DNA of 64,000 nt from Pirellula sp. (GTDB lineage: Bacteria; Planctomycetota; Planctomycetia; Pirellulales; Pirellulaceae): the NCBI GenBank assembly GCA_021299695.1, contig JAJTEK010000003.1, positions 2,409-66,408 of the forward strand, in the 5' to 3' direction. Positions 1-64,000 of this stretch are shown here, piece by piece. The position numbers were made by a program, and so were the translations under genes. Positions within the stretch are counted from its first letter, which is position 1. Each line of letters begins with the position of its first letter. The notes under the pieces were generated by a model. It was not told the DNA's origin. It saw only the letters and a program-made list of their open reading frames with translations, and made no database searches.

Positions 1-1
1 G

Positions 2-700
2 CATTCCATGCGCGCTAAAGGGAAGAAAAGCGGATGGAGGGTCGCAGGAATCTAGTCCATCGCTTTGGATATTGGGCAAACAATCGTAAAACAGCGGTTC
101 GGGTCCGAGCGTGTCTTGGGAAGTTGGGTTGGAATTTTTTTGTAGTTCGGCTACCAATCGATCCTTGGCAACCTGAATGCTCGAAGGTGCATGGACTCTC
201 GAAAGAACGACCAGCCCAGTGCCGTAGGGTTCGTCTCGATTAGACGGTCGTTGAGGCGAGAGGACTCGAAGAAGTCCTTGAAATGCATCATTGTCGAACG
301 CTTCGCCAGCGAAATAAATGCGTGGTTTGCTTCCCCGTTCCCCACGGGTCAATTCGTTCCAAAGAGGGTCGCAGCAAGCTTCAAGAAACGCACTGATGAT
401 CCGATGGTTAGTTGCCGAAGCGACAAATACCACGCGATCGCATTGGTTTTGAAAACGATTAGCCCAAGTGAAAACCTCACCGAGTCGGCTCAAGGTGCGC
501 AATTCGGAGTACTCACGAAGCAGTTGCTCCGGCAGGTTCACGCACCGAGCAAGCGGTGTAGCAAGCTCGGCCGACTCCAGGGCCATTACCCGCAATACTT
601 CAAGTTGCTCGATCCGCTGGGTGTACGTCGCCTCGGAACTCTCTATTCCCGGCGAGGCTTCCAACGCGATCGGCACGAGCTTATTCCTACGCAACTTCAT
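2..700 (-). CDS. Glucose-6-phosphate isomerase-like protein, degenerate paralogue (5' part only; runs off the left edge)
   Basis: Hand-translated from ATG at 700 (AAAAGGAG 6 nt upstream); open to the window edge. Contains LPEQLLREY...ANRF..DRVVFV...EACCDPLWNELTRGERGSKPRIYFAGEAFDNDAFQGLL, matching the planctomycete PGI pattern ACCxPxxNELxRxxRGxKPRxYFEGNNVDND. Not in the ORF track because there is no stop in the window. Confidence 0.8.
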   Translation of the reverse strand, partial: MKLRRNKLVPIALEASPGIESSEATYTQRIEQLEVLRVMALESAELATPLARCVNLPEQLLREYSELRTLSRLGEVFTWANRFQNQCDRVVFVASATNHRIISAFLEACCDPLWNELTRGERGSKPRIYFAGEAFDNDAFQGLLRVLSPQRPSNRDEPYGTGLVVLSRVHAPSSIQVAKDRLVAELQKNSNPTSQDTLGPEPLFYDCLPNIQSDGLDSCDPPSAFLPFSAHGM

Positions 701-705
701 CGAAG

Positions 706-729
706 ACTCCTTTTGCTAGCAAAAGGAGT
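706..729. promoter_or_regulatory. Perfect 24-bp palindrome overlapping the Shine-Dalgarno of the PGI-like gene
   Basis: ACTCCTTTTGCTAGCAAAAGGAGT is its own reverse complement. On the minus-strand mRNA the AAAAGGAG arm lies 6 nt before ATG 700. Function is inferred. Confidence 0.6.
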
Positions 730-909
730 TGTTTGGAATTGGTGGAAGTAGATCACGTTTTTTGTGGAAAACAGGCGATGAAAGTATGGGTGTTCGAAAA
801 CCAACCTAGACATCTGTCGACGGCGGATTCTAGGATCTCGATTTTAGCATCTGCGGAATCGAAACGGTAGCGAGCCGAGTTGCTACGATCGTCAATCCTT
901 GACTGACCT

Positions 910-1551
910 ATGATGAACCTTGATATACAACAAGCTTGGTGTCGGCATTGGGTTCGGGAACGCTTGGATATCAAGCCAAGTGGATCGCTTGTCCTTTTGA
1001 TCGTCGACGCTAAAAGTGACGGAACGGGCCTGACAAGAAAGCACCGCCAGGCGGTTGGCAAACTCACGACTGAGCTTCGGTGGCATTTCAGCCATCCGGT
1101 TTTTGTGCTTCTTTCGATCGTAGATGGTCCTTTAAAAAATGATTCGATGAGTGGGATCGTCGACGAGCACATTCACCTCGAGAACTCGACGGATCTTTGC
1201 GGTTGGGTCGGTGCTGCAAATTCACTACTCCTGCTTTCCAGTCAAGCCTTGTCCGAACAAGCAGGACCTATTTTGGATACCTTGTCGGAGATTGCCATGG
1301 CCTTGAGAAAGCCTTGCAACCGTGTTTGTCTTGATGGCCCATCCGACTCGGTTGCGTGTTTGGATTGGGAACGCTTACATCAAGCTCCTACTGAGTCTCG
1401 GCTCTCTGACCCAAGGAAAGCTAGCATCGATTTCGTATCGGCGACCCGAATGCTTGAGGAGTCGCTCAACGCTGGAAAGATGCATTCGGAGACGGGTGAG
1501 GTGACGGTTATGGAGTCGGGGCGTCGGCACGGTTTTCGCCAAGCGGGTTGA
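910..1551 (+). CDS. Hypothetical protein (213 aa)
   Basis: Longest ORF in the gap between the PGI-like gene and DUF1571. Globular alpha/beta-like composition; no motif recognised. Confidence 0.45.
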   Translation: MMNLDIQQAWCRHWVRERLDIKPSGSLVLLIVDAKSDGTGLTRKHRQAVGKLTTELRWHFSHPVFVLLSIVDGPLKNDSMSGIVDEHIHLENSTDLCGWVGAANSLLLLSSQALSEQAGPILDTLSEIAMALRKPCNRVCLDGPSDSVACLDWERLHQAPTESRLSDPRKASIDFVSATRMLEESLNAGKMHSETGEVTVMESGRRHGFRQAG

Positions 1552-1713
1552 GCGGCAAGCAGGTGGAGTGTTCGGGTTATACCGACGGATCCCCTTTTTC
1601 TGGCGATTTGACTCCGCGGAGTTCGATGACCTGAGAGGATGCGTAAAGATCCAATCAACGAGCATTAAACGGTGGTTTTCAACACCGACTGGACGTGAGG
1701 GAGTACGATTTTG

Positions 1714-2604
1714 ATGAGTTTGCCTAAAGTCAACATCTGGAAGTCAACTGTTTTTGGTGCCGCGTTTTTAGCAAGCCCTGGGTGGCTTTTGGCGCAGACG
1801 GCCACGACTTCGGAACCCGTCGCACGGGTTTCGAAAAACCAGCCGATCAAGGTTCCAGCGAGTCCGACCTCTTCTGCCCCTCATCCTTTGGATCCTGCGT
1901 TGGAACTGGCTCGTCAGAGCCTATCGCTGATGCAAACGCAAGTGAACGATTACACGGCGGTGTTGATCAAAAGGGAGCGTATTGCCGACGATCTTGGCGA
2001 CAATGAATTCATGTTCATCAAGGTTCGAAATCGCAAGACCGAGGGGGATAAGATCGTAGTTCCTTTTTCGGTCTACCTCGCGTTCCTCAAGCCTGCGGCC
2101 GTCAAGGGCCGCGAGGTGATCTTTGTCGAGAATGCGAACGACGGTAAGCTCATCGCGCACGAGGGAGGCATGAAGCGGGTTCTTGGAACTCACCGTCTTG
2201 AACCAGACGGGTACCTTGCGATGGCTGGCCAGAAATATCCGCTGACGGATATCGGTCTAGAGAATCTCTTGCTCAAGCTGATCGAAAAAGGGGAGCGAGA
2301 CCGCCAGCATGGACCTTGCAGCGTGAAGCTTGAGGGTGGCGCGAAGGTCGGAGGCCGTGAGTGCTCGATTCTCGAAGTGACCCATGCGGAAAAGAAGCCG
2401 CATTACGAGTTCCATAAGGCTCAGATTTTTATGGACAACGAATGGAAGATTCCGGTGCGGTACGCGGCCTTCAATTGGCCTACATCGCATGACAGCGAAC
2501 CTGAGGTCATCGAGGAATACACTTACCAGAACATCAAAATCAACGTTGGGCTGACCGATAAGGATTTTGATTTCGCCAACGCCGACTACAATTTCCACAA
2601 GTAG
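1714..2604 (+). CDS. DUF1571 domain-containing exported protein
   Basis: Signal peptide; YTAVLIKRERI, PFSVYLAF, GREVIFVENANDGKLIAHEGG, KYPLTDIGLENL are typical of DUF1571. GAGGGAG RBS upstream. Confidence 0.8.
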   Translation: MSLPKVNIWKSTVFGAAFLASPGWLLAQTATTSEPVARVSKNQPIKVPASPTSSAPHPLDPALELARQSLSLMQTQVNDYTAVLIKRERIADDLGDNEFMFIKVRNRKTEGDKIVVPFSVYLAFLKPAAVKGREVIFVENANDGKLIAHEGGMKRVLGTHRLEPDGYLAMAGQKYPLTDIGLENLLLKLIEKGERDRQHGPCSVKLEGGAKVGGRECSILEVTHAEKKPHYEFHKAQIFMDNEWKIPVRYAAFNWPTSHDSEPEVIEEYTYQNIKINVGLTDKDFDFANADYNFHK

Positions 2605-2643
2605 TCGCAAAGGCTGCTTATCGCAATCAAGGGACTTCGATAG

Positions 2644-5600
2644 CTATTTTTCCAACAGGCTATCGAGTGTGAATGGTCGGAATTTGGTTGCTTTTCCGTC
2701 TGCGTCATCGTGAACAAGCATGACGTTTCGATCCAGACGGTTGGCTTGATTGCTGTCGATCAACTGGTTTGAATCATTGGCCGACATTTGCCCTAGGACG
2801 CGGATTTCGATGTCTCGGATCGAACCGCGCGAGAGCCAACGCGAAAGAGTGGCTGCTGAATCCGACCAGATACACAGGTGGATTCCGACGCTAGGTCCGT
2901 CGGATAGGAGTTTGTTTAGCACCGCATCGGGCTTGCTGGCTCCCTCTGGATCACCACTGAAGGAATAGTCTTCCTCGCGCCTAAGTTCTCGAAACCTTGC
3001 TAAGTTTAGAACGAAAACAACAAGCGACCCGTGACGCTGAAGTGGATCGGCCGTGCGTCTTTGGTATTCGACTTCGAGTTTCCTGAAAACCTCTTCGATG
3101 TCCCGATTCGCGTGGACTTGGCAAGCGGGGTGTCGGCCTAGACCGGCGAGGAGTTTCTGGATTGCGAGGTCCTCGCTACGGCTACCATCGAGAATCCAAA
3201 ATTCGGTTTTTGGGATGGTCGTATCTGGCGCTACCGGTTCACGTACAAGCGGGGCACTTGGGTTGTTGGATTTGATCCAACTTGCCACAAGCGACGCGAC
3301 AAGATCGTCATGACTCGTAACGATCATCGCATTGCGTCCAGGAGCCTGTTCCAGGGTCCGAATTACGGCCGGTTCGATCGAAACGCTATCACCGAGCGTC
3401 CAGCGATTGGTGATGGAAGGTGGAATTGCCTCAAGGGCATTGTGTATCGACTGCGGATCCCAGACGGCCAGTTTATGCCCTTCGAATACCACGCGTCTTC
3501 CGATTGAGTTGGTGGTAGGCGAATGCGGAATGGCCTCCGCAGGGAGCTTGCTGAGCCTTTCGAGCTGCTCTTGTTTTGAAAGGTAAGCGACTTGGAAGTT
3601 TTGATTAGCTTCGAGCCGTCCGCCCGCGTCGTTGTAGATTCCTTGTCCGGAGTGTCTCAAGCGTTCTGCTGCGGTATTGTCTTCGTTGAGAATCAGCATC
3701 GCATCGGCGCTATCGCATTGCAAGGCGATTCGTACTGCCATTTGAGCAAGGGTAGTTCTCGGCAATGAGTAGGCACCACCGAGCGTTTGGGAGGCGAGTA
3801 CAAGGTGAATGCCGAAGGATCGACCTTGGCGAACTATACGATCCATCAGCATGGAGGCTTGCTGAGAAATTTTGTCGTCTTCGACGAAAAGCTCTTGGAA
3901 TTCGTCGATCACGACCAGGATACGAGGCAATTGCATTTGTGGAAGTTTTCGTTTGAGGCTAGGCAGATCCTGGACACCCCATTGTCGAAACGCTTCACCA
4001 CGCGCGCTTAGGATTCGATCGATGTATTCGAGGGTACTTAGTCCAAATTCGCGACGGCTTTCGATGCCGATGATATCGGTATGCGAGAGTTGCAGCTCGG
4101 CATAGACTTGAAACTCAACTCCTTTTTTGAAATCTAAGAGAACCAGTCGGAGTTCCTGCGGCGAATATTCAAGGGCGGCACTGCTGATCATGGTATGAAG
4201 CAAAGAGGACTTACCAGAACCGGTTTTTCCAGCGATCAAAACGTGTTGGGAGGTGCCTTCTCCTAGCACCAAGGACTCGACGCGTCCGGAGTCGCAAATG
4301 CCGATGGGGATCTCGAGACCGTCGGCTGAGCATCGTTTTTGCAGTTCGCTCGAATCCGAGGCGATCGTTGAGAATGGAACGATCCGTTTTCCGATGCTCG
4401 AGGCTTCCACAACGTGTTTTTGCATAATCGAAGCGACGGTCGACTCGTCCGGTGGAGGTTCGAGTTGAACGGGGAAATCGCTGAGTTCAGGGACATCGAT
4501 TCGCATGGAATATCCGCTCGAATCGGATCGAGTGATTTTTCCAAGCAGAGCAAATTCGGCCAATTTATTTGGGTCGGCAAACGTAGGGCACTGGATTGAG
4601 CTAGGCCAATCGATCAGTATCCCAACGCCGCAACGACTCCCTGAGGAAAGAATGGAACAGAGCGACTGCCATGAAGAGTCATCGAGTCCGAATGGAAAAC
4701 CCGACCAAACGATGATCCTGTAAGGGATCGCCATGGGTCCAGCTTTCTGGTTGTACTCGTAAAGATTTCGGAATTCGTTTCGCAGACTCTGCTGAATGAC
4801 ATCCTCGATGTGTCGAGTGATCAGGGCCAATTGGTTGGCGATGTGGATCGGTTGAGTCCACACGCGGTGGTTTACAAGTTCCGGATCGACATCGGCCAAG
4901 TGCATCAACCAGCTATATTTTTTCCCTAGCCCCTCAGGGTCGATAACGGTCACTTGCAAGTCCCCCGCCGGGATCGCAGTGATCGCACGCAGCAGAGCGT
5001 TTCGCATGACCAGATGGGCTTGCTCACGGCACTCAGGGTCCTCAGTCCTGAGAATCAACCCCCCGTTACCGATCAGGTCGTAGGTCCACGGCATCGGCCC
5101 GATCGCTTCGAGTTTATCAGCTAGATTTCGAAGCTGCTTGAATTCGTTGATTCGGTTATGGGCTGGATGGTCCGGCGGGAGGCTTTGATAAGGTTGAAAT
5201 TTGCCCAGCGGGATAGCCAGCGAAGCCTCGTCGCGCTGCCAGTTCTCGCTGGTAAATACTGGGCTGTCCCATGCTGGGAATCGTCGATCAAGTTCCCTGT
5301 TGGTCGCTTCGAGGTAGTCTTGGACTTGCTCGATCCCCTCGTTCCAACGTTTGGTCAGCGACTCTTGGGACGCTTGAAAGGTGGACCTGAGTTTATCGAG
5401 CGACGATTGCGAATCCCTTTGGAAATCTCGACTGGTTTGCATCTGCTTGCTTTCTAGCGATCCGCGTAGGGATGGGAAAGACTGATTCAAACGCTCCAAT
5501 TCAGCGATCCGCTCTTGGCTGAACCTTTGTTTGTCTTTGGCGGTCGATTCGAGGGTGGCTGCTTTGGTGGTTTGGTAGTCGGACTCCACCTGTGCCATCA

Positions 5601-6678
5601 GCTCGTTGTGGCGTTCTTGGGCATCGGCCAAATTCTTTCGGTGGGCTTCCTCGATTCGGGTCAAATCCCTCTTGAGGGTTGCTTCAGCAATCGCGCGACC
5701 GCGTTGTAGCAGTCCCACAAGCTCATGTTCCTCTTCAAAAATCGCTTGAACCGTCGAGCGCATCGAGCGTCCAACCCAGGGGAGGGCCGCCATGTACAGT
5801 AGAACGGGAAAAAGAATCGCGCTTAGCAATCCCGCTACGGCCAAGATCACTGGGTTGGATTTGAGCCAGTAGGCCACAGCAAAGGCGACTCCTCCGGCCA
5901 GGACACCGAGTAGTACCAACGTTGGAGCACTCATTAAATGAGCTGCTTTGCTCGACTCCAGAAGGGCTTTCCTCTCGAGGAATTTCCCCTTGAGCGCTTC
6001 GTATTCTTTCGCCATAGCGCTGAGCGATTCGATCGAGCTAGCCGATCTGGGGGGGATGCTGCTGTTTTGTAAGGATTGGGTCGATGGCGTTCCACCAGTT
6101 TTCAAAGCGACCCATTCGCGAATTTCTGTGCTCAGTTCCTCCAGAGAGGCTTGCTCGGTTTGCAGTTTGGAAAAGGCTTGATCGCGCGTTTGACGTGCCG
6201 ATGCGCGGGCTTTTTCTAGTTCAGATTCGAGGCGAGCTCGCGTATTGGCATGATCGTTCTCCTGTTTGTTTTGCGAATCTTTTCGCTTGGCCTTGAGCGT
6301 CTTGAGTGTTTGCCTTTCCCATTGAGTTTTTTCGAGCGTACCGAGTTCGGCTTTGCCAACGACGCGATCGAGTTGCTCGTCCCACTCGGTCAGAAGATCG
6401 TGGATCTGACGTCTGTGTTCCGAGGCGATCTGGGAGGCCCTTTGCCGAAATTCCTCTTGGAACGCTTGGGTCTTCTCCGAAAGCACGACCGAATCGACTG
6501 CAAAGGAATCGGATAGCTTGCGCCAGCGGGTTGCCAATCCGCGAAGCAGTCGGACTTGTGTCTCGAGCAAGTCTCGCCCCTGAGCGGCGCCCAATCGCGT
6601 TGGTCGGGTGGTTCGTCGAGTCGATGGTTCAGAGGAGTCGCTGATTTGATTTTGCGAAGCAGAGGAGTTGGTTTGCAT
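2644..6678 (-). CDS. FtsK/SpoIIIE-domain ATPase (EccC/EssC-like architecture)
   Basis: Coiled-coil N-terminus, 2 TM helices, Walker A GKTGSGKS, LDFKKGVEF, Walker B VVIDEFQ, QGRSFGIHLVLASQ; flanked by degenerate ATPase-like modules. Start moved to ATG 6678 (MQTNSS); the ORF track starts at 6879. Confidence 0.85.
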   Translation of the reverse strand: MQTNSSASQNQISDSSEPSTRRTTRPTRLGAAQGRDLLETQVRLLRGLATRWRKLSDSFAVDSVVLSEKTQAFQEEFRQRASQIASEHRRQIHDLLTEWDEQLDRVVGKAELGTLEKTQWERQTLKTLKAKRKDSQNKQENDHANTRARLESELEKARASARQTRDQAFSKLQTEQASLEELSTEIREWVALKTGGTPSTQSLQNSSIPPRSASSIESLSAMAKEYEALKGKFLERKALLESSKAAHLMSAPTLVLLGVLAGGVAFAVAYWLKSNPVILAVAGLLSAILFPVLLYMAALPWVGRSMRSTVQAIFEEEHELVGLLQRGRAIAEATLKRDLTRIEEAHRKNLADAQERHNELMAQVESDYQTTKAATLESTAKDKQRFSQERIAELERLNQSFPSLRGSLESKQMQTSRDFQRDSQSSLDKLRSTFQASQESLTKRWNEGIEQVQDYLEATNRELDRRFPAWDSPVFTSENWQRDEASLAIPLGKFQPYQSLPPDHPAHNRINEFKQLRNLADKLEAIGPMPWTYDLIGNGGLILRTEDPECREQAHLVMRNALLRAITAIPAGDLQVTVIDPEGLGKKYSWLMHLADVDPELVNHRVWTQPIHIANQLALITRHIEDVIQQSLRNEFRNLYEYNQKAGPMAIPYRIIVWSGFPFGLDDSSWQSLCSILSSGSRCGVGILIDWPSSIQCPTFADPNKLAEFALLGKITRSDSSGYSMRIDVPELSDFPVQLEPPPDESTVASIMQKHVVEASSIGKRIVPFSTIASDSSELQKRCSADGLEIPIGICDSGRVESLVLGEGTSQHVLIAGKTGSGKSSLLHTMISSAALEYSPQELRLVLLDFKKGVEFQVYAELQLSHTDIIGIESRREFGLSTLEYIDRILSARGEAFRQWGVQDLPSLKRKLPQMQLPRILVVIDEFQELFVEDDKISQQASMLMDRIVRQGRSFGIHLVLASQTLGGAYSLPRTTLAQMAVRIALQCDSADAMLILNEDNTAAERLRHSGQGIYNDAGGRLEANQNFQVAYLSKQEQLERLSKLPAEAIPHSPTTNSIGRRVVFEGHKLAVWDPQSIHNALEAIPPSITNRWTLGDSVSIEPAVIRTLEQAPGRNAMIVTSHDDLVASLVASWIKSNNPSAPLVREPVAPDTTIPKTEFWILDGSRSEDLAIQKLLAGLGRHPACQVHANRDIEEVFRKLEVEYQRRTADPLQRHGSLVVFVLNLARFRELRREEDYSFSGDPEGASKPDAVLNKLLSDGPSVGIHLCIWSDSAATLSRWLSRGSIRDIEIRVLGQMSANDSNQLIDSNQANRLDRNVMLVHDDADGKATKFRPFTLDSLLEK

Positions 6679-6951
6679 GATTCGATCGGGGATTTCGTTG
6701 GGATGAACGAAGCAATTATGGTGTATTTTGGAGTACGAGGGGGTATTCGAGCCAACGCCAACGTAACGAATTGTATCGAACCAAGGTTTTCCAGAGCGTC
6801 TGTGAATGCAAATTCCAGTTTTTGATGTCTTGCGCTTGAAGTTAACCTGGGTTTGAGTACAAGAGAGACTATCGCTCAATTTATTTTAGCCGATTTACGG
6901 ATTCAACTTCGTAAGCACAACAATGTCGAAGGCCTTCTCGGGTACCTGCAC

Positions 6952-9900
6952 ATGAGCATCAATCGACGTCGGTTTATTGGGGCGACGACAGCCAGCGCCG
7001 CGGCCCTTGGAATCAACATAACTGAAACCGGCAGTGCGCGGACCCAGGACCCTTACGAACCGGCCGACAAGGGGCGGATCGCAAAACTGTTCAACAAAGG
7101 GGAGCAGCATGTGCTTCCTGGGTGGGCGTTCCGACCCTCGAAAGGCTCACCACTTCGGATCATACCGCACACGATACGCCCCTCGCGGACCGATACTTGG
7201 GAGAACCTAAGTGGCGGTGTTTCCCATCAGTCGACGGTCGCTCCGTTTTCTCAAGTCGGCAACGACCAAGTTCCGATCGGGAAGGTGATGCATGGTGTGG
7301 CAGTAGAATGGAATGGAAACCTAATCGGTGGCAACCTCAAGTTCGATCACGACAATAAAGCATGGTCCCCGGCGAGTTCCTCTTGGGAAGCCATGCGAGA
7401 ACGTGTCCGACCCGAAACAACCGATGAGTATGGCATTGGAGACCTTGGGAATTGGGGTAAGTTCGGGGTCGGTCCTGAGAATGCGGAGCCATCTGATGCC
7501 AAGGACAGTTTGGTCCGATGCTATAAAGTCGAGATGTTCGAAAAGATGCTGCCAGTGGTACCTAGTTTTCCCCCGACGCTTTTCTACACCTACCAAGGGA
7601 TGGTTCCTGGCCCTACCTTCCGCTTTCGCCACGGAATGCCTGCTGTGGTCCGATTCCAAAATCACTTGCAGACGGAGGTTGCAATCCATCACCATGGTGG
7701 GCACAATCCGACTCACTCCGATGGTTTCCCTAGCTTTTATGTTTTGCAGGGCGAGTCGCGGGACTACCTCTATCCGAACATTCTGCCCCTTCGGATCAAC
7801 AAAGAGGGATTGAGCGAGTTAGATTTTGGCGAAGGCCAATCGACGACTTGGTACCACGACCATGGACTCGATGCGACCGCATTTAATGTCATGCGAGGAC
7901 TCTCGGGTTTTGCACTTTGGTTCGACGAGATCGAGTTGAAGCTGATTCGCCAGGGTGTGCTACCGGGACTCGGGGCGATCTCCTCCTACGACCCGGATTT
8001 GGAGCGTGAGGCTCGACTTCTCGGGGCGGCTTGGAAAACCTTCAAGGAAGCAAATCCTAAGAGTTACTGGTCCAAACGCCATCAATTGGCCAAGAAGAAC
8101 CTGCCGGATTCCGAGGAGAAACCAGGCGTCGAATTTGATCGTTTCTATCGCGAGGTCGAAACCCCGTATTTCAACCCCTACGATTTGCCATTGGTCCTGC
8201 AGGATCGAGTGATAGATCCACTGACCGGACAAATCCTCTATGACAGCGATGGGCACAACGGATACATCGGGAACACGCAACTGATCAACGGGGTTCCTTG
8301 GCCTGAAATTCAAGTCAAGAGCCGCAAATACCGCTTGCGTTTGCTCGACGGATCCAACGCACGGATCTATCGTCTCCGATTCCTGGACAAAGATACCTTG
8401 GGCTTGCATCCGACGGGAAGGCCTGATGGGTCGGTCGAACCGAATCGCATTCCCGAGGACCGGCTTGAGGGAAGCTCGATGGACTTCCTGAGGATTGGTA
8501 AAGACAGTTGGCTTTGGCCGACGCCGCAGAAGCGCAAGTCGCTCCTGTTGAATATGGCCAATCGAGCCGACATCATCGTCGATTTCAAAGCATGGTTTGA
8601 TGCAGCAGAGCGAGCTGGCCGTCTCAATGCAGATGGTCATGCCGAGTACTACATGGTCAACACCATGCCTCAATTCGACGGTCGAGGCCCTAAAGGCAAA
8701 CTGGCCGAGGACGCAGGTGACCCGAATGTGTTTCCACTGCCATTCGAGCTCGATGATCAAAACCCGGTGGTTCAGCAAATGATTGCAACTGGGCAGATTC
8801 CACCGGCCCTCTTTGGCGAGGGACCTTTGGCCCGCATGCGAGAACTCGATCAGCCCATTGCACTGGTAAAATTCGTGATTACCCGTGATATGGGCGAAGG
8901 TCCCGATGCGACGATCGATGAGAATACTATATTGCGACCAAGGCACGCGATTCTCGATGAAGACGTTATGGCCGTGCGCGAGTTTATCTTCGAACGCGGC
9001 AAAGGAGCTTGGATGGTCAACAGCCGCTTCTATGACCCGACGATCAGCAATGCCAGCACCATAATCGGCATCAAAGGTCAGAATTTCGAGGTACCCTCTG
9101 GCCAACCCAATACCCCCCCGACGCTTAAGCCTTCTTTGAGTTACGCGGAAGAGTGGATTTTCCGAAACGGCGGAGGCGGCTGGTGGCATCCGATCCACGT
9201 CCACCTAGAGGGGCACCAACTCGTCGGTTATGAAAAAGACTTCGAAGCCGATGGGCTCGTCGGTGCCGATGGACTCCTGGGGGCCCAAGGACAAGGGCAA
9301 ATGACCGGCTTACCCGATTGGGAGCAACTCGTTAGTACCTATGGTTTGGACCCCTTGATACTCGGCAAGCCGAAGATCGATCCGACCCTGATCGATCTTC
9401 GCGATACATTGATCGGAAAACGGCATCTTTCGCAATTGATCGCAAGTCAAAAGGAGTTGCGAACCTGGTTGCCATCGGCGGGTATTCCATTGACTCCATC
9501 ACAAGCGAAAACTCTTGGAGAGGATTGGAGCCCACAAAGTTACCGAATGGTCCTTGAGTGGTTCGACAGTTTCCCCCCGGTCGATCAGAATCGAATTGGC
9601 CGATGGTCGTTGGAGCAGTTTTACCGTGAGGAAATGGACAAAGAGCCCAAATTCCGGATTCTGCTCGATCGGCCAAGTTCCGGTGCAGCTTTGTTTGAAA
9701 CGATACTCGGTAAATTTGGCAATCGGCTTCTGGGGGTTCCTGCGACGGTGCGAGCGATCGTCGATGGGCTACGCAAACTCCGATTGCAATGGGCAGGCGA
9801 TGCGGTCGGAAATCACGACACCCAGGCGCTTGGTCCCAATACGGTCGCGAGGGTTCGAATGCGGTTTCGAACCTGGAGTGGTCCTCTGGTTTTCCATTGC

Positions 9901-10197
9901 CATAACGTCGAGCATGAGGACATGCGGATGATGTGCAATTTCGAGCCTACCATGAGCGGACGGGTCGATGAAGTCAACCGGCATGATCCGAATGTCAACC
10001 CGGCTGCTCGAACACACGGCCAAGATGTTACGGATCTGTTGACCAATCCCAGCGCCATAGGCGAGATGCCTTGGGAGTCCATCGATGGTTTCCCAAGCTA
10101 TCGATGGGAAGAGAAACCTGTTCCGGGCAAAGATGTCGGCAAAGCTCGGGATCCAATGATACCGTCTCGACGGCCAAGCAAAACCTCGAAGCCCTAG
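6952..10197 (+). CDS. Tat-exported multicopper oxidase (bilirubin oxidase/CotA-like) with large insertions
   Basis: Twin-arginine NRRRFIG after ATG 6952. All four Cu motifs present: HHHG, WYHDH, HPIHVH, HCHNVEHEDMRM (type 1 Cu with axial Met). Confidence 0.9.
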   Translation: MSINRRRFIGATTASAAALGINITETGSARTQDPYEPADKGRIAKLFNKGEQHVLPGWAFRPSKGSPLRIIPHTIRPSRTDTWENLSGGVSHQSTVAPFSQVGNDQVPIGKVMHGVAVEWNGNLIGGNLKFDHDNKAWSPASSSWEAMRERVRPETTDEYGIGDLGNWGKFGVGPENAEPSDAKDSLVRCYKVEMFEKMLPVVPSFPPTLFYTYQGMVPGPTFRFRHGMPAVVRFQNHLQTEVAIHHHGGHNPTHSDGFPSFYVLQGESRDYLYPNILPLRINKEGLSELDFGEGQSTTWYHDHGLDATAFNVMRGLSGFALWFDEIELKLIRQGVLPGLGAISSYDPDLEREARLLGAAWKTFKEANPKSYWSKRHQLAKKNLPDSEEKPGVEFDRFYREVETPYFNPYDLPLVLQDRVIDPLTGQILYDSDGHNGYIGNTQLINGVPWPEIQVKSRKYRLRLLDGSNARIYRLRFLDKDTLGLHPTGRPDGSVEPNRIPEDRLEGSSMDFLRIGKDSWLWPTPQKRKSLLLNMANRADIIVDFKAWFDAAERAGRLNADGHAEYYMVNTMPQFDGRGPKGKLAEDAGDPNVFPLPFELDDQNPVVQQMIATGQIPPALFGEGPLARMRELDQPIALVKFVITRDMGEGPDATIDENTILRPRHAILDEDVMAVREFIFERGKGAWMVNSRFYDPTISNASTIIGIKGQNFEVPSGQPNTPPTLKPSLSYAEEWIFRNGGGGWWHPIHVHLEGHQLVGYEKDFEADGLVGADGLLGAQGQGQMTGLPDWEQLVSTYGLDPLILGKPKIDPTLIDLRDTLIGKRHLSQLIASQKELRTWLPSAGIPLTPSQAKTLGEDWSPQSYRMVLEWFDSFPPVDQNRIGRWSLEQFYREEMDKEPKFRILLDRPSSGAALFETILGKFGNRLLGVPATVRAIVDGLRKLRLQWAGDAVGNHDTQALGPNTVARVRMRFRTWSGPLVFHCHNVEHEDMRMMCNFEPTMSGRVDEVNRHDPNVNPAARTHGQDVTDLLTNPSAIGEMPWESIDGFPSYRWEEKPVPGKDVGKARDPMIPSRRPSKTSKP

Positions 10198-10284
10198 ATT
10201 GCCGGAAGACTTGGATAGGACAATCGTCGATCCGATCGAGCATCGGATCTTAGCGTTCGTACAACTGCCTCTTGGACTCCCTCT

Positions 10285-10914
10285 ATGAACTTTTTCCCAC
10301 TTTGGAACCCACCTGAGCTGAATGCACCGCGAAGACCGAAGCGTTCGGATCTATTCGCTAATGTGCACGTTACGAATCAGTTTGGTGATTCGTTTCGCTT
10401 TCACGAGGACCTTATCCAAGGCAAGGCGGTGATCATCAACACGATGTTTACCGTCTGTCGTGGCAGTTGCCCAGGAACCAGCGAGACTCTGCAGCGGTTG
10501 CGTCAACCGCTGAGCAAGCTATTGAGCAAAAGGGTCACGATCCTATCGATCACGATCGATCCTTTGGTCGATCGCACCGCAGAGCTTTTAAACTACGCCG
10601 ATAACTATGGAGCCGGGAAGCCTGCGGACCAGAAAACCTGCGACTGGTTCTTCCTCAACGCATCGATAGAAAACACCGAAATCCTCCGCAGGAGCTTGGG
10701 TTTCTACGATCTGGATAACAAGGTCGATCAAGACATTTCCAGGCACGCCTCGCTGCTTCTGTTTGGAAACGACGTTTACGATCGCTGGTCGACGTCTCCG
10801 ACCCAAGTGCGAGACGGACTGATTTTTGAGCCCCTTCGACGGATTCTAGGATCGACCCTCGAAGAGCGATTTGGCATTTCCGATCAAGCAACATCAAAGC
10901 GACCAAGATCATGA
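10285..10914 (+). CDS. SCO1/SenC-family copper chaperone
   Basis: FTVCRGSCP (CxxxC), SITIDP, conserved His in SRHAS; directly downstream of the MCO. Confidence 0.85.
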   Translation: MNFFPLWNPPELNAPRRPKRSDLFANVHVTNQFGDSFRFHEDLIQGKAVIINTMFTVCRGSCPGTSETLQRLRQPLSKLLSKRVTILSITIDPLVDRTAELLNYADNYGAGKPADQKTCDWFFLNASIENTEILRRSLGFYDLDNKVDQDISRHASLLLFGNDVYDRWSTSPTQVRDGLIFEPLRRILGSTLEERFGISDQATSKRPRS

Positions 10915-13900
10915 CGCGACTGTCTCAGAAACCTATCTCTCGATCGACCACTTGGATCCTTGGCGGCTCCGCTTTGTTGCTTGGACTTCAGGATCAAATG
11001 GTCCTTGGGCAATACAATTTTCCGAATACTGAAAAAGCCAAATCAGGACCACTCGCTGCCCGCGAAGTGGAGGATTCCTCGCACCTAGTCGGTCACGAGA
11101 ATCCGATCCTCATGAAGCGGATCGAGGATGCGCTGCAGGAATGGGATCCGAGGTACCTAGACAGTCCTTATCTCAAGCGTACTTACACCGACGAAGGTAA
11201 ACGGTTCGCTTTAAGGCGTCCTGATCTAGCGGAATTTGTGACCGATGTCGACGAAGCCGTCGCGTTGGGTAAAGCACTCTTTTGGGATATGCAACTCGGA
11301 AGCGATTACGGAAGTAAAGCAGCAGACGGGAAGTTGCTCGGCACCGCTTGCGCATCGTGCCATTATCGATTCGGCGCCGATGCCCGCGATCGAAACAGTT
11401 ATACGATCGCTTACCAAGCTTGGGACAAGTTCTTTGAAGGCCGGCCGATGGTTCAAAGGCCTGCCGAGGACAAGCCTGGTCCGAGTGAGCCATTCGCACA
11501 GAGAAGTCTGCCTTACACCCCCGACGGTGAGAGGACTCTTGAGCGAAGGGATTTTTCCGAGTGGGGGCTCGGCCTGCTGCAGCACGAAGCCGTAGGCTCA
11601 CAAGGCATTCAAAAACGGCTTTTCAGAGGATTCGGCCAAGATGGCAGCGAGCTCTTTGCACCGATCGGTAAGCCCGATTGGGGGTATCTTGCTTACAACA
11701 TGTTCGGCGTAGGAGACGCAGTGACCCGACAGGTGACACGTCGAAACTCTCCATCGGTGATCAATTCGGTCTTCCATGATCGACAGTTCCATGACGCCCG
11801 CGCTGAATCGACATTCAATGGATTCTCGATCTTCGGTGATTTCGATAAACGAATGATCTTGAAAAAGGCGATGCTCGACTCCGACGGCAAGTTGCTTTCG
11901 TACCACCCTGTCTCCGTCGCTTTGGTCAACGCTTCGTTGGCATCCCAAGCGGTGGGTCCGGTAGTCAACGATGTCGAAATGTCCTTCGCGGGTCGAACCT
12001 TCCACGATATCGCAACGAGGTTGCTCTACGCACAACCTTTGGCAAGTCAAATCACCGACACAAGCGACAGCTTGCTCCGTAGGTACGTCCGCCAAGAGAT
12101 CATTCAAAAGCCCGATGAAGCAGCTTGTTGTACGACGCTAGCAGGACTTTACGATCCATCTCGACCTGGAAGCAAGTTGACCTATCGCGATTGGATCAAG
12201 AAAGCATTTCGCAAGGAATGGTGGGAGAACAGCAAACCGTTGAGCCAAGACCAGTCGCTTGTCGAGCGTCTGGAGTATTCCAAGAAGCATTTTGTTGAGG
12301 TCCTCTCAACCTGCACCCTTCAACCCGAAGTTCTTGAGGAAATCTCGAGCATCCTGGCCAACCAAGACCTTCGGTATCCTGCCGAACGAGTCCTCATGAC
12401 GCTCGAAAAATATGAGATCTCCGATCCCAAACGGATCGAAACCCAGCAAAGTCACTGGAAGCTTGTGCTCCATGCCGCCCAGCATTGGGCGGGAGTGGAA
12501 GGTGAAATCTTGCCCCTGCGGACCGCGGTTTATGATATCGAGGATCTTCGTGAGCATCGCCTCGATCTCGATGAGCAGCTTGCCAAAACCGCCCTATTTG
12601 GCTCGGAGGATGGGGTCTTTCCTCAAGACGATCTGATGGTCAATAACTTCAGTCTCTACTTCGGGATCGCGGTGATGCTTTATGAGTCGACGCTGATTTC
12701 CAACGACTCACCCTTTGACCAAATGCTCCGAGGAAATCCAGCCGGGGTCGAAGATGTGTGGCAGAAAACAACTGCCAACTCGGAAGTCCTTCGCTTGGTT
12801 CCTAAGCCAGGGGAAACGGTTCCCAGCCAGGTGGTTCCCGAAGAACCCAATAACGATGAAAACGTTCGAAAGGTAATGCTCGACAAGTTCCCAACGCTCA
12901 ATGCACCACCGGTTCTCGATGCGACAGGAATGTTCCAAAGGGGCTTGAGGGTATTTGTTCGGAACTGTGCTGAGTGCCATGAACCACCTTTCTTCACGAC
13001 CGCAGTCAACCTGGAACTCGATCCAGATTTGCCGGACCCGATCGCCAAACTCCATGGATACACGCTCGTTCGAAATGCCTTTGCCGATGCGTTCAAAGAG
13101 CGGATGATCGCCAACGGCGTACCCCATGGAGTGGGAGTCAACGATGCGGTTCGGCCACTGCTTGGCAATCGACGATTTTACTTCGATCAAGAGCGGATAC
13201 CGGATATCGAGGCCTTGGTCGGCCCTCTGTTGATCGAGCTGATGAGAATTCCCGACAGAAGGCCCACGAGTTTCTTTCCTGCCTTGGTTTTTCCAGGTGC
13301 TGGAAAGCCCGATCGCAAGCCGATGATCACTTGGACCGGAACCCGCCCCCCGCTTGAATTTGAGCCGAGCCCTAAGCCCGGTGAAGACCCTGTCGATCCT
13401 TACGCGTTTTACGATCAGGGTTACTACAACTTGGGTGTGTCTGAACCTCGCTATGACTGGGGAGTCTGGGCCTACTCAGGCTCCGAGGACTCGATCTCGA
13501 TCGCCCAGGTGCAGCGACTGCTGATCGAAACCCCGCGGGCAGACCTTCAAGCCCGGGGGCTGAGCGAAAAGGCGGTAGAGGAGCTTCTTGAAATCGTTGA
13601 GAAAGAGGTGAAAGAAATCAAAGGTAAGGCCCCTGGTGCCGCGTCTATCCCAAGTCTTGGGACCGCTTACCGCTTGCCCAAGCTCAAGCAGGGACGCGAT
13701 ACAGGGATCAGCCGACAGGAAAAAAACGAGGAGATCCTGAGGGTATTGGATACCGCGCCTGACTACATTCGCCAGGACGCTCAGGCGCTGTTGCAATACC
13801 TAACCACCCAGGGCGTCGACCATAGCGCCAATCGCGCCTTTTTGGATTACGCGAAATTCGGGCATCGCAAAGACATCCACTTTTTCAAGCGAGCAAGACG

Positions 13901-14411
13901 CATGGTGATGTCCGAGGAAACCTGGGGGCATCGTAAGCCATTTATATCCGACAACGAACTCATGGGATGGGGTGCTTTCAAGACTCCTTCTTTGCGAAAC
14001 ATCGCGTTGACAGAACCCTACATGCACAACGGGCGTTATGTATCGCTTCGACAGGTCATCGAGTTCTATAGTTTCGACAATCCCGACCTGATCCCAGCAG
14101 ACCCGGTCTCTAACCCGGATCTGCACCCCGAGATGGGGCGGTTGCCTCTGAACCATGACGGGCGGATCGACCAAGGAGATGGAAAAGCCAACTTGGTCCA
14201 AATCCAGGATGCCGAATCCCTGCTGTTTTTCCTGCTGTGTCTGACCGACCAGCGGGTTGAGTACGAGAAAGCGCCCTTCGACCATCCATCGATCACACTC
14301 GTCAATGGTTTCAGCAATTCCAGCATCCATTCCGAAAATGCGATCGAGATCGCTCCTGTAGGAGCCAATGGGTACAAGGATCCCCCTTCGCAATTCCCAA
14401 GCTCGAACTAG
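10911..14411 (+). CDS. Large diheme cytochrome c peroxidase/MauG-superfamily protein (1166 aa)
   Basis: Sec-like signal; LGKALFWD..CASCH, RNSPSVIN, CAECH, FKTPSLRNIALTEPYMHNG, QVIEFY, APFDHP. ATGA overlap with the SCO stop. Confidence 0.88.
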   Translation: MTRLSQKPISRSTTWILGGSALLLGLQDQMVLGQYNFPNTEKAKSGPLAAREVEDSSHLVGHENPILMKRIEDALQEWDPRYLDSPYLKRTYTDEGKRFALRRPDLAEFVTDVDEAVALGKALFWDMQLGSDYGSKAADGKLLGTACASCHYRFGADARDRNSYTIAYQAWDKFFEGRPMVQRPAEDKPGPSEPFAQRSLPYTPDGERTLERRDFSEWGLGLLQHEAVGSQGIQKRLFRGFGQDGSELFAPIGKPDWGYLAYNMFGVGDAVTRQVTRRNSPSVINSVFHDRQFHDARAESTFNGFSIFGDFDKRMILKKAMLDSDGKLLSYHPVSVALVNASLASQAVGPVVNDVEMSFAGRTFHDIATRLLYAQPLASQITDTSDSLLRRYVRQEIIQKPDEAACCTTLAGLYDPSRPGSKLTYRDWIKKAFRKEWWENSKPLSQDQSLVERLEYSKKHFVEVLSTCTLQPEVLEEISSILANQDLRYPAERVLMTLEKYEISDPKRIETQQSHWKLVLHAAQHWAGVEGEILPLRTAVYDIEDLREHRLDLDEQLAKTALFGSEDGVFPQDDLMVNNFSLYFGIAVMLYESTLISNDSPFDQMLRGNPAGVEDVWQKTTANSEVLRLVPKPGETVPSQVVPEEPNNDENVRKVMLDKFPTLNAPPVLDATGMFQRGLRVFVRNCAECHEPPFFTTAVNLELDPDLPDPIAKLHGYTLVRNAFADAFKERMIANGVPHGVGVNDAVRPLLGNRRFYFDQERIPDIEALVGPLLIELMRIPDRRPTSFFPALVFPGAGKPDRKPMITWTGTRPPLEFEPSPKPGEDPVDPYAFYDQGYYNLGVSEPRYDWGVWAYSGSEDSISIAQVQRLLIETPRADLQARGLSEKAVEELLEIVEKEVKEIKGKAPGAASIPSLGTAYRLPKLKQGRDTGISRQEKNEEILRVLDTAPDYIRQDAQALLQYLTTQGVDHSANRAFLDYAKFGHRKDIHFFKRARRMVMSEETWGHRKPFISDNELMGWGAFKTPSLRNIALTEPYMHNGRYVSLRQVIEFYSFDNPDLIPADPVSNPDLHPEMGRLPLNHDGRIDQGDGKANLVQIQDAESLLFFLLCLTDQRVEYEKAPFDHPSITLVNGFSNSSIHSENAIEIAPVGANGYKDPPSQFPSSN

Positions 14412-16396
14412 TGGTCGGCCGACAATGCGATCGGATTATTGGTCTGGAGTCTTACCATCTGTTGATAGATGCCGTCGGCTTCGACCAACTCCGCATGCGT
14501 CCCTTGCTGCACGATCTTGCCCTGATCGAGAACCAAGATTACGTCCGCGTTTTGGATGGTACTGAGTCGATGGGCGATAACAAACGAGGTTCGCGAGCGC
14601 AGGAGCAGTTTCAAACTCTGCTGGATCGCTTGTTCGCTCTCGCTGTCGAGGTTGCTGGTTGCCTCGTCGAGAATGAGTATTTTTGGATCGGCGAGAATGG
14701 CCCTTGCGATCGCGATCCTTTGACGTTGTCCACCGCTGAGTTTGAAGCCTCTTTCTCCGATACGCGTTTGGTATCCGCTCGGTGACTTCGAGATGAATTC
14801 ATGTGCTGCGGCGGCTCGGGCCGCGTGTTCGATTGCTTGCGTACTGGCGTGGCGATTCCCGTAAGCGATATTTTCCGCGATGGTTCCATCGAAGAGAAAT
14901 ACGTCCTGTTCTACGATGCCCAGCAATTGCCGAAAGCTATCGAGATCGACGGTTTCAAGAGCCTTTTGATCGATCGAGATCGAACCGGAACTCGGAATGA
15001 AAAACCGAGCGATCAAATTGCATAGCGTCGTTTTCCCAGCGCCGCTGCGTCCGACGATCGCGATGGTCTGACCGGGCTTTGCGATAAAGGAGATCCCAGA
15101 GAGGACTTCTTGGTCGTTCTCGGGGTATTGGAAATGTACGTTTCGAAATTCGATTCGTCCGGAGACTTGTTCCCGCGATAACTTGATCAATTCCTTGGGT
15201 TGTCCACCTGCGGAGTCAGTTGGGTACCTCCTGTTGATTTCCTGCGCTTCGGTCTCGGTCGCAAGCAGATCAAGGATACGATCGAGTCCAGCGAGGTTGT
15301 TTTGGAATTGAACCGCGCTGCCCGTGAGGGTTGCGATCGGACCGAGAAGCATAGCGAGGTAAACCAAGAACATCATCAGGTCACCGAGGGTCAATTGGTC
15401 TTGGAGTATTTGCCAGCCCCCGTAGACCAGCAGGAGGGTTGATGCAAGCGGGATGAGAACCTCCCAGATCACCTCGATCAAACGGGTGCGCCACCATACC
15501 AGGAGGACTTGACGTACTGCATAGTGATTGCCGCGAACATAACGCTGTGATTCGCTTCGTTTTCTACCAAAGGTTCGCACGACTCGAATGCCAGAGAATG
15601 TCTCGGTCGAATTCCCGTCGATCTTCTGGCGTGTGGCTCGCAAATCTCGATACAACGGGCGGATCCGGTAGATCCAGGTTCTATGCGTCAAATAAACGAC
15701 AGGCAGGAGCAATAGTCCTGCGGCCAGGAGTCGCCAATCGACAATGACCAGAACGATGAAACTGCCGATCAATTGCACGATCGCTTGCCAAGGGTTGTAG
15801 AGCATGCTGAAGACCAAATCGGCAATCCCGCCTGCATCTTCTCTGAGGAGGCTTGCAGAACCACCGCTTTTGAGCAGTTGCACTCGATGCAATGGCATCT
15901 CCAGCATGTGTTCGAACACTTTTTTGCGGATCGATGTCTGCACTTGATTGACCGCCTTGGTGCATTCCCATCGACCCCAAAGATGAGCGCAGGTTCGAAG
16001 CAGGGTGACGGAGGTCACAGCGACCGCGATCCAGATGAGCAAATTCAACCCAGTGGTTTGCTTGAGCCAATCGGGAAACCAATCCGGTGTAGGCTTGGGG
16101 GGACTGGTCAGTGCAAAGTCGATCGCGAACTTTGTCCCAAGCGGGGGCAGCAGGCTCAAGAGGGTCGAGACGGTCAGTGTCGCCAGGCCGATCAGGATCT
16201 GCCGACGGTGTCCGGATAACAGTTGGATGAATTCACGGAACAAGGTCCAAAAGGAGCGGTGCGAGCGTTGGACTAATTTGTCTTTCTCCTGACCCGACAT
16301 CGTCGAGTGGAAGGAGTCGTAGTCCTGCTTGCGGTCGGACCCAGATTTCCGGAGATCCTCGACGTATCGACGGAAATCAAATCGGCTAGTTGGCAT
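14408..16396 (-). CDS. ABC exporter, fused permease/ATPase (MsbA-like)
   Basis: 6-TM domain; Walker A GRSGAGKT, LSGGQRQR signature, ILILDEATS, IAHRLST. Confidence 0.93.
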   Translation of the reverse strand: MPTSRFDFRRYVEDLRKSGSDRKQDYDSFHSTMSGQEKDKLVQRSHRSFWTLFREFIQLLSGHRRQILIGLATLTVSTLLSLLPPLGTKFAIDFALTSPPKPTPDWFPDWLKQTTGLNLLIWIAVAVTSVTLLRTCAHLWGRWECTKAVNQVQTSIRKKVFEHMLEMPLHRVQLLKSGGSASLLREDAGGIADLVFSMLYNPWQAIVQLIGSFIVLVIVDWRLLAAGLLLLPVVYLTHRTWIYRIRPLYRDLRATRQKIDGNSTETFSGIRVVRTFGRKRSESQRYVRGNHYAVRQVLLVWWRTRLIEVIWEVLIPLASTLLLVYGGWQILQDQLTLGDLMMFLVYLAMLLGPIATLTGSAVQFQNNLAGLDRILDLLATETEAQEINRRYPTDSAGGQPKELIKLSREQVSGRIEFRNVHFQYPENDQEVLSGISFIAKPGQTIAIVGRSGAGKTTLCNLIARFFIPSSGSISIDQKALETVDLDSFRQLLGIVEQDVFLFDGTIAENIAYGNRHASTQAIEHAARAAAAHEFISKSPSGYQTRIGERGFKLSGGQRQRIAIARAILADPKILILDEATSNLDSESEQAIQQSLKLLLRSRTSFVIAHRLSTIQNADVILVLDQGKIVQQGTHAELVEADGIYQQMVRLQTNNPIALSADH

Positions 16397-16458
16397 TTGG
16401 ACTCTTCGCTGGTGAACGCATCGGGGAGCCGAACACCTGCGCCGACTCTGCGGGTATT

Positions 16459-17943
16459 CTACGCGAGAATTTCCGTGACGACTCTCTGTTTTTCCACTCC
16501 GGTCAGACGTTGGTCCAATCCTTGGAATTTATAGGTGAATCGCTCGTGGTCGATGCCCATGCAGTGCAGGATTGTGGCGTTCAAATCGTTGATGTTCACG
16601 GGATTTTCCGTGATGTTGTAGCTGAAATCGTCGGTTTGACCGAAGGTCATGCCACCCTTGATTCCACCGCCAGCCATCCACATGCAAAAATTCCTCGGGT
16701 GGTGATCTCGGCCATAGTTGTCCTTGGACAAGCCACCTTGGCTGTAGACAGTCCGCCCGAATTCACCTCCCCAGACGACCAACGTGTCTTGGAGCAACCC
16801 TCGGCGTTTAAGGTCCTTGATCAGGGCGGCGATGGGTTGATCGGTCTGCTTGCATTGGTTCCCAATCTGCCTTGGCAAATCGCCGTGTTGGTCCCATCCG
16901 CGATGGAGCAATTGAACGACTCGCACACCTCGCTCGACGAGGCGGCGGGCTAGAAGGGCACTGTGTGCGAACGAACCGGGGTCTCGGACGGCGGGCCCAT
17001 ACATCTCGAGCGTCTCTGCGGTTTCGGTTTCGATGTTGGTCAACTCCGGTACGCTCGCTTGCATCCGAAAGCCCATCTCGTACTGGGCGATTCGGGTGGC
17101 CGTTTCTGGATCTCCGAATTCGGTCTGCGAAGCTTGATTCAATGCCTGGAGCGAGTCGAGCATCAGTCGGCGATCGTCGCGGCTGACACCTGTAGGATTC
17201 GGAAGGTACAAAACCGGATCCCCACTTCCTCTCAGGGCTACCCCATTAAACCGGGTGGGTAGAAATCCGCTGGCCCACATACGGCTGAACAGTGCTTGGC
17301 CATTGCTGTCTTCGGGGAATTTCGGCGTAAAGACAACGAAGGCCGGAAGGTCGTTGCTCTCGCTACCGAGACCGTAGGCGAGCCATGAGCCGATACTCCC
17401 TTTGCCGGGGACTTCCGAACCGGTCATGACGAACGTGCAGGCCGGATCGTGGTTGATCGCGTTGGTGAAAACGGATTTGACCAGTGCGATCTCGTCGACG
17501 ACTTCGCTGGTATAAGGGAATAGATCGACGTTGGTCCACATTCCGCATTTCCCTCGCTGTTCGTATTTGAACTTCGATGGAGCTACGGGAAATCGGGTCT
17601 GACCGCTGGTCATCGTCGATAAACGCTGACCGCCTTGGACGCTCGGTGGAAGGTCTTTATCGTAGTATTCAGCCAGTCCTGGTTTGTAGTCCCATGTATC
17701 GATCTGGGAGGGTGCTCCATTCATGTGCAGATAGATGATGGATTTGGCTTTTGGCGGGAAATGAGGCAGGCCTGGTAAAGCCGGATGGACTTTCGAGGAG
17801 GGCTGCCCGGGATCGGCGAGCAAACGCGGCAATTGCGACTGGTTTGCAAGCAATGCTGTGGCGAGTCCACCGAATCTGAGCCCTGAGGAACCAAAAAAAT
17901 TTCTGCGGCTAAGCCGCATCTGTAGATCATGGAGGTCGTTCAT
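16459..17943 (-). CDS. DUF1501 domain-containing protein (Tat signal)
   Basis: LSRRNFF; [43 protein letters not shown]. Start set to ATG 17943, 5 bp after the upstream stop. Confidence 0.88.
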
Positions 17944-17947
17944 GGGA

Positions 17948-20900
17948 TCAGTTTCGGGTAAGGGTTTCGTCCATGTTGAGAATGGTACTGGCAGCCAGGG
18001 TGTAGGCAGCAAGTTCAGCGGGAGACAGATCCGCATTGGGTTTGGATTCACCGAGTTGGATCAATTGCTGAGCGTCCTGCGGTGCTCCCTGGTAGCGTTG
18101 CATGTGCGTTGTGATCTGCTTGTCGAGCAGCTCGATCTCCTTGGCCGTCGGATTGCGCGAAAGTACGGTCTTGAAGAGGAATTCAATTCGGGCGTGCGAG
18201 TTTTTTTCTCCCGCGGTAAGCGCCCGCTGAGCGAGTCCGCGAGCAGCCTCGACATGCTGGACATCATTGAGCAATTGCAGGGCTTGGAGGGGCGTGTTGC
18301 TTCGTTCCCGCCTTGCACAGGATTGCTCGCGGTTGGGCGCATCGAAATTCACCATGAACGGGGGTGGCGCTGTCCGCTTGTAGAAAGTGTATAGGCTTCT
18401 TCGATACAGTGCCGATCCTTTGTCTTGTTGATAAAACCGAGTATTGGATCCAACAAACCCGACCGGCTCCCAGACGTTGGGTGGTTGGTAAGGTTTGACT
18501 CCTTTGCCTCCGAGAGTCAGATCGATCAGCCCACCGACATACAAGGCGTTGTCGCGGATCTGCTCGGCGTCGAGCCGAAGTCTTGGTGCGTGGGATAGGA
18601 GTCGATTCTCAGGGTCTTTCTCCAACGCTTCGGCGGAGATTCGCGAGCTTTGTTTAAAAGTCGCTGAGTTGAGCATCAATCGCATGAAGGATTTGACATC
18701 CCAGCCCGAGTCCTCGAATTCGATCGCAAGCCAGTCGAGAAGCTCCGGATGGGAGGGCGATTCGCCTTGGGTTCCGAAGTCGCCGCTGGTTTTGACCAAG
18801 CCGATTCCGAAGACCTGTTGCCAGTAGCGGTTGACAGCAACTCGAGACGTCAGAGGGTGTTTTGGTGAAACCAACCATTTGGCAAGGTCCAAGCGATTGA
18901 GTTGACGCGATTCATGTTTTTGGATCGGAGGTAGAATCGAGAGCACGTCGGGCTGTACCTTCTCTCCAGGTTGGTTGTATTGCCCTCGGAGCATGACGAA
19001 ACTTTCTCGCGGGGTAGGATTGTCCTTATAGACAAAGGTACTTGGAATCGCGTTGGAGTAACTCTCCCGTTCGCTGCGAAGGCGATCGACTTGGCCGGTC
19101 CATTCGCTCAGAAGAGGTTTGGTCTCGGTGCAAATCCTGGCCAAGTAGAATTCTTTGAGTCTGGCTACAGCACCTGCATCCGGGGCCGGGTCGCTACCGG
19201 CCTTGGCGATGTTGTTTAAATCGGCCGGCAGGCCTGGAGTGTCTTTGCCTTTGGCTGCGTTCCACCAAGCGACGAAGGAACGAAGTGGATCGTTTGCAGG
19301 ATCGCTGACTCCGACCACCCCGATTTTGTCCCAATAGACCGTTCCGCCGAATTGGGTGGTGGCAAATCCTGTCAGAGAATCGCCGGCGTTGAGTCCGAGT
19401 TTTGCGGCTGGGATTTCCAGGCGAACCCATTGTCCCGTCGCTGGCAGTGCTCCCATGTCGACCCGTTCGGCAGTATTCGGTGCACCCCATTGTATTGCAT
19501 CGTATTGGCCCCAGACGGCTCGGTGCTGCCATCCGCTGCGGTGGTACTGGAGCATAATCGCCTTAGGAACATTCGCAGGATCTATATACACATTGGCGAA
19601 CAATGTGGCCTGAGATGGGACCGTCAGGGAGATTTTGGACTGATCCCAAACATCTTGAGACAACCCAGCATCGGTGCGTTTGAGGGCTCGCTTTCCACTG
19701 AGAACTTTTTCGCCTTGCTCAAGCGTTACGAACGTGGTCGGATGTCCCGGTGCTCCAGCGGCATTGCCACCTGGTGGATAATCGTCATCCATCCAAACCA
19801 CCTCGCTCGCGGAGGCCTCAGGCTTTGGGTCGGCCAAGCCTGGGTCATGGTAAACGACCTTGGCTACCGCTTGGCTGAGGTTTTTTTGACTGGCCAAAAT
19901 CTTTTCGTCGTAATCGGATAGCTTGGTTTTTTCCTCGTCGGTTTCAAGTTTCAGGACCGGGTTGGTCAGCAACGCATTTCCATCCATCGCCGGATCGGCT
20001 GACGCATTAAAAAATGCGTACATCGAATAGAATTCCTTGGCCGAGATTGGATCGAATTTGTGGTCGTGACACACCGCGCAGCCGGCCGTTAGGGCCAACC
20101 AAGTCGACGCCATCGTGCTGGTCCGATCGACCGCGTAACGGTAGTAGTACTCCGAGTCGATCGACCCACCTTCGCTCGTCGTGACATTGCATCGGTTGAA
20201 CCCAGTGGCAACGAGTTGATCGATCGTGGGTTTTTCCAGGAGATCACCGGCGAGTTGCTCGATGGTAAACTGATCGAAGGGCAAATTCCTGTTGAAGCTT
20301 TGAACGACCCAATCGCGATAAGCCCACATCTGTCGTTCGTTGTCCAAATGCAAGCCGTGGGTATCGGCATACCGAGCGATATCGAGCCAGTGCCTAGCCA
20401 TCTCCTCGCCATAGCGGTTCGACTGCAAATACCGGTCGACCATTTTCTCATAGGCCTCTGGCGAGGTGTCGGACAGGTACTCTTGGACCTCTTCGGCCGT
20501 CGGTGGTAAACCTGTCAACGTAAAGGCCACGCGTCGGATCAGAGTCGAAGGGCTGGCCTGCTCGGACAATTTCCATCCCTGGGACTCAAGCCGCTTACCG
20601 ATAAACGCATCGATCGAGTTCTTTCCACCGGCGACTTGCGTCGGTACTTCAAACTCCATCGGCGGTTCGAACGCCCAGTGTTTCTGGTATTTGGCTCCCT
20701 CTTGGATCCAACGCCCTAGCAACTCGATCTCTTTGGCCGTGAGCTCTTTGTGACTCTCAGGCGGAGGCATTTTGGTGTCTGGATCGCTGGTGTGCAGCCG
20801 TTCCCAAAGCAAACTCTTGGACGTATCACCAGGAGTGATCGCGCGTTGGGAGTCCCGTTCCAGAGTCGCTCCTTCGAACGTGTCGAGACGCAGGCCCGCT

Positions 20901-21058
20901 TGGCGTTTCTTCTCGTCGAAGCCATGGCAAGCAAAGCACTTATCGGCCAAGATCGGACGGACGTCGCGATTGTAACTGAGCGGGGCTTGGGCCATCAGAG
21001 TGCCTAGAAAACAACCCATCCATCCAAGCGCGATCGCTTGGGTAAAAAATCGTTTCAT
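17948..21058 (-). CDS. Planctomycete cytochrome c + DUF1549 (PSD2) + DUF1553 (PSD1) protein
   Basis: [76 protein letters not shown]. Start set to ATG 21058 (MKRFFTQ). Confidence 0.9.
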
Positions 21059-21331
21059 GTTCCGTACCAATCGAGGGGATCGAGGCGGCAAAGGGCAGGA
21101 GCGAGCCTGTGGGAAGCCCGCAAAAAGAACCGTTATTGTAACCAGTCCATCGGCTCTCCATAAGTGTCTTCGGCCCCTAAGGGTAACTCTTGGGGTGCGA
21201 ATCGCTCCATTTCTGGCGTTTTGAGTGGGTATAAGTTCCTTCGATTTGAAGGGGATAACTGGAATGTCATTGATTCTAATGTGATCCAACGGGATTGATT
21301 TCATTTCTCTGGATTTGCTAAACTCAAGTGC

Positions 21332-22468
21332 ATGACCCTTATCGATCGGTACTTGATCGTCCTGTTTGCCCGCGTTTTCCTGGTTTGCTTTCTTACGCTT
21401 TCCGGACTGTTGGTCATCGCGCAGATTTTCACCAACCTCGATGAGCTTATCGAATACGGTCGGAGACGTGGAAGCCTCCCTTTGGCTCTAGCCGAGTACT
21501 TTGGGCCTGTGCTCTTGACGATATTCGATAGGACGTGTGGATTGACCGCATTGCTAGCACTCCTTTTTGTGGTTGCTTGGCTCTACCGGACCAACGAGTG
21601 GACAGCGATGCTGGCGGCTGGGATCAGCAAAGCGCGCGTGGTTCGTCCTTTGCTGAGCGTTTGCGCGATTGCAATTGGTGTGAGTGCTTTGTCGCGTGAG
21701 TTTTGGATTCCCCAGTACAGTGACATTCTTACTCAGAGCCCGCAGGATCTACAAGGAACCGAGCGGGTTCGGCCAATCCGACCGACTGAGGACAGCGACT
21801 ATGGATTGCTGATTGCTGGCAAGAGCATTGCGAGCCAATCCAAGACGATCCGAAATCCGGTCTTTGTTGTTTTTGGTCCAGCTTCAAGGATCGTCACCCA
21901 GATCCAGGCCGAAGCGGCTACTTATAGGGAACCGACCGACGGTGTGCCTGCCGGTTATTTGCTCACGGGGGTCGGATCAGCGAAATTTCTCTCTGAGCCT
22001 TCGGTCGTCGTCGATGGAGTCGATTACTTGCGACTCCCATCGGATACACTCTGGCTGAGTCCGGACCAGTGCTTTTTGCCTAGCAGCATTGAGTTCGATA
22101 TGCTCAGGGGGAGTTCGGCCAAGCAATTTGCGTCGACGGGGGATTTGGTTTGGCGGGCGAAGAACCAGGGTGACTATTACGGGGACGATTTGCAGTTGCT
22201 GATTCATCAGCGTTTTTTGCAACCTTTCTTGGACGTCACGCAACTGTTGCTTGGGTTGCCCTTTGTGCTCTCGAGTCGCAGACGCAATATTGTGCAGATG
22301 ACGATCGCCTGTTTCTTGACCTACGGCGTTTTCTTCGGTTTTTCGGCGATCCTAGCTTTGCTCTGCGGTTCGAGTTCTCTTCTGACCCCAACGTTGGCGA
22401 TTTGGATTCCGCTGCTTGTCTTTGCGCCTTATGCCTACGCTCGGACTAGGCAAGCATTGGTCGAATAG
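21332..22468 (+). CDS. LptF/LptG (YjgP/YjgQ) family LPS export permease
   Basis: MTLIDRYL start, 3+3 TM helices, RTNEWTAMLAAGIS motif, central periplasmic beta-rich domain. Confidence 0.85.
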   Translation: MTLIDRYLIVLFARVFLVCFLTLSGLLVIAQIFTNLDELIEYGRRRGSLPLALAEYFGPVLLTIFDRTCGLTALLALLFVVAWLYRTNEWTAMLAAGISKARVVRPLLSVCAIAIGVSALSREFWIPQYSDILTQSPQDLQGTERVRPIRPTEDSDYGLLIAGKSIASQSKTIRNPVFVVFGPASRIVTQIQAEAATYREPTDGVPAGYLLTGVGSAKFLSEPSVVVDGVDYLRLPSDTLWLSPDQCFLPSSIEFDMLRGSSAKQFASTGDLVWRAKNQGDYYGDDLQLLIHQRFLQPFLDVTQLLLGLPFVLSSRRRNIVQMTIACFLTYGVFFGFSAILALLCGSSSLLTPTLAIWIPLLVFAPYAYARTRQALVE

Positions 22469-22513
22469 CTTTCCTAGTTCTGTAAGACGTTCGATCATGC
22501 ATCGAATTTCGTC

Positions 22514-22546
22514 GTGCTCGTACTCAGTGCAACGGTACTCGTACTC
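22514..22546. repeat. Short GT(A/G)CTC 6-bp repeat element in a convergent intergenic gap
   Basis: GTGCTC-GTACTC, a 9-nt spacer, then GTACTC-GTACTC. Confidence 0.5.
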
Positions 22547-22641
22547 GATGGCTGTTTAAACCACGGCGATGCCGATCGTTGATCGATACGGTTTGCGGGA
22601 GATGCCAGACCCATCGGTCAAATTGCGATATCAGATCGCTT

Positions 22642-23475
22642 TTAGATATCGCAAAGCAAAATCGCTTCGCGGAGGCCTTGGTAAGCGTCTCTGGTCGGGA
22701 TGAATTCTTGACCGACGTATCCCTGATAACCGAGTTTGTGGAGTTTTCTCATGATCGGGGGGAAGTTGATTTCCTGTTGGTCGTCCAGTTCGTTTCGGCC
22801 AGGGCAACCCGCGACGTGGACATGCCCGATGATATCGATATGTTCATCGAGTCGGCGCATGACATCGCCGTGCATGATCTGAACGTGGTAGACGTCGAAG
22901 AGCATTTTGACCCGTTCTGAGCCAACATTGCGGACGATCTGTGCGACAAGATCGATGTCATCACCTTGGTATCCAGGGTGTCCCTTCATCGGGTGGGTAC
23001 CATCGCGGGTATTGAGATGTTCGAGGCACAGAGTGACCTTGGATCGTTCGGCCAGGCCAGCGAGTTGCTTGAGTCCTGCGACGCAGTTTTCGATGCATTC
23101 CTCACGTGAGATTTCACCGCTGGAGGGATCTTCGGCATTCCGCCATTTGAATCCTGTGAAAGCGATCACATTGGGAAAACCGGCTGCTGCGGTCTTCTCG
23201 ATCGCTTTGGTCATGCACTCGAGGACCTCTCCATGGTACGCCTTGTTGTTGAGCCCTTTGACAAACGGGGCACCTGGCATCCCATTGGGGGCCAGGGCGC
23301 AGCCGATGCCATGCTTCTTGAGTGTGTCCCAGTCTTCAAACGGTACGATTTCCACCGCGTCGCATCCAAGCTCGCGGGTCACTTCGCACAGGCGGTCCAT
23401 GGACCACATGTCACCACCGGCTTGGTAGCACCAGCCAACGATCGATTGCCGAATATTTTTTTTCAGTGACAACAT
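22642..23475 (-). CDS. Hydroxypyruvate isomerase (Hyi)-family TIM-barrel protein
   Basis: LCLEHLN, MLFDVYHVQIMHGD, IGHVHVAGCPGRNELD, YVGQEFIP. Confidence 0.85.
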   Translation of the reverse strand: MLSLKKNIRQSIVGWCYQAGGDMWSMDRLCEVTRELGCDAVEIVPFEDWDTLKKHGIGCALAPNGMPGAPFVKGLNNKAYHGEVLECMTKAIEKTAAAGFPNVIAFTGFKWRNAEDPSSGEISREECIENCVAGLKQLAGLAERSKVTLCLEHLNTRDGTHPMKGHPGYQGDDIDLVAQIVRNVGSERVKMLFDVYHVQIMHGDVMRRLDEHIDIIGHVHVAGCPGRNELDDQQEINFPPIMRKLHKLGYQGYVGQEFIPTRDAYQGLREAILLCDI

Positions 23476-23633
23476 AGGAGTTCCGTATTACTTATCTCAG
23501 GGGCTGAAACGAGAGGGGTCAGGTGCAGCGGGAGCGCCCAGCGATTTGGATTTTTCGAGCGACTCGGTTCGCACGAAAGACCATTATTCATATTGGCCGC
23601 GAGTTTGCTAGCATGGGTCCCGGGGGATCCTAA

Positions 23634-23921
23634 CTAGGGTTTGTGGTTTGCCTGCTGGTCGATCATCCAATCGAGTACAGCCGCCGAGGTTGCGATTCGA
23701 GTACGATCTTTGCGAGAAAAGCCCCGCTGGCTCACCCCGATGGTTTGGCCGAGTCGGAAAAGGCCGATTTCCTTTTGGGAATCCTCGGAACTTGAGGAAG
23801 TTGAGCGATTGGAATCGGCATGTTTCATCACGAATTCGACGGCCCATAGGGCTGCGGACTGCTGGCATTGACGAACCACAACGCCACGAAACGAACCACT
23901 CTGCACGTAGTATTTTGGCAT
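23634..23921 (-). CDS. Small hypothetical protein (95 aa), probably planctomycete-conserved
   Basis: C-terminal part of track ORF 23634..24287 from ATG 23921: MPKYYVQSGSFRGVV..AALWAV..LGQTIGVSQRGF. Resembles small planctomycete hypotheticals from memory; unverified. Confidence 0.55.
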   Translation of the reverse strand: MPKYYVQSGSFRGVVVRQCQQSAALWAVEFVMKHADSNRSTSSSSEDSQKEIGLFRLGQTIGVSQRGFSRKDRTRIATSAAVLDWMIDQQANHKP

Positions 23922-23980
23922 CCTTAGAAGACTTTCCAACTCTGCGAGTATCCGAACCGACGCGGCAACTTGCCGCCCTG

Positions 23981-25645
23981 CTAAGGAATTTCGGCAATCG
24001 CTGTGACACCTTGGGTCAAAGCCCCAGAGGAATTCGGCTGGGAAACGAGATTCCCGCCGGTTTTTCGGTAGCCACCGTGTCGTTGGCTTTCTTCGACTGG
24101 CTCGGAGGAAATTGTGGCGGTTTCTCTGAAATCCCTTCCAAATGCCTGAAATTGACTTTGCATCGCATCGAGAAGTTCGGTCAACTGGGCGAGGGCCAAA
24201 AGAGTTTCGGATTCTTGTTGTTTTCCTATAAACTCCAAACCACCAAAGCTTTCCCCGTCGAGCATCAAGGGAAATTTTAGAATCCAACGCTCGGGCAACT
24301 CAGGTAGTTCGGATTTTTGCCACTCAGCGTGGTAGCCTTCGTGTAGCCAAGGCATATTCAGGTCCATCTGGACACGGTAGAGTTCGTGCTTTTCGGCAAA
24401 TTCGACCAAGGTTTGCCAAAGAATCGTCCAGTCTCTGGTTCCTTGAAGCTGAACGACCTGTTCGTGCACTTTGGACTCGGCCCGGTCCGGGCGGATCAGC
24501 AGCGAGGTCACCAAACGCTCTAAGCGTTTGTAGAGAAGTTTGAACTCCCCAAAACCAAAGAGCCTCGAGACGACCAGCGAACCGATCGCAAAGGCCATGG
24601 TCGCAAGAGATATCCACTCGGATTTGAGCATCACACCGGCAACGGCTCCGCTGGCGGTAATTGTAGAGAGCAAAGCGATGATCCCTACCAAGGCTCGGTC
24701 TTGAAATCCATGCCTCATCAAATGATGGTGCAGATGCCCTCGGTCGACAGAGAACAGACTTCTGCCGGTCAGTTTCCGTCGCACGATCGCCATGGCCGAA
24801 TCGAATAGAGGAATGGCCATCAAAACGATGGGGATAGTAATCGACATCGAGGAGTCCTTGGAAAACCAAGATCGCATCGTCAGGACCCCAAGAAATAGCC
24901 CGATGAGCATGCTGCCGTTGTCACCGAGAAAGACGCTTGCAGGGGGCAAATTGTAGAACAGGAATCCCAGCAGCGCACCTGCCAGAGCGGCCGAGATGAT
25001 CGCTTCCATGTGGTTTCCTGTAAAGGAACTGATTGCCGCTACGGCTGCAAACGCGATCCAGCCTACCGTAGCGCACATGCCATCGGCACCATCGATCAGA
25101 TTGATCGAATTGATGCATAGCAAAAGCCATCCCAGGGTGATTGGCCAAGCCATCAGTCCGAAATCGATGGGGTAACCGAAGACTTGGACGGTGTCGATTG
25201 AAAACCCAAAGGAAATAATTCCTAGGCAAATCACGATTTGCATGGCGAGTTTTTGCCTACCGAGCATTCCGAATCGGTCATCGACGAGCCCGAGCGTCGT
25301 AATGGCCAACGCCCCTATTCCTAAGGAGATGGCTTGCGAGGACTGTTGAACCAAATGGATCGATTGTCCGGGGAAAATCAAAAAAGCCAAAAGGACGCTG
25401 ATCATCAGGGTCAAGAGCAAGACCACGCCGCCGCATCGGGCAACGGGTTGCGCGTGGAGTTTGCGTCGTTTATCGGGATAATCGACGAGTCCAAAACGCA
25501 ATGCGTAATGGCGTACAAACGGAGTCAATGCGATCGACAGCCCTAGGCCAATGAGGGTTGCGACAAGTGGTAGAACTATCGGCGGAACGTTGGGGGGCAC
25601 GGTAGGCTTGAATCCGCGGCGTTGAATGTTTCTTTGACGATCCAT
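23981..25645 (-). CDS. WecA/MraY-family (GT4) undecaprenyl-phosphate GlcNAc-1-P transferase with C-terminal extension
   Basis: DYPDKRRKLH, GLVDD, NSINLIDGADG, FLGDNGSM, DRGHLHH; about 11 TM. Start uncertain. Confidence 0.88.
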   Translation of the reverse strand: MDRQRNIQRRGFKPTVPPNVPPIVLPLVATLIGLGLSIALTPFVRHYALRFGLVDYPDKRRKLHAQPVARCGGVVLLLTLMISVLLAFLIFPGQSIHLVQQSSQAISLGIGALAITTLGLVDDRFGMLGRQKLAMQIVICLGIISFGFSIDTVQVFGYPIDFGLMAWPITLGWLLLCINSINLIDGADGMCATVGWIAFAAVAAISSFTGNHMEAIISAALAGALLGFLFYNLPPASVFLGDNGSMLIGLFLGVLTMRSWFSKDSSMSITIPIVLMAIPLFDSAMAIVRRKLTGRSLFSVDRGHLHHHLMRHGFQDRALVGIIALLSTITASGAVAGVMLKSEWISLATMAFAIGSLVVSRLFGFGEFKLLYKRLERLVTSLLIRPDRAESKVHEQVVQLQGTRDWTILWQTLVEFAEKHELYRVQMDLNMPWLHEGYHAEWQKSELPELPERWILKFPLMLDGESFGGLEFIGKQQESETLLALAQLTELLDAMQSQFQAFGRDFRETATISSEPVEESQRHGGYRKTGGNLVSQPNSSGALTQGVTAIAEIP

Positions 25646-25731
25646 CTTGCACTGTTGTAATATCGTGGTTCAAGCTTCAGTGCTTGGCTAGTCGCATCCG
25701 GCGACTTTGACGATAAAATCCCTCCGTCCTA

Positions 25732-28170
25732 ATGCGCAGCCGACTAACGCATAGCCGAATGCACGGAAAAACCACCAACGAATCGGACCCTCGAATGGAC
25801 TCTGGACTTTGTAAGCTCACCGACCTATTTGCAACCCAACGGAACCTGCGCCACATGGTGTGGATTGTAGCGATTTTGTCGGTCCTTTCGACCAAGTCGC
25901 AGGTTCAGGCGGCCGACCCGATGCTCGTGAAACTAAGTCCCCGATGGATCGATGGCTCAAGTTTCTGGTACTCCAAACCAACCGAAAAAGGGCGCAAGGA
26001 GTTCGTTTGGGTCTCTCCGAGCGAAAAGAGAATCCTGCGTGCTGCTTCGCTTGAGGAACTCGAAAAGCAGGCTGGCATTTCGCTCCTGAACCGATCTGCC
26101 ACAGGCAGAATCGAACCCTCGGAAACGTTGGACGAAGCCCGAATCGATATCGCCATCAAAAATGCCATGCTTCAACCCGTCGAGCTGTTTTGGATCGACT
26201 TCCAGGGAGTCCCGAAACCCTATGGGACCCTTGTTCCCGGGGAATCGCGAGGGCAATCGACTTTCGCCGGTCATTCCTGGGCCGCCTCGCTCGACGGTAA
26301 AAAACCCATTTGGACCGGCCAAGCGACCGAAAAGGGGCAGGTTCTAGAAATTCAGGCGATGGAAATGGAAGCCGAGTCGCTCTTTCCAAGACGCGAAGCT
26401 CGCCGACGATCCCAAGCAAGGGCACCGCGCGATTCGGATGCGAATCGAAAAGCCGAGAATCGGTGGAAGGTCCAGAGGAGCGATCATCAACTCCGCTTCA
26501 TTTCCCAAGCGGGGAAAACCGTACTCGATACGGCGGATCTAGGGGAGGCTCAAGGAACCGAAACGAACCGATACGACCAGCCAATCTTCTGGTCGACCAA
26601 CCAGCAGTTCGCATTCACCCTCCAAATCGAACAAGGAGATCGTCGCGAGATCGTGCTTGTGGAATCTTCTCCAAAAGACCAATTGCAACCCAAGAGCAGG
26701 ACGATCCGTTACGACAAACCGGGAGACAAGCTCGATCGACCGCATCCGAGACTATTCGACCTTGAGTCGGGGAAATTGGTCCACTTGGATTCCACGCTTT
26801 TTGAAAATCCCTGGTCCATCGATCAAATCCGATGGGATCAAGATGGGAATAGGCTACTGTTCGTCTACAACCAGCGTGGACACCAAGTTATCCGGCTATT
26901 GGCCGTCGATCCTCGGACCGGTCAAGTCACCTCGCTGATTGAAGAGGCCAGCCCAACGTACATCGATTATGCCGCCAAGGCTTACCGTGAGTGGATCCAG
27001 GATGAGCGAGAAATCCTATGGGGGAGCGAACGCGACGGTTGGTACCACCTGTACCGCTATTCGGCCGAAGACGGAGAGTTGATCAACCAAGTCACCCAAG
27101 GGTCTTGGGTGGTCCGCTCGATCGATCGGATCGACCAAGAAAAACAAAAGCTTTGGTTCTACGCTGGAGGAATCGCCCCCCATCAGGACCCTTACCATCG
27201 CCACTACTGCCGTGTGGATCTCGACGGCCAAAATCTTACTCAACTGACCCAAGGTGACGGCGATCATAGCGTCGAACGATCGCCAGATGGACAATGGCTC
27301 ATCGACACCTATTCTCGCGTCGATATGCCTCCGGTCCACGAGCTTCGTTCCTCGAGCACCGGCGAATTGATCCTCGAACTCGAACGCAGCGATCCCCAAG
27401 GTCAGTGGACCGAGAGCAACAAGCCCATACGGTTCACGGCCAAGGGACGCGATGGCACGACCGACATTTACGGATTGATCGTCCGTCCGAAAGTCGTTGA
27501 ACCTGGCAAGAAATACCCTGTCATCGAGAATATCTATGCCGGTCCCCAAGATTCCTTCGTCCCGAAGACTTACTCCGCCCTTTGGGAATATCACGATTTG
27601 GCCGACCAAGGCTTCGTCGTGGTGAAAATCGATGGTATGGGTACCTCGAACCGCAGCAAAGCATTCCATGACGTCAGTTATCGAAATCTGAGCGATGGAG
27701 GATTTCCCGACCGAATTTTATGGATGCAAGCCGCCGCGAAGGTTTATCCTGAGATGGATCTAGAGAAAGTAGGGATCTATGGTGGATCGGCTGGCGGTCA
27801 AAACGCTCTGGCTGCTTTGTTGTTCTTTGGCGAATTTTACGATGCGGCCGTAGCCGACTGCGGCTGCCACGATAATCGGATGGACAAAGTCTGGTGGAAC
27901 GAACTCTACATGGGATGGCCTGTTGGACCCCACTACGAAGCGAACTCGAACGTAACGAACGCCCATCGACTCCAAGGAAAACTTCAGTTGGTCGTCGGTG
28001 AACTCGACACCAATGTCGACCCAGCGTCGACCATGCAGGTCGTGGATGCCTTGGTACGAGCCGACAAGGATTTCGAGTTGCTCTATATCCCCGGCGGAGG
28101 TCACGGGGTCGGCTCGTCCCCTTACTGCAAACGACGACGCGACGCGTTCTTCCGCCGTCATTTGCAATGA
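25732..28170 (+). CDS. S9-family (DPP-IV-like) peptidase with a VHL-beta-like insert
   Basis: Beta-propeller (SERDGWYHLY); catalytic GGSAGG, GELDTNVD, GGGHG. Start uncertain (later ATGs possible). Confidence 0.88.
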   Translation: MRSRLTHSRMHGKTTNESDPRMDSGLCKLTDLFATQRNLRHMVWIVAILSVLSTKSQVQAADPMLVKLSPRWIDGSSFWYSKPTEKGRKEFVWVSPSEKRILRAASLEELEKQAGISLLNRSATGRIEPSETLDEARIDIAIKNAMLQPVELFWIDFQGVPKPYGTLVPGESRGQSTFAGHSWAASLDGKKPIWTGQATEKGQVLEIQAMEMEAESLFPRREARRRSQARAPRDSDANRKAENRWKVQRSDHQLRFISQAGKTVLDTADLGEAQGTETNRYDQPIFWSTNQQFAFTLQIEQGDRREIVLVESSPKDQLQPKSRTIRYDKPGDKLDRPHPRLFDLESGKLVHLDSTLFENPWSIDQIRWDQDGNRLLFVYNQRGHQVIRLLAVDPRTGQVTSLIEEASPTYIDYAAKAYREWIQDEREILWGSERDGWYHLYRYSAEDGELINQVTQGSWVVRSIDRIDQEKQKLWFYAGGIAPHQDPYHRHYCRVDLDGQNLTQLTQGDGDHSVERSPDGQWLIDTYSRVDMPPVHELRSSSTGELILELERSDPQGQWTESNKPIRFTAKGRDGTTDIYGLIVRPKVVEPGKKYPVIENIYAGPQDSFVPKTYSALWEYHDLADQGFVVVKIDGMGTSNRSKAFHDVSYRNLSDGGFPDRILWMQAAAKVYPEMDLEKVGIYGGSAGGQNALAALLFFGEFYDAAVADCGCHDNRMDKVWWNELYMGWPVGPHYEANSNVTNAHRLQGKLQLVVGELDTNVDPASTMQVVDALVRADKDFELLYIPGGGHGVGSSPYCKRRRDAFFRRHLQ

Positions 28171-28172
28171 TC

Positions 28173-30542
28173 TTACGGTTCGGTCTGCGACCCGCCAGAT
28201 TTCGAATCGTTGGATCCCGAGGCGCTAGAGCTTGACCCACCCATGGGTGGGTCAAGCGAATTCCGGTTGACCCATTGCGTTTTCTGGTCGCCTCGCACGA
28301 TCCGGAAGTATTTGGAGATCGCGTCGATTGCATACTCCCGGCCCTTGGTCGCTCGGAGCAGTTCCCCGACCGACTCGACATGTTCGCCGAAGTTTGCTGT
28401 CGAAATCCGAGGAGAGGACTTCGGCCGACCGAAAATAGGGAATGCTGCAATGATGGCTACCATAGCGAGGAGGGCCGCGTGGATGGTCATCACGTTGAAA
28501 GGCCAAACCGTCAGCATTTCGAAGCCTTTGAAGTCTTCCTGGGGAGTTCCTTGGCGAATCGTCGGCTCTTCATCGCCCGAAAGGAAGCCGACTCGGCCCG
28601 CCGAGAAGGACTCGATCAATCGATCCGTCAATCGACGATTCCCAACATCGAGTAGTCCCAGGTTCGAGACGATCGAACTGTTCGATAAGATGATTACTCT
28701 GCTCAGTGAACTTGTGTAGCGAAGTTCGCTCACCAGAGGCGTACCATCATCGGCCGCTAGGAGCACTCGAGCCGTATCGTAATCGATCGCATGGATCCCA
28801 CCGGCAATCGCCAATAGCTCTTCATCGTCGGTATTCCAGGTCTTTAAATCCATGTTGGGACCCTTTAGGATGGGAAACCGGAACATGCGATCAGATTTGC
28901 GCGGAGGCGGAGGCGTGGTTCCCGGTGGAATTTGATTTGCTGTAGCTTTTCTTTTCGGTTTTGCCGGTGCAGGAGTTGCGGCCGGTGCAGGAGCCCCTGC
29001 CGGTGCTGGAGCTGCTGCCGTTGTGTTCCAATCGAGTTCTTTGCGGAGCGCATCGAGCTCGAGTCTGTCGAATGGATCGAGGGAAGAACGGACTTGGATC
29101 CGGCTCTTTGCAATCGAAGGATCATCTGCCCATTCCCCGAGAAATCCCTGAACCTTGCGGAATGGGCCAGGAACATACCTCCAGGTAAACCAAGGAGTAA
29201 CGAGCAGCTCTCGCTGGGAATCACGGAGGGAATCCAATTGGCTCGATGCGAGGGCTCCTTGGATCAGTCCGCGCGCTCTTTGCGTGGGATCCAAATCGGA
29301 GTTTGGGTTGCTGGCGACTCGGTCCCAGTAGTCGGCATGCGGCGAGTAATCGCGACCGACGTAGACTAAGGTTTTTCTGCCGGTGCGAAGCCAGCGGTCG
29401 AGGCAGTCCAAATTGGCCTTGGTGTGGAATGGAAAGTAATTCGGAGTCCAGATGATGGTTTGATATTTTTCTTCCATCGAAGGGCTCAGCGACAAGACCG
29501 TTTCGGTCGGTAGGTCATGGGCTTTTACCATTTCACGCAGGACGCTCATTCCCCCCGGACTCGCTTCGGCACTTTGCGATTCGCTCGTTCCGTAGGCATT
29601 GGATAGGTCCGATTTGCATCCGCTGAGACTTGGAATCCCAAGGACCACGAGCATTAGCAGTGCAGCCCCAACCAAGGGTTGGTTCTCTCGATGAGGCGAA
29701 TTTTTGATCGTTTCCTCAACCTTGGCAAGATCGAGCCAAACTGTATCGAACTGCTCCTTAGTCAGTGTTCGCCGACCGAAATAGGCAGCTTCAAATAGGC
29801 TCACTACGTCGCGCAAGCGGGATTGAAGATGGCGGTGGGGATTGAGTTCCCGAAGGTAGCGGTAGTTTGTTTTGCCTTTTGCAAGGGCGATGAGTTGCGC
29901 TTGGTCGAGTTCGACCAAAAGGTAGCTAAACAAAAAGACGATGGCTCGGGAGTAATCGCCTTGATCCCTATACTCTGCGGCTTGGGCTCGCAGTCCTAAC
30001 ATTCCCTTCTCAATCTCTACGGGCAGATCGGAGTATTTGGCTTGCTGAGCAAGAATATCTTCGGTGTTGCGAGTTGTTTTTTTCCGGCGGTTGAACCACA
30101 CGGCAAGTTCTTGGTTTTTCAAGAGCCAAACGAAGCACCAGAGGGCAACGATGGCTAGAGTTGTCCAAAGCAGAAAGGAAAAAATCCTGCTGATCACCCA
30201 CCAAAAATCGGCCCAAGAGGTGCTATTCGTGTTTGTAGTAGCGCTTCCGTTGTTTGGGGATCTTGTTGAATTGTTCCCAAATAACCACGACCAAAAGCTG
30301 TTGCTCGATTCGTTTTGAGTCCAGCCGTTTCGAGATACCAAGTTATCCCGACTCAGTGGAGACGCTCCGAATTGAACATCCTGCTCTTGGACATCGACCC
30401 ATTGGGAGTTGGTGCCGCGTTGCAAGACGTCTTGGTCATTGAGGCGACCGATCTGGGGGAAAGCCGACGGGGCGTTCCAAACGAGCCAGAGAAACGCAAA
30501 TCCGATTCGTATGCTATTCCACACGGTTCCTTGCCTCCGCAT
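28173..30542 (-). CDS. DUF4129 + DUF4350-like fusion membrane protein
   Basis: GDYSRAIVFLFSY..GKTNYRYLREL..FEAAYFG (DUF4129), followed by a DUF4350-like region (AYGTS..PGG.SVL; AFPIFGRPK..FGEHVESVGELL). Confidence 0.7.
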   Translation of the reverse strand: MRRQGTVWNSIRIGFAFLWLVWNAPSAFPQIGRLNDQDVLQRGTNSQWVDVQEQDVQFGASPLSRDNLVSRNGWTQNESSNSFWSWLFGNNSTRSPNNGSATTNTNSTSWADFWWVISRIFSFLLWTTLAIVALWCFVWLLKNQELAVWFNRRKKTTRNTEDILAQQAKYSDLPVEIEKGMLGLRAQAAEYRDQGDYSRAIVFLFSYLLVELDQAQLIALAKGKTNYRYLRELNPHRHLQSRLRDVVSLFEAAYFGRRTLTKEQFDTVWLDLAKVEETIKNSPHRENQPLVGAALLMLVVLGIPSLSGCKSDLSNAYGTSESQSAEASPGGMSVLREMVKAHDLPTETVLSLSPSMEEKYQTIIWTPNYFPFHTKANLDCLDRWLRTGRKTLVYVGRDYSPHADYWDRVASNPNSDLDPTQRARGLIQGALASSQLDSLRDSQRELLVTPWFTWRYVPGPFRKVQGFLGEWADDPSIAKSRIQVRSSLDPFDRLELDALRKELDWNTTAAAPAPAGAPAPAATPAPAKPKRKATANQIPPGTTPPPPRKSDRMFRFPILKGPNMDLKTWNTDDEELLAIAGGIHAIDYDTARVLLAADDGTPLVSELRYTSSLSRVIILSNSSIVSNLGLLDVGNRRLTDRLIESFSAGRVGFLSGDEEPTIRQGTPQEDFKGFEMLTVWPFNVMTIHAALLAMVAIIAAFPIFGRPKSSPRISTANFGEHVESVGELLRATKGREYAIDAISKYFRIVRGDQKTQWVNRNSLDPPMGGSSSSASGSNDSKSGGSQTEP
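28963..29020. repeat. Intragenic 18-bp tandem repeat (about 3.2 copies) encoding an Ala/Pro linker
   Basis: GCCGGTGCAGGAGTTGCG / GCCGGTGCAGGAGCCCCT / GCCGGTGCTGGAGCTGCT; encodes APAPAG-like units on the minus strand. Confidence 0.7.
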
Positions 30543-31449
30543 CTTGAATCCTATTTGCTTCCGCCTTGAGCTTCAATTCCAACTCCCAGCCCTCGCCCCC
30601 GATGCGCGTATTCATATAGACCAGGAACCGAAGGATCGTTCCCCATAGGGCGATAGCCCAAAGGGCCAGGGGGTAGAAAAACAGGTCCATCCACCAGCCC
30701 CATTCCCAAGCTCCAGCGAGCGAGCCGACTAAAAAGACAAACGTGAGATTCAGAATTAGCAGGAAGGCTACCGAGACGATGCCTGCGAAAAAGCAAGCTT
30801 GGAACAACTCTCCTCCGGCTTGATGCAATCGTTTCGATCGTTGCCAGAAAAGCAACTGATTTCCTGGTTTTTTGCGTTTGAGAGAAAATATCGGACACTT
30901 CTCGAGGAATAAAATCTCTGGTGCAAAGGGGCGAACGCTGCGGATCGCGGCGATCATCAAAGCCAAAATCATGATCCACGGGGTTCCGACATAGTTGGCA
31001 AACCCGCGGTTGATACTGAAGAATTCGATCCCACCAATCAACGCAATCATGGGAAAGATACCCCGCAGGATTGCAAGAACACCGAAGACTGAAAACCATT
31101 GCTTACCGATTGCAGTCAGGGTTTGTCGTTTGGAATTTTGGATGCCAAACATAAGGTTCCCCAGCTTGATCGTCACTCCTGCCATCGCTAAGGGGGCTTG
31201 GGTATAGACCAGCACCGCCATGCACAGGAGGAAACGAAAGCGAAGCCAGCCGTCTTGATCGAAAAGGTATCCCCTCATGACCATTGACGAAGACAGGAGC
31301 AATCCGTTGAGGATAGCAAACGGTAAAGCTCCCAGCAGGGCAACCTGAAGAAGTGCTGGCCCGAATCGACGCAGGACCGCTAAGCTCAGGTCGAGAAGCT
31401 CATCGAGGTTCCGTTGTTTGATGGCGATCGCCGTTTTGTCCAATTGCAT
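30514..31449 (-). CDS. Conserved membrane protein of the RDD/SpoIIM/DUF4129 cluster
   Basis: MQLDKTAIAIKQRNLDELLDL, several TM helices, YMNTRIGGEGWELEL. Start 31449 or 31464. Confidence 0.7.
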   Translation of the reverse strand: MQLDKTAIAIKQRNLDELLDLSLAVLRRFGPALLQVALLGALPFAILNGLLLSSSMVMRGYLFDQDGWLRFRFLLCMAVLVYTQAPLAMAGVTIKLGNLMFGIQNSKRQTLTAIGKQWFSVFGVLAILRGIFPMIALIGGIEFFSINRGFANYVGTPWIMILALMIAAIRSVRPFAPEILFLEKCPIFSLKRKKPGNQLLFWQRSKRLHQAGGELFQACFFAGIVSVAFLLILNLTFVFLVGSLAGAWEWGWWMDLFFYPLALWAIALWGTILRFLVYMNTRIGGEGWELELKLKAEANRIQDAEARNRVE

Positions 31450-31453
31450 CGCG

Positions 31454-32443
31454 CTATCTTTCAATCCTTGGATACGGCTCGGAAAGTGTCGAATCCGTGG
31501 GATATCCCAGAACGCAAAAGTAGAACATTAGGAGCGAGGCGCTGCCAACGGAACAGAGGATTTTGACATAGTAAGGCAAGGGCGAGGGGGAAATGAAGCC
31601 TTCGGTAAATGCAGCAAGGAAAAAAAGTAGTACCGAGACTAGGATCAAGGGAAGTGCTTTCTCAGCATTTTTTTTAAAGGAATCCAGGCGTGTTAAACCG
31701 TCGGTGGCGATCCATCCGAGTCCGAGCCGAAGTCCTGCCGCTGCTGATAAAGCGATTGCGGTCAGTTCAAAAACTCCGTGTGCTGTGACAAACTGAAAAA
31801 AATTATCCCCTTGACTTACCCCTGGTCTGGCCATGTACCCGAAGGTCGCTCCTAAGGAGAGGGCGTTGTAAGCAAGTTTTAGAATGGTCGGCAGGATCAA
31901 TGGACCTAGTGCAAAGCATTGCAGTCCAATGCTCGTATTGTGCTGAATGTAGAAGGCAGCGGAGCTGATGTAAGATTCGTAATTCCCTTTCAGTGGCTGC
32001 GAGTACATGCGTTCGATCGACTCGATCTGCTCTGCACCAACGATATTCTCAGCAAAGTTTGGAAAAAGGCCTTCGGCCCAACCCATGAAAGCCGCGATGC
32101 TGAACATCCCAAAAAAGACGCTAAAGGCAATCCTTACACAGATGTCTTTGAAGACCGCTTGGGGGGCCGTTTTAAAAAGGAATTGGCTCCAGCGCGACAC
32201 CGGAAAGCTATTCGAGCTATAGAATCGACTGTGAGATCTGGCCACGAGCCGTTGAAGATATTCGATGGTCGCCGGTGGCAATTTGAGTTGATCTGCCATG
32301 GCAAGATCCGAACAAGCATCCCGGTACAATGCGCTGAAGTGCATTGCATCTTGAGGCGTCCAATTCGAGATCGGGGTATCGCACATTCCGTCTAAGGAAA
32401 GCCAAGCCCTGCGTCGCTGCTCGACCAATTCGGCAGTTCTCAT
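31454..32443 (-). CDS. Stage II sporulation protein M (DUF95)-family membrane protein
   Basis: LYRDACSDLA, YIQHNTSIGLQCFALG, HGVFELTAIALSAAAGLRLG, AAFTEGFISP. Confidence 0.85.
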   Translation of the reverse strand: MRTAELVEQRRRAWLSLDGMCDTPISNWTPQDAMHFSALYRDACSDLAMADQLKLPPATIEYLQRLVARSHSRFYSSNSFPVSRWSQFLFKTAPQAVFKDICVRIAFSVFFGMFSIAAFMGWAEGLFPNFAENIVGAEQIESIERMYSQPLKGNYESYISSAAFYIQHNTSIGLQCFALGPLILPTILKLAYNALSLGATFGYMARPGVSQGDNFFQFVTAHGVFELTAIALSAAAGLRLGLGWIATDGLTRLDSFKKNAEKALPLILVSVLLFFLAAFTEGFISPSPLPYYVKILCSVGSASLLMFYFCVLGYPTDSTLSEPYPRIER

Positions 32444-33333
32444 CGATCACTCCTCGGCGAACTTAGCATGGGTCTTTTTGCTTTCTCATTTGCGGGACTA
32501 CGATTTTTTTCATGGATCTTCCACTGAGCGTCGTATTCCCGCTTGTACAAGGCACAGAGCAAAAGGTCAGGGTCGCTCGCAGGAGGAACCCCGACCTTGT
32601 CGATGATCTCTTTGGTCAGTATCGCTGCGAGCTCACGTCTTCGTTGGGGAAGGACTCGGTTGCGTCGCTCGACGTACATCGCCACGGTTCGGAGCATGGT
32701 TCGCGACATTCGAAAATTTGGAGCAATCGCTGGGAGCAACGCATTGATCCCAGGATCCTCGAGCCTCAATTTTGGCGGGACCCACTTGCGCTCGTCGAGG
32801 ACCACCATCGTGCTGGCAGCAAGATCCCCGAGTCGTTGAAGGCGTGAGGTCAACAGCATGCACAAAATAGCCACCCCAGCCGTGGGGACCCAATAAATCG
32901 GAGGAGCATCGGCAACCACCATCTGCAATGAGGCAAACGGCGTAAAATCACCCAAACGCAGAAAGTTACGAATTGTCGCTTGGTAGGCGCTGATCGGACG
33001 TCCATCGGTCGAGATCACCCGAAGCCCGCTTACCCGTTTGCCAGGTGTTTGTCCGTTCCAGATCGTTTCGAAAAACAGACCGTAGAACCAATCGAAAAAG
33101 AAGTAACTCAGCACTAATAGAATCCCGCTGAGCAGGTTCAAACTAGGCAGTAAGCGCGTGATCCCCGAGCATGTCAGGAAAACCGCTAGGGCAATAAGAA
33201 CTGCTGCTCGGATGGAAAGGTCGAGAAAAAATGCAGGAAACCGTCGAAAAGGGCCCGCAAGTCGGTACTCGAACTGGATGTTCTCTGGCGTGATGACATT
33301 GGCGGTTAAATCCAGTGCAGCCTCAGCACTCAT
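32440..33333 (-). CDS. RDD family protein
   Basis: TPENIQFEYRLAGPFRRFPAFFLD, WNGQTPGKR, QRLGDLAASTMVV. Start set to ATG 33333. Confidence 0.88.
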   Translation of the reverse strand: MSAEAALDLTANVITPENIQFEYRLAGPFRRFPAFFLDLSIRAAVLIALAVFLTCSGITRLLPSLNLLSGILLVLSYFFFDWFYGLFFETIWNGQTPGKRVSGLRVISTDGRPISAYQATIRNFLRLGDFTPFASLQMVVADAPPIYWVPTAGVAILCMLLTSRLQRLGDLAASTMVVLDERKWVPPKLRLEDPGINALLPAIAPNFRMSRTMLRTVAMYVERRNRVLPQRRRELAAILTKEIIDKVGVPPASDPDLLLCALYKREYDAQWKIHEKNRSPANEKAKRPMLSSPRSDR

Positions 33334-33596
33334 TTCTCTACTTTCACAAAGCGGGCGATCAGCGATCCGAACCCATTGTACCATAACCAAACCTACGAAA
33401 CGCTATCGAGTTTTAGCCTTCAATTACGTTTTTCGCTTCGAGGGCCCTTTGGTCTGGCGTCGCTCTGGCGTCGGACCCGATTCTTCTCGAGCTGTTCCTC
33501 TGGAATTTCAGCAGCCCCGTTTTTTTGATAGACTAATCAACGTGCGGGTGAACCGTATCCGTTTGTTCCTCCCTTCAAGCCATCCTAGGTGCTTCG

Positions 33597-34625
33597 ATGA
33601 ATTCCCAATCCAAAGATAGCGTCAACCGCCGCGATTTCCTATCCACCACTGGTCTGATCGCCGCATCTGGCCTGACGGCAACCGGTTTTTTGGGAGGCGC
33701 CAATGCGTCGGCGTCCCCGTTGGTCCGACCGGTATCCACCCCTGAAACACTCGTGAAAACACTCTTTGATTCGTTATCCGAGAGCCAGCGTCGAGCCGTT
33801 TGTTTCGATTGGGACTATAGCACCAAGGATCGAGGATTGCTCCGCACCCGAGTGGCCAACAATTGGAACATTACCAAACCTACGATTCTGAGCGATTTCT
33901 ATACCAAGGACCAAAAGGACTTGGTCCAAGCGATTTTTGAGGGGATCATCGATCCGAGTTGGCACGATCGCTTCTATCGCCAATTCAAGGACGACATGGG
34001 AGGATGGGGAAAAGGACAGAGTCTTGCGATCTTCGGAACCCCAGGTTCGGAGCGGTTCGAATTCGTGCTGACCGGGCGTCATTCGACTCTCCGATGCGAT
34101 GGCAATACACAGGAGCACGTAGCCTTCGGTGGACCGATTTTCTACGGTCATGCGGCCAATTCCGATGATGAGGGGACAGATCACCCAGGCAACGTATTTT
34201 GGGAGCAAGCTCTCGCGGCCAATGGCGTTTACCAAATGCTCGATGGCAAGCAACGCAAGTTGGCTGAGGTACCGGAGTCACCAAGCGAAAGCGCAGTGGC
34301 TTTTCGGGGGTCGAACGCAATTGCAGGGATCCCCGTCAGTGAACTTGCACGCGACCAGCGCGAAGCGCTCGAGAAAGTCTTGGGCAAACTTCTCGAACCC
34401 TTCCGCGCGATCGATCGCCAAGAAGCTCTCGCGTGTTTGAAGGCTCAAGGTGGATTGGAAAAACTCCACCTCGCGTTCTACACCGATGAAGACTCCGGGG
34501 GGGACAAAACTTGGGACAACTGGCGACTCGAAGGCCCCAGCTTCGTATGGCATTTCCGAGGCTATCCCCACGTTCACGTGTGGGTCAACATCGCCGACCA
34601 GCCCACTGTGGCTCTGAACGCCTAA
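33597..34625 (+). CDS. DUF3500-like Tat-exported protein
   Basis: NRRDFL signal; LFDSLSESQR, AIFGTPG, WRLEGPSFVWHF..PHVH. Confidence 0.7.
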   Translation: MNSQSKDSVNRRDFLSTTGLIAASGLTATGFLGGANASASPLVRPVSTPETLVKTLFDSLSESQRRAVCFDWDYSTKDRGLLRTRVANNWNITKPTILSDFYTKDQKDLVQAIFEGIIDPSWHDRFYRQFKDDMGGWGKGQSLAIFGTPGSERFEFVLTGRHSTLRCDGNTQEHVAFGGPIFYGHAANSDDEGTDHPGNVFWEQALAANGVYQMLDGKQRKLAEVPESPSESAVAFRGSNAIAGIPVSELARDQREALEKVLGKLLEPFRAIDRQEALACLKAQGGLEKLHLAFYTDEDSGGDKTWDNWRLEGPSFVWHFRGYPHVHVWVNIADQPTVALNA

Positions 34626-34704
34626 TCGACTCGTCCCTTTTCGTTCCAACACTCGATCTTCTCGTTGTGTCCTATCATTCCTCTCGTTTCATTCACTAAA
34701 ATCG

Positions 34705-35775
34705 ATGAACAAGCAACCGGCTGTTGTCAACTTTGCCCAAGAACCGATGTCCGTCGAACTCAGGGAAATCGATATCCCGGAGATCGGCCCGAACGATACG
34801 CTCATGGAAGTCGCTGCGGTGGGAGTATGCGGTAGCGATCTGCACCAATGGGCTGGACTCCATAGTTGGCCGGTGAATTATCCAGTCACCTTAGGCCATG
34901 AATTCGCAGGCCGAATCGTCAAGACCGGCGCAGCGGTGACAGCCTTTCGCGAAGGGGATCGCGTTTGTTCGGAGACCGCTGCGATCATCGATCCGAATTC
35001 TCCAATGACTCGCGTCGGAAAATACAACCTCGACCCGAGTCGCAAGGGGTTCGGGTACGGCACTCACGGAGCGATGACTCGGTACGTCAAAGTCCCCGAA
35101 CGTTGCTTGCACAGAGTCCCTGATAATCTCCCTTTACGCTACGCGGCGCTGACCGAACCTTGTTGCGTGGCATTTAGCGCGGTGGTCGCCAATGCGAACA
35201 TTCTCCCCGGTGATCGCATCGCAGTCCTAGGTCCCGGGCCGATCGGATTGCTTTGCGGTGCATTGGCAAGAATGCGTGGCGCTGAGGTTGCCGTCGTCGG
35301 GTTGCCCCAAGACCAATCGCGACTTGCGATCGCCAAAGAGTTCGGTTGCATCCCTTTGTTCAGCGATCAGCTAAAGCACTGGGCCACCGAACGCGATGGA
35401 CTCGGCTGCGAAGGGGTGGTCGATGCGGCCGGTGTTTCTGCGACCCTCAAAACGGCGATCGATGTGGTCCGCCCAGCGGGTTGGATCAGCAAGGTCGGTT
35501 GGGGCCGAGACCCACTAGGATTCTCGATCGATCCACTGGTCCAAAAAAATATCACCCTTCAAGGCAGTTTCTCTCATACCTGGGCTATTTGGGAAAGAGT
35601 CCTGCTGCTCTTGGCCAATGGCTCGCTCGACGTTTCGAAAATCGTCGGTGGCTCCTGGAGTTTGGACCATTGGCATGAAGCATTCGAAACCATGCACTCT
35701 GGAAAAATCGCCAAAGCGGTCCTCGAGGTCCAACCCGATCTAGCTACCTTCATCCACACGAAAGTTCCGCAATGA
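34705..35775 (+). CDS. Zn-dependent medium-chain dehydrogenase (sorbitol/threonine-DH-like)
   Basis: CGSDLH, GHE, GPGPIG nucleotide-binding motif; the structural-Zn cysteines are absent. Confidence 0.88.
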   Translation: MNKQPAVVNFAQEPMSVELREIDIPEIGPNDTLMEVAAVGVCGSDLHQWAGLHSWPVNYPVTLGHEFAGRIVKTGAAVTAFREGDRVCSETAAIIDPNSPMTRVGKYNLDPSRKGFGYGTHGAMTRYVKVPERCLHRVPDNLPLRYAALTEPCCVAFSAVVANANILPGDRIAVLGPGPIGLLCGALARMRGAEVAVVGLPQDQSRLAIAKEFGCIPLFSDQLKHWATERDGLGCEGVVDAAGVSATLKTAIDVVRPAGWISKVGWGRDPLGFSIDPLVQKNITLQGSFSHTWAIWERVLLLLANGSLDVSKIVGGSWSLDHWHEAFETMHSGKIAKAVLEVQPDLATFIHTKVPQ

Positions 35776-36662
35776 GTAAAAGCAGGATCCTCATCCAGCT
35801 CGATACCGATCCCCAAGCCAGCGTATTCGATGCGGTTGTCGCGATCGACGCAGGTGCAGAGCGATTATTGCAATACGCAAATATCAAACCTGAGCAGGTT
35901 CGGGATTTGGTTCATGGGGCAATGTACACACGCGGACCTGCGGATCTAAAGCACACGGCGATTTTTGTCGGTGGGAGCAATGTTGCGCACGGCGAACAGG
36001 TTTTCCGCAACGCTGTCGATACGATGTTCGAGCCGTTTAAGGTCTCGGTGATGATCGACTGCAACGGTTCCAACAGCACGGCAGCCGCGGCAGTCATCAG
36101 CGCATCGAGGCACCTAGTGCTCGAGGGAAGCACGGCCTTGGTGCTCGCTGCCACCGGTCCGGTAGGTCAACGGGTAGCCAAAATCCTAGCGAACGAAAAA
36201 TGCACGGTGTACCTCCAGTCGCGATCGCTCGAGCGCTCCGAGGAATGCGTCGCTCAACTCGTGGCCCAAGGTGTCCCGCAGAATCGACTCATCGCGATCT
36301 CCAGCGCCGACCAAACCTGGACCGATAAAGCCATTCGCGAATCGCACATGGTCTTTGCTTGCGGGGCGGCCGGGGTGCGACTGATGACCGCCGAGCAGCT
36401 TGAACAAGCCGCTCAGCTCAAGGTCGCGATCGACTTGAATGCAGTCCCACCGTTGGGGATCGATGGTATCGGGTTGACCGACAAGGGATCTTCGCGGGGC
36501 GGAAGGATCGAATACGGCGCTCTGGGCGTCGGTGGTCTAAAGATGAAGATCCATAAAGCATCGGTCGCCAGCCTATTCGAATCCAACGCCAAGACGATCG
36601 ATTGCCAAGAAATGATGTCCATCGGCCGCGATATTCTGGCATTAGAAAAACCGCTGAGTTGA
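35772..36662 (+). CDS. mtdC: Methylene-tetrahydromethanopterin dehydrogenase (MtdA/MtdC family)
   Basis: ILIQLDTDPQASVFDAVVAIDAG, LVHGAMYTRG, TAIFVGGS, DCNGSNSTAAAAV, TGPVG, DLNAVPPLGI, GALGVGGLKMKIH. The mtdC subtype is assigned from the planctomycete context. Confidence 0.85.
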   Translation: MSKSRILIQLDTDPQASVFDAVVAIDAGAERLLQYANIKPEQVRDLVHGAMYTRGPADLKHTAIFVGGSNVAHGEQVFRNAVDTMFEPFKVSVMIDCNGSNSTAAAAVISASRHLVLEGSTALVLAATGPVGQRVAKILANEKCTVYLQSRSLERSEECVAQLVAQGVPQNRLIAISSADQTWTDKAIRESHMVFACGAAGVRLMTAEQLEQAAQLKVAIDLNAVPPLGIDGIGLTDKGSSRGGRIEYGALGVGGLKMKIHKASVASLFESNAKTIDCQEMMSIGRDILALEKPLS

Positions 36663-36742
36663 ATCGGATTCTCTCAACCGGAGCCTAGACCCACGTGCGG
36701 CAGCAGAACATCGCAAGCATTCCTTTATAGAGAACCTTTTCA

Positions 36743-38485
36743 ATGATCCAATCTAGGCAGATTTCTTCCATCCAGGGATGGAAAAACCATCATGGATTTT
36801 GGCTAGGACTCCGAATCGTGATCGCCTTGTTAGGCTTCCAAGGCATCGTCTCGGGGAGCGAACCTAAGCCGACGAATTTCGTCGTCATCCTGAGCGACGA
36901 CATGGGGATCTCGGATCTTGGGTGCTACGGAGGAGAGATTCGAACCGAGAATCTCGATCGCCTGGCGCGCGACGGTTTGCGGTTCTCTCAGTTCTACAAT
37001 ACCGCGCGGTGCTGCCCAACCCGTGCAAGTCTTTTGACTGGCCTCTATCCGCACCAAGCCGGCGTTGGACACATGATGGACAAAAAGCCGCTCGAGGGCT
37101 ACCAAGGGGATCTCAACGGAACCTGCCGCACGATCGCTCAAGTCCTCAAATCCGCTGATTATCGAAACTATGCGGTTGGCAAATGGCATGTGACGCGTCA
37201 CACGGATCCCAACGGCCCGAAACACAATTGGCCCCTTCAACGGGGCTTTGATCGTTTCTACGGGACGATCCACGGCGCGGGGTCTTTTTACGATCCCTCG
37301 TCGTTGACCCGCGACAATTCCCAGATTTCCGCTTATGCAGATCCCGACTACACTCCCGAGACCTACTACTACACCGATGCGATCAGCGATCATGCAACCC
37401 GTTTCTTAAGCGAGCATGCGCAGGAGCACCCGCAAAAACCCTTTTTCCTGTACATCGCCTACACCGCTGCACATTGGCCGATGCATGCGCTCCCCGAGGA
37501 TATCGCGCGCTATCGAGGTCGTTATGATGCCGGTTACGAACCGATTCGAAAGGCTCGATTCGAAAAGGGAGTCGAATTGGGGCTCTATTCAAAGAGCATG
37601 GTCTTGCCCGAAGGAATCGGCAATTGGGAACGTGTCGAGGACAAAGCTTGGGAATCGGCGTGCATGGAAGTCTACGCCGCGATGGTCGATCGGATGGATC
37701 AAGGGATCGGGCGGATCGTCGAGCAACTCAAACGCCAGGGTGCCTTCGAGAACACGTTGATCCTCTACATGCAAGACAACGGCGGATGTGCTGAAGGGAT
37801 GGGTAGGACTGGGAATAAGGAGCATCCGAACATTCCGCGACCTCTTGCCCCGAGCCTCGCTCCGATGAAACCCGAGGATTTTGCAAAACGGGGAAGTGTT
37901 CCGGCCCAGACACGAGATGGTTATCCGGTTCGAATGGGCAAGCAGGTCATGCCCGGTCCCGCAGATACTTATGTTGCCTATGGAGAGAACTGGGCCAATG
38001 TCTCGAACACTCCCTTGAGGGAATACAAGCACTGGGTGCATGAGGGTGGGATCAGCAGCCCGTTGGTAGTCTCATGGCCGGCTGGAATCGGTTCGAGGGG
38101 TCAGTGGCGAGATCAGCCCAGCCATCTGATCGACATCGCAGCGACGATCTTTGAGATTGCGAAAGTCAACTATCCTCAGGAGGCCACTCCCCTAGAGGGA
38201 AGAAGTCTCCTAGGGGCTTTTGCGAATAATCCGATCGAGCGAGACGCGCTGTATTGGGAGCACGAGGGAAACCGAGCGGTGCGAGTTGGAAATTGGAAGC
38301 TCGTTGCCAAGCACAACCGACCTTGGGAACTCTACGATCTTTCTCAGGATCGAGCAGAGCAAGTCGACCAAGCGGCGCGTTATCCGGAGAAAGTTGCCGA
38401 GCTCAATGGCTTCTATGAGGCTTATGCGAAAAGAGCCAACGTCGCACCCTGGCCCTTACCCAAAAACGTACCTCCCGAGCCTTGA
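36743..38485 (+). CDS. Arylsulfatase (formylglycine-dependent)
   Basis: ILSDDMG, CCPTRASLLTG (CxPxR), GKWH, AHWPMH, QDNG, YKHWVHEGG. Confidence 0.93.
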   Translation: MIQSRQISSIQGWKNHHGFWLGLRIVIALLGFQGIVSGSEPKPTNFVVILSDDMGISDLGCYGGEIRTENLDRLARDGLRFSQFYNTARCCPTRASLLTGLYPHQAGVGHMMDKKPLEGYQGDLNGTCRTIAQVLKSADYRNYAVGKWHVTRHTDPNGPKHNWPLQRGFDRFYGTIHGAGSFYDPSSLTRDNSQISAYADPDYTPETYYYTDAISDHATRFLSEHAQEHPQKPFFLYIAYTAAHWPMHALPEDIARYRGRYDAGYEPIRKARFEKGVELGLYSKSMVLPEGIGNWERVEDKAWESACMEVYAAMVDRMDQGIGRIVEQLKRQGAFENTLILYMQDNGGCAEGMGRTGNKEHPNIPRPLAPSLAPMKPEDFAKRGSVPAQTRDGYPVRMGKQVMPGPADTYVAYGENWANVSNTPLREYKHWVHEGGISSPLVVSWPAGIGSRGQWRDQPSHLIDIAATIFEIAKVNYPQEATPLEGRSLLGAFANNPIERDALYWEHEGNRAVRVGNWKLVAKHNRPWELYDLSQDRAEQVDQAARYPEKVAELNGFYEAYAKRANVAPWPLPKNVPPEP

Positions 38486-38526
38486 GCGCGATTTCTAACT
38501 GCAGGTCAGTCGGCCTTCCTTCGATA

Positions 38527-39645
38527 CTAGGGCGTTTCGCGTTGGCCTTTGGAGAGACTACCCCCCATTTCAAACCGCAGTGATTGGGCTTGTCCAGCCG
38601 AGTTCCTTTGGAACTCAAGCAAACCGGCCGTGTACCGAAGTCCGAACTCTGTTGGGCTATGAGGGATCATTTCCAAGAGTGGGCCGCCAAGTGTGAAATA
38701 CAGCTTGTTATCCTTGCGGAGAACTTCGTAATTCCCACCGCCTTCGCGTTGAAACTTTCCTAAGAGGCCTTCGATCTGACTTTCGGTAAGTTCGACGATT
38801 ACTGGGTCATAGGCTTCTTTCGGTGGCTCGATGGTTTCGGGAGGGAGTTCTCGCACCCATATATTTCGGAACCGAACCGGATTTCCATGATCCTGCAAAC
38901 CGATTGGAAGTTTGCCGGGTCGGTTGGTGTCGGTTCTTTTCGCGTAAGGGTGATGCTGAAGCCAGGAGGTTGGCCCGAGCGGCTTGACGTTGTCTTGGAC
39001 GAACACACCATTGTGCATCACCGTCAGTCTCGCCGGTGAGGATAAGGTTCCGTCATCGTTGTACTTTGGCGCGCGGAAGAGAATGTCAAACGCTTGCCAT
39101 TGGCCCGGCTTTCGACTTACATTAGCCATGGGTGGATACTGGCCGTAGATCGATGCGGCTTGGCCGTCTGCATACGTCACGTTGTCGAAGGAATCGAGGA
39201 TTTGGACTTCGAATTGGCTTTGCAGGAACACTCCGCTGTTTCCTCGGTTCTGACTTTTGCCTTTGGGAACCTCGGGAGAGGCCCATTCGATGTGGAGTTG
39301 GCAATCCTCAAAGCCTTGGGCTGAATAAGCATAGCCACCCCCGTTGACCGGTTCCATGGCTCCATCGCGGACGATCCACTTGGCTGGTCCACCATCGCTG
39401 TTTCGCCATGCGTCGAGCGATTTGCCGTCAAAAAGAACCACTGCATCGGAAGGAGGTGGAGTGGGTAGATGGCTCTCACCGGGCTGAACCGTAGGGGGTA
39501 AGGGGCGGTTCATGTCGTGCTGCTTCCATCCGGTGGAAAGCTGTGCGGAGGCATGTTCGGAAATCGCAAGCAAGGTTAGGTCGATGCATAGGGTTTGGAA
39601 GATCATCGCCAGTAGTTTTGGTTTTTGCAGGCAGTAGATTCGCAT
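38527..39645 (-). CDS. DUF1080 (3-keto-disaccharide hydrolase-like) protein with C-terminal extension
   Basis: LFDGKSL, GNSGVF, EVQILDS, WQAFDI, LQDHGNPVRFRNIWVREL. Confidence 0.85.
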   Translation of the reverse strand: MRIYCLQKPKLLAMIFQTLCIDLTLLAISEHASAQLSTGWKQHDMNRPLPPTVQPGESHLPTPPPSDAVVLFDGKSLDAWRNSDGGPAKWIVRDGAMEPVNGGGYAYSAQGFEDCQLHIEWASPEVPKGKSQNRGNSGVFLQSQFEVQILDSFDNVTYADGQAASIYGQYPPMANVSRKPGQWQAFDILFRAPKYNDDGTLSSPARLTVMHNGVFVQDNVKPLGPTSWLQHHPYAKRTDTNRPGKLPIGLQDHGNPVRFRNIWVRELPPETIEPPKEAYDPVIVELTESQIEGLLGKFQREGGGNYEVLRKDNKLYFTLGGPLLEMIPHSPTEFGLRYTAGLLEFQRNSAGQAQSLRFEMGGSLSKGQRETP

Positions 39646-39747
39646 AGTGATCTTTGGTTGCTTTTTAGCAGAGCCGGAAAGGAGGAGTTCTAAGTTTCGA
39701 ATTCAATACTGGAGACCGGACAAGGATGGGATCGGGTAAAGATGCGA

Positions 39748-40449
39748 CTAGGGTAGTTCCTTGATGGTCAGTTTTCGGTATCGGGCGATTGCGGTCGCCC
39801 CGCCGTGGATCTGGACTGCGATGATCCCGCGAGAGGCGATATCGGGATCGGTTTCGGTGTAGTCGACAGTTTTGGTTCCGTTAAGCCACAGCTCGATGCG
39901 ATCGCCTTGGGCTCGGATCCGATAGTGATTCCACTGGCCCAGGGGTTTAACGGCTTTCTTGAGGGTTTCTTCGTCGGGTTTGGCTAAGATTTTGTTCCTT
40001 CGACTCTCATCGTAAAGTGCGCCATCGAAACCGGCTCCAAGGTCGGCTTGGTAACCGGATACTTCATGATGATTTGGAATCCGCTTGGTCCGGAACTGAA
40101 CGCCCCCATTGATGAAACCTTCGGTTCCTTCGAGTTTCCATTCGAGTTCGAGTTCAAAGTTCTGGTACTCCGAGACAGTGGCGAGGAAGTCGTTATCTTT
40201 TTGGCGTTCTTTCAAAGAGCCTGCTGTCAGAGCCCCGTCCTCAATTCTCCAAACCGTTTTGGTGTTCCCTTCCCATCCCTCGAAGGTCTTGCCATCGAAG
40301 AGCGGTTTCGCATCCTGTGCAATTAAGGCCATAGGCCCGGCGGCCGAGGTCAGCAGGCCTATGGCCCAGGAGATCGCACTCAAGGCGTGGGGAATCAGAC
40401 GCAGGACTCGATTGCGGTTGTTTGGGTTTCTAGGGCTGACCATGCGCAT
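39748..40449 (-). CDS. DUF1080 protein
   Basis: LFDGKTFEGW, NGGVQFR, GYQAD, WNHYRI, IAVQIHGG..YRKL. Start set to ATG 40449 (or 40443). Confidence 0.85.
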   Translation of the reverse strand: MRMVSPRNPNNRNRVLRLIPHALSAISWAIGLLTSAAGPMALIAQDAKPLFDGKTFEGWEGNTKTVWRIEDGALTAGSLKERQKDNDFLATVSEYQNFELELEWKLEGTEGFINGGVQFRTKRIPNHHEVSGYQADLGAGFDGALYDESRRNKILAKPDEETLKKAVKPLGQWNHYRIRAQGDRIELWLNGTKTVDYTETDPDIASRGIIAVQIHGGATAIARYRKLTIKELP

Positions 40450-40523
40450 TTGTCTCCATGCTTGCGTGTTGAAAATCAGGTACAGGTTCGCATCGCGTTT
40501 TCGGATGTGATATCTTAGTCCGG

Positions 40524-42056
40524 ATGAATTCACCAACACCATCGGCGACATCGGTTCGTTTGCAAATTGTTTGGGTCAGTGTGCTGATGGCACTCGGATT
40601 GTACCTGACGCGAAACTCACTGGGTGAGATCGTCAAATCGGAGTCCTTTTTGCAGGATTCAGCGTTGGTGCAAGCTTCTTCGACACGATTTTCCGTGGAA
40701 TTGACCGATGGAATCGAGAATGACCAAGTCCGGTCTTGGCTCCGATCGAGGCAGACACCTAGCGACAATCCATTGGACTTTGAGAGGATCAAATTGCCTT
40801 ACATGGTCGCCGATCAATTGAGATCTGACCAAGCCGATGCGTTGGTTTCGGAACTCGAATCTCAGGGGGCAAAAGGTTTTCGGAGGATATCGAAAAATCA
40901 GATAGGGAGTATTCTTGGGGCATTCTTCTTTTCCTACGCACTTTTTCAGGTACCTGCCGGATGGTTTAGCGATCGGCTCGGTGCTCGACGAATGCTGACA
41001 CTGTATATTCTCGTGTGGTCGCTCTTGACGTGGATGACCGGCTGGGTCGGTAGTCTTTATGGATTGATGTTCGCAAGGTTCTTTTTTGGTTTTGCCCAGT
41101 CGGGGGCTTATCCGACTAGCAGTGCGATTGTGCGACGATGGTTTCCGGTCTCAAGCCGTGGTCGCGCCAGTGGGTTGATTGCATTCGGTGGTCGGTTAGG
41201 AGGAGCTTTGGCCCCATTCTTGACGACGCTGCTGATCCTACAAGTAGGTTCATGGCGAACGGTGTTATCGGTCTACGGATTGCTTGGAATCGCCATCGCT
41301 GGGGCTTATTATTGGATCGTCAGGGATCGACCCTCGGAGCATCCGGCTTGCAATCGATCCGAGCAGGAGATGATTGGCAAGATTCCTGACGATACGAAAC
41401 CCGAATTGCGTGACATCGCCAAGATGATTGGATTGTACTGTGGCAGTCGGAGTCTATGGCTCAACTCGCTAGGTCAGTTTTGCGTCAACATCGGTTGGGC
41501 ATTTCTGGTCACTTGGTTACCCACCTACCTCAAGGAGACCCATAAGGTTTCCGAGCAACAGGGTGCATTCATGGTCACTCTCGTATTGGCAACCGGGATG
41601 CTCGGTCAGTTGCTCGGTGGGCGGGCCACCGATTGGAGTGTCAAGCAATTTGGGTTGCGCAGAGGGCGAGTCTTTCCGATTGCCCTGGCCAATTGCATTG
41701 CAGGTTGCTCTTACCTGGGGTGCTTGATGATCGATTCGGTATGGGGAGTGGTGGTATGCTGCGCGATCGTTTCGCTGATGACCGATTTTGCTAATCCCTC
41801 GATTTGGGCGTTCATGCAGGATGTGGGAGGTCGCAATACCGGTGCGATCTTTGGGTGGGCCAATATGTGGGGGAACTTTGGCGCATCGGTTAGTTCGAAA
41901 GTGGTACCTCTTTTGCTCGCTTACGGTTCGAGTTCTGGTTCTGGGCAAAGTTTGGTATTCATCACCTGTGCATGTGCTTTTTTCATTGCAGGCTGCGCGG
42001 CTTTAGGAATGGATGCGACCAAGCCGCTACAGACATCCTCAAGCCCTGCGGCTTAG
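40524..42056 (+). CDS. MFS transporter (sugar-acid/ACS-like) with an inserted soluble domain
   Basis: AFFFSYALFQVPAGWFSDRLGARR, RFFFGFAQSGAYP, WFPVSSRGRASG, WANMWGNFG. Confidence 0.88.
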   Translation: MNSPTPSATSVRLQIVWVSVLMALGLYLTRNSLGEIVKSESFLQDSALVQASSTRFSVELTDGIENDQVRSWLRSRQTPSDNPLDFERIKLPYMVADQLRSDQADALVSELESQGAKGFRRISKNQIGSILGAFFFSYALFQVPAGWFSDRLGARRMLTLYILVWSLLTWMTGWVGSLYGLMFARFFFGFAQSGAYPTSSAIVRRWFPVSSRGRASGLIAFGGRLGGALAPFLTTLLILQVGSWRTVLSVYGLLGIAIAGAYYWIVRDRPSEHPACNRSEQEMIGKIPDDTKPELRDIAKMIGLYCGSRSLWLNSLGQFCVNIGWAFLVTWLPTYLKETHKVSEQQGAFMVTLVLATGMLGQLLGGRATDWSVKQFGLRRGRVFPIALANCIAGCSYLGCLMIDSVWGVVVCCAIVSLMTDFANPSIWAFMQDVGGRNTGAIFGWANMWGNFGASVSSKVVPLLLAYGSSSGSGQSLVFITCACAFFIAGCAALGMDATKPLQTSSSPAA

Positions 42057-42079
42057 TCACCTTTAGCGATCGGTTGGAC

Positions 42080-43051
42080 ATGATGCGACTTGCCACGGTA
42101 CTCACTCCAGTTTCGGATGAAAACCTACAGCTTGCGGCCCAGTGTGGGGTGAATGATCTGGTGATTCGTTATCCAGGTAACCAACCCGGTGCCATCGCCC
42201 AATGGGTCCAGCGCGCCGGGTTGCACGGGTTGGAGGTCGGGGTCGTGGAGGGCTATTTGCCGATCGAGAGGCTCAAGCTCGGGATCGACGACGGATCGGA
42301 GCTGCGTGCCATGAAGGATCTGCTCCGTTCGATGAGCGACAACTCGGTGGGATTGCTCTGCTACAACTTTATGGCAGGTACCGATTGGGCCCGTACGAGG
42401 CTCGACGCACCGGAGCGAGGTGGTGCCAAGGTTACGGCGTTTTACCTCAAGGATGTCGAGGCTTCGGTCATGCTCGGTGCTCGGCCTAGCGATGAGCAGC
42501 ATGAGCAAATCGCCAGATCTCAGACACCCCAGAAGCTCTGGGAGCATCTGGATCGGATGCTCGATCAGCTTTTGCCGATTGCAGAGTCTTGTGGAGTTAC
42601 GATGGCGATGCATCCGGACGATCCGCCCTTGGCTTCTTTATTGGAAAAGCCACGGATCATGCACAGTGTCGAGTGTTTTGATCGGTTGCTTCAAAGGTAC
42701 GATTCGCCCAGCAATGCGATTTGTTTTTGCCAGGGGACGTTTGCGACCATGGGATGCGATATACCCTCGACGATCCATCGCTTTGGAAGTCGGATTCGAT
42801 ATGTGCATTTCCGAGATGTAAGAGGAACTCCCGAAGCGTTCGAGGAGACCTTCCACGACAATGGGCCGACCGACATGGTCGCGGCGATGCGGGCCCTCAG
42901 GGAGGTAGGTTTCGAGGGTCCCATGCGCCCGGATCATGTGCCGCAGATGGTCGGCGAGGAGGATGGCGAACCGGGCTACACGATGCTCGGACGGCTATTT
43001 GCCTATGGTTATATGCGCGGTTTGATGCAAGCGACCCAGGCAAGTCGTTAG
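42080..43051 (+). CDS. uxuA: Mannonate dehydratase
   Basis: LLCYNFMAG.DWART, AMHPDDPP, FCQG, YVHFRDV, ETFHDNG, MRPDHVP, GRLFAYGY. Start set to ATG 42080/42083. Confidence 0.88.
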   Translation: MMRLATVLTPVSDENLQLAAQCGVNDLVIRYPGNQPGAIAQWVQRAGLHGLEVGVVEGYLPIERLKLGIDDGSELRAMKDLLRSMSDNSVGLLCYNFMAGTDWARTRLDAPERGGAKVTAFYLKDVEASVMLGARPSDEQHEQIARSQTPQKLWEHLDRMLDQLLPIAESCGVTMAMHPDDPPLASLLEKPRIMHSVECFDRLLQRYDSPSNAICFCQGTFATMGCDIPSTIHRFGSRIRYVHFRDVRGTPEAFEETFHDNGPTDMVAAMRALREVGFEGPMRPDHVPQMVGEEDGEPGYTMLGRLFAYGYMRGLMQATQASR

Positions 43052-43073
43052 TCGGTAGGGCAGGGGAGGGGGA

Positions 43074-43784
43074 TTAGAAAAAGGGGTTGTCTCGGGTTCG
43101 GGCCGGAGACTTTAGGATCCCTTCGACGGTCCTCAAGTCCTCCTTGGTGGTGATCTTGATATTGCTTTCGTGGCCTTCGACGATTCGGATAGCAATCCCC
43201 AACTTTTCGATGACCTGAGCGTCATCGGTAGGGTTTCCGATCGCATTTGCGTACCCGCGCTGGAGATCTTCGGTTCGGAAGACCTGAGGCGTTTGAGCTT
43301 GCCAAAGCCCGTCGCGGGGGACTGTTTCGATGATTTGGTGTGTGTTCGGATCGACCCTTTTGACCGTAGCTCGGATGGGCGAGGCGAGAATCGCAGCGCG
43401 GTGTTTGCTGGCCTCTTCGATGACTTGATTGAGGCTCTGGCGTGAGAGACACGGGCGTGCCGCGTCGTGGATGGCGACCAAGGCGATCCCTGGTCGGATC
43501 CGTTGGAGCGCATTGCGAACGCTCTGGGAACGTTCCTCTCCGCCCAGGACGACCTCGACCCCGAACAGGGTAAGGTTTCCGGCAAATTTCTCTTGCACCA
43601 TCGCTTGGTCCTCCATCGCGATGGTCATGATGATTTGTCCGATGCGGGGGTGGTCGGCAAACAGTTGGGCGCTGTATTGCCAGACGGGTTTTCCGTGGAC
43701 GGTGGCGTAGACCTTTTTTTGATAAGGGTCTTTAAAGCGGGTGCTCCGTCCGGCGGCGGCCAGGATGACAGCGACGTCTTTCAT
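43074..43784 (-). CDS. ispD: 2-C-methyl-D-erythritol 4-phosphate cytidylyltransferase
   Basis: AAAGRSTRF, GGEERSQSV, IHDAARP, QTPQVF, TDDAQ, NIKITT. Confidence 0.93.
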   Translation of the reverse strand: MKDVAVILAAAGRSTRFKDPYQKKVYATVHGKPVWQYSAQLFADHPRIGQIIMTIAMEDQAMVQEKFAGNLTLFGVEVVLGGEERSQSVRNALQRIRPGIALVAIHDAARPCLSRQSLNQVIEEASKHRAAILASPIRATVKRVDPNTHQIIETVPRDGLWQAQTPQVFRTEDLQRGYANAIGNPTDDAQVIEKLGIAIRIVEGHESNIKITTKEDLRTVEGILKSPARTRDNPFF

Positions 43785-43813
43785 CGGGGATTGCTCGGGT
43801 GGTTTTCAGGAAG

Positions 43814-44902
43814 CTAGTTTTTGGGAGCTGCGTTTCGGGGCATAAAACCGTACACGAAACAGGCGAGCATGGTCAACCAAAACGCGATGCACTCTGGCCT
43901 TCTTAGGTCATGGAAATCCAAAAGGTGGGGGATGTGTTCGATACCGTCGATGTGCTGCTCGGCGGCCCTTCCTAAGAACCAAGAGGCGTCGATCCAGTTC
44001 AGGTAGCCTTCGGTCACAGCCCGACGGTGGCTCTCGATCGCGGAGAATGTTTCTTGCCAGGAGCCTAGGACATTCCAACCACGGAAACTCCAATCGCTGT
44101 TGAAGGCCCAATCGGCCAGGAGTTTCAAGCCGATGACAATGACCAGGAGATAGGCGGATACTTCGAAGCGAGGGTAGCGTTCGAGGAGCCTTACGAAAAT
44201 CGAAGCGGCAAAACGCATCAGGATCACGCCGAGAATACCGCCAGCGACCACCACCCAGAGCTTATCGCTTTTCGAGCCCGCCAAGGCCATGGCAGCCAGG
44301 ATCGAGTCGACAGCAAAGGCGATATCGGTCAGTTCGATAACCGCGACGGTTTTCCAAAACTTCCAATTGTTGTGAGATGGAACATCGCAGACTGCTTGTT
44401 CGGGCGGGGTGTTGGCCGCCGGCGTTTCAATGCTCTCTTCAGTAACAAGGCTTGCGGCGATCGGAACGCGTTGCTCGATTTCCGATTTGAGCCGCTGCTC
44501 GTTCAGTTCCTCGCCGGTGTAAGCATCGACGAGGCCCGGTTGGCCTTCTTTGTCCAGGACAACCAATTCCTCTTCGGCATCGTCCCAAAAAAGATGCTTG
44601 ACGGCAATGTAGACCAAATACGCGCCGCCAATGAATTTGACGATCGTCCATTGGAGCAGGTAGGCCGACAAGCAAATCGCGATAACTCGAAAAACAAACG
44701 CTCCGATCAGCCCATAGGAAAGGGCCTTCGCCCGCTGGTGCTTGGGCAAACGCTTGACGAGCATTCCCAGCACCAAAGCGTTGTCGATCGATAAAAGACC
44801 TTCGAGGACGATGAGTAAGCCGATGACCACCAAGTCGGAGGTTTCGACGCTTTGTCCTAAAATATTGACCGCTAAGGGAAAAACCGAAAAAAAGTCTGTC
44901 AT
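43814..44902 (-). CDS. TerC-family membrane protein
   Basis: LEGLLSIDNALVL, IELTDIAFAVDSILAA, GVILMRFAA; acidic internal loop and C-terminal extension. Confidence 0.9.
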   Translation of the reverse strand: MTDFFSVFPLAVNILGQSVETSDLVVIGLLIVLEGLLSIDNALVLGMLVKRLPKHQRAKALSYGLIGAFVFRVIAICLSAYLLQWTIVKFIGGAYLVYIAVKHLFWDDAEEELVVLDKEGQPGLVDAYTGEELNEQRLKSEIEQRVPIAASLVTEESIETPAANTPPEQAVCDVPSHNNWKFWKTVAVIELTDIAFAVDSILAAMALAGSKSDKLWVVVAGGILGVILMRFAASIFVRLLERYPRFEVSAYLLVIVIGLKLLADWAFNSDWSFRGWNVLGSWQETFSAIESHRRAVTEGYLNWIDASWFLGRAAEQHIDGIEHIPHLLDFHDLRRPECIAFWLTMLACFVYGFMPRNAAPKN

Positions 44903-45123
44903 TTAGTTTATTGGACGGTTCGGTAGCTGGAATGAGGGATGTAGGGGGGATCTCGGGAAATCTCCGGTGCATGAGGATACCTGAGGATAACCGTTTCGGC
45001 ACCAGGGTTGACCTAGAGTCACTGGAAACTTCGCGTTTCATTGATAAACTGGGGACTTCCGCAGTCGGCAACGGCCGAACTATTTTTTGACGTTCAATTT
45101 CCGGTATTTTACGGATCGATGGT

Positions 45124-46791
45124 ATGGCTGAAAACGAAGAGCAAACCCCGGAGTCCCCGACGACCCATTCTGGGGCCCCAAATGGGCAAAAACAAGGCGC
45201 GGCAGGTCCCCTGAACCTTGAGGCGATTCGCCGAGCTAGGATGGCCCAGGAGCAATCCACTCGAAGTTCCCAACCCGAACCGAAGCGTCGCAAAGATGCC
45301 AACGGTCCGCAGGGCAATCAATCCGGGCGTTCTGGAACATCCACGAATAAGCTTTCAGAGGCGGCGATCGGTGGGCAAGCCCCAGCCAAGGGGACCTCGG
45401 AGGAAATCGTCGTTGACCGGCCCGACGCGATGGACCCTCAGACCATCGACGCAGCGAAAATCGACGCAGCGAAAATCGATGCAGAGTCGATGCCCGAGCG
45501 ATATCGGTCCAACAAGGATTCAGCGCCCGCTGTAGCGGCCAAGGTTCCGGTTCCGACCTCTCGGCGTAGGGACCAACAAGAGGACTCGGAATTGGCCGAG
45601 GCGCTCGAAGGTGCCGATCTCGAGCACCTGATGATCGGGGAAAAGAACGCCGGCCGTGTCGGGGTCGCCTTGGAGATCGGCAATCGATACCAGGCCCGAG
45701 TGATCAAGGTCCATAATGCAAATGTTTTCGTGAGTTTGGGTGGCCCGAACGAAGGCGTTGTGCCCTTGTTGCAATTCCTGGACATGCCGACCGAGGGCCA
45801 GCAGATCGACGTCATGATCCGGTCTTTTAATGCCGAAGAGGGCCTCTATGAGTTGGGTTTGCCAGGCGAGGCAGTCACGGCCAACGACTGGGCCGATCTC
45901 GAAGAGGGTGCCATTGTCGAAGCGAAGATCGAGAGCGCAAATTCCGGTGGTGTCGAGTGTAAAGTTGGGAACATCCGTGGGTTCATCCCCATGAGTCAGC
46001 TTTCCGAGTACCGCATCGAATCGGCCGCCGATTACATAGGACAAAAGCTTCTTTGCCTTGTGACCGAAGCGAACCAAAGGCGTGGAAATTTGGTCCTTTC
46101 GCACCGCTCGGTTTTGGAACGAGAAAAGCAAGAGAAAAAACAAGAGCGGCTCGCGACCCTCGAAATCGGTCAACTCTGCGAAGGTACGGTCCGCAAGTTG
46201 ATGGATTTTGGCGCGTTTGTCGATATCGGAGGGCTCGATGGCCTGATTCATATCACGCAGCTTTCCTGGGAGAAAATCAAGCATCCATCGGAGGTGCTCA
46301 ACGAGGGGGACAAGGTTCAGGTTCGGATCGAGAAATTCGATCCCAAGACCGCCAAGATTTCCCTGTCCTACCGCTCGTTGCAAGATGACCCTTGGAGTGA
46401 CGTCGAGGCTCGCTTTCCAGTGGGATCTACCGTCAAGGGTGCCGTATCGCGTTTGGCTGAATTCGGCGCGTTCGTGAAATTATCCACCGGGATCGAAGGG
46501 CTCATCCACATTTCGGAGTTAGCCCATCGACGCGTCAGCAGTGTTTCGCAGGTTCTAGCCGAGGGCCAAGAGGTCGAGGTCAAGATTTTGAGCGTCGACC
46601 AGAACGCCCAACGGATCGGCTTATCGCTCAAAGCAACGCAGGCCAAGCCTGGCGCTACGCAATCCGAGGTCAAGGACGAAGCCGAACCAGAGATCGTCAA
46701 ACGCGACAGTGCCGTCAAGAAGTTTCAGGGCCCGCTCCGTGGGGGCACCGGCCCGAGCCATGGCGGAGATTTGTTCGGGCTGAAGCTTTGA
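45124..46791 (+). CDS. S1 RNA-binding domain protein (four S1 repeats, long disordered N-terminus; ribosomal S1-like paralogue)
   Basis: GFIPMSQL, FGAFVDIGGLDGLIHITQLSW, FGAFVKL..GIEGLIHISELA, RIGLSLK. Confidence 0.85.
   Translation: MAENEEQTPESPTTHSGAPNGQKQGAAGPLNLEAIRRARMAQEQSTRSSQPEPKRRKDANGPQGNQSGRSGTSTNKLSEAAIGGQAPAKGTSEEIVVDRPDAMDPQTIDAAKIDAAKIDAESMPERYRSNKDSAPAVAAKVPVPTSRRRDQQEDSELAEALEGADLEHLMIGEKNAGRVGVALEIGNRYQARVIKVHNANVFVSLGGPNEGVVPLLQFLDMPTEGQQIDVMIRSFNAEEGLYELGLPGEAVTANDWADLEEGAIVEAKIESANSGGVECKVGNIRGFIPMSQLSEYRIESAADYIGQKLLCLVTEANQRRGNLVLSHRSVLEREKQEKKQERLATLEIGQLCEGTVRKLMDFGAFVDIGGLDGLIHITQLSWEKIKHPSEVLNEGDKVQVRIEKFDPKTAKISLSYRSLQDDPWSDVEARFPVGSTVKGAVSRLAEFGAFVKLSTGIEGLIHISELAHRRVSSVSQVLAEGQEVEVKILSVDQNAQRIGLSLKATQAKPGATQSEVKDEAEPEIVKRDSAVKKFQGPLRGGTGPSHGGDLFGLKL
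45445..45484. repeat. Intragenic 15-bp tandem repeat (2.7 copies) encoding IDAAK
   Basis: ATCGACGCAGCGAAA x2 followed by ATCGATGCAG. Confidence 0.8.
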
Positions 46792-46820
46792 TAGAGATCC
46801 GGCTGCTTGGAAGAAAAGAA

Positions 46821-46851
46821 CGCAAAGACGCCAGGGCGCAAAGACGCAAAG
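46821..46851. repeat. 8-bp-period CGCAAAGA repeat in a convergent intergenic gap
   Basis: CGCAAAGA-CGCCAGGG-CGCAAAGA-CGCAAAG. Confidence 0.6.
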
Positions 46852-46894
46852 TTAGTGGATCTCCCGCAGAGATCCCCTATCTGATCGATAGCGG

Positions 46895-47668
46895 CTATCG
46901 AAAAAACCTTAGAGACCCAAATCCAATGATAGGTAGCCCAGGGATCCGTTTGCCGTACTCGTGATAAGGTTCGCCGATGAACTTCAATAGTCGACGGTCT
47001 TTGAAGTAGCTCCCTGCATAAATGTACAATGTCCAAACGACTGTCAGAATCGCATGATCGAGCGTCATGACCGGGGTAAACCAGATCAGACCTAAGAAGC
47101 TCATGTAGACAGGATGCCGCATGTACCGAAAGGCCCCTTGAGTGACAAACTCACGCTTGGGCGGCTTTTGGTCTCGAAACCAATACCACCACTGGGTCAA
47201 ACCTGTTTGGTACCCAAAGCCAGTCCAATACAGACTGTAGAGCAAGCCGATCCAAGATCCGTAAAAGCAAGCCAAGAGGACCTGTTCTGTCCAACCCGTT
47301 GCGTGCCAGATCTCCATCGGCATGCGTCCCCAATAGTGGAACATCGCAAGCAAGCTCAAGCAACTTGTCATGCAGTGCAAGCACCCTAGCAGACCGCTGG
47401 GTATCCATTGCCGCAACCATCTCGAGGTCGGTGGTGCGAGCAAAATACTATGCGGAACAGCAAAGCAAACCGCAAGCAACGTATCTACCATCCAGGCTTG
47501 TCGGTACTCGCTCCAGCCGCCATAACGCAAAAACAAAAACAAATAAACTACCGTCCACAAAAAAAGCATCTGGGTTCCTATCCCAAATGCGGTCCCGGCT
47601 AGCCTGCCTAATCGACGATACAGAGTCGAGCCGGAGAACTCCTGCACCTGAACGCTTGCCTGACTCAC
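46895..47668 (-). CDS. ICMT/MddA/nurim-like integral membrane methyltransferase
   Basis: FAVPHSIL, GYQTGL, RHPVYMSFLGLIWFTPVMTLDH; multi-TM. GTGA overlap with the upstream stop. Confidence 0.75.
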   Translation of the reverse strand: MSQASVQVQEFSGSTLYRRLGRLAGTAFGIGTQMLFLWTVVYLFLFLRYGGWSEYRQAWMVDTLLAVCFAVPHSILLAPPTSRWLRQWIPSGLLGCLHCMTSCLSLLAMFHYWGRMPMEIWHATGWTEQVLLACFYGSWIGLLYSLYWTGFGYQTGLTQWWYWFRDQKPPKREFVTQGAFRYMRHPVYMSFLGLIWFTPVMTLDHAILTVVWTLYIYAGSYFKDRRLLKFIGEPYHEYGKRIPGLPIIGFGSLRFFR

Positions 47669-48504
47669 CGATTACCTCTCTCTGCTAGGAAACATCCATA
47701 CTCCATCGCTCCAGTTCGATACGCATCGAGGATCGCTTGGAAGTGGTCCAAAAACAGCACATGGTTAGCCCCGAAGAGCTTTGCCAAATGCCTAATTCCA
47801 GTTCGGTTGACTCGCTCCAAGCAAATCTCCCATGTCTTCTCAACCTGCTTGGTCCAAAGGGATTGGTAAGTGACTTTTAATCCGGCATCCTCGAACCATT
47901 GGCAGTAGTCGGCTTGTGTTCCGAGAGACGGGCAAAACATGCCACGGCAGACTTTCTGTGTCAAAGCGACCTGTTCCTGACTCAGTGGACCATCGCCAGC
48001 CAACCAAGCGCACAGCGCGAATCGACCTCCGGGTTTAATCCAAGTTGCAGCTTTGCGAAAGAACGCGGGCTTGTCGAAGAAATGCTCGGTGCATTCGATG
48101 CTCCAGACGACGTCTGCCGAAGCTGGCTCGAACGCGATCTTCTCGGCATCGGCACAAAGAAACTTCGGACGGGGCTTGCCCCCCCGAAGCGTCGCGGCAC
48201 TAGCAGCGTACATTCGCTGGACAGGACTTAGGGTCACCCCGGTGACTTGGCACTGGATATTGCGAGCAAGCCAAACGCTCGAGCCTCCCATACCGCAACC
48301 GATATCGTAGACAGTGCTCGAAGGGGATATCCTTGCGATTTTTGCAAGTCTTTCGGTCAATTGAATCTGAGCGCGCGCAGAGCTCTCGCCCCCCTCCCAA
48401 TATCCGTGGTGTATGTGGGGACCCCAAAACAACCGGTAGAAGGGAGTGATAATGTCGTAGTGATTGCGAATCACTCCCTTGGCTACATCAGGAAATTCAA
48501 TCAT
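47665..48504 (-). CDS. Class I SAM methyltransferase, gamma-tocopherol/sterol-MT-like
   Basis: HYD..W.PHIHHGYW, YDIGCGMGGS, TGVTLSPVQ, WSIECTEH..DK. Start set to ATG 48504, 3 bp after the YceI stop. Confidence 0.85.
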   Translation of the reverse strand: MIEFPDVAKGVIRNHYDIITPFYRLFWGPHIHHGYWEGGESSARAQIQLTERLAKIARISPSSTVYDIGCGMGGSSVWLARNIQCQVTGVTLSPVQRMYAASAATLRGGKPRPKFLCADAEKIAFEPASADVVWSIECTEHFFDKPAFFRKAATWIKPGGRFALCAWLAGDGPLSQEQVALTQKVCRGMFCPSLGTQADYCQWFEDAGLKVTYQSLWTKQVEKTWEICLERVNRTGIRHLAKLFGANHVLFLDHFQAILDAYRTGAMEYGCFLAERGNR

Positions 48505-48506
48505 CG

Positions 48507-49235
48507 CTAAGGTACCACCCATAAATCGCCTTGAATCACCAATTCATCTTTGATCCCGACGGCACCAAAGGCTTTGGTATAAGGCTTGATACCAAAATCG
48601 GTCTGTCGAATCGTGAACTTGCCTCGAACATGATGCCAGCCATCCTTGATCTCCAAGTCGCAAGGGAACGTCACTCGCCGAGTGACTCCATGCAGCGTGA
48701 ATTCACCTTCGAGCTGGTACTCGGGTAGCCCGCGCGTCGATTGCTTGTCCGTTTTCTTCATCGTGGCCTTTTGGAAGACCGCCTCGGGGAAACCCTGGAC
48801 ATCCAGAATTTCCTTGCCCAACATGTTCTGGTTGACTTTTCGCACCGTCGCCGCATCGATCTCTGCATCGATTGCAAACACCTTGCGAGCCGTAGGGGTG
48901 TCGGCGACAAACGACTTCATATCAAAGACCAAAGAAACGGGTTCTTGAACATCGGCCTTTAACCGACCGCTCTTGAGCTTACCCTCGACCCCATGGGAGT
49001 GCCCAAGGTTGTTGGTTTTGTCGACAAAGATGTACACGCGACTGAACTCCAGATTCAAGTCGCCGGATCGGTACTCCACTGATTTTCGCGCTTGGCCTCC
49101 GGCGTCTTGCCCAAGGCATCGATGCGTCGGTTCAGGTACTACAAGGATCGAGAATCCCACGCAGAGGTTCATCAAGATTCCAACAGCAAGTCCCCTGTGG
49201 CTTCGGAACATCCACTTGAAAATGTTAGGCAACAT
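48507..49235 (-). CDS. YceI-family (polyisoprenoid-binding) exported protein
   Basis: Signal peptide; HSHGVEG, LDVQGFPEA.F, GEFTLHGVTR, GKFTIRQTDFGIKP. Confidence 0.8.
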   Translation of the reverse strand: MLPNIFKWMFRSHRGLAVGILMNLCVGFSILVVPEPTHRCLGQDAGGQARKSVEYRSGDLNLEFSRVYIFVDKTNNLGHSHGVEGKLKSGRLKADVQEPVSLVFDMKSFVADTPTARKVFAIDAEIDAATVRKVNQNMLGKEILDVQGFPEAVFQKATMKKTDKQSTRGLPEYQLEGEFTLHGVTRRVTFPCDLEIKDGWHHVRGKFTIRQTDFGIKPYTKAFGAVGIKDELVIQGDLWVVP

Positions 49236-49361
49236 CCTTGCATCCGCATTCCTGAGAAGGTTTTTAATCGGCCCTTTTCCTTTGGGTTTCGCTTAGGAGT
49301 ATAAACGTGTTACGTCACCTCGCAAAATCCCATTGCAGGGCCTAGCATCGAAAAACGTTTT

Positions 49362-49381
49362 AAAACACGACATAGTGTTTT
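49362..49381. promoter_or_regulatory. Inverted repeat in the AT-rich divergent promoter region of the PKS locus
   Basis: AAAACAC-gacata-GTGTTTT, immediately preceded by the palindrome AAAACGTTTT (49352-49361). Confidence 0.3.
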
Positions 49382-49534
49382 TAACAAGTTAGAAAGGTTC
49401 ATAGCCGCAAGGGACCGTTTTATTGACGGCAGTCACTTCGAGACTTATCCCGAGGTTGCACTTATCCGTTGCCATCGAACCTGTTATCTTGGAATTCGAG
49501 TCCGGACCGTATTCTGCGAGGGATCCTTGCATAC

Positions 49535-50299
49535 ATGTTGTTTTTTCCTGACCTGAAATCCAGGCACCTTGTCCCCGAGCAGATGGACGATCCGAACCTA
49601 CCGGCTTCAGATCATCAACTTGCGCTGCGTGGACTTCGTAGGATCAATCGATTCTCGGGAACCGTTTCTTATCTTTCTTCGACGATCCTCGATTTGGCCC
49701 GACAGGAAGATCGCGTATGCACGGTGCCTGCCTCGGGCGAAATGCCTTGGGTGCTCCTGGACATCGGATGTGCGAACGGGGAAAACCTCATCGCTCTTTA
49801 TCGGCAGTTAGCAAAAAGAATCGCGGTCCGTTGCATTGGATGGGACATCAGTCCCTATGCGATTCAAAGCGCCAAGGAACAGGCGTTATCTTCTGGGCTC
49901 TCGGAGGAACAAGTTCGATTCGAGGTTGTCGATGCCCTTGGGCCAATCGATCCAGCACCTCAAGCGGACATTGTCATGAATTCGTTGTTTATGCACCATT
50001 TCGAGGAATCGGCGGTGGTGCGTTTGTTGACCCGCAGTGCCCAATTGGCACGCGTGGCCGTCGTGGCCGACGATCTGAATCGCACGCAACTGGGGTGGTT
50101 CCTCGCTAAAACTGGTTGCTGGCTGCTATCTCGCTCACCGGTCGTTCACTTCGATGGTCCGCAATCGGTTCGGGCCGCATTTACTTGTGCGGAAATCGCT
50201 TCGATCGCGGAACGCGCTGGGTTAGTGGACGCTCACCTGATGAGGCATTGGCCCGAACGCTACGCGTTGGTGTGGAGAAGGCAACCTGTGAGATCATGA
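49535..50299 (+). CDS. Methyltransferase-domain protein of the type III PKS cluster
   Basis: EQMDDP, LRRINRFSG, LDIGCANG, SLFMHHF, DGPQSVRAAFT. Start set to ATG 49535. Confidence 0.85.
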   Translation: MLFFPDLKSRHLVPEQMDDPNLPASDHQLALRGLRRINRFSGTVSYLSSTILDLARQEDRVCTVPASGEMPWVLLDIGCANGENLIALYRQLAKRIAVRCIGWDISPYAIQSAKEQALSSGLSEEQVRFEVVDALGPIDPAPQADIVMNSLFMHHFEESAVVRLLTRSAQLARVAVVADDLNRTQLGWFLAKTGCWLLSRSPVVHFDGPQSVRAAFTCAEIASIAERAGLVDAHLMRHWPERYALVWRRQPVRS

Positions 50300-51552
50300 G
50301 TTCCCCGAGCGCGCCCCCTGATTCGTTGAGTTCGACGATCGGCTACGAATCGGCTATCGAGTGTATCTGGGATGTGATCATCGTCGGGGCCGGAGTTGCT
50401 GGTTGTGCAACAGCCATCCTGGCCGCGAAATCGGGTTTGAAGGTACTCTTGGTCGAGTCGAAGCCCTTCCCTCGCGAAAAAGTCTGTGGCGGTTGCTTGA
50501 ACGTACGAGCCCAGGATGCCTTGCAAAGACTAGGCGTGGATCACGAGCTCCAAGCCGCCGGATCGGTAAGGCTTAGCGAACTGCATGTCCAAGTCAAAGG
50601 TGTAGGGCGCATTTGGCCGATCCCATCACTCTTGAGCGTTAGGCGATCGACACTCGATACGATCTTGGTGCGACGCGCGATCGAATGCGGAGCTGATTTT
50701 TTGCAAAACACCACTGCGGTGTTGCCAGCCGAACATGGCCATGTCCATGATCTGATGGAGGTTGAGCTCAGATGCAGCGATGGCTTGCCGCCGTCGGATC
50801 CCTTAGGCCAATTCAAGCCCAAAGCGGCCCAAGCGTGTTGTTTGGTGATTGCCGCTGGCTTGAACCGTTCGGCGTTACGACTCCAGCGGGATTGGCCTTC
50901 GGACATAGCGCCTGATTCCCGCATCGGAGTCCAATCTCTGGTGTCGCTTGAGAGTCTTTCTGAATCGGCGCCCGAATTGCATGGAATGCTCGATAGCAAT
51001 CGCGGCCGTCTGCACATGCTCTCGTCCCATCATGGCTACGTCGGAATTTGCTTAACGGATGGTGATCTCATCGACTTTGCTGCTGCTTTGGATCCCAAGA
51101 GAGTATCGAGTGCAGGTGGAATTGGTCCAGCGGTCTGCGAGATCCTCGAAGAATGCGGAATCAAGACACACCGAGCTTTTGTCGATTGCCATTGGATGGC
51201 CACGAGTCTTTTGACACGGACGTCCAAGATCGTCGCTAAGCGAGGAATTTTTCTAGTCGGAGATGCATTGGGCTACATTGAGCCCTTTACAGGCGAAGGG
51301 ATGTCATGGGCGTTGGACAACGCCGAAACGCTCGCTCCGAATCTTGTTCGGATCGTGCAAGATCCCCGAACCAAAACCCAAGCGGTTAGGGACTGGGAAG
51401 TTTATGTCCAGAAGCAGAGGCGATTCCGGCACCGGGTATGCCGTTGGGTCGCAAAGCAAGCGAGGCATCCGACCCGCTCGCAATGGGTAGTCCAAGCTTG
51501 TCATTGGATCCCTGGATTCCGAACTCGCATTTTGAAAAAGGCGGTACAGTGA
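50296..51552 (+). CDS. FAD-dependent oxidoreductase (geranylgeranyl-reductase-like family)
   Basis: DVIIVGAGVAG, FPREKVCGGCL, LVGDALGYIEPFTGEGM. ATGA overlap with the upstream MTase. Confidence 0.88.
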   Translation: MSSPSAPPDSLSSTIGYESAIECIWDVIIVGAGVAGCATAILAAKSGLKVLLVESKPFPREKVCGGCLNVRAQDALQRLGVDHELQAAGSVRLSELHVQVKGVGRIWPIPSLLSVRRSTLDTILVRRAIECGADFLQNTTAVLPAEHGHVHDLMEVELRCSDGLPPSDPLGQFKPKAAQACCLVIAAGLNRSALRLQRDWPSDIAPDSRIGVQSLVSLESLSESAPELHGMLDSNRGRLHMLSSHHGYVGICLTDGDLIDFAAALDPKRVSSAGGIGPAVCEILEECGIKTHRAFVDCHWMATSLLTRTSKIVAKRGIFLVGDALGYIEPFTGEGMSWALDNAETLAPNLVRIVQDPRTKTQAVRDWEVYVQKQRRFRHRVCRWVAKQARHPTRSQWVVQACHWIPGFRTRILKKAVQ

Positions 51553-52700
51553 TGTCCAATAGGCAATCCGGCGCGGTGATTCTTGGGACAGGCACGAGGA
51601 TACCCGAGGGGGTGATTGACCAAGAGGTCGCCGCTGGGGTGATCCAACGCCTGGGCCTGACCCAACGCTGGAACAAGGTCCTTCCGAAACTGTACCTTAA
51701 GTCTGGGGTTTTGCGTCGAGCGAGCGTTCTACTGAGCGCTGCGGGAGACGATCCCGATTCGCGGCAATCCTTTTACAAGCCGCCGACAGCGGCCGCACCG
51801 TTTGGACCGACCACCGGCGAACGCATGGGAGTTTACGCGAAGCACGCTGGACCTTTGCTCACAAAAACCTGCCAAGCTGCGATACAACGAGCAGGAATTG
51901 AAGCATCGGCGATCACGCAATTGATCACCGTTTCGTGCACAGGATTCTGTGCTCCGGGTCTCGATCATGCTCTGTTTGAGTCGCTAGGCTTGAGCTTGAC
52001 GACACAGCGATCGCACATCGGTTTCATGGGGTGCCATGCGATGGTAAACGGTCTGCGAGTTGCTCAAGCGATCGCGGAATCCGATCCTAGAGCGGTTGTG
52101 TTGGTAGGAGCGGTTGAACTGTGCAGCATCCATCAGCAGTACACAGAAGACCCCGAGCAAATTGTCGCCAATTCGCTCTTCTCCGATGGAGCTGCAGCAG
52201 CGGTCGTTACCGACGCCTCGGCAGTCGTCCGGCAACCAGGCCAAGTTCACTTGCGCATCGTCTCGTCTCTATCGTTGAAGATCCCCGACTCGGCCGATTT
52301 GATGACATGGAAGATCGGGGATCATGGATTTCAAATGACCCTCTCGTCGCTGGTGCCCTCACGCATCGAGGAGAGGCTTAAAGATCCTATCGAAAAATGG
52401 CTTTCCGGACTGGGAATATCGATTGAGGACATTCGACAATGGGTTGTTCATCCAGGAGGTCCCAGAATCCTCGACTCGGTCGACAAGGCGATGGGGTTAG
52501 ACGAAACGAAACTCTCCGCATCCCGTAGGACGTTAGCCAACTACGGAAATATGTCCTCCCCGACGATCCTCTTTATCATCGAGGAGATCCTGTATTCGAG
52601 CACTGGGGAGCATTACGGTCCTAGGAATGGGTATTGGTTGGTGTTCGGTTTCGGGCCCGGCCTACATGCTGAGATTTTGCTTCTGGAACTAACCGAGTAG
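51552..52700 (+). CDS. Type III polyketide synthase (chalcone synthase-like)
   Basis: Cys-His-Asn triad in FMGCHA, VHPGG, YGNMSS; also VSCTGF, ELCSIH, LFSDGAAA, FGPGL. TGATG overlap. Confidence 0.93.
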   Translation: MSNRQSGAVILGTGTRIPEGVIDQEVAAGVIQRLGLTQRWNKVLPKLYLKSGVLRRASVLLSAAGDDPDSRQSFYKPPTAAAPFGPTTGERMGVYAKHAGPLLTKTCQAAIQRAGIEASAITQLITVSCTGFCAPGLDHALFESLGLSLTTQRSHIGFMGCHAMVNGLRVAQAIAESDPRAVVLVGAVELCSIHQQYTEDPEQIVANSLFSDGAAAAVVTDASAVVRQPGQVHLRIVSSLSLKIPDSADLMTWKIGDHGFQMTLSSLVPSRIEERLKDPIEKWLSGLGISIEDIRQWVVHPGGPRILDSVDKAMGLDETKLSASRRTLANYGNMSSPTILFIIEEILYSSTGEHYGPRNGYWLVFGFGPGLHAEILLLELTE

Positions 52701-52706
52701 AGACGA

Positions 52707-55220
52707 TTAGTTGTTGCGTTCCGAGACCATCGTCGTGAGTTGCTCGCCTGACATTCGGTAGGCAGCTTCATGGGGGCAAGCATAAACACAGCGTGGGGTA
52801 CCACCGATACTCTTGCACTGGTCGCAGGTCGTGGCCCGTTGTCGGACAACGGGTATCTTTTGGTTCCCCTCTTGGCGGTATCCGTCTTGATGCCCATACA
52901 TGGTGATGTTTCCATAGGGGCAATTCGTCGCGCATTGCCCACAGCCGATGCAGTTGTCTTCGATGACGATCTCTTTGTCCCCCTCTCGGAAGATTGCATT
53001 GACCGGGCAACCGACCAAGCAATAGGGATCGGTACAAGAGCGACAGCTCGTGGCGACCAGGAAGTTCTCGAAGCGAAGTCCTTCGCGTACCAGACGGGTT
53101 TGCCCCTCGTGTGCATCGGCGCAAGCTTTCGAGCATTCATCGCAACGGGTGCATGACTCAAGGTCCAGGACTAGAAGGCTCTGAGCGTTGTAGAGCCCCT
53201 GCGCCACGAAATTCGCCTTGAGCGTATTTTCGGAGACATCCCGAGTCGCATCGTGGCGCAAGAGTGTCTCGGCGCGATCCAGGAGCGTTTTTCGAAACTC
53301 GGAATTTGCTTCGGTCAGTTCCCGGATGATCGAACCGGGGATCCGAACCAACTCGACGTGGTCCAACGCTGTGCAACTTGAGGTGCGAATCCCCGGGGCA
53401 AAATTCAAAGCTTGCAATTCATCAGCCAATTCGCTTTCGTAGAGTTTTGATAAAACGGCCACTTCCCCAAACACCCCGACTTCTCCTTCGATATTGGGTG
53501 GCCCCATGTAGGTAAGGACCTGATCCCGCATCCCTTGCATCCGGGAAAACTTCACGTAACCGAGTCGAATCATGTAGACTTCATCACCGAGTTCTCCTTC
53601 TTTGAAGATCGGTTGACCTGGCTCGACACTGATCAGCTCAACACCCTGTGCTAGTCGATGCAATTCGATTGGCGTTAGAGAGCGACACAGTGGGGTACGG
53701 CTAAGGTTCGAGTTCAGAGCATGTCGGCGGTAGGCCTCGTTGAGCAGTTTGAGGCTAGCGCCGTTGCGTTGGAGCATGTACAGGACGTTGCTTCCGATTT
53801 CGATGACCTCGGATTCCTCAACGGCCACGACCGTTGCGCTTCTTGGGCTTCGATTCAAACATGCCATCTCTCCGAGGATGACATCCTCGGGCCCTCGAAA
53901 AAGTCTTGATTGGCCCTTGGGATTCGAGGTGTCTGATCCGGTGGCCAAGGTGGCGACACCCTTGGATCCGCTTGTGAACATGCGATTGAAAAAGCCTTTT
54001 CGTTCTGTTGACTTATTGGACTTCTTCACGCCGGAGCGAGAGATTTGAATTTCGAACCTTCCGCGTTGGATCAAAAAGGCGGTCGAACCGTATTCGCCTT
54101 CTTTGCATAGGATGTCGCCGGGTTGCAGGATGCGGCGTACGCAAGCTCCGCCGTTGAACTGTAGAAACTTGTAGGGAATCCCGCTGAAGATAGGGATGTC
54201 GAGCATTTGTTCGGGAGAAAGTACTTCGGTGGATGGATCGCCGCTTTGGCTGGTATTTAGATTCAAGTCGTCGGACAGTTTGGCAATTTGCTTTTCGATG
54301 ACCAAAGGTCGAAATTGCAGCGCATCGGTAGGGCACGAGATCACGCACTCACCGCAGGAAACGCATGAGCTTTCGAGCATGGGTAGGTTGGTATCGAAAG
54401 CGATTTTTGTTGGGTAGCCTTTGCCATCGCGGGCCATGACATCGTTGTGTTTGATTTCGTTGCAAGCACGCGTGCAGCGCTGGCACAAAATGCACGCGTC
54501 GTGGTCGACCGAGATGATTTCCGAGGAAGGATCGACGCCCCTTTTTCCGGCGAGCTCGCTCGGAGGGTACCTCAATTGGATCGGGTCTGGCACAAATCGA
54601 TGAACGAGGTTTTTCAACTCGTTGGGTTCGTATCGCTTGGGCGAGTCGACCAAGCTCTTGCGATCCTGTTGGCTCAGGTGTTCCGATGCGAGCAGTTCGA
54701 CGATCACTCCGACGGAATCCTTGAGGATCTCGACCGTCTTCGGGTTTTCGGTGCTTGCCAACGTAGTGATGACCATCCCCTCTTTGACATGGTAAGTGCA
54801 CGCAGAGACCAAGTCTTTTTTGACCCGTCCACTTTTGCGTTGCTCTTGGATTTCGACCATGCAAACACGGCAAACACCGACGGGTTGAAGATGCTCACGA
54901 TGGCACAGCACAGGCACGGGATTGACGTCCTGAACGCTTCGCACATACATTCGAGTTACCGCATCATAGATCGTCGTCGGTCTTGGAATGACCTCTCCTC
55001 GATCGTTGACCAATACAACTCCTTGCGAGTTTCGCAGCGGAACTGCTTTCTTGACCACCATCGCTTGGCCGTCGATGGTGATACGGACATCCAATTCCAA
55101 ATCGGTAAGCGAGGCATCGGCACGGCGGATCAGTTGGCCGTCGACATCGCGAGCAAAGAGTGCTTCCTCGCGGGCGCTGATGTACTCATTGCCATCCAAG
55201 GGGTCTTGATTTGAAGCCAT
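52707..55220 (-). CDS. Fe-S / cyclic-nucleotide-binding fusion: NuoG-N-like [2Fe-2S]+2[4Fe-4S], two cNMP domains, C-terminal 4x[4Fe-4S] domain
   Basis: LCH..VGVCRVC..SAC; CILCQRCTRAC and CVSCGECVISCP; GEMA..PRSAT; GEVAV..RTSS; CTRCDECSKAC, CRSCTDPYCLVGCP, CIGCGQCATNCP, CDQC..CVYACP. Confidence 0.88.
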   Translation of the reverse strand: MASNQDPLDGNEYISAREEALFARDVDGQLIRRADASLTDLELDVRITIDGQAMVVKKAVPLRNSQGVVLVNDRGEVIPRPTTIYDAVTRMYVRSVQDVNPVPVLCHREHLQPVGVCRVCMVEIQEQRKSGRVKKDLVSACTYHVKEGMVITTLASTENPKTVEILKDSVGVIVELLASEHLSQQDRKSLVDSPKRYEPNELKNLVHRFVPDPIQLRYPPSELAGKRGVDPSSEIISVDHDACILCQRCTRACNEIKHNDVMARDGKGYPTKIAFDTNLPMLESSCVSCGECVISCPTDALQFRPLVIEKQIAKLSDDLNLNTSQSGDPSTEVLSPEQMLDIPIFSGIPYKFLQFNGGACVRRILQPGDILCKEGEYGSTAFLIQRGRFEIQISRSGVKKSNKSTERKGFFNRMFTSGSKGVATLATGSDTSNPKGQSRLFRGPEDVILGEMACLNRSPRSATVVAVEESEVIEIGSNVLYMLQRNGASLKLLNEAYRRHALNSNLSRTPLCRSLTPIELHRLAQGVELISVEPGQPIFKEGELGDEVYMIRLGYVKFSRMQGMRDQVLTYMGPPNIEGEVGVFGEVAVLSKLYESELADELQALNFAPGIRTSSCTALDHVELVRIPGSIIRELTEANSEFRKTLLDRAETLLRHDATRDVSENTLKANFVAQGLYNAQSLLVLDLESCTRCDECSKACADAHEGQTRLVREGLRFENFLVATSCRSCTDPYCLVGCPVNAIFREGDKEIVIEDNCIGCGQCATNCPYGNITMYGHQDGYRQEGNQKIPVVRQRATTCDQCKSIGGTPRCVYACPHEAAYRMSGEQLTTMVSERNN

Positions 55221-55246
55221 ATTTGAAGACAGTCGTTATCGGAAGG

Positions 55247-57118
55247 TTATCGGTCGTTAGGGTGGAAGTACCGCAGGTACGTTCGAAACGGTTCGCTGGC
55301 TACTTGTCCCAACCCGCAGATGCTGGTTGTGCGCATGATGCGTGAGAGCAGGTTGGCGTGTTCGATGAACTGCGGTACGATGCTCTCGGAGCTTTTTGCA
55401 TTCGCAAGTTGCTGAGCCATATCGACTATTTTTCTCGAGCCCAATCGGCAAGGTACGCACTTGCCACAGGACTCACGTTGATAAAACTGGCTGCATGCGA
55501 TCGCTTGATCGAGCAGATCCGCCGTGGCACCGTAAACGACGATCCCGGCCCCGAGCATGAATCCGATCTCGCGCGAGGCATCGATATCCAGAGGCAGCAA
55601 TCGGATATCGGTGGGAGTTTTTGATAACGCGGGATACTTAAAGTCGGCCGTTTCCTTCCCTTCCTTGTCGGTAAGTTTCGGCAGCCGAATCGAATTCTCG
55701 GGTAGCATGGCTGGTAGAAAACCTCCGGATGGGCCGCTGAGGGCTACTGCCAGCAAGGGTACTCCATCCTTCATTCCACCTGCGTAGTCGTCGATCAATT
55801 CCCCGAGTGTGATACCGCAGGGCACCTCATAGGCACCCGGTCGATTCAAATCGCCACTGATGCTGAAATACCTTCTCCCTTTGGAGCGATTGCGACCTGC
55901 ATACTTGTACCAAAGGCCTGGCGTTTTATTTGTTGCCGATGGATCTTTTGCTTGCTCTTTGAGCAGGTTACCTTCGGAGGGTTCTTTCAAAAGTATCGAT
56001 GGAACCCATGCAAAGGTTTCGACGTTGTTGAGAATGGTCGGTTGGTCGTAAAGGCCGTTGGTCTGCAATTCAGGCGGACGATTTCGAGGTTCCGATCGTT
56101 TTCCCTCGAGCGCCTCGATCAACGCGGTTTGTTCACCGCATACGTAGCCGCCTGGACTGATGAACACCTCGAGTCGAAACGTTCGGCCGCTTTGGAAGAT
56201 ATTGGATCCCAAGGCTCCGAGTTGCTCGGCTTGTTCGATCGCTTGCTGGAGGCGATCTATTTGTTCCTGGTATTCGTGTCTGATATAGATGTAGCCTTGT
56301 TTGGCTCCGCTTACCAATGCGGCCATCGTCATGCCTTCGATCACCAAATGGGGAGCAGCAAGGAGGATCTCGCGATCTTTAAAGGTTCCCGGTTCGCTTT
56401 CATCGGCGTTGCACACAACGTATTTGGTCTCACCAGGGGCTATACGAGCTTCTTCCCATTTTGAAAACGCAGGGGCGCCGGCACCTCCCATGCCTAGCAA
56501 ACCGGCATTCTTGAGGGCTTGAATCACTCGATCGTTGCTAGGATCGAGTAAAAAACTCTTGACTGCCGCATATTTCTGTTGGATCGTACCGCTGCGGTAG
56601 CAATCGATTTCCGAACGGTCCATCGTAGCCTGAGCGAGTGCTTGATCCGAATCACCTTGGAGATCCACACCGTCGAGAACACTCTGGACAATTCGGCGGT
56701 ATTCATCGACCTTACGGCCGACGAAGAGCGATTGGCCGTGTGCCGTCGCATTCGAATTGGAGCCCTCGATGATCATCGCCGGTGCACGGTCGCAACGACC
56801 AAGGCAGGAGGCTTCATGGACGTGCAAATTCTCGTGGCCGACTTGGTCCGCAAGTTCCTGGAGTTGCTGGGCGATCTGGACCGAACCTCTCAGACGACAG
56901 CTCATGTCCCGGCAGATGGCGACCCTGCACTTGGCGGGTGCTTGCCGACTGTAGTGTGGAAAGAAGCTCACCACGTCTTGGATCACACGGGACGGTTCAC
57001 CGACCTGACCGGCGATCCTCGCGATATCGTTGTCGCCGATGTAACCTTGGCGATGCTGCACTTCTTGGAGCATCTTGGCGATCCGGGTTCCCACTTGTCG
57101 TTCAACGAGAGATTTCAT
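55247..57118 (-). CDS. NuoE-NuoF fusion (NAD(P)H diaphorase module: [2Fe-2S], FMN, [4Fe-4S])
   Basis: CRDMSC..CLGRC (NuoE-type); GMGGAG, NADESEPGTFKDR, YIYIRHEY, YVCGEQTAL, NNVET, ESCGKCVPCR..CGLG (NuoF-type). Not in a complex I operon. Confidence 0.9.
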   Translation of the reverse strand: MKSLVERQVGTRIAKMLQEVQHRQGYIGDNDIARIAGQVGEPSRVIQDVVSFFPHYSRQAPAKCRVAICRDMSCRLRGSVQIAQQLQELADQVGHENLHVHEASCLGRCDRAPAMIIEGSNSNATAHGQSLFVGRKVDEYRRIVQSVLDGVDLQGDSDQALAQATMDRSEIDCYRSGTIQQKYAAVKSFLLDPSNDRVIQALKNAGLLGMGGAGAPAFSKWEEARIAPGETKYVVCNADESEPGTFKDREILLAAPHLVIEGMTMAALVSGAKQGYIYIRHEYQEQIDRLQQAIEQAEQLGALGSNIFQSGRTFRLEVFISPGGYVCGEQTALIEALEGKRSEPRNRPPELQTNGLYDQPTILNNVETFAWVPSILLKEPSEGNLLKEQAKDPSATNKTPGLWYKYAGRNRSKGRRYFSISGDLNRPGAYEVPCGITLGELIDDYAGGMKDGVPLLAVALSGPSGGFLPAMLPENSIRLPKLTDKEGKETADFKYPALSKTPTDIRLLPLDIDASREIGFMLGAGIVVYGATADLLDQAIACSQFYQRESCGKCVPCRLGSRKIVDMAQQLANAKSSESIVPQFIEHANLLSRIMRTTSICGLGQVASEPFRTYLRYFHPNDR

Positions 57119-57121
57119 GAT

Positions 57122-58702
57122 TTAGCGTTTGTGGGATTGGATGATTTCAAGAAGCTGTTTTTGGAAATCGTCTGGATCGAAGTACCGAGAAGCTCGGTAG
57201 GGCATCTGCTGAGTCCGCGTCCACATCATCGTCGGAAAATCCCAGTCGTAAGGTTCGGAGGGTAGGACGATTTGACCCGGAATTTCGATCTCTCCGAGGG
57301 CTCGGTTTGCAATTCTCCATTGCACGGCAGACTCCCAGGAGGGTCCGTGGGTCAATGAAGGCAAGGTCCTAGCATTCCAGGCCTCTCGGATCGGTGGGAT
57401 CTGACCGGGCATGACGATCGGATATTGGCATTGGAGAATCGGCTCAAGGAGCTCGAGCATCGCGTCGATGTGCGTCCGAATTTCGTCCGTTTGTCCCGTT
57501 GGATGATTGGCAAGAGGATTCAAAAGCAATTGCTTAAGGGGCTTGGAGTGCGAAACCCAGGATTGCACACTCGGGTGCGAGAAAGGGATCGGGGATTCTC
57601 CCATGGGACCGCAGGGTGCGTCGGCACTGGTCGAATCGGTATTGGAGGAATGGGTATTGGGAAATTGGGTGAGAGCAAGAGCCAGATCGATATGTTCGAG
57701 GTACCATCCGTCCCATTCGGCAAGCGGTTGGCTTGGTGGGTTCGTTTTTCGATTTGCCTCGATCGGATGGTGGCAGCTTGTGCAGCGATGCTCGGTCAAC
57801 TCGGGCCATTCGGATTTGCCCAGGCGATTCTTAAGGAGTTCGAGGCGTTGTTTCGCATTGACCAATTTCCCAATCCGCCAAGTATCGAGCGATTCGGCCA
57901 CGGGGTTTGCAGTAATGATTGGTCCGACGTTGGGCTTGGCCATCGCTGCGGCGACATTATTGTTGTCCCACCAGTGTTTTGGGTAACGGGTCAAAAAATT
58001 CGTCAATTCGAAATAGGTCGGAGGGTGGCCGGCGGCCATCAATTGGTGAGAAACCTCTTGTTGGCCCAGGGGCATGGAAGGTTGGTCGTTGAAATGCACC
58101 TCCTCGGTGCGGCCGAGTTGGCCGATATGGCACGATCCGCACACCTGAGCAAGCTGCCAGGCCGATTCGGTATTGACGCGTCCGTTGGCCGATGGATCTT
58201 TAAAACGCTCTATTCCAAGAGCTTTCCATGAGTTTGAAAGGTGGGAGTCGTCCCAATGGATCGCCGAACCGTGGCAGGCTTGGCAATCGACACCTTGAAT
58301 TCTTTGAGTTCTTGGAGCTAGTTCGCTCGCATGGCACGACACGCAACGGGTTTCTAAAAACTCAAGGTAGACTGGGGCTTGGGTCGTTTCCGGGAAGGAT
58401 TTGTCATGGTCCCAGAGGGCTTGGACGATTCGTTGAGAATCGGCGCTCAGCAGCCGAGCATAAGCGTTCGCATGGGGATCGTGCTGGAACCATATTTCGC
58501 CAGATTGGTTCCAAAGGAAAGAGGTTCCAACGGTGTTTCCGTGGCAGTTGGTTGAGTTGCAGTCTCGCTTGACGAAGAAATCGGGATTCGCACGATGGAT
58601 CGAAGGGGATTGGGCCCGAGCTACGGCTAGGGTGGCAACCGATAGGGTGGCAAGCCAACCAAAAAGAACGGTGTGAAAAACACGGGGCCAAGTCTGGGTC
58701 AT
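57122..58702 (-). CDS. Exported multiheme cytochrome c (4 CxxCH + 1 CxxxxCH)
   Basis: Signal peptide from ATG 58702 (ATGA overlap); CNSTNCH, CVSCH, CQACH, CGSCH, CTSCH; also MAAGHPP. Confidence 0.85.
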   Translation of the reverse strand: MTQTWPRVFHTVLFGWLATLSVATLAVARAQSPSIHRANPDFFVKRDCNSTNCHGNTVGTSFLWNQSGEIWFQHDPHANAYARLLSADSQRIVQALWDHDKSFPETTQAPVYLEFLETRCVSCHASELAPRTQRIQGVDCQACHGSAIHWDDSHLSNSWKALGIERFKDPSANGRVNTESAWQLAQVCGSCHIGQLGRTEEVHFNDQPSMPLGQQEVSHQLMAAGHPPTYFELTNFLTRYPKHWWDNNNVAAAMAKPNVGPIITANPVAESLDTWRIGKLVNAKQRLELLKNRLGKSEWPELTEHRCTSCHHPIEANRKTNPPSQPLAEWDGWYLEHIDLALALTQFPNTHSSNTDSTSADAPCGPMGESPIPFSHPSVQSWVSHSKPLKQLLLNPLANHPTGQTDEIRTHIDAMLELLEPILQCQYPIVMPGQIPPIREAWNARTLPSLTHGPSWESAVQWRIANRALGEIEIPGQIVLPSEPYDWDFPTMMWTRTQQMPYRASRYFDPDDFQKQLLEIIQSHKR

Positions 58703-60249
58703 TGGGTAAATTCCCCTCCGGACCCCGTTACTCCTGCGAGTCCTAATCCGGTCGGTTCGTCTTTCGGTCCGTGATCGTGGTATCGGTGGCAATCGATGCA
58801 ATCGGCTCGGGCGATATTTTTCACCCCTGCGAGTTGCGATTCCTTGCGCTTCGCCTCATCGACGATGTGGCATACTTGGCATCCTTGGATTCCATCGATA
58901 AGGACATCGCTGGAGAGACCACCTAAGAGGGACTTGGGCTCTGATGGGGATAACGCGTTCGAATCGAGATGGATTTTGTGGCAAACATCGCATTGAACAT
59001 TGATATGTGGACCGTGTGAGAAGCTCGCTTTCGTGAGCCATTGAGTGGGCAGAGCGCTCGGTGCGACGATGGACTCAGGGTTGTTGGCCGCAGCGAGATC
59101 GGTTGCGGGTTGATGGCACTTGGAGCAAGCGTAGGTTTTGAAGATCTCGGTCTTTGCAAGCGGGTTGTTCTCCTTAATGAGCTCGATGAGATCTTCGCCC
59201 GACGCGGTCCCTGCAATTCGAAGTCGGTTTTCCTCTTCGACGGACGATTCGGTTGGATTGGAGGTACTTTGCAAACGCTCGGATCGAGCGAGGCGTTGCT
59301 GTTGGCTCGTAGCGACGACATCCAGAAGGTGTTGATTGTCTTTGAAATCGAGTTTATGAGGTAGCTCCAATTGGTGGCACGCTTCGCAGTGCTTGCTAAA
59401 CTCGACCGGCTTGTAGAGGACGTGCGCGTTGGTTTGACGGTCTAGAGAATTGGTTACTGGGATTGAGTTGGGACTTTCAAGAGTTCCGTATCCGGCTATT
59501 GGATGGTCTCTTTCGTGGCAATCGCCACATGTCAATTGAATAGGATCGGAGCCGTTTTTCGGTTTTGTGTATTGATCTCGGAATGCGGGGGGAAGCGAGT
59601 CCCAGGTTTTGGCGGATCGATCGCCAGGTTTCAGGGCTTGTCCTGGCCGCATGTGTTGGGTGTGGCTAAATTGGATGGTCCCTGGATCTTTGGCGAGGCC
59701 TTGGAAGTCTGGATGTCCAGGAATCCCGTCGGTGGAGTCGAAGCTGGTCACTTTGGAGAGAGGTCGATTCGCATCTTTGACGAATTGAGCCAGGTCTGCG
59801 TGGCAACGGACGCAGGATTCATCGGCGATGTCCAACAGGTTATGGTTGATCCCCAAATGCTCGTGGTGGCATTGAACGCACGATTCGAGTGCGAGAAGGT
59901 TGGGTTTCGTCGCAGCCGGGTAATGGTCTGCCATCCTGTGACACGCGTTGCATCTTCGGTTGTTATCTGCAATGACCTCAGGGGACCTTGCGAAACTTCT
60001 GGTGTTGATGGGGCTCCATGGAGCGTGGCATTGCTCGCATCCTGTTTCGTTCCAGGCATGGTGGGCTTTTGAGAGTGTACCGGTACTGAGTTGTTTGGCC
60101 GCGGAAGGGGTCAGCATCCAAAGACCGTAAAGGCCCCCGAGGATCAGACCCGCCCAGCCGAACCACCTCTTCCAGAGAATCGAGCGATCCTCAGACGATG
60201 TGTAGTTACGGTCGATTCGACGTGAACGCTGCTTACCTGTGATCGCCAT
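58699..60249 (-). CDS. Membrane-anchored decaheme cytochrome c
   Basis: N-terminal TM helix; 10 motifs: CEQCH, CNACH, CVQCH, CVRCH, CGDCH, CEACH, CSKCH, CDVCH, CQVCH, CIDCH. Confidence 0.9.
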   Translation of the reverse strand: MAITGKQRSRRIDRNYTSSEDRSILWKRWFGWAGLILGGLYGLWMLTPSAAKQLSTGTLSKAHHAWNETGCEQCHAPWSPINTRSFARSPEVIADNNRRCNACHRMADHYPAATKPNLLALESCVQCHHEHLGINHNLLDIADESCVRCHADLAQFVKDANRPLSKVTSFDSTDGIPGHPDFQGLAKDPGTIQFSHTQHMRPGQALKPGDRSAKTWDSLPPAFRDQYTKPKNGSDPIQLTCGDCHERDHPIAGYGTLESPNSIPVTNSLDRQTNAHVLYKPVEFSKHCEACHQLELPHKLDFKDNQHLLDVVATSQQQRLARSERLQSTSNPTESSVEEENRLRIAGTASGEDLIELIKENNPLAKTEIFKTYACSKCHQPATDLAAANNPESIVAPSALPTQWLTKASFSHGPHINVQCDVCHKIHLDSNALSPSEPKSLLGGLSSDVLIDGIQGCQVCHIVDEAKRKESQLAGVKNIARADCIDCHRYHDHGPKDEPTGLGLAGVTGSGGEFTQ

Positions 60250-60278
60250 AACTTGGTAGGTCCTAGAGCCTCAATCGG

Positions 60279-61325
60279 TTACATGTAGCGAAGGGATTGA
60301 ATGATATGGACGATCAGCAGGACACCGAGCATGACGCTGATGCCTGCGTGAAAAGCGATCCAGCGATGCAGCCAGGCGTGTGCCATCCGCTGCGCGTCGA
60401 ATTGCAGTCGCTCTTCGACGGTTGACTGCAAGGCCATGAGGATTGGGAAGGCGGAGTCGGAGCAAGAGGATTGAAGATTTTTGAACCACTCTTGGGTCCG
60501 TTGCAGGTTGCCAATCGGCGAGCGACTTGTAGATCTCGTGCTGTTTGGGACTAAGTTCCTCAGCAAGAAAGGTTCGATCACCAGCGTATACTGTTTCCAT
60601 ATTTCAATGCGATCTGCCCCATTGAGATCATCGGCCAAGTCTTGTCCAAAAGTTGCCCGTTGCGGATCCCGGCGCTGCCTTGCCCCGACCACGATTGCGT
60701 TGCTCTTGTCGAGCCCCGGCGTCGCATCGGCGTTTCGCATCGAAGGAACAGACAGCCCCGATTTCAGGGCCGATAGTTGGTCCTCGAGAGCGACGAGTTT
60801 TCCGGTGTTGGGTGGTTTGGGGCCCAACGCAACGGTGAGCATTTGCCGATTCTCCAGTGCGCTGAGCAAGGAGACATCATCGATTTGGCTGGGGATTGTT
60901 TCCTGCGGAAGGTTGCCGAGCATCCAACGTGGGATAAAAACCTGCATCACCCAGCCAAACACTCCGCTACTGAGCACCAGAACCAGAAGCGCCATCAAAA
61001 GGGTGGTGAAGGTACCGCCGAAACGAAACCCTGAGTGGATGAAGGCTAGGGGGCCGCAGGCGAGTCCGAGCCAAAGATGGTAGGCGACCCAGAATTTCGT
61101 ACGCCCGAGTTTATATTTTCTAAGCCGTTTCCGTGGCCAAAGCAGCAGCTCAAAGAGAATGATTCCGGCTGCAATACTTCCGACGACCAATCCCGCCAGA
61201 GAACTTCCGGTCGCAGGGCTACCTTTTGCACCCAAGGAATACTGCCATAGGCCACCTCCGAGGATCAGGAGGATCGCTAACGCGATCGGGCCGTAATGGA
61301 GGTGCATTTTGCGAGCCAGCAACAC
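60279..61325 (-). CDS. Putative di-heme b membrane electron-transfer protein (ferric-reductase/NOX-like His spacing)
   Basis: About 5 TM helices; two helices each carry H-x13-H (YHLWLGLACGPLAFIH; FHAGISVMLGVLLIVH). Confidence 0.7.
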   Translation of the reverse strand: MLLARKMHLHYGPIALAILLILGGGLWQYSLGAKGSPATGSSLAGLVVGSIAAGIILFELLLWPRKRLRKYKLGRTKFWVAYHLWLGLACGPLAFIHSGFRFGGTFTTLLMALLVLVLSSGVFGWVMQVFIPRWMLGNLPQETIPSQIDDVSLLSALENRQMLTVALGPKPPNTGKLVALEDQLSALKSGLSVPSMRNADATPGLDKSNAIVVGARQRRDPQRATFGQDLADDLNGADRIEIWKQYTLVIEPFLLRNLVPNSTRSTSRSPIGNLQRTQEWFKNLQSSCSDSAFPILMALQSTVEERLQFDAQRMAHAWLHRWIAFHAGISVMLGVLLIVHIIQSLRYM

Positions 61326-61764
61326 GACAGTAGCCCTTCAAGCGGAAGACGAGTTTGATGCATCCTACGGCAACCGCTTCGGTCCGCTGAATCGAACGAG
61401 GCCATGTCGCCTCAATCGTTTAAAGATTGGTTTTACCAGTCCAATTCTTGTTTCGGAGTCGGTTATGGCGTCTCTCAACACTATATCCTGAATTACAACG
61501 CATTTCTAAGCCGAACTCGGCGCAATCCTGGAGAATCAGTTTCTCACCTCGACGTTCCCCTATTAGTCCTATTGATACTGCGACTGTCACAGCGAAGGGG
61601 CGATTTGCTGACCGGAAGCCTATCAGGGGGCCCGCCGGCCTATTCCGGTGATTTCAGCCTTACCGTTGCAACGTGCGCCGGTAGATTGGGGCTCGAAAGC
61701 AATTATTCGCACGATTCACTACATTTCAGCAAGTTTCAGCACGATTCTACAACTAGAAATGAGC

Positions 61765-64000
61765 TTAGCGATTTCGAAATAGCTTCGGTTTAACGCAGGC
61801 ACTTACCGCAGGCGAAGCTTGGAATCGGCTACCTAGGAGTTTCTCTAACTGCTCGATGACCGGTTGTGGATCGGCGACCAAATCCGGATACGAAACCTCG
61901 AGCAAACCCACACGATCGCTTTGGCTCAGCACATGACGTATCTGCCTGCTGTGAGCTTCCTGCACGTCGATCAAATGCTGCTTTTCCGATCTGGCCTTTT
62001 GACCCTGACGATCGAGCATCACCATCTGGGAATCAACCACCTGCTGCGTAGGCCTGACCATGTAAATGATCTTATAGCGATGGGGTCTTGGCAAAGACGG
62101 CAATAGCGCCGAGATCACCTTCACGACTTTACCGCCAGTTTGCTCGATGATCCTAGGATTCCTCGGTAGCTCCTTGATCTCTTCCCATTCCCAATATCCC
62201 TCGGGATTATCGTCATCGGCAGTCCGCTTGCCATCGGTCATCGGTTCGATGCCAGCTGCCTTAAGCATCTGCATCATGAGCGACGTCCCGGAACGAGGTA
62301 GACCAGAGACGACCAAAATCTCCAAAGGTTCGATGGCCGCGAACTCGGCCTCTTTTCGATCGAACTGCGCTTGCTTTTCGCGATCCATCGCGTCGCGATC
62401 GGATTTGCGCTGTGCTGCCAGCAATCGCAACCTTGCCAACTCACGATGATGGGACTCTCGGATCTCCACGGCTGTCTGGGTTCTAAGATTCTCGATCTGT
62501 GTGAATTTGTCGAACTCACCGAGCCGGTGATAAACTCGTGCCATCATGCGCATGGCAGGTAGAAATCGAGGCGCTAGCTGATGGCAGTTGCGCAGCGCTT
62601 TCTCTGCCTCACGCAACTTGTTCAATTGCAGTAGACTTGTTCCCAAAAGGAACTGCCCCATCGGGTTTCCGTACTGCAATCCGATCGTTGCTAGCGCCGA
62701 ATCGACCGCCTCATGGGCTCGTTGTTGATGCAACTCGATGCGTGTCTTGACCAAATACGCTTGGGCATTGTCTGGGTCGGCCTCAAGCACGCGTCCAACC
62801 GCTGCTAAGCCTTCGTCCCAACGCCGAAGCGCCGCATAGCAACGAGCCAAAAACAACTGGATCTCGATCTCTTGCGGCATCTTGTCCTGCACACCGTGCA
62901 AGAGATCCAACGCGGTTTTGTAATCCGCTTTCTCGATGGCGATCGAAGCCTTGATCAAATCCGCATTTTCGGTACGACCAAAATGGCCCCGGGCCTGATC
63001 GATTGTCGCATCAGCCTCTTCGAGCATTTTCAATTGCAATTGGCAATTCGCAAGGACTTGGGCATAGTCCGACCGGAACGGCTGTGCATGAAAGCATCGC
63101 TCAAGCAGGGGGAGTGCTTGCTCGTACCTACCGGCATACATATAAGCCCGAGCCATGTTCCAATCGTTTTCCCGATGGGTCTCGGCGATCGCCACCGAGT
63201 TGTCTTCGGGGATCTCGTCGATGTACCCAAGCGCGACGAATTGGTCGAGCAGCGCGCGATTCGCTGTCTGGCTCAGTGGCACTCGAGTGCGCGCTGTGCC
63301 TGAAGATGATTCCCAACTGGGAATCGACTCGACATTTCGTTTCTCGGTAAAGACATCCTCAAGCACTCTGCCTTCCATGTCTTTGCCAACAGGCAAGCCA
63401 AAGTGGTGCAAGATCGTTGGGGTGATATCCAGCAAGCGAGCGCCGAAGACCAGTTCGTCTTTGCAGAAACCTTCGCCCGACGCGATAAAGACACCTTGAG
63501 GCCGGTGCCAGATGGTGATCCCCGCCGGGACGCGCGGCGTGAACTTGGGGCGCAGATGGTCGCTATGGAAGCCGTGGTCTGAGACGAGCATCACGGCTGT
63601 TTCCGGTCCAGCGAGTTGAAGCAATCTTTGGAGCATCAGATCGTGGAGACGGTACGCACCGTTTACCACCTCTTTGTACATCTCGAAGTCGTCTTGCGGG
63701 ATTCCCTGATCTTGGGTGGATGGTAGTGCATGAACTGGTGACAGATCTCATCGATGGTTCGGTAATAGACCGCAAAGAAATCCCACTCGGGGTCGATCTC
63801 CATCAATCGCACAGCAGCGTTGTGTGCCGAGAAGGCTTCCGAGAGGCGTTTGGCAAGTTGCAATAAACGCTGGTCTTTCGACTGATCGACCTTGGGTGCG
63901 TTGGGAATGAACAGCCGAATCACATAGTCAGGATCGATATCGTGGGGGCTGATGCGGTCTTCGTTCAGGAGTTCTGCGAGATCATCAGGCCAGTAGGTAC
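61765..64000 (-). pseudogene. Alkaline-phosphatase-superfamily + TPR + sulfotransferase-like fusion, apparently frameshifted near 63709 (pseudogene or sequence error); 5' end outside the window
   Basis: One frame is open from the window edge through WDFFAVYYRTIDEICHQFMHYHPPK. The protein continues in another frame as QGIPQDDFEMYKEVV..MLVSDHGF..LLDITPTIL..ALGY, then TPRs, then VSGLPRSGTSLMMQML. Confidence 0.7.

Follow-up and report, generated by a model that had tools for sequence, protein, structure and literature searches.

A candidate cyclic-nucleotide-controlled NAD(P)H-to-periplasm electron wire in a freshwater Pirellula-type planctomycete

Introduction

He et al. (2017; PMC5566968) described clusters, PCC3/PCC4, that combine an inner-membrane protein with five transmembrane (TM) helices and WX3HX13H/SGXXG motifs, an Fe-S protein, and multiheme cytochromes, and proposed electron flow in the direction opposite to export, coupled to quinone. 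A 2024 preprint (bioRxiv 10.1101/2023.11.21.568154) reported PtdE/F/G: a cNMP/4Fe-4S protein, a ferric-reductase-like membrane protein, and a decaheme cytochrome.

In NOX, FRE, STEAP, and MsrQ+Fre, electrons pass from NAD(P)H through a flavin to two stacked bis-His b-hemes, held by two H-x13-H helices, and on to an acceptor on the opposite side of the membrane. Such transfer is electrogenic and non-conserving and, as a consequence, tightly regulated. In Tmc, Hmc, and DsrMKJOP of sulfate reducers, a periplasmic multiheme cytochrome c is linked across the membrane, by way of a cytochrome b embedded in it, with an Fe-S protein on the cytoplasmic side. HoxEFU, HydBC, FdsBG, and the N-module of complex I share a NuoE [2Fe-2S] cluster, a NuoF FMN/NADH site with the N3 cluster, and a HoxU/NuoG-N-like unit with one [2Fe-2S] and two [4Fe-4S] clusters.

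Here, we analyze a locus in a 64,000-nucleotide stretch (the window) of a Pirellula-type metagenome-assembled genome (MAG) from a freshwater planctomycete. The initial annotation had put the system forward as a candidate undescribed one; its three-gene core is already noted in the two bioinformatic papers above, catalogued as PCC3/PCC4 and named PtdE/F/G, and what is new is a form that would be fed by NuoEF/HoxU and is linked to a cyclase.

Results

Gene order and distribution

ORF calling places five co-oriented genes on the minus strand, in the order mem (inner-membrane protein, 348 aa; 60279..61325), cytA (decaheme cytochrome c, 516 aa; 58699..60249), cytB (secreted pentaheme cytochrome c, 526 aa; 57122..58702), a NuoE-NuoF fusion (623 aa; 55247..57118), and a gene for an Fe-S/cNMP protein (837 aa; 52707..55220). 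The gaps between them are 29, −4, 3, and 26 bp, the second being an ATGA overlap; orientation, coordinates, and spacing are all as first annotated. The cytB start at the ATG at 58702 yields the overlap with cytA, and the longest ORF begins with a TTG at 58801. The 439-bp intergenic region upstream of mem (61326..61764) is, from its position, the presumed promoter region of the operon; promoter-like matches within it are at chance level.

The same five genes occur in the same order in ∼70 fetched Pirellulales loci, which makes the set far more than a chance assembly, and also in Rubripirellula lacrimiformis and in the genome with the most distant membrane-protein match. In other families of Planctomycetota the order is shuffled and the core is retained. 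This core trio, consisting of the cNMP-ferredoxin, the membrane protein, and the decaheme, is found in Acidobacteriota, Methylomirabilota/Rokubacteria, Verrucomicrobiota, Wallbacteria, and others, and the invariant partner of the membrane protein is the cytoplasmic four-cluster ferredoxin. Co-occurrence in other genomes, which the initial annotation had predicted, is thus borne out, and the gene composition and topology logic that it put forward hold. It had also seen no molybdopterin, NiFe, or H-cluster subunit, and none is conserved in >150 related loci. In other phyla, HbpS-like secreted proteins and giant cytochromes join the set.

A membrane protein with paired histidines

Hydropathy analysis of mem predicts five TM helices, TM4 and TM5 being separated by a helical domain of ∼190 aa on the cytoplasmic side. 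The motifs are W79x3H83x13H97 on TM3, S120GxxG124 on TM4, and W322x3H326x13H340 on TM5, so that the two His pairs noted at the outset are present. The 39 homologues of alignment A1 and a set of 74 cross-phylum homologues all retain the four His residues, the WX3H motifs, and SGxxG without exception; the family comprises 2882 representative clusters. A Pfam search with mem gave no significant match, PF01794 included; other family members show weak DUF4405, Ni_hydr_CYTB, and Ferric_reduct matches. The AF2 model (pLDDT 84, pTM 0.77; helices 8-32, 43-61, 76-97, 105-138, and 290-347) has no Foldseek match among solved PDB structures. By the positive-inside rule (loop 62-76 carries a charge of +8), the N terminus is predicted to lie inside and the C terminus outside. 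The logic of the motifs makes mem a putative di-heme b transmembrane wire, and no quinone-site motif was identified.

Fifteen c-type hemes

CytA starts with a conserved basic cytoplasmic peptide, followed by a single TM anchor (approximately residues 28-46) and 10 CxxCH motifs. In an alignment of 28 sequences from at least four phyla, the N-terminal motif and TM helix, the 10 heme motifs, and 10 additional His residues are all kept; the additional His residues suggest that every cytA heme is bis-His, i.e., part of a wire. CytB has a signal peptide that ends in AVARA/QS, four CxxCH motifs, one CxxxxCH motif, and a helical C-terminal half without heme; its heme count, like that of cytA, agrees with the initial annotation. 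Five distal His residues (H77, H154, H219, H226, and H243) are invariant in alignment A2. With 10 and 5 conserved distal His residues, all c-hemes of the locus appear to be bis-His, which fits a wire rather than an enzyme. Searches of PDB returned no sequence match for cytA or cytB and no fold match for the cytB AF2 model (pLDDT 79, pTM 0.84). Pentaheme paralogues are encoded elsewhere or divergently.

An optional NAD(P)H input

The NuoE-NuoF fusion contains the Pfam domains 2Fe-2S_thioredx, Complex1_51K, SLBB, and NADH_4Fe-4S and, together with NCBIfam matches and motifs, is predicted to be an NAD(P)H:FMN dehydrogenase module. Its sequence includes the Cys ligands of a NuoE-type [2Fe-2S] cluster (C69, C74, C105, and C109) and of the N3 [4Fe-4S] cluster (C551, C554, C557, and C601), along with the NADH loop GLLGMGGAGAPAFSKW and the FMN motif GGYVCGEQTALIEALEG, both read from the sequence. 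Its best PDB relatives are NuoF-like subunits of NiFe/FeFe hydrogenases and formate dehydrogenases and Nqo1 of complex I. It is true of this locus, as first annotated, that there are no other nuo genes; the canonical nuoD and nuoF of the genome lie on another contig (C107).

The 837-aa protein has Fer2_4, a Fer4 dicluster, cNMP_binding (E value, 5e-23; three stretches), and a C-terminal Fer4 region, and its Cys motifs give the seven predicted Fe-S clusters that the initial annotation had counted: one [2Fe-2S], two [4Fe-4S], and four more [4Fe-4S]. The first three belong to an N-terminal domain of the HoxU/NuoG-N/HydA-N type (54303..55094, minus strand; Pfam, NCBIfam, and Cys motifs), with C106, C117, C120, and C141 as the [2Fe-2S] ligands and the two [4Fe-4S] clusters between C243 and C296; this domain has neither a His-ligated N5-type cluster nor a molybdopterin-like domain. 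Counted across loci, the HoxU-like domain and an adjacent NuoEF gene are both present in 101, both absent in 69, and discordant in 3. The two are acquired or dropped together. They are missing from ∼40% of related loci, some of which carry FHA domains instead, so NAD(P)H is not a universal donor. The NAD(P)H module had been placed at the head of the chain; since many relatives lack it, it is better described as an optional input outside the core. In one Gemmatimonadota locus, a homologue of the membrane protein is encoded together with a 2x[4Fe-4S]+FAD/NAD(P) oxidoreductase and cytochromes of 23 and 37 hemes; this reads as an independent way of feeding NAD(P)H electrons into a putative wire of this type.

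Tandem cNMP domains, a four-cluster ferredoxin, and a linked cyclase

Two cNMP-binding domains follow on the minus strand (domain 1, 53730..54188, Pfam PF00027; domain 2, 53271..53708, Pfam and alignment), and the PDB matches of the tandem region include PKA-R and PKG chains. The phosphate-binding cassette of domain 1, LGEMACLNRSPRSATVVA, is canonical, and throughout the family ∼50 aa are inserted into the beta-barrel of this domain; its GE...PR[ST]A motif is kept in alignment A3 and in all variants aligned. The domain 2 cassette runs from FGEVAVL to GIRTSSCTALD with an insertion of ∼20 aa that is specific to this clade and may weaken binding; other clades have a short canonical cassette, FGE[MI]GLL..R[TS]A[ST]C.A. 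A strongly conserved linker, QGLYNAQSLLVLDLESC, joins domain 2 to the first cluster of the C-terminal ferredoxin (52710..53174, minus strand; Pfam, NCBIfam, and PDB matches). This ferredoxin is of the HycB/HybA/DmsB/NrfC type, with four [4Fe-4S] clusters whose Cys motifs start at C690, C726, C757, and C799; all 16 Cys residues are invariant in alignment A3, and the PDB matches are HycB3, HycB, NrfC, and FdnH. It presumably docks on the cytoplasmic face of the membrane protein.

The statement that the system has no regulator stands for the five-gene stretch and fails beyond it. In ∼27 loci from related genomes of the Pirellula type, a class III nucleotide cyclase is encoded on the same strand directly upstream of mem; in the nearest relatives it lies 2-9 kb upstream of the operon. 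In this genome it lies on a separate contig (C188) that is collinear with a relative's cyclase-to-operon region, with several unrelated genes between cyclase and operon. In this lineage the surroundings of the operon include an ECF sigma factor and a kinase fragment as well as the cyclase. The canonical conserved cassettes in both domains and the linked cyclase gene speak for the idea of cNMP control; binding of a cyclic nucleotide and gating of the wire are what these sequence features would predict.

Comparison with known systems

The locus resembles PCC4/ptdABCDEFG in its 5-TM protein, with WX3HX13H on TM3 and TM5 and SGXXG on TM4, and, by composition, in a pfam13247-type Fe-S protein with cNMP domains (PtdE) beside a decaheme (PtdG). 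It differs in gene order, in its pentaheme, and in the class III cyclase linked to it in this clade. The window has no porin, NrfA-family pentaheme (PtdA), or tetraheme (PtdD), and in place of the FAD/NAD(P) oxidoreductase PtdC it has the NuoE-NuoF fusion and the HoxU-like domain on the cNMP-ferredoxin. Reported hosts of PCC4/ptd are saline or marine organisms and Fe(II) oxidizers, unlike the freshwater MAG studied here.

Whereas NOX-type proteins have six TM helices, mem has five, with neither a significant PF01794 match nor a Foldseek match; their fused FAD domain contrasts with a separate NuoEF/Fe-S assembly holding nine Fe-S clusters, and their output to O2, Fe(III), or MsrP contrasts with a multiheme c chain. 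Tmc, Hmc, and DsrMKJOP use NarI- or NrfD-type membrane subunits and HdrD-like CCG proteins, families that Pfam and NCBIfam did not detect at this locus; their flow is usually inward, and, unlike the window, they have no NAD(P)H module or cNMP domains. Compared with HoxEFU, HydBC, FdsBG, and the N-module of complex I, the window and related loci have no hydrogenase, formate dehydrogenase, or quinone module. The Fe-S subunit has neither the His-ligated cluster nor the molybdopterin-like domain known from NuoG, and it runs on into cNMP domains and a four-cluster ferredoxin.

Discussion

We think that the five genes probably encode one membrane-spanning complex, a quinone-independent wire that exports electrons from NAD(P)H to the periplasm under cyclic-nucleotide control. 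Electrons would pass from NAD(P)H to FMN and the N3 cluster of NuoEF, then to the [2Fe-2S] and two [4Fe-4S] clusters of the HoxU-like domain, and, past or across the tandem cNMP module, to the four [4Fe-4S] clusters of the ferredoxin. From there they would reach a cytoplasmic-side heme b (H83/H326) and a periplasmic-side heme b (H97/H340) in the 5-TM protein, the membrane-anchored decaheme, the soluble pentaheme, and finally an extracytoplasmic acceptor; the window contains no gene for an acceptor or for an outer-membrane component. Transfer from NADH (approximately −320 mV) to c-hemes is downhill, and the membrane potential also favors an electron crossing from the negative side to the positive one, as in eukaryotic NOX; on these grounds we infer the outward direction.

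An alternative is electron uptake. Following the PCC3/PCC4 model, the cytochromes would take up electrons from a donor in the periplasm or outside the cell, for instance Fe(II), and the 5-TM protein, as a quinone-reactive cytochrome b, would feed the quinone pool; in the form seen here, the electrons would continue to NAD(P)+. NuoEF/HoxEFU-type modules are chemically reversible. The same membrane-protein signature in clusters of Fe(II) oxidizers has been read as uptake (PMC5566968), and short-form clusters without the cytoplasmic NAD(P)H module also fit. An invariant cytoplasmic four-cluster ferredoxin, however, would be needless for a quinone-reducing cytochrome b, no quinone-site motif was identified, and inward transfer to NAD(P)+ would be redox-uphill and against the membrane potential. 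Most hosts, judged by their record titles, are aerobic heterotrophs from soil and fresh water, and we regard uptake as quite improbable. We give still less credence to a redox-sensing or signaling device, in which the heme and Fe-S chain would report on the redox state of the periplasm, and a cytoplasmic protein would receive this report and integrate cNMP signals and, elsewhere, phospho-Thr signals sensed by FHA domains. Both domains are signaling modules, the cyclase, sigma factor, and kinase fragment lie near the operon, and the short forms have no obvious substrate-oxidizing enzyme, but cNMP and FHA domains are receivers, and in no variant examined is an output domain (HTH, kinase, GGDEF, or cyclase) fused to the ferredoxin subunit. 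Such a sensor would also hardly justify 15 to 60 c-hemes and a complete NAD(P)H dehydrogenase that comes and goes as a unit.

The module might instead deliver electrons to a periplasmic enzyme whose gene lies elsewhere (for example, a peroxidase, nitrogen-oxide reductase, or protein-repair reductase), much as Fre/MsrQ supplies MsrP, and would then be one part of a larger system. A terminal catalytic site is not evident among hemes that all look bis-His, and the pentaheme paralogues encoded elsewhere or divergently and the proteins added in other phyla also speak for this reading. Yet no candidate enzyme or catalytic subunit is conserved beside the module in >150 loci from several phyla, and the non-heme C-terminal half of cytB has no recognizable fold. 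This arrangement, which we consider unlikely, is compatible with the export wire for the path up to cytB.

Given the relatives without the NAD(P)H module, the core may serve a different primary role. In the export wire, the cNMP domains, invariant in the ferredoxin subunit, most likely make conductance or assembly depend on cAMP/cGMP, and in the Pirellula clade a dedicated class III cyclase, whose gene accompanies the operon, would supply the nucleotide.

Organization of the operon

On the minus strand of the window, which derives from a metagenome-assembled genome (MAG) of a freshwater Pirellula-type planctomycete whose nearest relatives are 91 to 97% identical, all five co-oriented open reading frames (ORFs) proposed in the initial annotation were located at their assigned positions. 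They encode a membrane protein of 348 aa (mem; 60279-61325), a decaheme cytochrome of 516 aa (cytA; 58699-60249), a pentaheme cytochrome of 526 aa counted from an ATG that overlaps the preceding stop codon as ATGA (cytB; 57122-58702), a NuoE-NuoF fusion of 623 aa (NuoEF; 55247-57118), and an Fe-S/cNMP protein of 837 aa (52707-55220). The intergenic gaps are 29, −4, 3, and 26 bp, and a promoter and terminator scan at the operon gave only chance-level results.

The operon is flanked on its 3′ side by a convergent type III polyketide synthase gene and on its 5′ side, 439 bp off, by a TPR-sulfotransferase gene. The former is chalcone synthase-like (51438-52700, plus strand) and belongs to a stretch (49469-52700, plus strand) in which methyltransferase, FAD oxidoreductase, and polyketide synthase genes, unrelated to the redox module, converge on the operon. 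The latter (61765-63681, minus strand) encodes a 638-aa protein with TPR repeats and a C-terminal sulfotransferase domain; its extreme N terminus has a weak match, under the curated cutoff, to the type I phosphodiesterase/nucleotide pyrophosphatase family (PF01663; E = 0.003). Another ORF (63663-63998, minus strand) precedes and overlaps this gene.

NuoEF and the HoxU-like domain, a proposed input module

According to Pfam and NCBIfam, NuoEF consists of a NuoE-type thioredoxin-like [2Fe-2S] domain, the NuoF FMN domain, an SLBB domain, and the N3 cluster. Direct reading of the sequence identified the NADH loop, GLLGMGGAGAPAFSKW, the FMN motif, GGYVCGEQTALIEALEG, and every cluster cysteine. The closest solved relatives in the PDB are NuoF-like subunits of NAD-linked hydrogenases and formate dehydrogenases and Nqo1 of complex I.

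The N-terminal part of the 837-aa protein resembles HoxU, HydA-N, and NuoG-N, with one [2Fe-2S] site (C106/117/120/141) and two [4Fe-4S] sites in C243-C296; Pfam and motif reading found neither the His-ligated (N5) cluster nor a molybdopterin-like domain there, and there is no Cys between C141 and C243. The middle part contains two cNMP-binding domains (PF00027; E = 5e-23), and the C-terminal part is a four-motif ferredoxin of the HycB/HybA/DmsB type with 16 Cys for four [4Fe-4S] clusters. The total is thus seven Fe-S clusters, the number originally claimed.

Among 173 core genes counted over the fetched loci, in which some contigs are present twice, the HoxU-like domain and an adjacent NuoEF gene were both found in 101 and both missing in 69, with only three discordant cases. 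The two are acquired or lost as one unit, a signature of two parts working together. Whatever the version of the system, its conserved neighbors in related loci include no hydrogenase, formate dehydrogenase, molybdoenzyme, or quinone module, and the claimed absence of molybdopterin, NiFe, and H-cluster subunits held both in the window and in the conserved gene sets of these loci. The single Complex1_49kDa (NuoD) match of the genome and its canonical NuoF homolog both lie on another contig (C107).

In Gemmatimonadota, a distant mem homolog was found in 1 of 251 genomes. At this locus (L139; genome G440, contig C35, 8682-16009), it is followed by a pyridine-nucleotide oxidoreductase with two [4Fe-4S] clusters and an FAD/NAD(P) domain and then by two giant cytochromes with 23 and 37 CxxCH motifs. 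This locus represents a second, independent way of joining an NAD(P)H dehydrogenase to a wire of this type.

The membrane protein and cytochromes

mem contains the motifs W79x3H83x13H97, S120-G-x-x-G124, and W322x3H326x13H340. Its AF2 model (pLDDT, 84; pTM, 0.77) has five long helices and a helical domain at residues 140 to 290. The very basic loop 62-76 is predicted to be cytoplasmic by the positive-inside rule, which would also place the 190-aa domain of mem in the cytoplasm, H83 and H326 toward the inner face, and H97 and H340 toward the outer face. Such an arrangement would be as expected for two stacked bis-His b-hemes. Across 74 homologs from several phyla, the four His residues and W79, W322, and G121 do not vary, and the family comprises 2,882 representative clusters (E ≤ 1e-3). 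No Pfam family matched mem, with PF01794 appearing weakly in just 2 of 39 family members (E = 0.12). A Foldseek search of the PDB returned nothing under an E value of 0.28 for the mem model and no meaningful match for the cytB model, making a fold-based family assignment impossible for these two proteins.

cytA has a conserved basic N-terminal peptide, one transmembrane (TM) anchor, and ten CxxCH motifs that are in register across phyla in the alignment; cytB has a predicted cleavable signal peptide. Sequence searches of the PDB with either cytochrome gave no match. The number of additional conserved His residues equals the number of hemes in each (10 in cytA and 5 in cytB), which suggests that the hemes are bis-His ligated and serve in electron transfer rather than catalysis. 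One or two divergent cytB-like pentaheme genes, with either four CxxCH and one CxxxxCH or five CxxCH motifs, adjoin the operon upstream of mem in most Pirellulales relatives (L020, 1-3697; L097, L100, L114, and ∼40 other loci); they are absent from the immediate neighborhood in the window.

A core trio recurs across phyla

Many Pirellulales encode proteins with the 837-aa architecture, among them cultured Rubripirellula, Rhodopirellula, Roseiconus, and Novipirellula, and the homologs are annotated as "HndC" or "cyclic nucleotide-binding domain-containing protein." The order mem-cytA-cytB-NuoEF-FeS is kept in Rubripirellula lacrimiformis, at the locus of the most distant mem match (30% identity), and in essentially all sufficiently long loci among the ∼100 that were fetched. 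Other Planctomycetota families have altered orders and have lost some parts: NuoEF-FeS-mem-cytA and mem-cytA-cytB alone both occur there. Another variant lacks NuoEF and consists of a cNMP-cNMP-ferredoxin gene, with or without an FHA domain in front, followed by mem, cytA, and at times cytB.

A profile of the cNMP-ferredoxin core matched >600 stretches across species genomes. The best 80 of these matches come from Acidobacteriota, Rokubacteria/Methylomirabilota, Verrucomicrobiota, other Planctomycetota, Wallbacteria, and Binatia, and nearly all of the 80 loci encode a mem homolog and a decaheme cytochrome as the next two genes. Because of this recurrence, the cNMP-cNMP-polyferredoxin, the 5-TM tetra-His protein, and the decaheme cytochrome constitute, as judged from gene neighborhoods, the invariant core. 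The co-occurrence anticipated in the initial annotation was thus borne out, with the five-gene order or the core trio recurring in Pirellulales and in other phyla; the feature is real and conserved far beyond chance.

Several loci have additional neighbors. L142, L157, and ∼12 other loci of Acidobacteriota and Rokubacteria combine the long form, which has NuoEF and the HoxU-like domain, with conserved secreted HbpS-like (PF03928) proteins; loci of this type also carry a 1,200- to 1,300-aa cytochrome with 9 or 10 hemes and LVIVD repeats. These additions suggest an extended extracytoplasmic branch, which is absent from the window. TonB-dependent receptor genes adjoin the module in two unrelated lineages (L137; L021 to L023, upstream of mem), a possible link to iron uptake.

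Two contig labels are probably wrong, through mis-binning or mislabeling. L134, from a MAG labeled Chitinophagaceae, encodes a Pirellula-like membrane protein. The nearest named protein relatives of L151, from a MAG labeled Blastochloridaceae, are mostly verrucomicrobial, and the genome groups with Opitutaceae; L151 was accordingly rejected as a route to the proteobacterial Ptd operons (genome G654 belongs to Verrucomicrobiota, and G795 is an Opitutaceae MAG).

The cNMP domains and a linked class III cyclase

The phosphate-binding cassettes of the two cNMP β-barrels read LGEMACLNRSPRSATV and FGEVAVL...GIRTSS. Both domains carry the G-E-x-A...R-[ST]-A pattern of PF00027 domains and are predicted to bind ligand; G-E and R-[ST]-[AS] are kept in all aligned variants, and PDB matches to the tandem region include PKA regulatory subunits and PKG. 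The competence of the second cassette is less certain, since it has an insertion of ∼20 residues in the clade of the window. The linker from the second cNMP domain to the first ferredoxin cluster is strongly conserved. At an acidobacterial locus (L137; genome G402, 5959-13124), three FHA domains precede the cNMP domains of the ferredoxin subunit. Two loci considered as possible nonplanctomycete relatives, L018 and L019, encode ordinary CRP-like proteins and were rejected.

The initial annotation had reported no regulator. This is correct for the five-gene stretch, but in ∼27 Pirellula-clade loci the gene immediately 5′ of mem, in the same orientation, encodes a 637-aa class III nucleotide cyclase (PF00211), and the cyclase is present in the genome of the window as well, which has three class III cyclases altogether. 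In the closest relatives, a class III cyclase lies 2 to 9 kb upstream of the operon. A 6-kb contig of the same genome as the window (C188, locus L140) carries a cyclase gene (2869-4782, minus strand; 637 aa, PF00211, C-terminal TPR) and, divergent from it, a cytB pentaheme paralog (5005-6179, plus strand) truncated by the contig end. Relatives have this pair just upstream of the operon, and the assembly of the window breaks between the pair and the operon. Since C188 is collinear with the cyclase-to-operon segment of a relative (L057), the cyclase gene most likely lies several kilobases upstream in this genome as well, separated from the operon by an ECF sigma factor, a kinase fragment, and the TPR-sulfotransferase. 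The TPR-sulfotransferase gene and the ORF overlapping it look like a lineage-specific insertion between cyclase and operon.

Relation to known systems

The description of the operon as a wholly undescribed system proved too strong, as the core was cataloged in 2017 (PMC5566968) and 2024 (10.1101/2023.11.21.568154). He et al. defined the PCC3 and PCC4 clusters in Fe(II) oxidizers, with an inner-membrane protein of five TM helices carrying WX3HX13H on TM3 and TM5 and SGXXG on TM4; in PCC4 subgroup II, which includes Planctomycetes, a pfam13247 Fe-S gene lies upstream (PMC5566968). The signature of mem, with its five TM helices taken from the AF2 model, is identical. The 2024 preprint named the ptdABCDEFG genes and called their function "completely unknown"; PtdC is an FAD/NAD(P) oxidoreductase, PtdE a cNMP-binding 4Fe-4S protein, PtdF a ferric-reductase-like membrane protein, and PtdG a decaheme cytochrome, with deposited PtdE/F/G including those of Tistlia consotensis (SMF72598/72604/72608; Table S7 in 10.1101/2023.11.21.568154).

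A PtdE/F/G-like trio is present in our operon, and in most of the 80 loci from across phyla these three genes are neighbors. Opitutaceae (Verrucomicrobiota) loci with the order tetraheme/cNMP-ferredoxin/mem/decaheme, used as a proxy for Ptd, gave profile matches of ∼1e-100 and 1e-16. The likeness to Ptd is one of composition, gene order, and motif signature. In contrast to ptd and PCC4, the window has no porin, NrfA-family pentaheme (PtdA), tetraheme (PtdD), or FAD/NAD(P) oxidoreductase (PtdC) among the operon proteins by Pfam and NCBIfam, and cytB lacks a Cytochrom_C552 match.

Membership in other families was rejected because defining subunits or domains are missing. NuoEF has the NuoE [2Fe-2S] cluster, the FMN/NADH site of NuoF, and the N3 cluster of complex I, but the operon has no full NuoG, NuoBCDI Q-module, or membrane arm. 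The catalytic NiFe, H-cluster, or Mo/W-bisPGD subunit of HoxEFUYH, HydABC, or FdsABG is missing from the window and from the gene sets conserved among related loci. Unlike NOX, STEAP, and MsrQ (PF01794), mem has five rather than six TM helices, no significant PF01794 match, and no structural match. Tmc and Hmc have an HdrD-like CCG protein and a membrane subunit of the NarI or NrfD type; Pfam and NCBIfam found neither here. Our literature search found no paper on the NuoEF/HoxU-fed form, the covariation of NuoEF and HoxU, or the cyclase linkage. Thus, we conclude that the NuoEF/HoxU-fed, cyclase-linked planctomycete form is new and that its core was already known.

Proposed electron path and alternatives

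The architecture first proposed for the operon stands; the mechanism proposed with it we rate as plausible. The best-supported reading of the gene content is a quinone-independent electron export wire. Electrons would pass from NAD(P)H to FMN, N3, and the N-domain clusters, then through the four ferredoxin clusters to the inner and outer b-hemes of mem, and from there via the decaheme and pentaheme cytochromes to an extracytoplasmic acceptor. Binding of heme b, topology, ligand, gating, and acceptor are all predictions of this scheme. Outward flow is likewise presumed: it is downhill in potential, and the membrane potential favors it, as it does in eukaryotic NOX.

He et al. proposed the opposite direction for the PCC clusters, with a quinone-active cytochrome b and electrons flowing inward (PMC5566968). 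Two points weaken the case for uptake to quinone or NAD(P)+: the ferredoxin partner on the cytoplasmic side is invariant, and inward flow would be uphill in potential and against the membrane potential. A pure sensing device, to which the cNMP domains could belong, is weakened too: there is no output domain whatsoever, and an NAD(P)H dehydrogenase is present. A supply arm for an enzyme encoded elsewhere is compatible with the export path up to cytB.

As for the export wire, such a path would cost the cell reducing power and membrane potential, which would make a built-in switch reasonable. The invariant cNMP tandem, the conserved linker, the FHA domains elsewhere, and the linked cyclase point to regulated conductance or docking. 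A more specific scheme, a second-messenger-gated, quinone-independent export valve (a "split bacterial NOX") with a dedicated class III cyclase, is one that we consider rather unlikely to be correct in all its steps jointly. The cyclase would make cAMP or cGMP, and the tandem cNMP module would bind the nucleotide and thereby reposition the HoxU-like clusters relative to the four-cluster ferredoxin, toggling a wire of nine Fe-S clusters, two b-hemes, and 15 c-hemes on or off. Abundant aerobic soil and freshwater bacteria could then discharge electrons from NAD(P)H onto extracytoplasmic acceptors when needed.

The modular long and short forms (the latter being the core without NuoEF and the HoxU-like domain) and the linked cyclase offer natural controls, and cultured carriers, namely, Rubripirellula lacrimiformis, Rhodopirellula sallentina, Rhodopirellula sp. 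SWK7, and Novipirellula spp., make the system testable. If our reading is right, bacteria of at least five or six phyla, including very abundant soil Verrucomicrobiota and Acidobacteria as well as freshwater Planctomycetota, possess a direct path from NAD(P)H to the periplasm that does not involve the quinone pool and, because it dissipates energy, would be controlled by a second messenger. Models of extracellular electron transfer and redox balancing in organisms that are not considered electroactive would gain a new point of entry at the inner membrane, and this would be the first instance in which a cyclic nucleotide acts directly on an Fe-S electron wire. Should the valve scheme also be true, it would be the first example of allosteric control of the conductance of an electron-transfer chain by a cyclic nucleotide.

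Follow-up and report, generated by a model that had tools for sequence, protein, structure and literature searches.

P0001, the 837-aa product of an ORF at 52707..55220 (-) in the analysed stretch of Pirellula sp. DNA (64,000 nucleotides, here termed the window), is a cytoplasmic Fe-S/CNB/Fe-S protein that is, on balance, likely to be the cytoplasmic Fe-S connector of a PCC4/Ptd-type conduit from NAD(P)H to the periplasm under cyclic nucleotide (cNMP) control. Within this proposal, we infer haem b binding, the direction of flow, cNMP binding and gating. The protein and its domains, in window coordinates, include:

52707..55220 (-), P0001, a long-form relative of PtdE (ORF translation, Pfam/NCBIfam and homologue alignment)
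54741..55088 (-), NuoG/HoxU-type [2Fe-2S] domain, residues ~45-160 (C106, C117, C120, C141), with a match to Pfam Fer2_4, partial NCBIfam matches to HoxU/NuoG and four invariant Cys
54621..54698 (-), degenerate N5 site, residues ~175-200, with His181 kept and three Cys lost (alignment to PDB 7q4v chain A, HydA1)
54309..54515 (-), 2x[4Fe-4S] ferredoxin domain, residues 236-304 (C243-253, C286-296; profile matches and Cys pattern)
53721..54218 (-), CNB-1, residues ~335-500, with a canonical phosphate-binding cassette (PBC-1) at residues 450-466 (window 53823-53873)
53241..53720 (-), CNB-2, residues ~501-660, with an expanded PBC-2 at residues 584-618 (window 53367-53471)
52761..53177 (-), four-cluster HydN/DmsB/NrfC-type ferredoxin, residues 682-820, with 16 Cys (NCBIfam, Cys pattern and PDB sequence matches)

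From N- to C-terminus, P0001 is composed of a [2Fe-2S] domain, a degenerate N5 site, a 2x[4Fe-4S] domain, two CNB domains and a four-cluster HydN/DmsB-type ferredoxin. The cluster order agrees with that given in an earlier note on this DNA and is supported by the Cys patterns and by Pfam and NCBIfam. Pfam detects Fer2_4 (1.6e-7), cNMP_binding (5.3e-23, in three stretches) and many Fer4 models, while the NCBIfam matches are partial and include HoxU, the [FeFe]-hydrogenase N-terminus, DmsB and HydN. The N-terminal features of HoxU/NuoG are present as the [2Fe-2S] pattern of C106/C117/C120/C141 (CX10CX2CX20C) and two ferredoxin-type CX2CX2CX3C motifs (C243-C253 and C286-C296), and this part of the protein is similar to the HydA and NuoG-like subunits found in bifurcating complexes (7t2r, 8a6t, 9mqx). 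The C-terminal ferredoxin has four Cys groups of the DmsB/HydN/NrfC type (C690-700, C726-738, C757-767 and C799-815) and PDB sequence matches to HycB3, FdnH (1kqf_B) and NrfC; its PF13247 score is only 18 bits (cut-off 26.2), while relatives score above the cut-off. Across 68 homologues (48-82% identity), none of the 28 cluster Cys varies, and nor do the PBC residues. In a wider set of 94 representatives, each from a separate 50%-identity cluster, the 16 Cys of the C-terminal ferredoxin are all conserved in 97-100%.

The His-ligated [4Fe-4S] cluster of HoxU/NuoG (N5/FS4C, HX3CX2CX5C) is missing from P0001. The His of this motif in HydA1 (PDB 7q4v chain A) aligns with H181, the three Cys are absent, and the N5 Cys motif is absent in 68/68 homologues; the claim that N5 is reduced to its His (EHLSQQD, residues 180-186) is thus upheld. 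Loss of N5 need not interrupt the electron chain of P0001, since N1b passes electrons directly to N4 in complex I.

The P0001 gene is the last of a predicted five-gene operon, all on the (-) strand, in the order five-TM protein, decahaem, pentahaem, NuoE-NuoF fusion and P0001. The intergenic gaps are, in order, 29, -4, 3 and 26 nt, with the pentahaem ATG at 58702 overlapping the stop codon of the upstream gene; promoter and terminator scans give results at chance level. The same five genes are syntenic in Rubripirellula lacrimiformis (49% identity). The partner genes are:

60279..61325 (-), five-helix inner-membrane protein of 348 aa (P0122) with two WX3HX13H and SGXXG, a PtdF-like PCC3/PCC4 IMP and putative dihaem b protein
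58699..60249 (-), PtdG-like cytochrome c with 10 CXXCH motifs (decahaem) and a hydrophobic membrane anchor at its N-terminus
57122..58702 (-), exported pentahaem cytochrome c (4 CXXCH and 1 CX4CH, by motif count)
55247..57118 (-), NuoE-NuoF fusion of 623 aa, an NAD(P)H/FMN input module (Pfam 2Fe-2S_thioredx, Complex1_51K, SLBB and NADH_4Fe-4S; NCBIfam nuoF_fam 1.2e-103)

The NuoE and NuoF parts, together with the NuoG-N-type [2Fe-2S] and two [4Fe-4S] clusters of P0001, are also the components of the HoxEFU diaphorase of [NiFe] hydrogenase, the NuoEFG N-module and FdsABG. By contrast with these systems, N5 is lost, no catalytic partner is present, and the NuoG-N-type domain continues into two CNB domains and then a four-cluster ferredoxin. 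The likeness of the N-terminal part to HydA and NuoG-like subunits would suit a flavin-based electron-bifurcating enzyme (Bfu/HydABC-type), much as the likeness of the CNB domains to those of CRP-family regulators would suit a CRP/FNR-type transcription factor, but either identity is highly improbable. The NuoF part ends with NADH_4Fe-4S at residue 620/623 and has no extra C-terminal ferredoxin domains, the operon encodes no hydrogenase, FDH or WOR catalytic partner, and no HTH domain is detected by Pfam after CNB-2, where the ferredoxin comes next instead.

P0122 has the five transmembrane (TM) helices and motifs that define the IMP of PCC3/PCC4, with WX3HX13H on TM3 and TM5 and SGXXG on TM4 (motif definition in He et al. 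2017, PMC5566968). Residues W79, H83, H97, S120, G121, G124, W322, H326 and H340 are invariant in 53 homologues, and the motifs suggest that P0122 probably binds haem b. Similarly to the transmembrane domain of NOX/FRD, P0122 has two H-X13-H pairs on two transmembrane helices and would form an NAD(P)H-driven dihaem conduit from the cytoplasm to the outside. It differs from NOX/FRD in its five helices, 180-aa cytoplasmic domain and separate Fe-S donor. The AlphaFold model of P0122 is a confident helical bundle (pLDDT 87.5), yet Foldseek finds no significant PDB fold match (best E 0.67) and Pfam finds no match to FRD (PF01794) even at E = 10. A NOX-like fold is thus unsupported, the H-X13-H spacing being the only common element. 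PDB sequence searches return nothing for the decahaem and pentahaem cytochromes, and no porin is identified by Pfam in the operon or in the flanking DNA, which carries a TPR-sulfotransferase gene and a type III PKS cluster.

The cluster type is published as PCC4 subgroup II, with its function given as unknown (He et al. 2017, PMC5566968), and as ptdABCDEFG, with a CNB/4Fe-4S protein termed PtdE and a function stated to be completely unknown (bioRxiv 10.1101/2023.11.21.568154); Planctomycetes are among its reported carriers. Neither proposes cyclic-nucleotide gating or discusses the phosphate-binding cassettes, and a literature search on CNB with NuoF, polyferredoxin or ferredoxin found no mechanistic study. 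As in P0001, the PtdE or Fe-S (pfam13247) gene of PCC4 subgroup II combines CNB and 4Fe-4S clusters in one protein. The ptd/PCC4 subgroup II clusters and the operon likewise share a five-helix protein with two WX3HX13H motifs (PtdF/IMP), a decahaem cytochrome (PtdG; 10 CXXCH here), a tetra-/pentahaem cytochrome (4 CXXCH and 1 CX4CH here) and an NAD(P)-linked oxidoreductase. P0001 differs from PtdE in an extra N-terminal HoxU/NuoG-like module of [2Fe-2S] and 2x[4Fe-4S]. In the operon, a NuoE-NuoF fusion takes the place of the FAD/NAD(P) oxidoreductase PtdC as donor, the genes stand in a different order, and a porin/PtdA-like gene is not evident. P0001 is a putative equivalent of PtdE on the basis of its architecture and the ptdD-E-F-G order seen in one planctomycete locus (L026).

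The conserved core across Planctomycetota is the CNB2-ferredoxin, the membrane protein and the decahaem cytochrome. In 301 Planctomycetota genomes, the membrane-protein gene lies within 8 kb of 37 of the 66 CNB/Fd4 sites, mostly within 600 bp. In five loci (L023-L027), a short CNB2-Fd4 gene adjoins or overlaps the WX3HX13H membrane-protein gene, which in turn adjoins a decahaem gene. Cultured carriers include Rubripirellula, Rhodopirellula, Roseiconus and Novipirellula. In a metagenomic protein of 1483 aa (P0139), NuoE and NuoF are fused to the HoxU-CNB2-Fd4 architecture as a single polypeptide. The CNB pair is always directly N-terminal to the four-cluster ferredoxin, and the electron-donor module must transfer electrons at the junction of the two. 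The view that the cNMP domains are inserted between the cluster relays holds for the linear order alone; the CNB2-ferredoxin also occurs by itself, without the N-terminal Fe-S part. An unrooted FastTree phylogeny of the CNB2-Fd4 core, in which many of the short rows are probably 5'-truncated metagenomic genes, clusters long and short forms (14 changes compared to 26.7 in shuffles) and gives no polarity for the fusion of the N-terminal Fe-S part. A natural split of the protein in another locus (317 + 538 aa; L021) is discounted, as it looks like a frameshift within the second 4Fe-4S motif.

In the proposed route, NAD(P)H would be oxidised at the FMN of the NuoE-NuoF fusion, and the electrons would then enter P0001 by its HoxU-like N-terminal part, with one [2Fe-2S] and two [4Fe-4S] clusters, and move on to its HydN-like C-terminal part, with four [4Fe-4S] clusters. 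The C-terminal part is predicted to dock on the cytoplasmic face of the five-helix P0122, with probably two haems b, from which electrons would pass to the anchored decahaem and soluble pentahaem cytochromes of the periplasm. A precedent for the docking is FdnH, a four-cluster ferredoxin that docks on the dihaem-b subunit FdnI. The 16-Cys pattern is common to the C-terminal part of P0001 and the HydN, HycB, DmsB, NrfC and FdnH ferredoxins, and the polyferredoxin nanowires of HDCR (7qv7) and WorABCSL (9mqx, PMC12318220) are further relatives; WorS-type ferredoxins link to a NuoG-like subunit (PMC12318220). Compared to the HydN/DmsB/FdnH group, the P0001 ferredoxin is cytoplasmic, has no Tat signal and is preceded by the CNB tandem, and its membrane partner P0122 is of a different family than the partners of FdnH-type ferredoxins, with no solved relative.

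NAD(P)H is taken as the donor because the core has recruited two NAD(P)H-dehydrogenase modules that are not homologous to each other. The second is found in locus L027, where the donor differs and is a protein with FHA, FAD/NAD-binding and [2Fe-2S] domains (an FNR-like NAD(P)H module). The reverse direction is described by the PCC4 model (He et al. 2017), in which an external donor such as Fe(II) would feed the cytochromes, the membrane protein and finally quinone or NAD(P)+. PCC4 clusters occur in genomes of Fe(II) oxidisers, where the model has them take up electrons for the quinone pool (PMC5566968), and NuoEF-type modules are reversible in principle; an inward conduit is nonetheless improbable here. 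On bioenergetic grounds, inward transfer would build membrane potential, and NAD+ (about -320 mV) could be reduced only by a donor of far lower potential. Fe(II) and cytochromes c would be insufficient without an energy input, and none is encoded in the cluster. The two unrelated donor modules instead fit NAD(P)H, and the host resembles a heterotrophic freshwater Pirellula relative.

The CNB tandem, tethered by long helices between both Fe-S modules of P0001, is proposed to be a cyclic-nucleotide receptor that would govern the hand-over of electrons to the polyferredoxin. The best Foldseek matches of the tandem are PKA-R and PKG (E about 1e-14), in keeping with the likeness to PKA regulatory subunits that the earlier note had drawn. 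The CNB-A/B domains of PKA-R/PKG and the tandem of P0001 share their layout, with connecting helices and a canonical PBC-1. By contrast, the output of P0001 is Fe-S and not a kinase, PBC-2 is longer by 17 residues, and CNB-1 holds a variable, disordered loop of ~45 aa (residues 395-440). Three class III nucleotide cyclases (PF00211) are encoded in the genome.

CNB-1 has the beta-barrel and the cassette G-E-x-A ... R-[ST]-A of PF00027. Its PBC-1, GEMACLNRSPRSATV (residues 450-464), is intact as the earlier note had claimed, with G450, E451, R460, A462 and T463, and it aligns position by position with GELALMYNSPRAATVVA, the cassette of yeast Bcy1. The G-to-R distance of PBC-1 is 10 residues in 68/68 homologues. 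In PBC-2, GEVAVLSKLYESELADELQALNFAPGIRTSS (residues 585-615), this distance is 27 residues (family range 21-33) and the insert is therefore 17 residues, within the ~15-20 aa first estimated; G585, E586, R612 and T613 are retained despite it. Among the 94 representatives, the PBC-1 residues G450, E451 and R460 are conserved in 100%, 98% and 93%, which points to strong selection on the residues predicted to contact cNMP.

PBC-2 may not bind a cyclic nucleotide. A related and fairly unlikely reading retains the same wire but assigns the CNB domains a ligand other than cAMP/cGMP (e.g., a nucleoside, a cyclic dinucleotide, a 2',3'-cNMP or a redox cofactor), or has CNB-1 alone bind, with CNB-2 as a structural adaptor. 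Consistent with this reading, the PBC-2 insert spans 11-23 residues across the family, E586 (86%) and R612 (82%) are less conserved than the PBC-1 residues, the fold matches include the trypanosome PKA-R structures 6hyi and 6hyq, which bind nucleosides and not cAMP, and the conserved Cys372, Cys454 and Cys616 hint at an extra redox or metal function. However, PBC-1 retains every canonical cNMP contact (G-E ... R-S/T-A-T) at 93-100%, whereas CAP-family sensors of other ligands (FNR, CooA and CprK) typically lose these residues.

CNB domains mediate dimerisation in CRP-type proteins, and by this precedent the tandem could be a constitutive scaffold or dimerisation element of a wire that has no regulation of electron flow at the level of the protein. 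This too is improbable, since invariant ligand-contact residues are not expected of a mere scaffold and other signalling domains occupy the same position in the family, as in locus L027, where FHA domains are found on the donor and the wire protein alike.

Direct gating, in which cNMP binding to the CNB tandem would open or close the path from the NAD(P)H module to the polyferredoxin, is advanced as a tentative extension of the cNMP-controlled conduit and is possible rather than probable. The gate could reposition or unmask the entry cluster of the polyferredoxin. A fast post-translational gate makes sense because outward flow would drain NAD(P)H and membrane potential. Regulation of electron-transport chains normally acts through gene expression, substrate supply or supercomplex assembly, and a second-messenger receptor within an Fe-S relay would add a new and fast level of respiratory control. 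If correct, this would make P0001 the first protein electron wire with a second-messenger gate, and cNMP would control how electrons from NAD(P)H are exported, with the assistance of the membrane potential, to multihaem cytochromes of the periplasm, both in Planctomycetota and in other phyla with Ptd/PCC4 clusters. The PCC4/Ptd family is widespread in environmental bacteria and features in discussions of extracellular electron transfer and of Fe and N cycling; the operon variant of P0001 would name NAD(P)H as its cytoplasmic partner.

The AlphaFold2 model of full-length P0001 (68-sequence alignment) has a mean pLDDT of 65 and a pTM of 0.55, with the C-terminal ferredoxin unfolded (pLDDT about 30), and inter-cluster distances are therefore unreadable from it. 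Cys372, Cys454 and Cys616, which lie within the CNB domains, were considered as ligands of an eighth, bridging cluster and dropped as such, given that they are conserved in only 67-86% of the representatives of the wider family.

The cyclic-nucleotide-binding (CNB) iron-sulfur protein P0001 is encoded at the end of a compact run of five minus-strand genes:

60279-61325, minus: membrane protein of 348 aa, no Pfam match
58699-60249, minus: N-terminally anchored cytochrome with 10 CXXCH
57122-58702, minus: exported pentahaem cytochrome with 4 CXXCH and a CX4CH (CNSTNCH)
55247-57118, minus: NuoE-NuoF fusion with [2Fe-2S] thioredoxin-like, FMN/NADH, SLBB and N3 4Fe-4S domains
52707-55220, minus: P0001, 837 aa

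The start codon (ATG) of the pentahaem gene and the decahaem stop codon share bases (ATGA). Five genes identical in kind and order are present in Rubripirellula lacrimiformis, where the P0001 homolog is 49% identical, and the order recurs at two comparison loci (L004 and L007). A metagenomic homolog (P0139, 1483 aa) carries NuoE, NuoF and the entire P0001 architecture in a single chain which, together with the shared gene order, argues that NuoEF and P0001 act as one unit. NuoE and NuoF are separate genes at locus L021 (GCA_036704275.1). The P0001 homolog of this locus is called as two overlapping genes (9084-11617; 317 and 538 aa). As the break falls inside the second 4Fe-4S motif, the double call probably stems from a frameshift or an error in the assembly and not from a natural split. 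Convergent to the operon is a type III polyketide synthase (window 46895-52700), beside which reside an FAD oxidoreductase, methyltransferases, a YceI-like protein and an ICMT-like membrane methyltransferase; the region looks like an alkylresorcinol/pyrone-type lipid cluster.

P0001 has 33 cysteine residues, 28 of which sit in seven cluster motifs:

C106/C117/C120/C141: NuoG/HoxU-type [2Fe-2S]
C243/246/249/253 and C286/289/292/296: ferredoxin domain with two [4Fe-4S]
C690/693/696/700, C726/729/734/738, C757/760/763/767 and C799/802/811/815: HydN/DmsB/NrfC-type ferredoxin with four groups

The protein matches Fer2_4, cNMP_binding (5.3e-23) and numerous Fer4 models of Pfam and, in part, the NCBIfam models of group A6 [FeFe]-hydrogenase, HoxU, DmsB and HydN. 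No signal peptide, Tat motif or transmembrane segment is found in P0001; thus, it is taken to be cytoplasmic. Each sequence string quoted in the earlier note is present, and the loss proposed there of the His-ligated N5/FS4C cluster is borne out: only H181 is left at this position in an alignment to 7q4v_A, and a cysteine motif is found there in 0 of 68 homologs. Residues 18-32 (window 55125-55169, minus) form a motif, EExLFARDxDGQLIR, that is invariant family-wide, is modeled with a pLDDT of only 32-40, and may serve to dock NuoF or some other partner.

By sequence, P0001 belongs to a real, conserved family. It matches >2000 database proteins, the best 120 of which are each ~830-860 aa, share an identical Pfam set and bear automatic names only (e.g., "cyclic nucleotide-binding domain-containing protein", or the mislabel "HndC"). 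Freshwater MAGs resembling Pirellula contain close relatives; cultured genera with homologs include Rubripirellula, Rhodopirellula, Roseiconus, Novipirellula and Aporhodopirellula, among others, and at greater distance the family extends to Phycisphaerales and Candidatus Riflebacteria. In an alignment of 68 close homologs (48-82% identity), all 28 cluster cysteines are invariant, as are G450, E451, R460, A462 and T463 of the first phosphate-binding cassette (PBC-1) and G585 and R612 of the second (PBC-2). Among 94 representatives covering the CNB2-ferredoxin core, one per 50%-identity cluster, the 16 C-terminal cysteines are 97-100% kept, with retention of G450 (100%), E451 (98%) and R460 (93%) in PBC-1 and of G585 (98%), E586 (86%) and R612 (82%) in PBC-2. 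PBC-1 is intact, as originally described: it is canonical, alignable to the Bcy1 cassette, and has a G-to-R spacing of 10 residues in 68/68 sequences. The insertion reported in PBC-2 is likewise real, as the spacing of 27 in P0001 amounts to a 17-residue insert (spacing 21-33 across the family), and CNB-2 may not bind a cyclic nucleotide. Three further cysteines of the CNB domains (C372, C454 and C616), one inside PBC-1 and one shortly after PBC-2, are invariant in the 68 close homologs and retained in 67-86% of the wider family; they might make up a site that is redox-sensitive or binds metal. In a metagenomic long-form homolog (P0129, 1058 aa), a NUDIX hydrolase domain lies C-terminal of the four-cluster ferredoxin, a further nucleotide-related add-on.

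The membrane protein has 53 aligned homologs (30-80% identity), in which W79, H83, H97, S120, G121, G124, W322, H326 and H340 are invariant, thus defining WX3HX13H on two helices and SGXXG on another. The AlphaFold model is confident and all-helical (pLDDT 87.5, pTM 0.81). By the positive-inside rule, the 180-aa loop would be cytoplasmic, with H83/H326 close to the cytoplasmic side of the membrane and H97/H340 close to the periplasmic one. The model has no fold match in the PDB (best E 0.67) and, with Pfam also silent, dihaem-b binding is proposed from the motifs only; the protein is a structurally uncharacterized member of a putative dihaem-b family. Its motifs are exactly those of the five-helix inner-membrane protein of the putative porin-cytochrome clusters PCC3 and PCC4 defined by He et al. 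2017 (PMC5566968). PCC4 subgroup II includes Planctomycetes and has a pfam13247 Fe-S gene upstream of the inner-membrane-protein gene and cytochromes of 4, 5 and 10 haems; electron uptake to the quinone pool is modeled, and cyclic-nucleotide domains go unmentioned (PMC5566968). A 2023-24 preprint (10.1101/2023.11.21.568154) names the cluster ptdABCDEFG, with PtdC an FAD/NAD(P) oxidoreductase, PtdD a tetrahaem cytochrome, PtdE a CNB-domain protein with 4Fe-4S clusters, PtdF a ferric-reductase-like membrane protein and PtdG a decahaem cytochrome, and states that its function "remains completely unknown". Thus, the operon appears to be a planctomycete variant of a known, uncharacterized PCC4/ptd cluster type. 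It departs from that type in several ways: the donor is NuoEF, the PtdE-like protein carries a fused HoxU-like Fe-S module in addition, the genes stand in another order, and no porin is evident.

Among 301 sampled Planctomycetota genomes, a membrane-protein match lies ≤8 kb from 37 of the 66 CNB/ferredoxin sites, most within 600 bp. At five loci of other Planctomycetota families (L023-L027), a short CNB2-ferredoxin (~500-950 aa) that lacks the HoxU-like part is followed directly by the membrane-protein homolog and a decahaem cytochrome. Upstream at L027 (4899-8565; planctomycete genome G176, ~9.5 Mb), the donor is not NuoEF but an FNR-like NAD(P)H protein (538 aa) with FAD_binding_6, NAD_binding_1 and plant-type [2Fe-2S] domains. 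Thus, one core is fed by NAD(P)H dehydrogenase modules of two unrelated kinds. Both this donor and its CNB2-ferredoxin (671 aa) begin with an FHA domain, which suggests phospho-threonine control at the donor/polyferredoxin junction, the exact place where signaling domains accumulate. Long and short forms clustered in an unrooted tree of the core that does not polarize the fusion; hence, the description of the CNB domains as "inserted" holds as linear order, not as history. Giant multihaem cytochromes (1200-1430 aa, 9-10 CXXCH, LVIVD beta-propeller repeats) adjoin short-form clusters (L023 8456-12745, L024 9911-13702, L026 1727-5320) and may be a terminal periplasmic or extracellular component.

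In the best-supported route, electrons would pass from NAD(P)H to the FMN and N3 of NuoF, to the [2Fe-2S] and two [4Fe-4S] of the HoxU-like part of P0001, to the four [4Fe-4S] of the HydN-like part, and then via two haems b to the deca- and pentahaem cytochromes. In [FeFe]-hydrogenases electrons exit via ferredoxin-type clusters, whereas NuoG uses a route through N5; the N5 loss would fit the former and not the latter. To reach NAD+, electrons flowing inward would need to raise the membrane potential and also climb to -320 mV, which the cytochromes presumably cannot pay for. Outward flow would be helped by the membrane potential, yet would drain both it and NAD(P)H, a cost that would account for a gate within the protein. 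Long helices (305-326 and 640-681) flank the CNB tandem and link it directly to the last N-terminal and first C-terminal cluster in a model too poor for geometry. In PKA, PKG and Epac, such flanking helices shift when a ligand binds. With helices of this kind joined to clusters, it is plausible but unproven that a ligand of the CNB tandem repositions or unmasks the site where electrons enter the polyferredoxin. The earlier note stands in its observations (domains, clusters and cassettes are as described) and in part in its interpretation, a nucleotide-switched electron flow. Literature searches found no paper proposing or testing nucleotide gating, an unusual hypothesis that is directly testable in cultured planctomycetes. 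The genome of P0001 encodes three class III cyclases, and CNB proteins are found at three more of its loci. On one of its contigs (C149 3839-5730), a class III nucleotide cyclase (705-aa open reading frame) adjoins another CNB-domain protein (573-aa open reading frame), a separate cNMP signaling pair.
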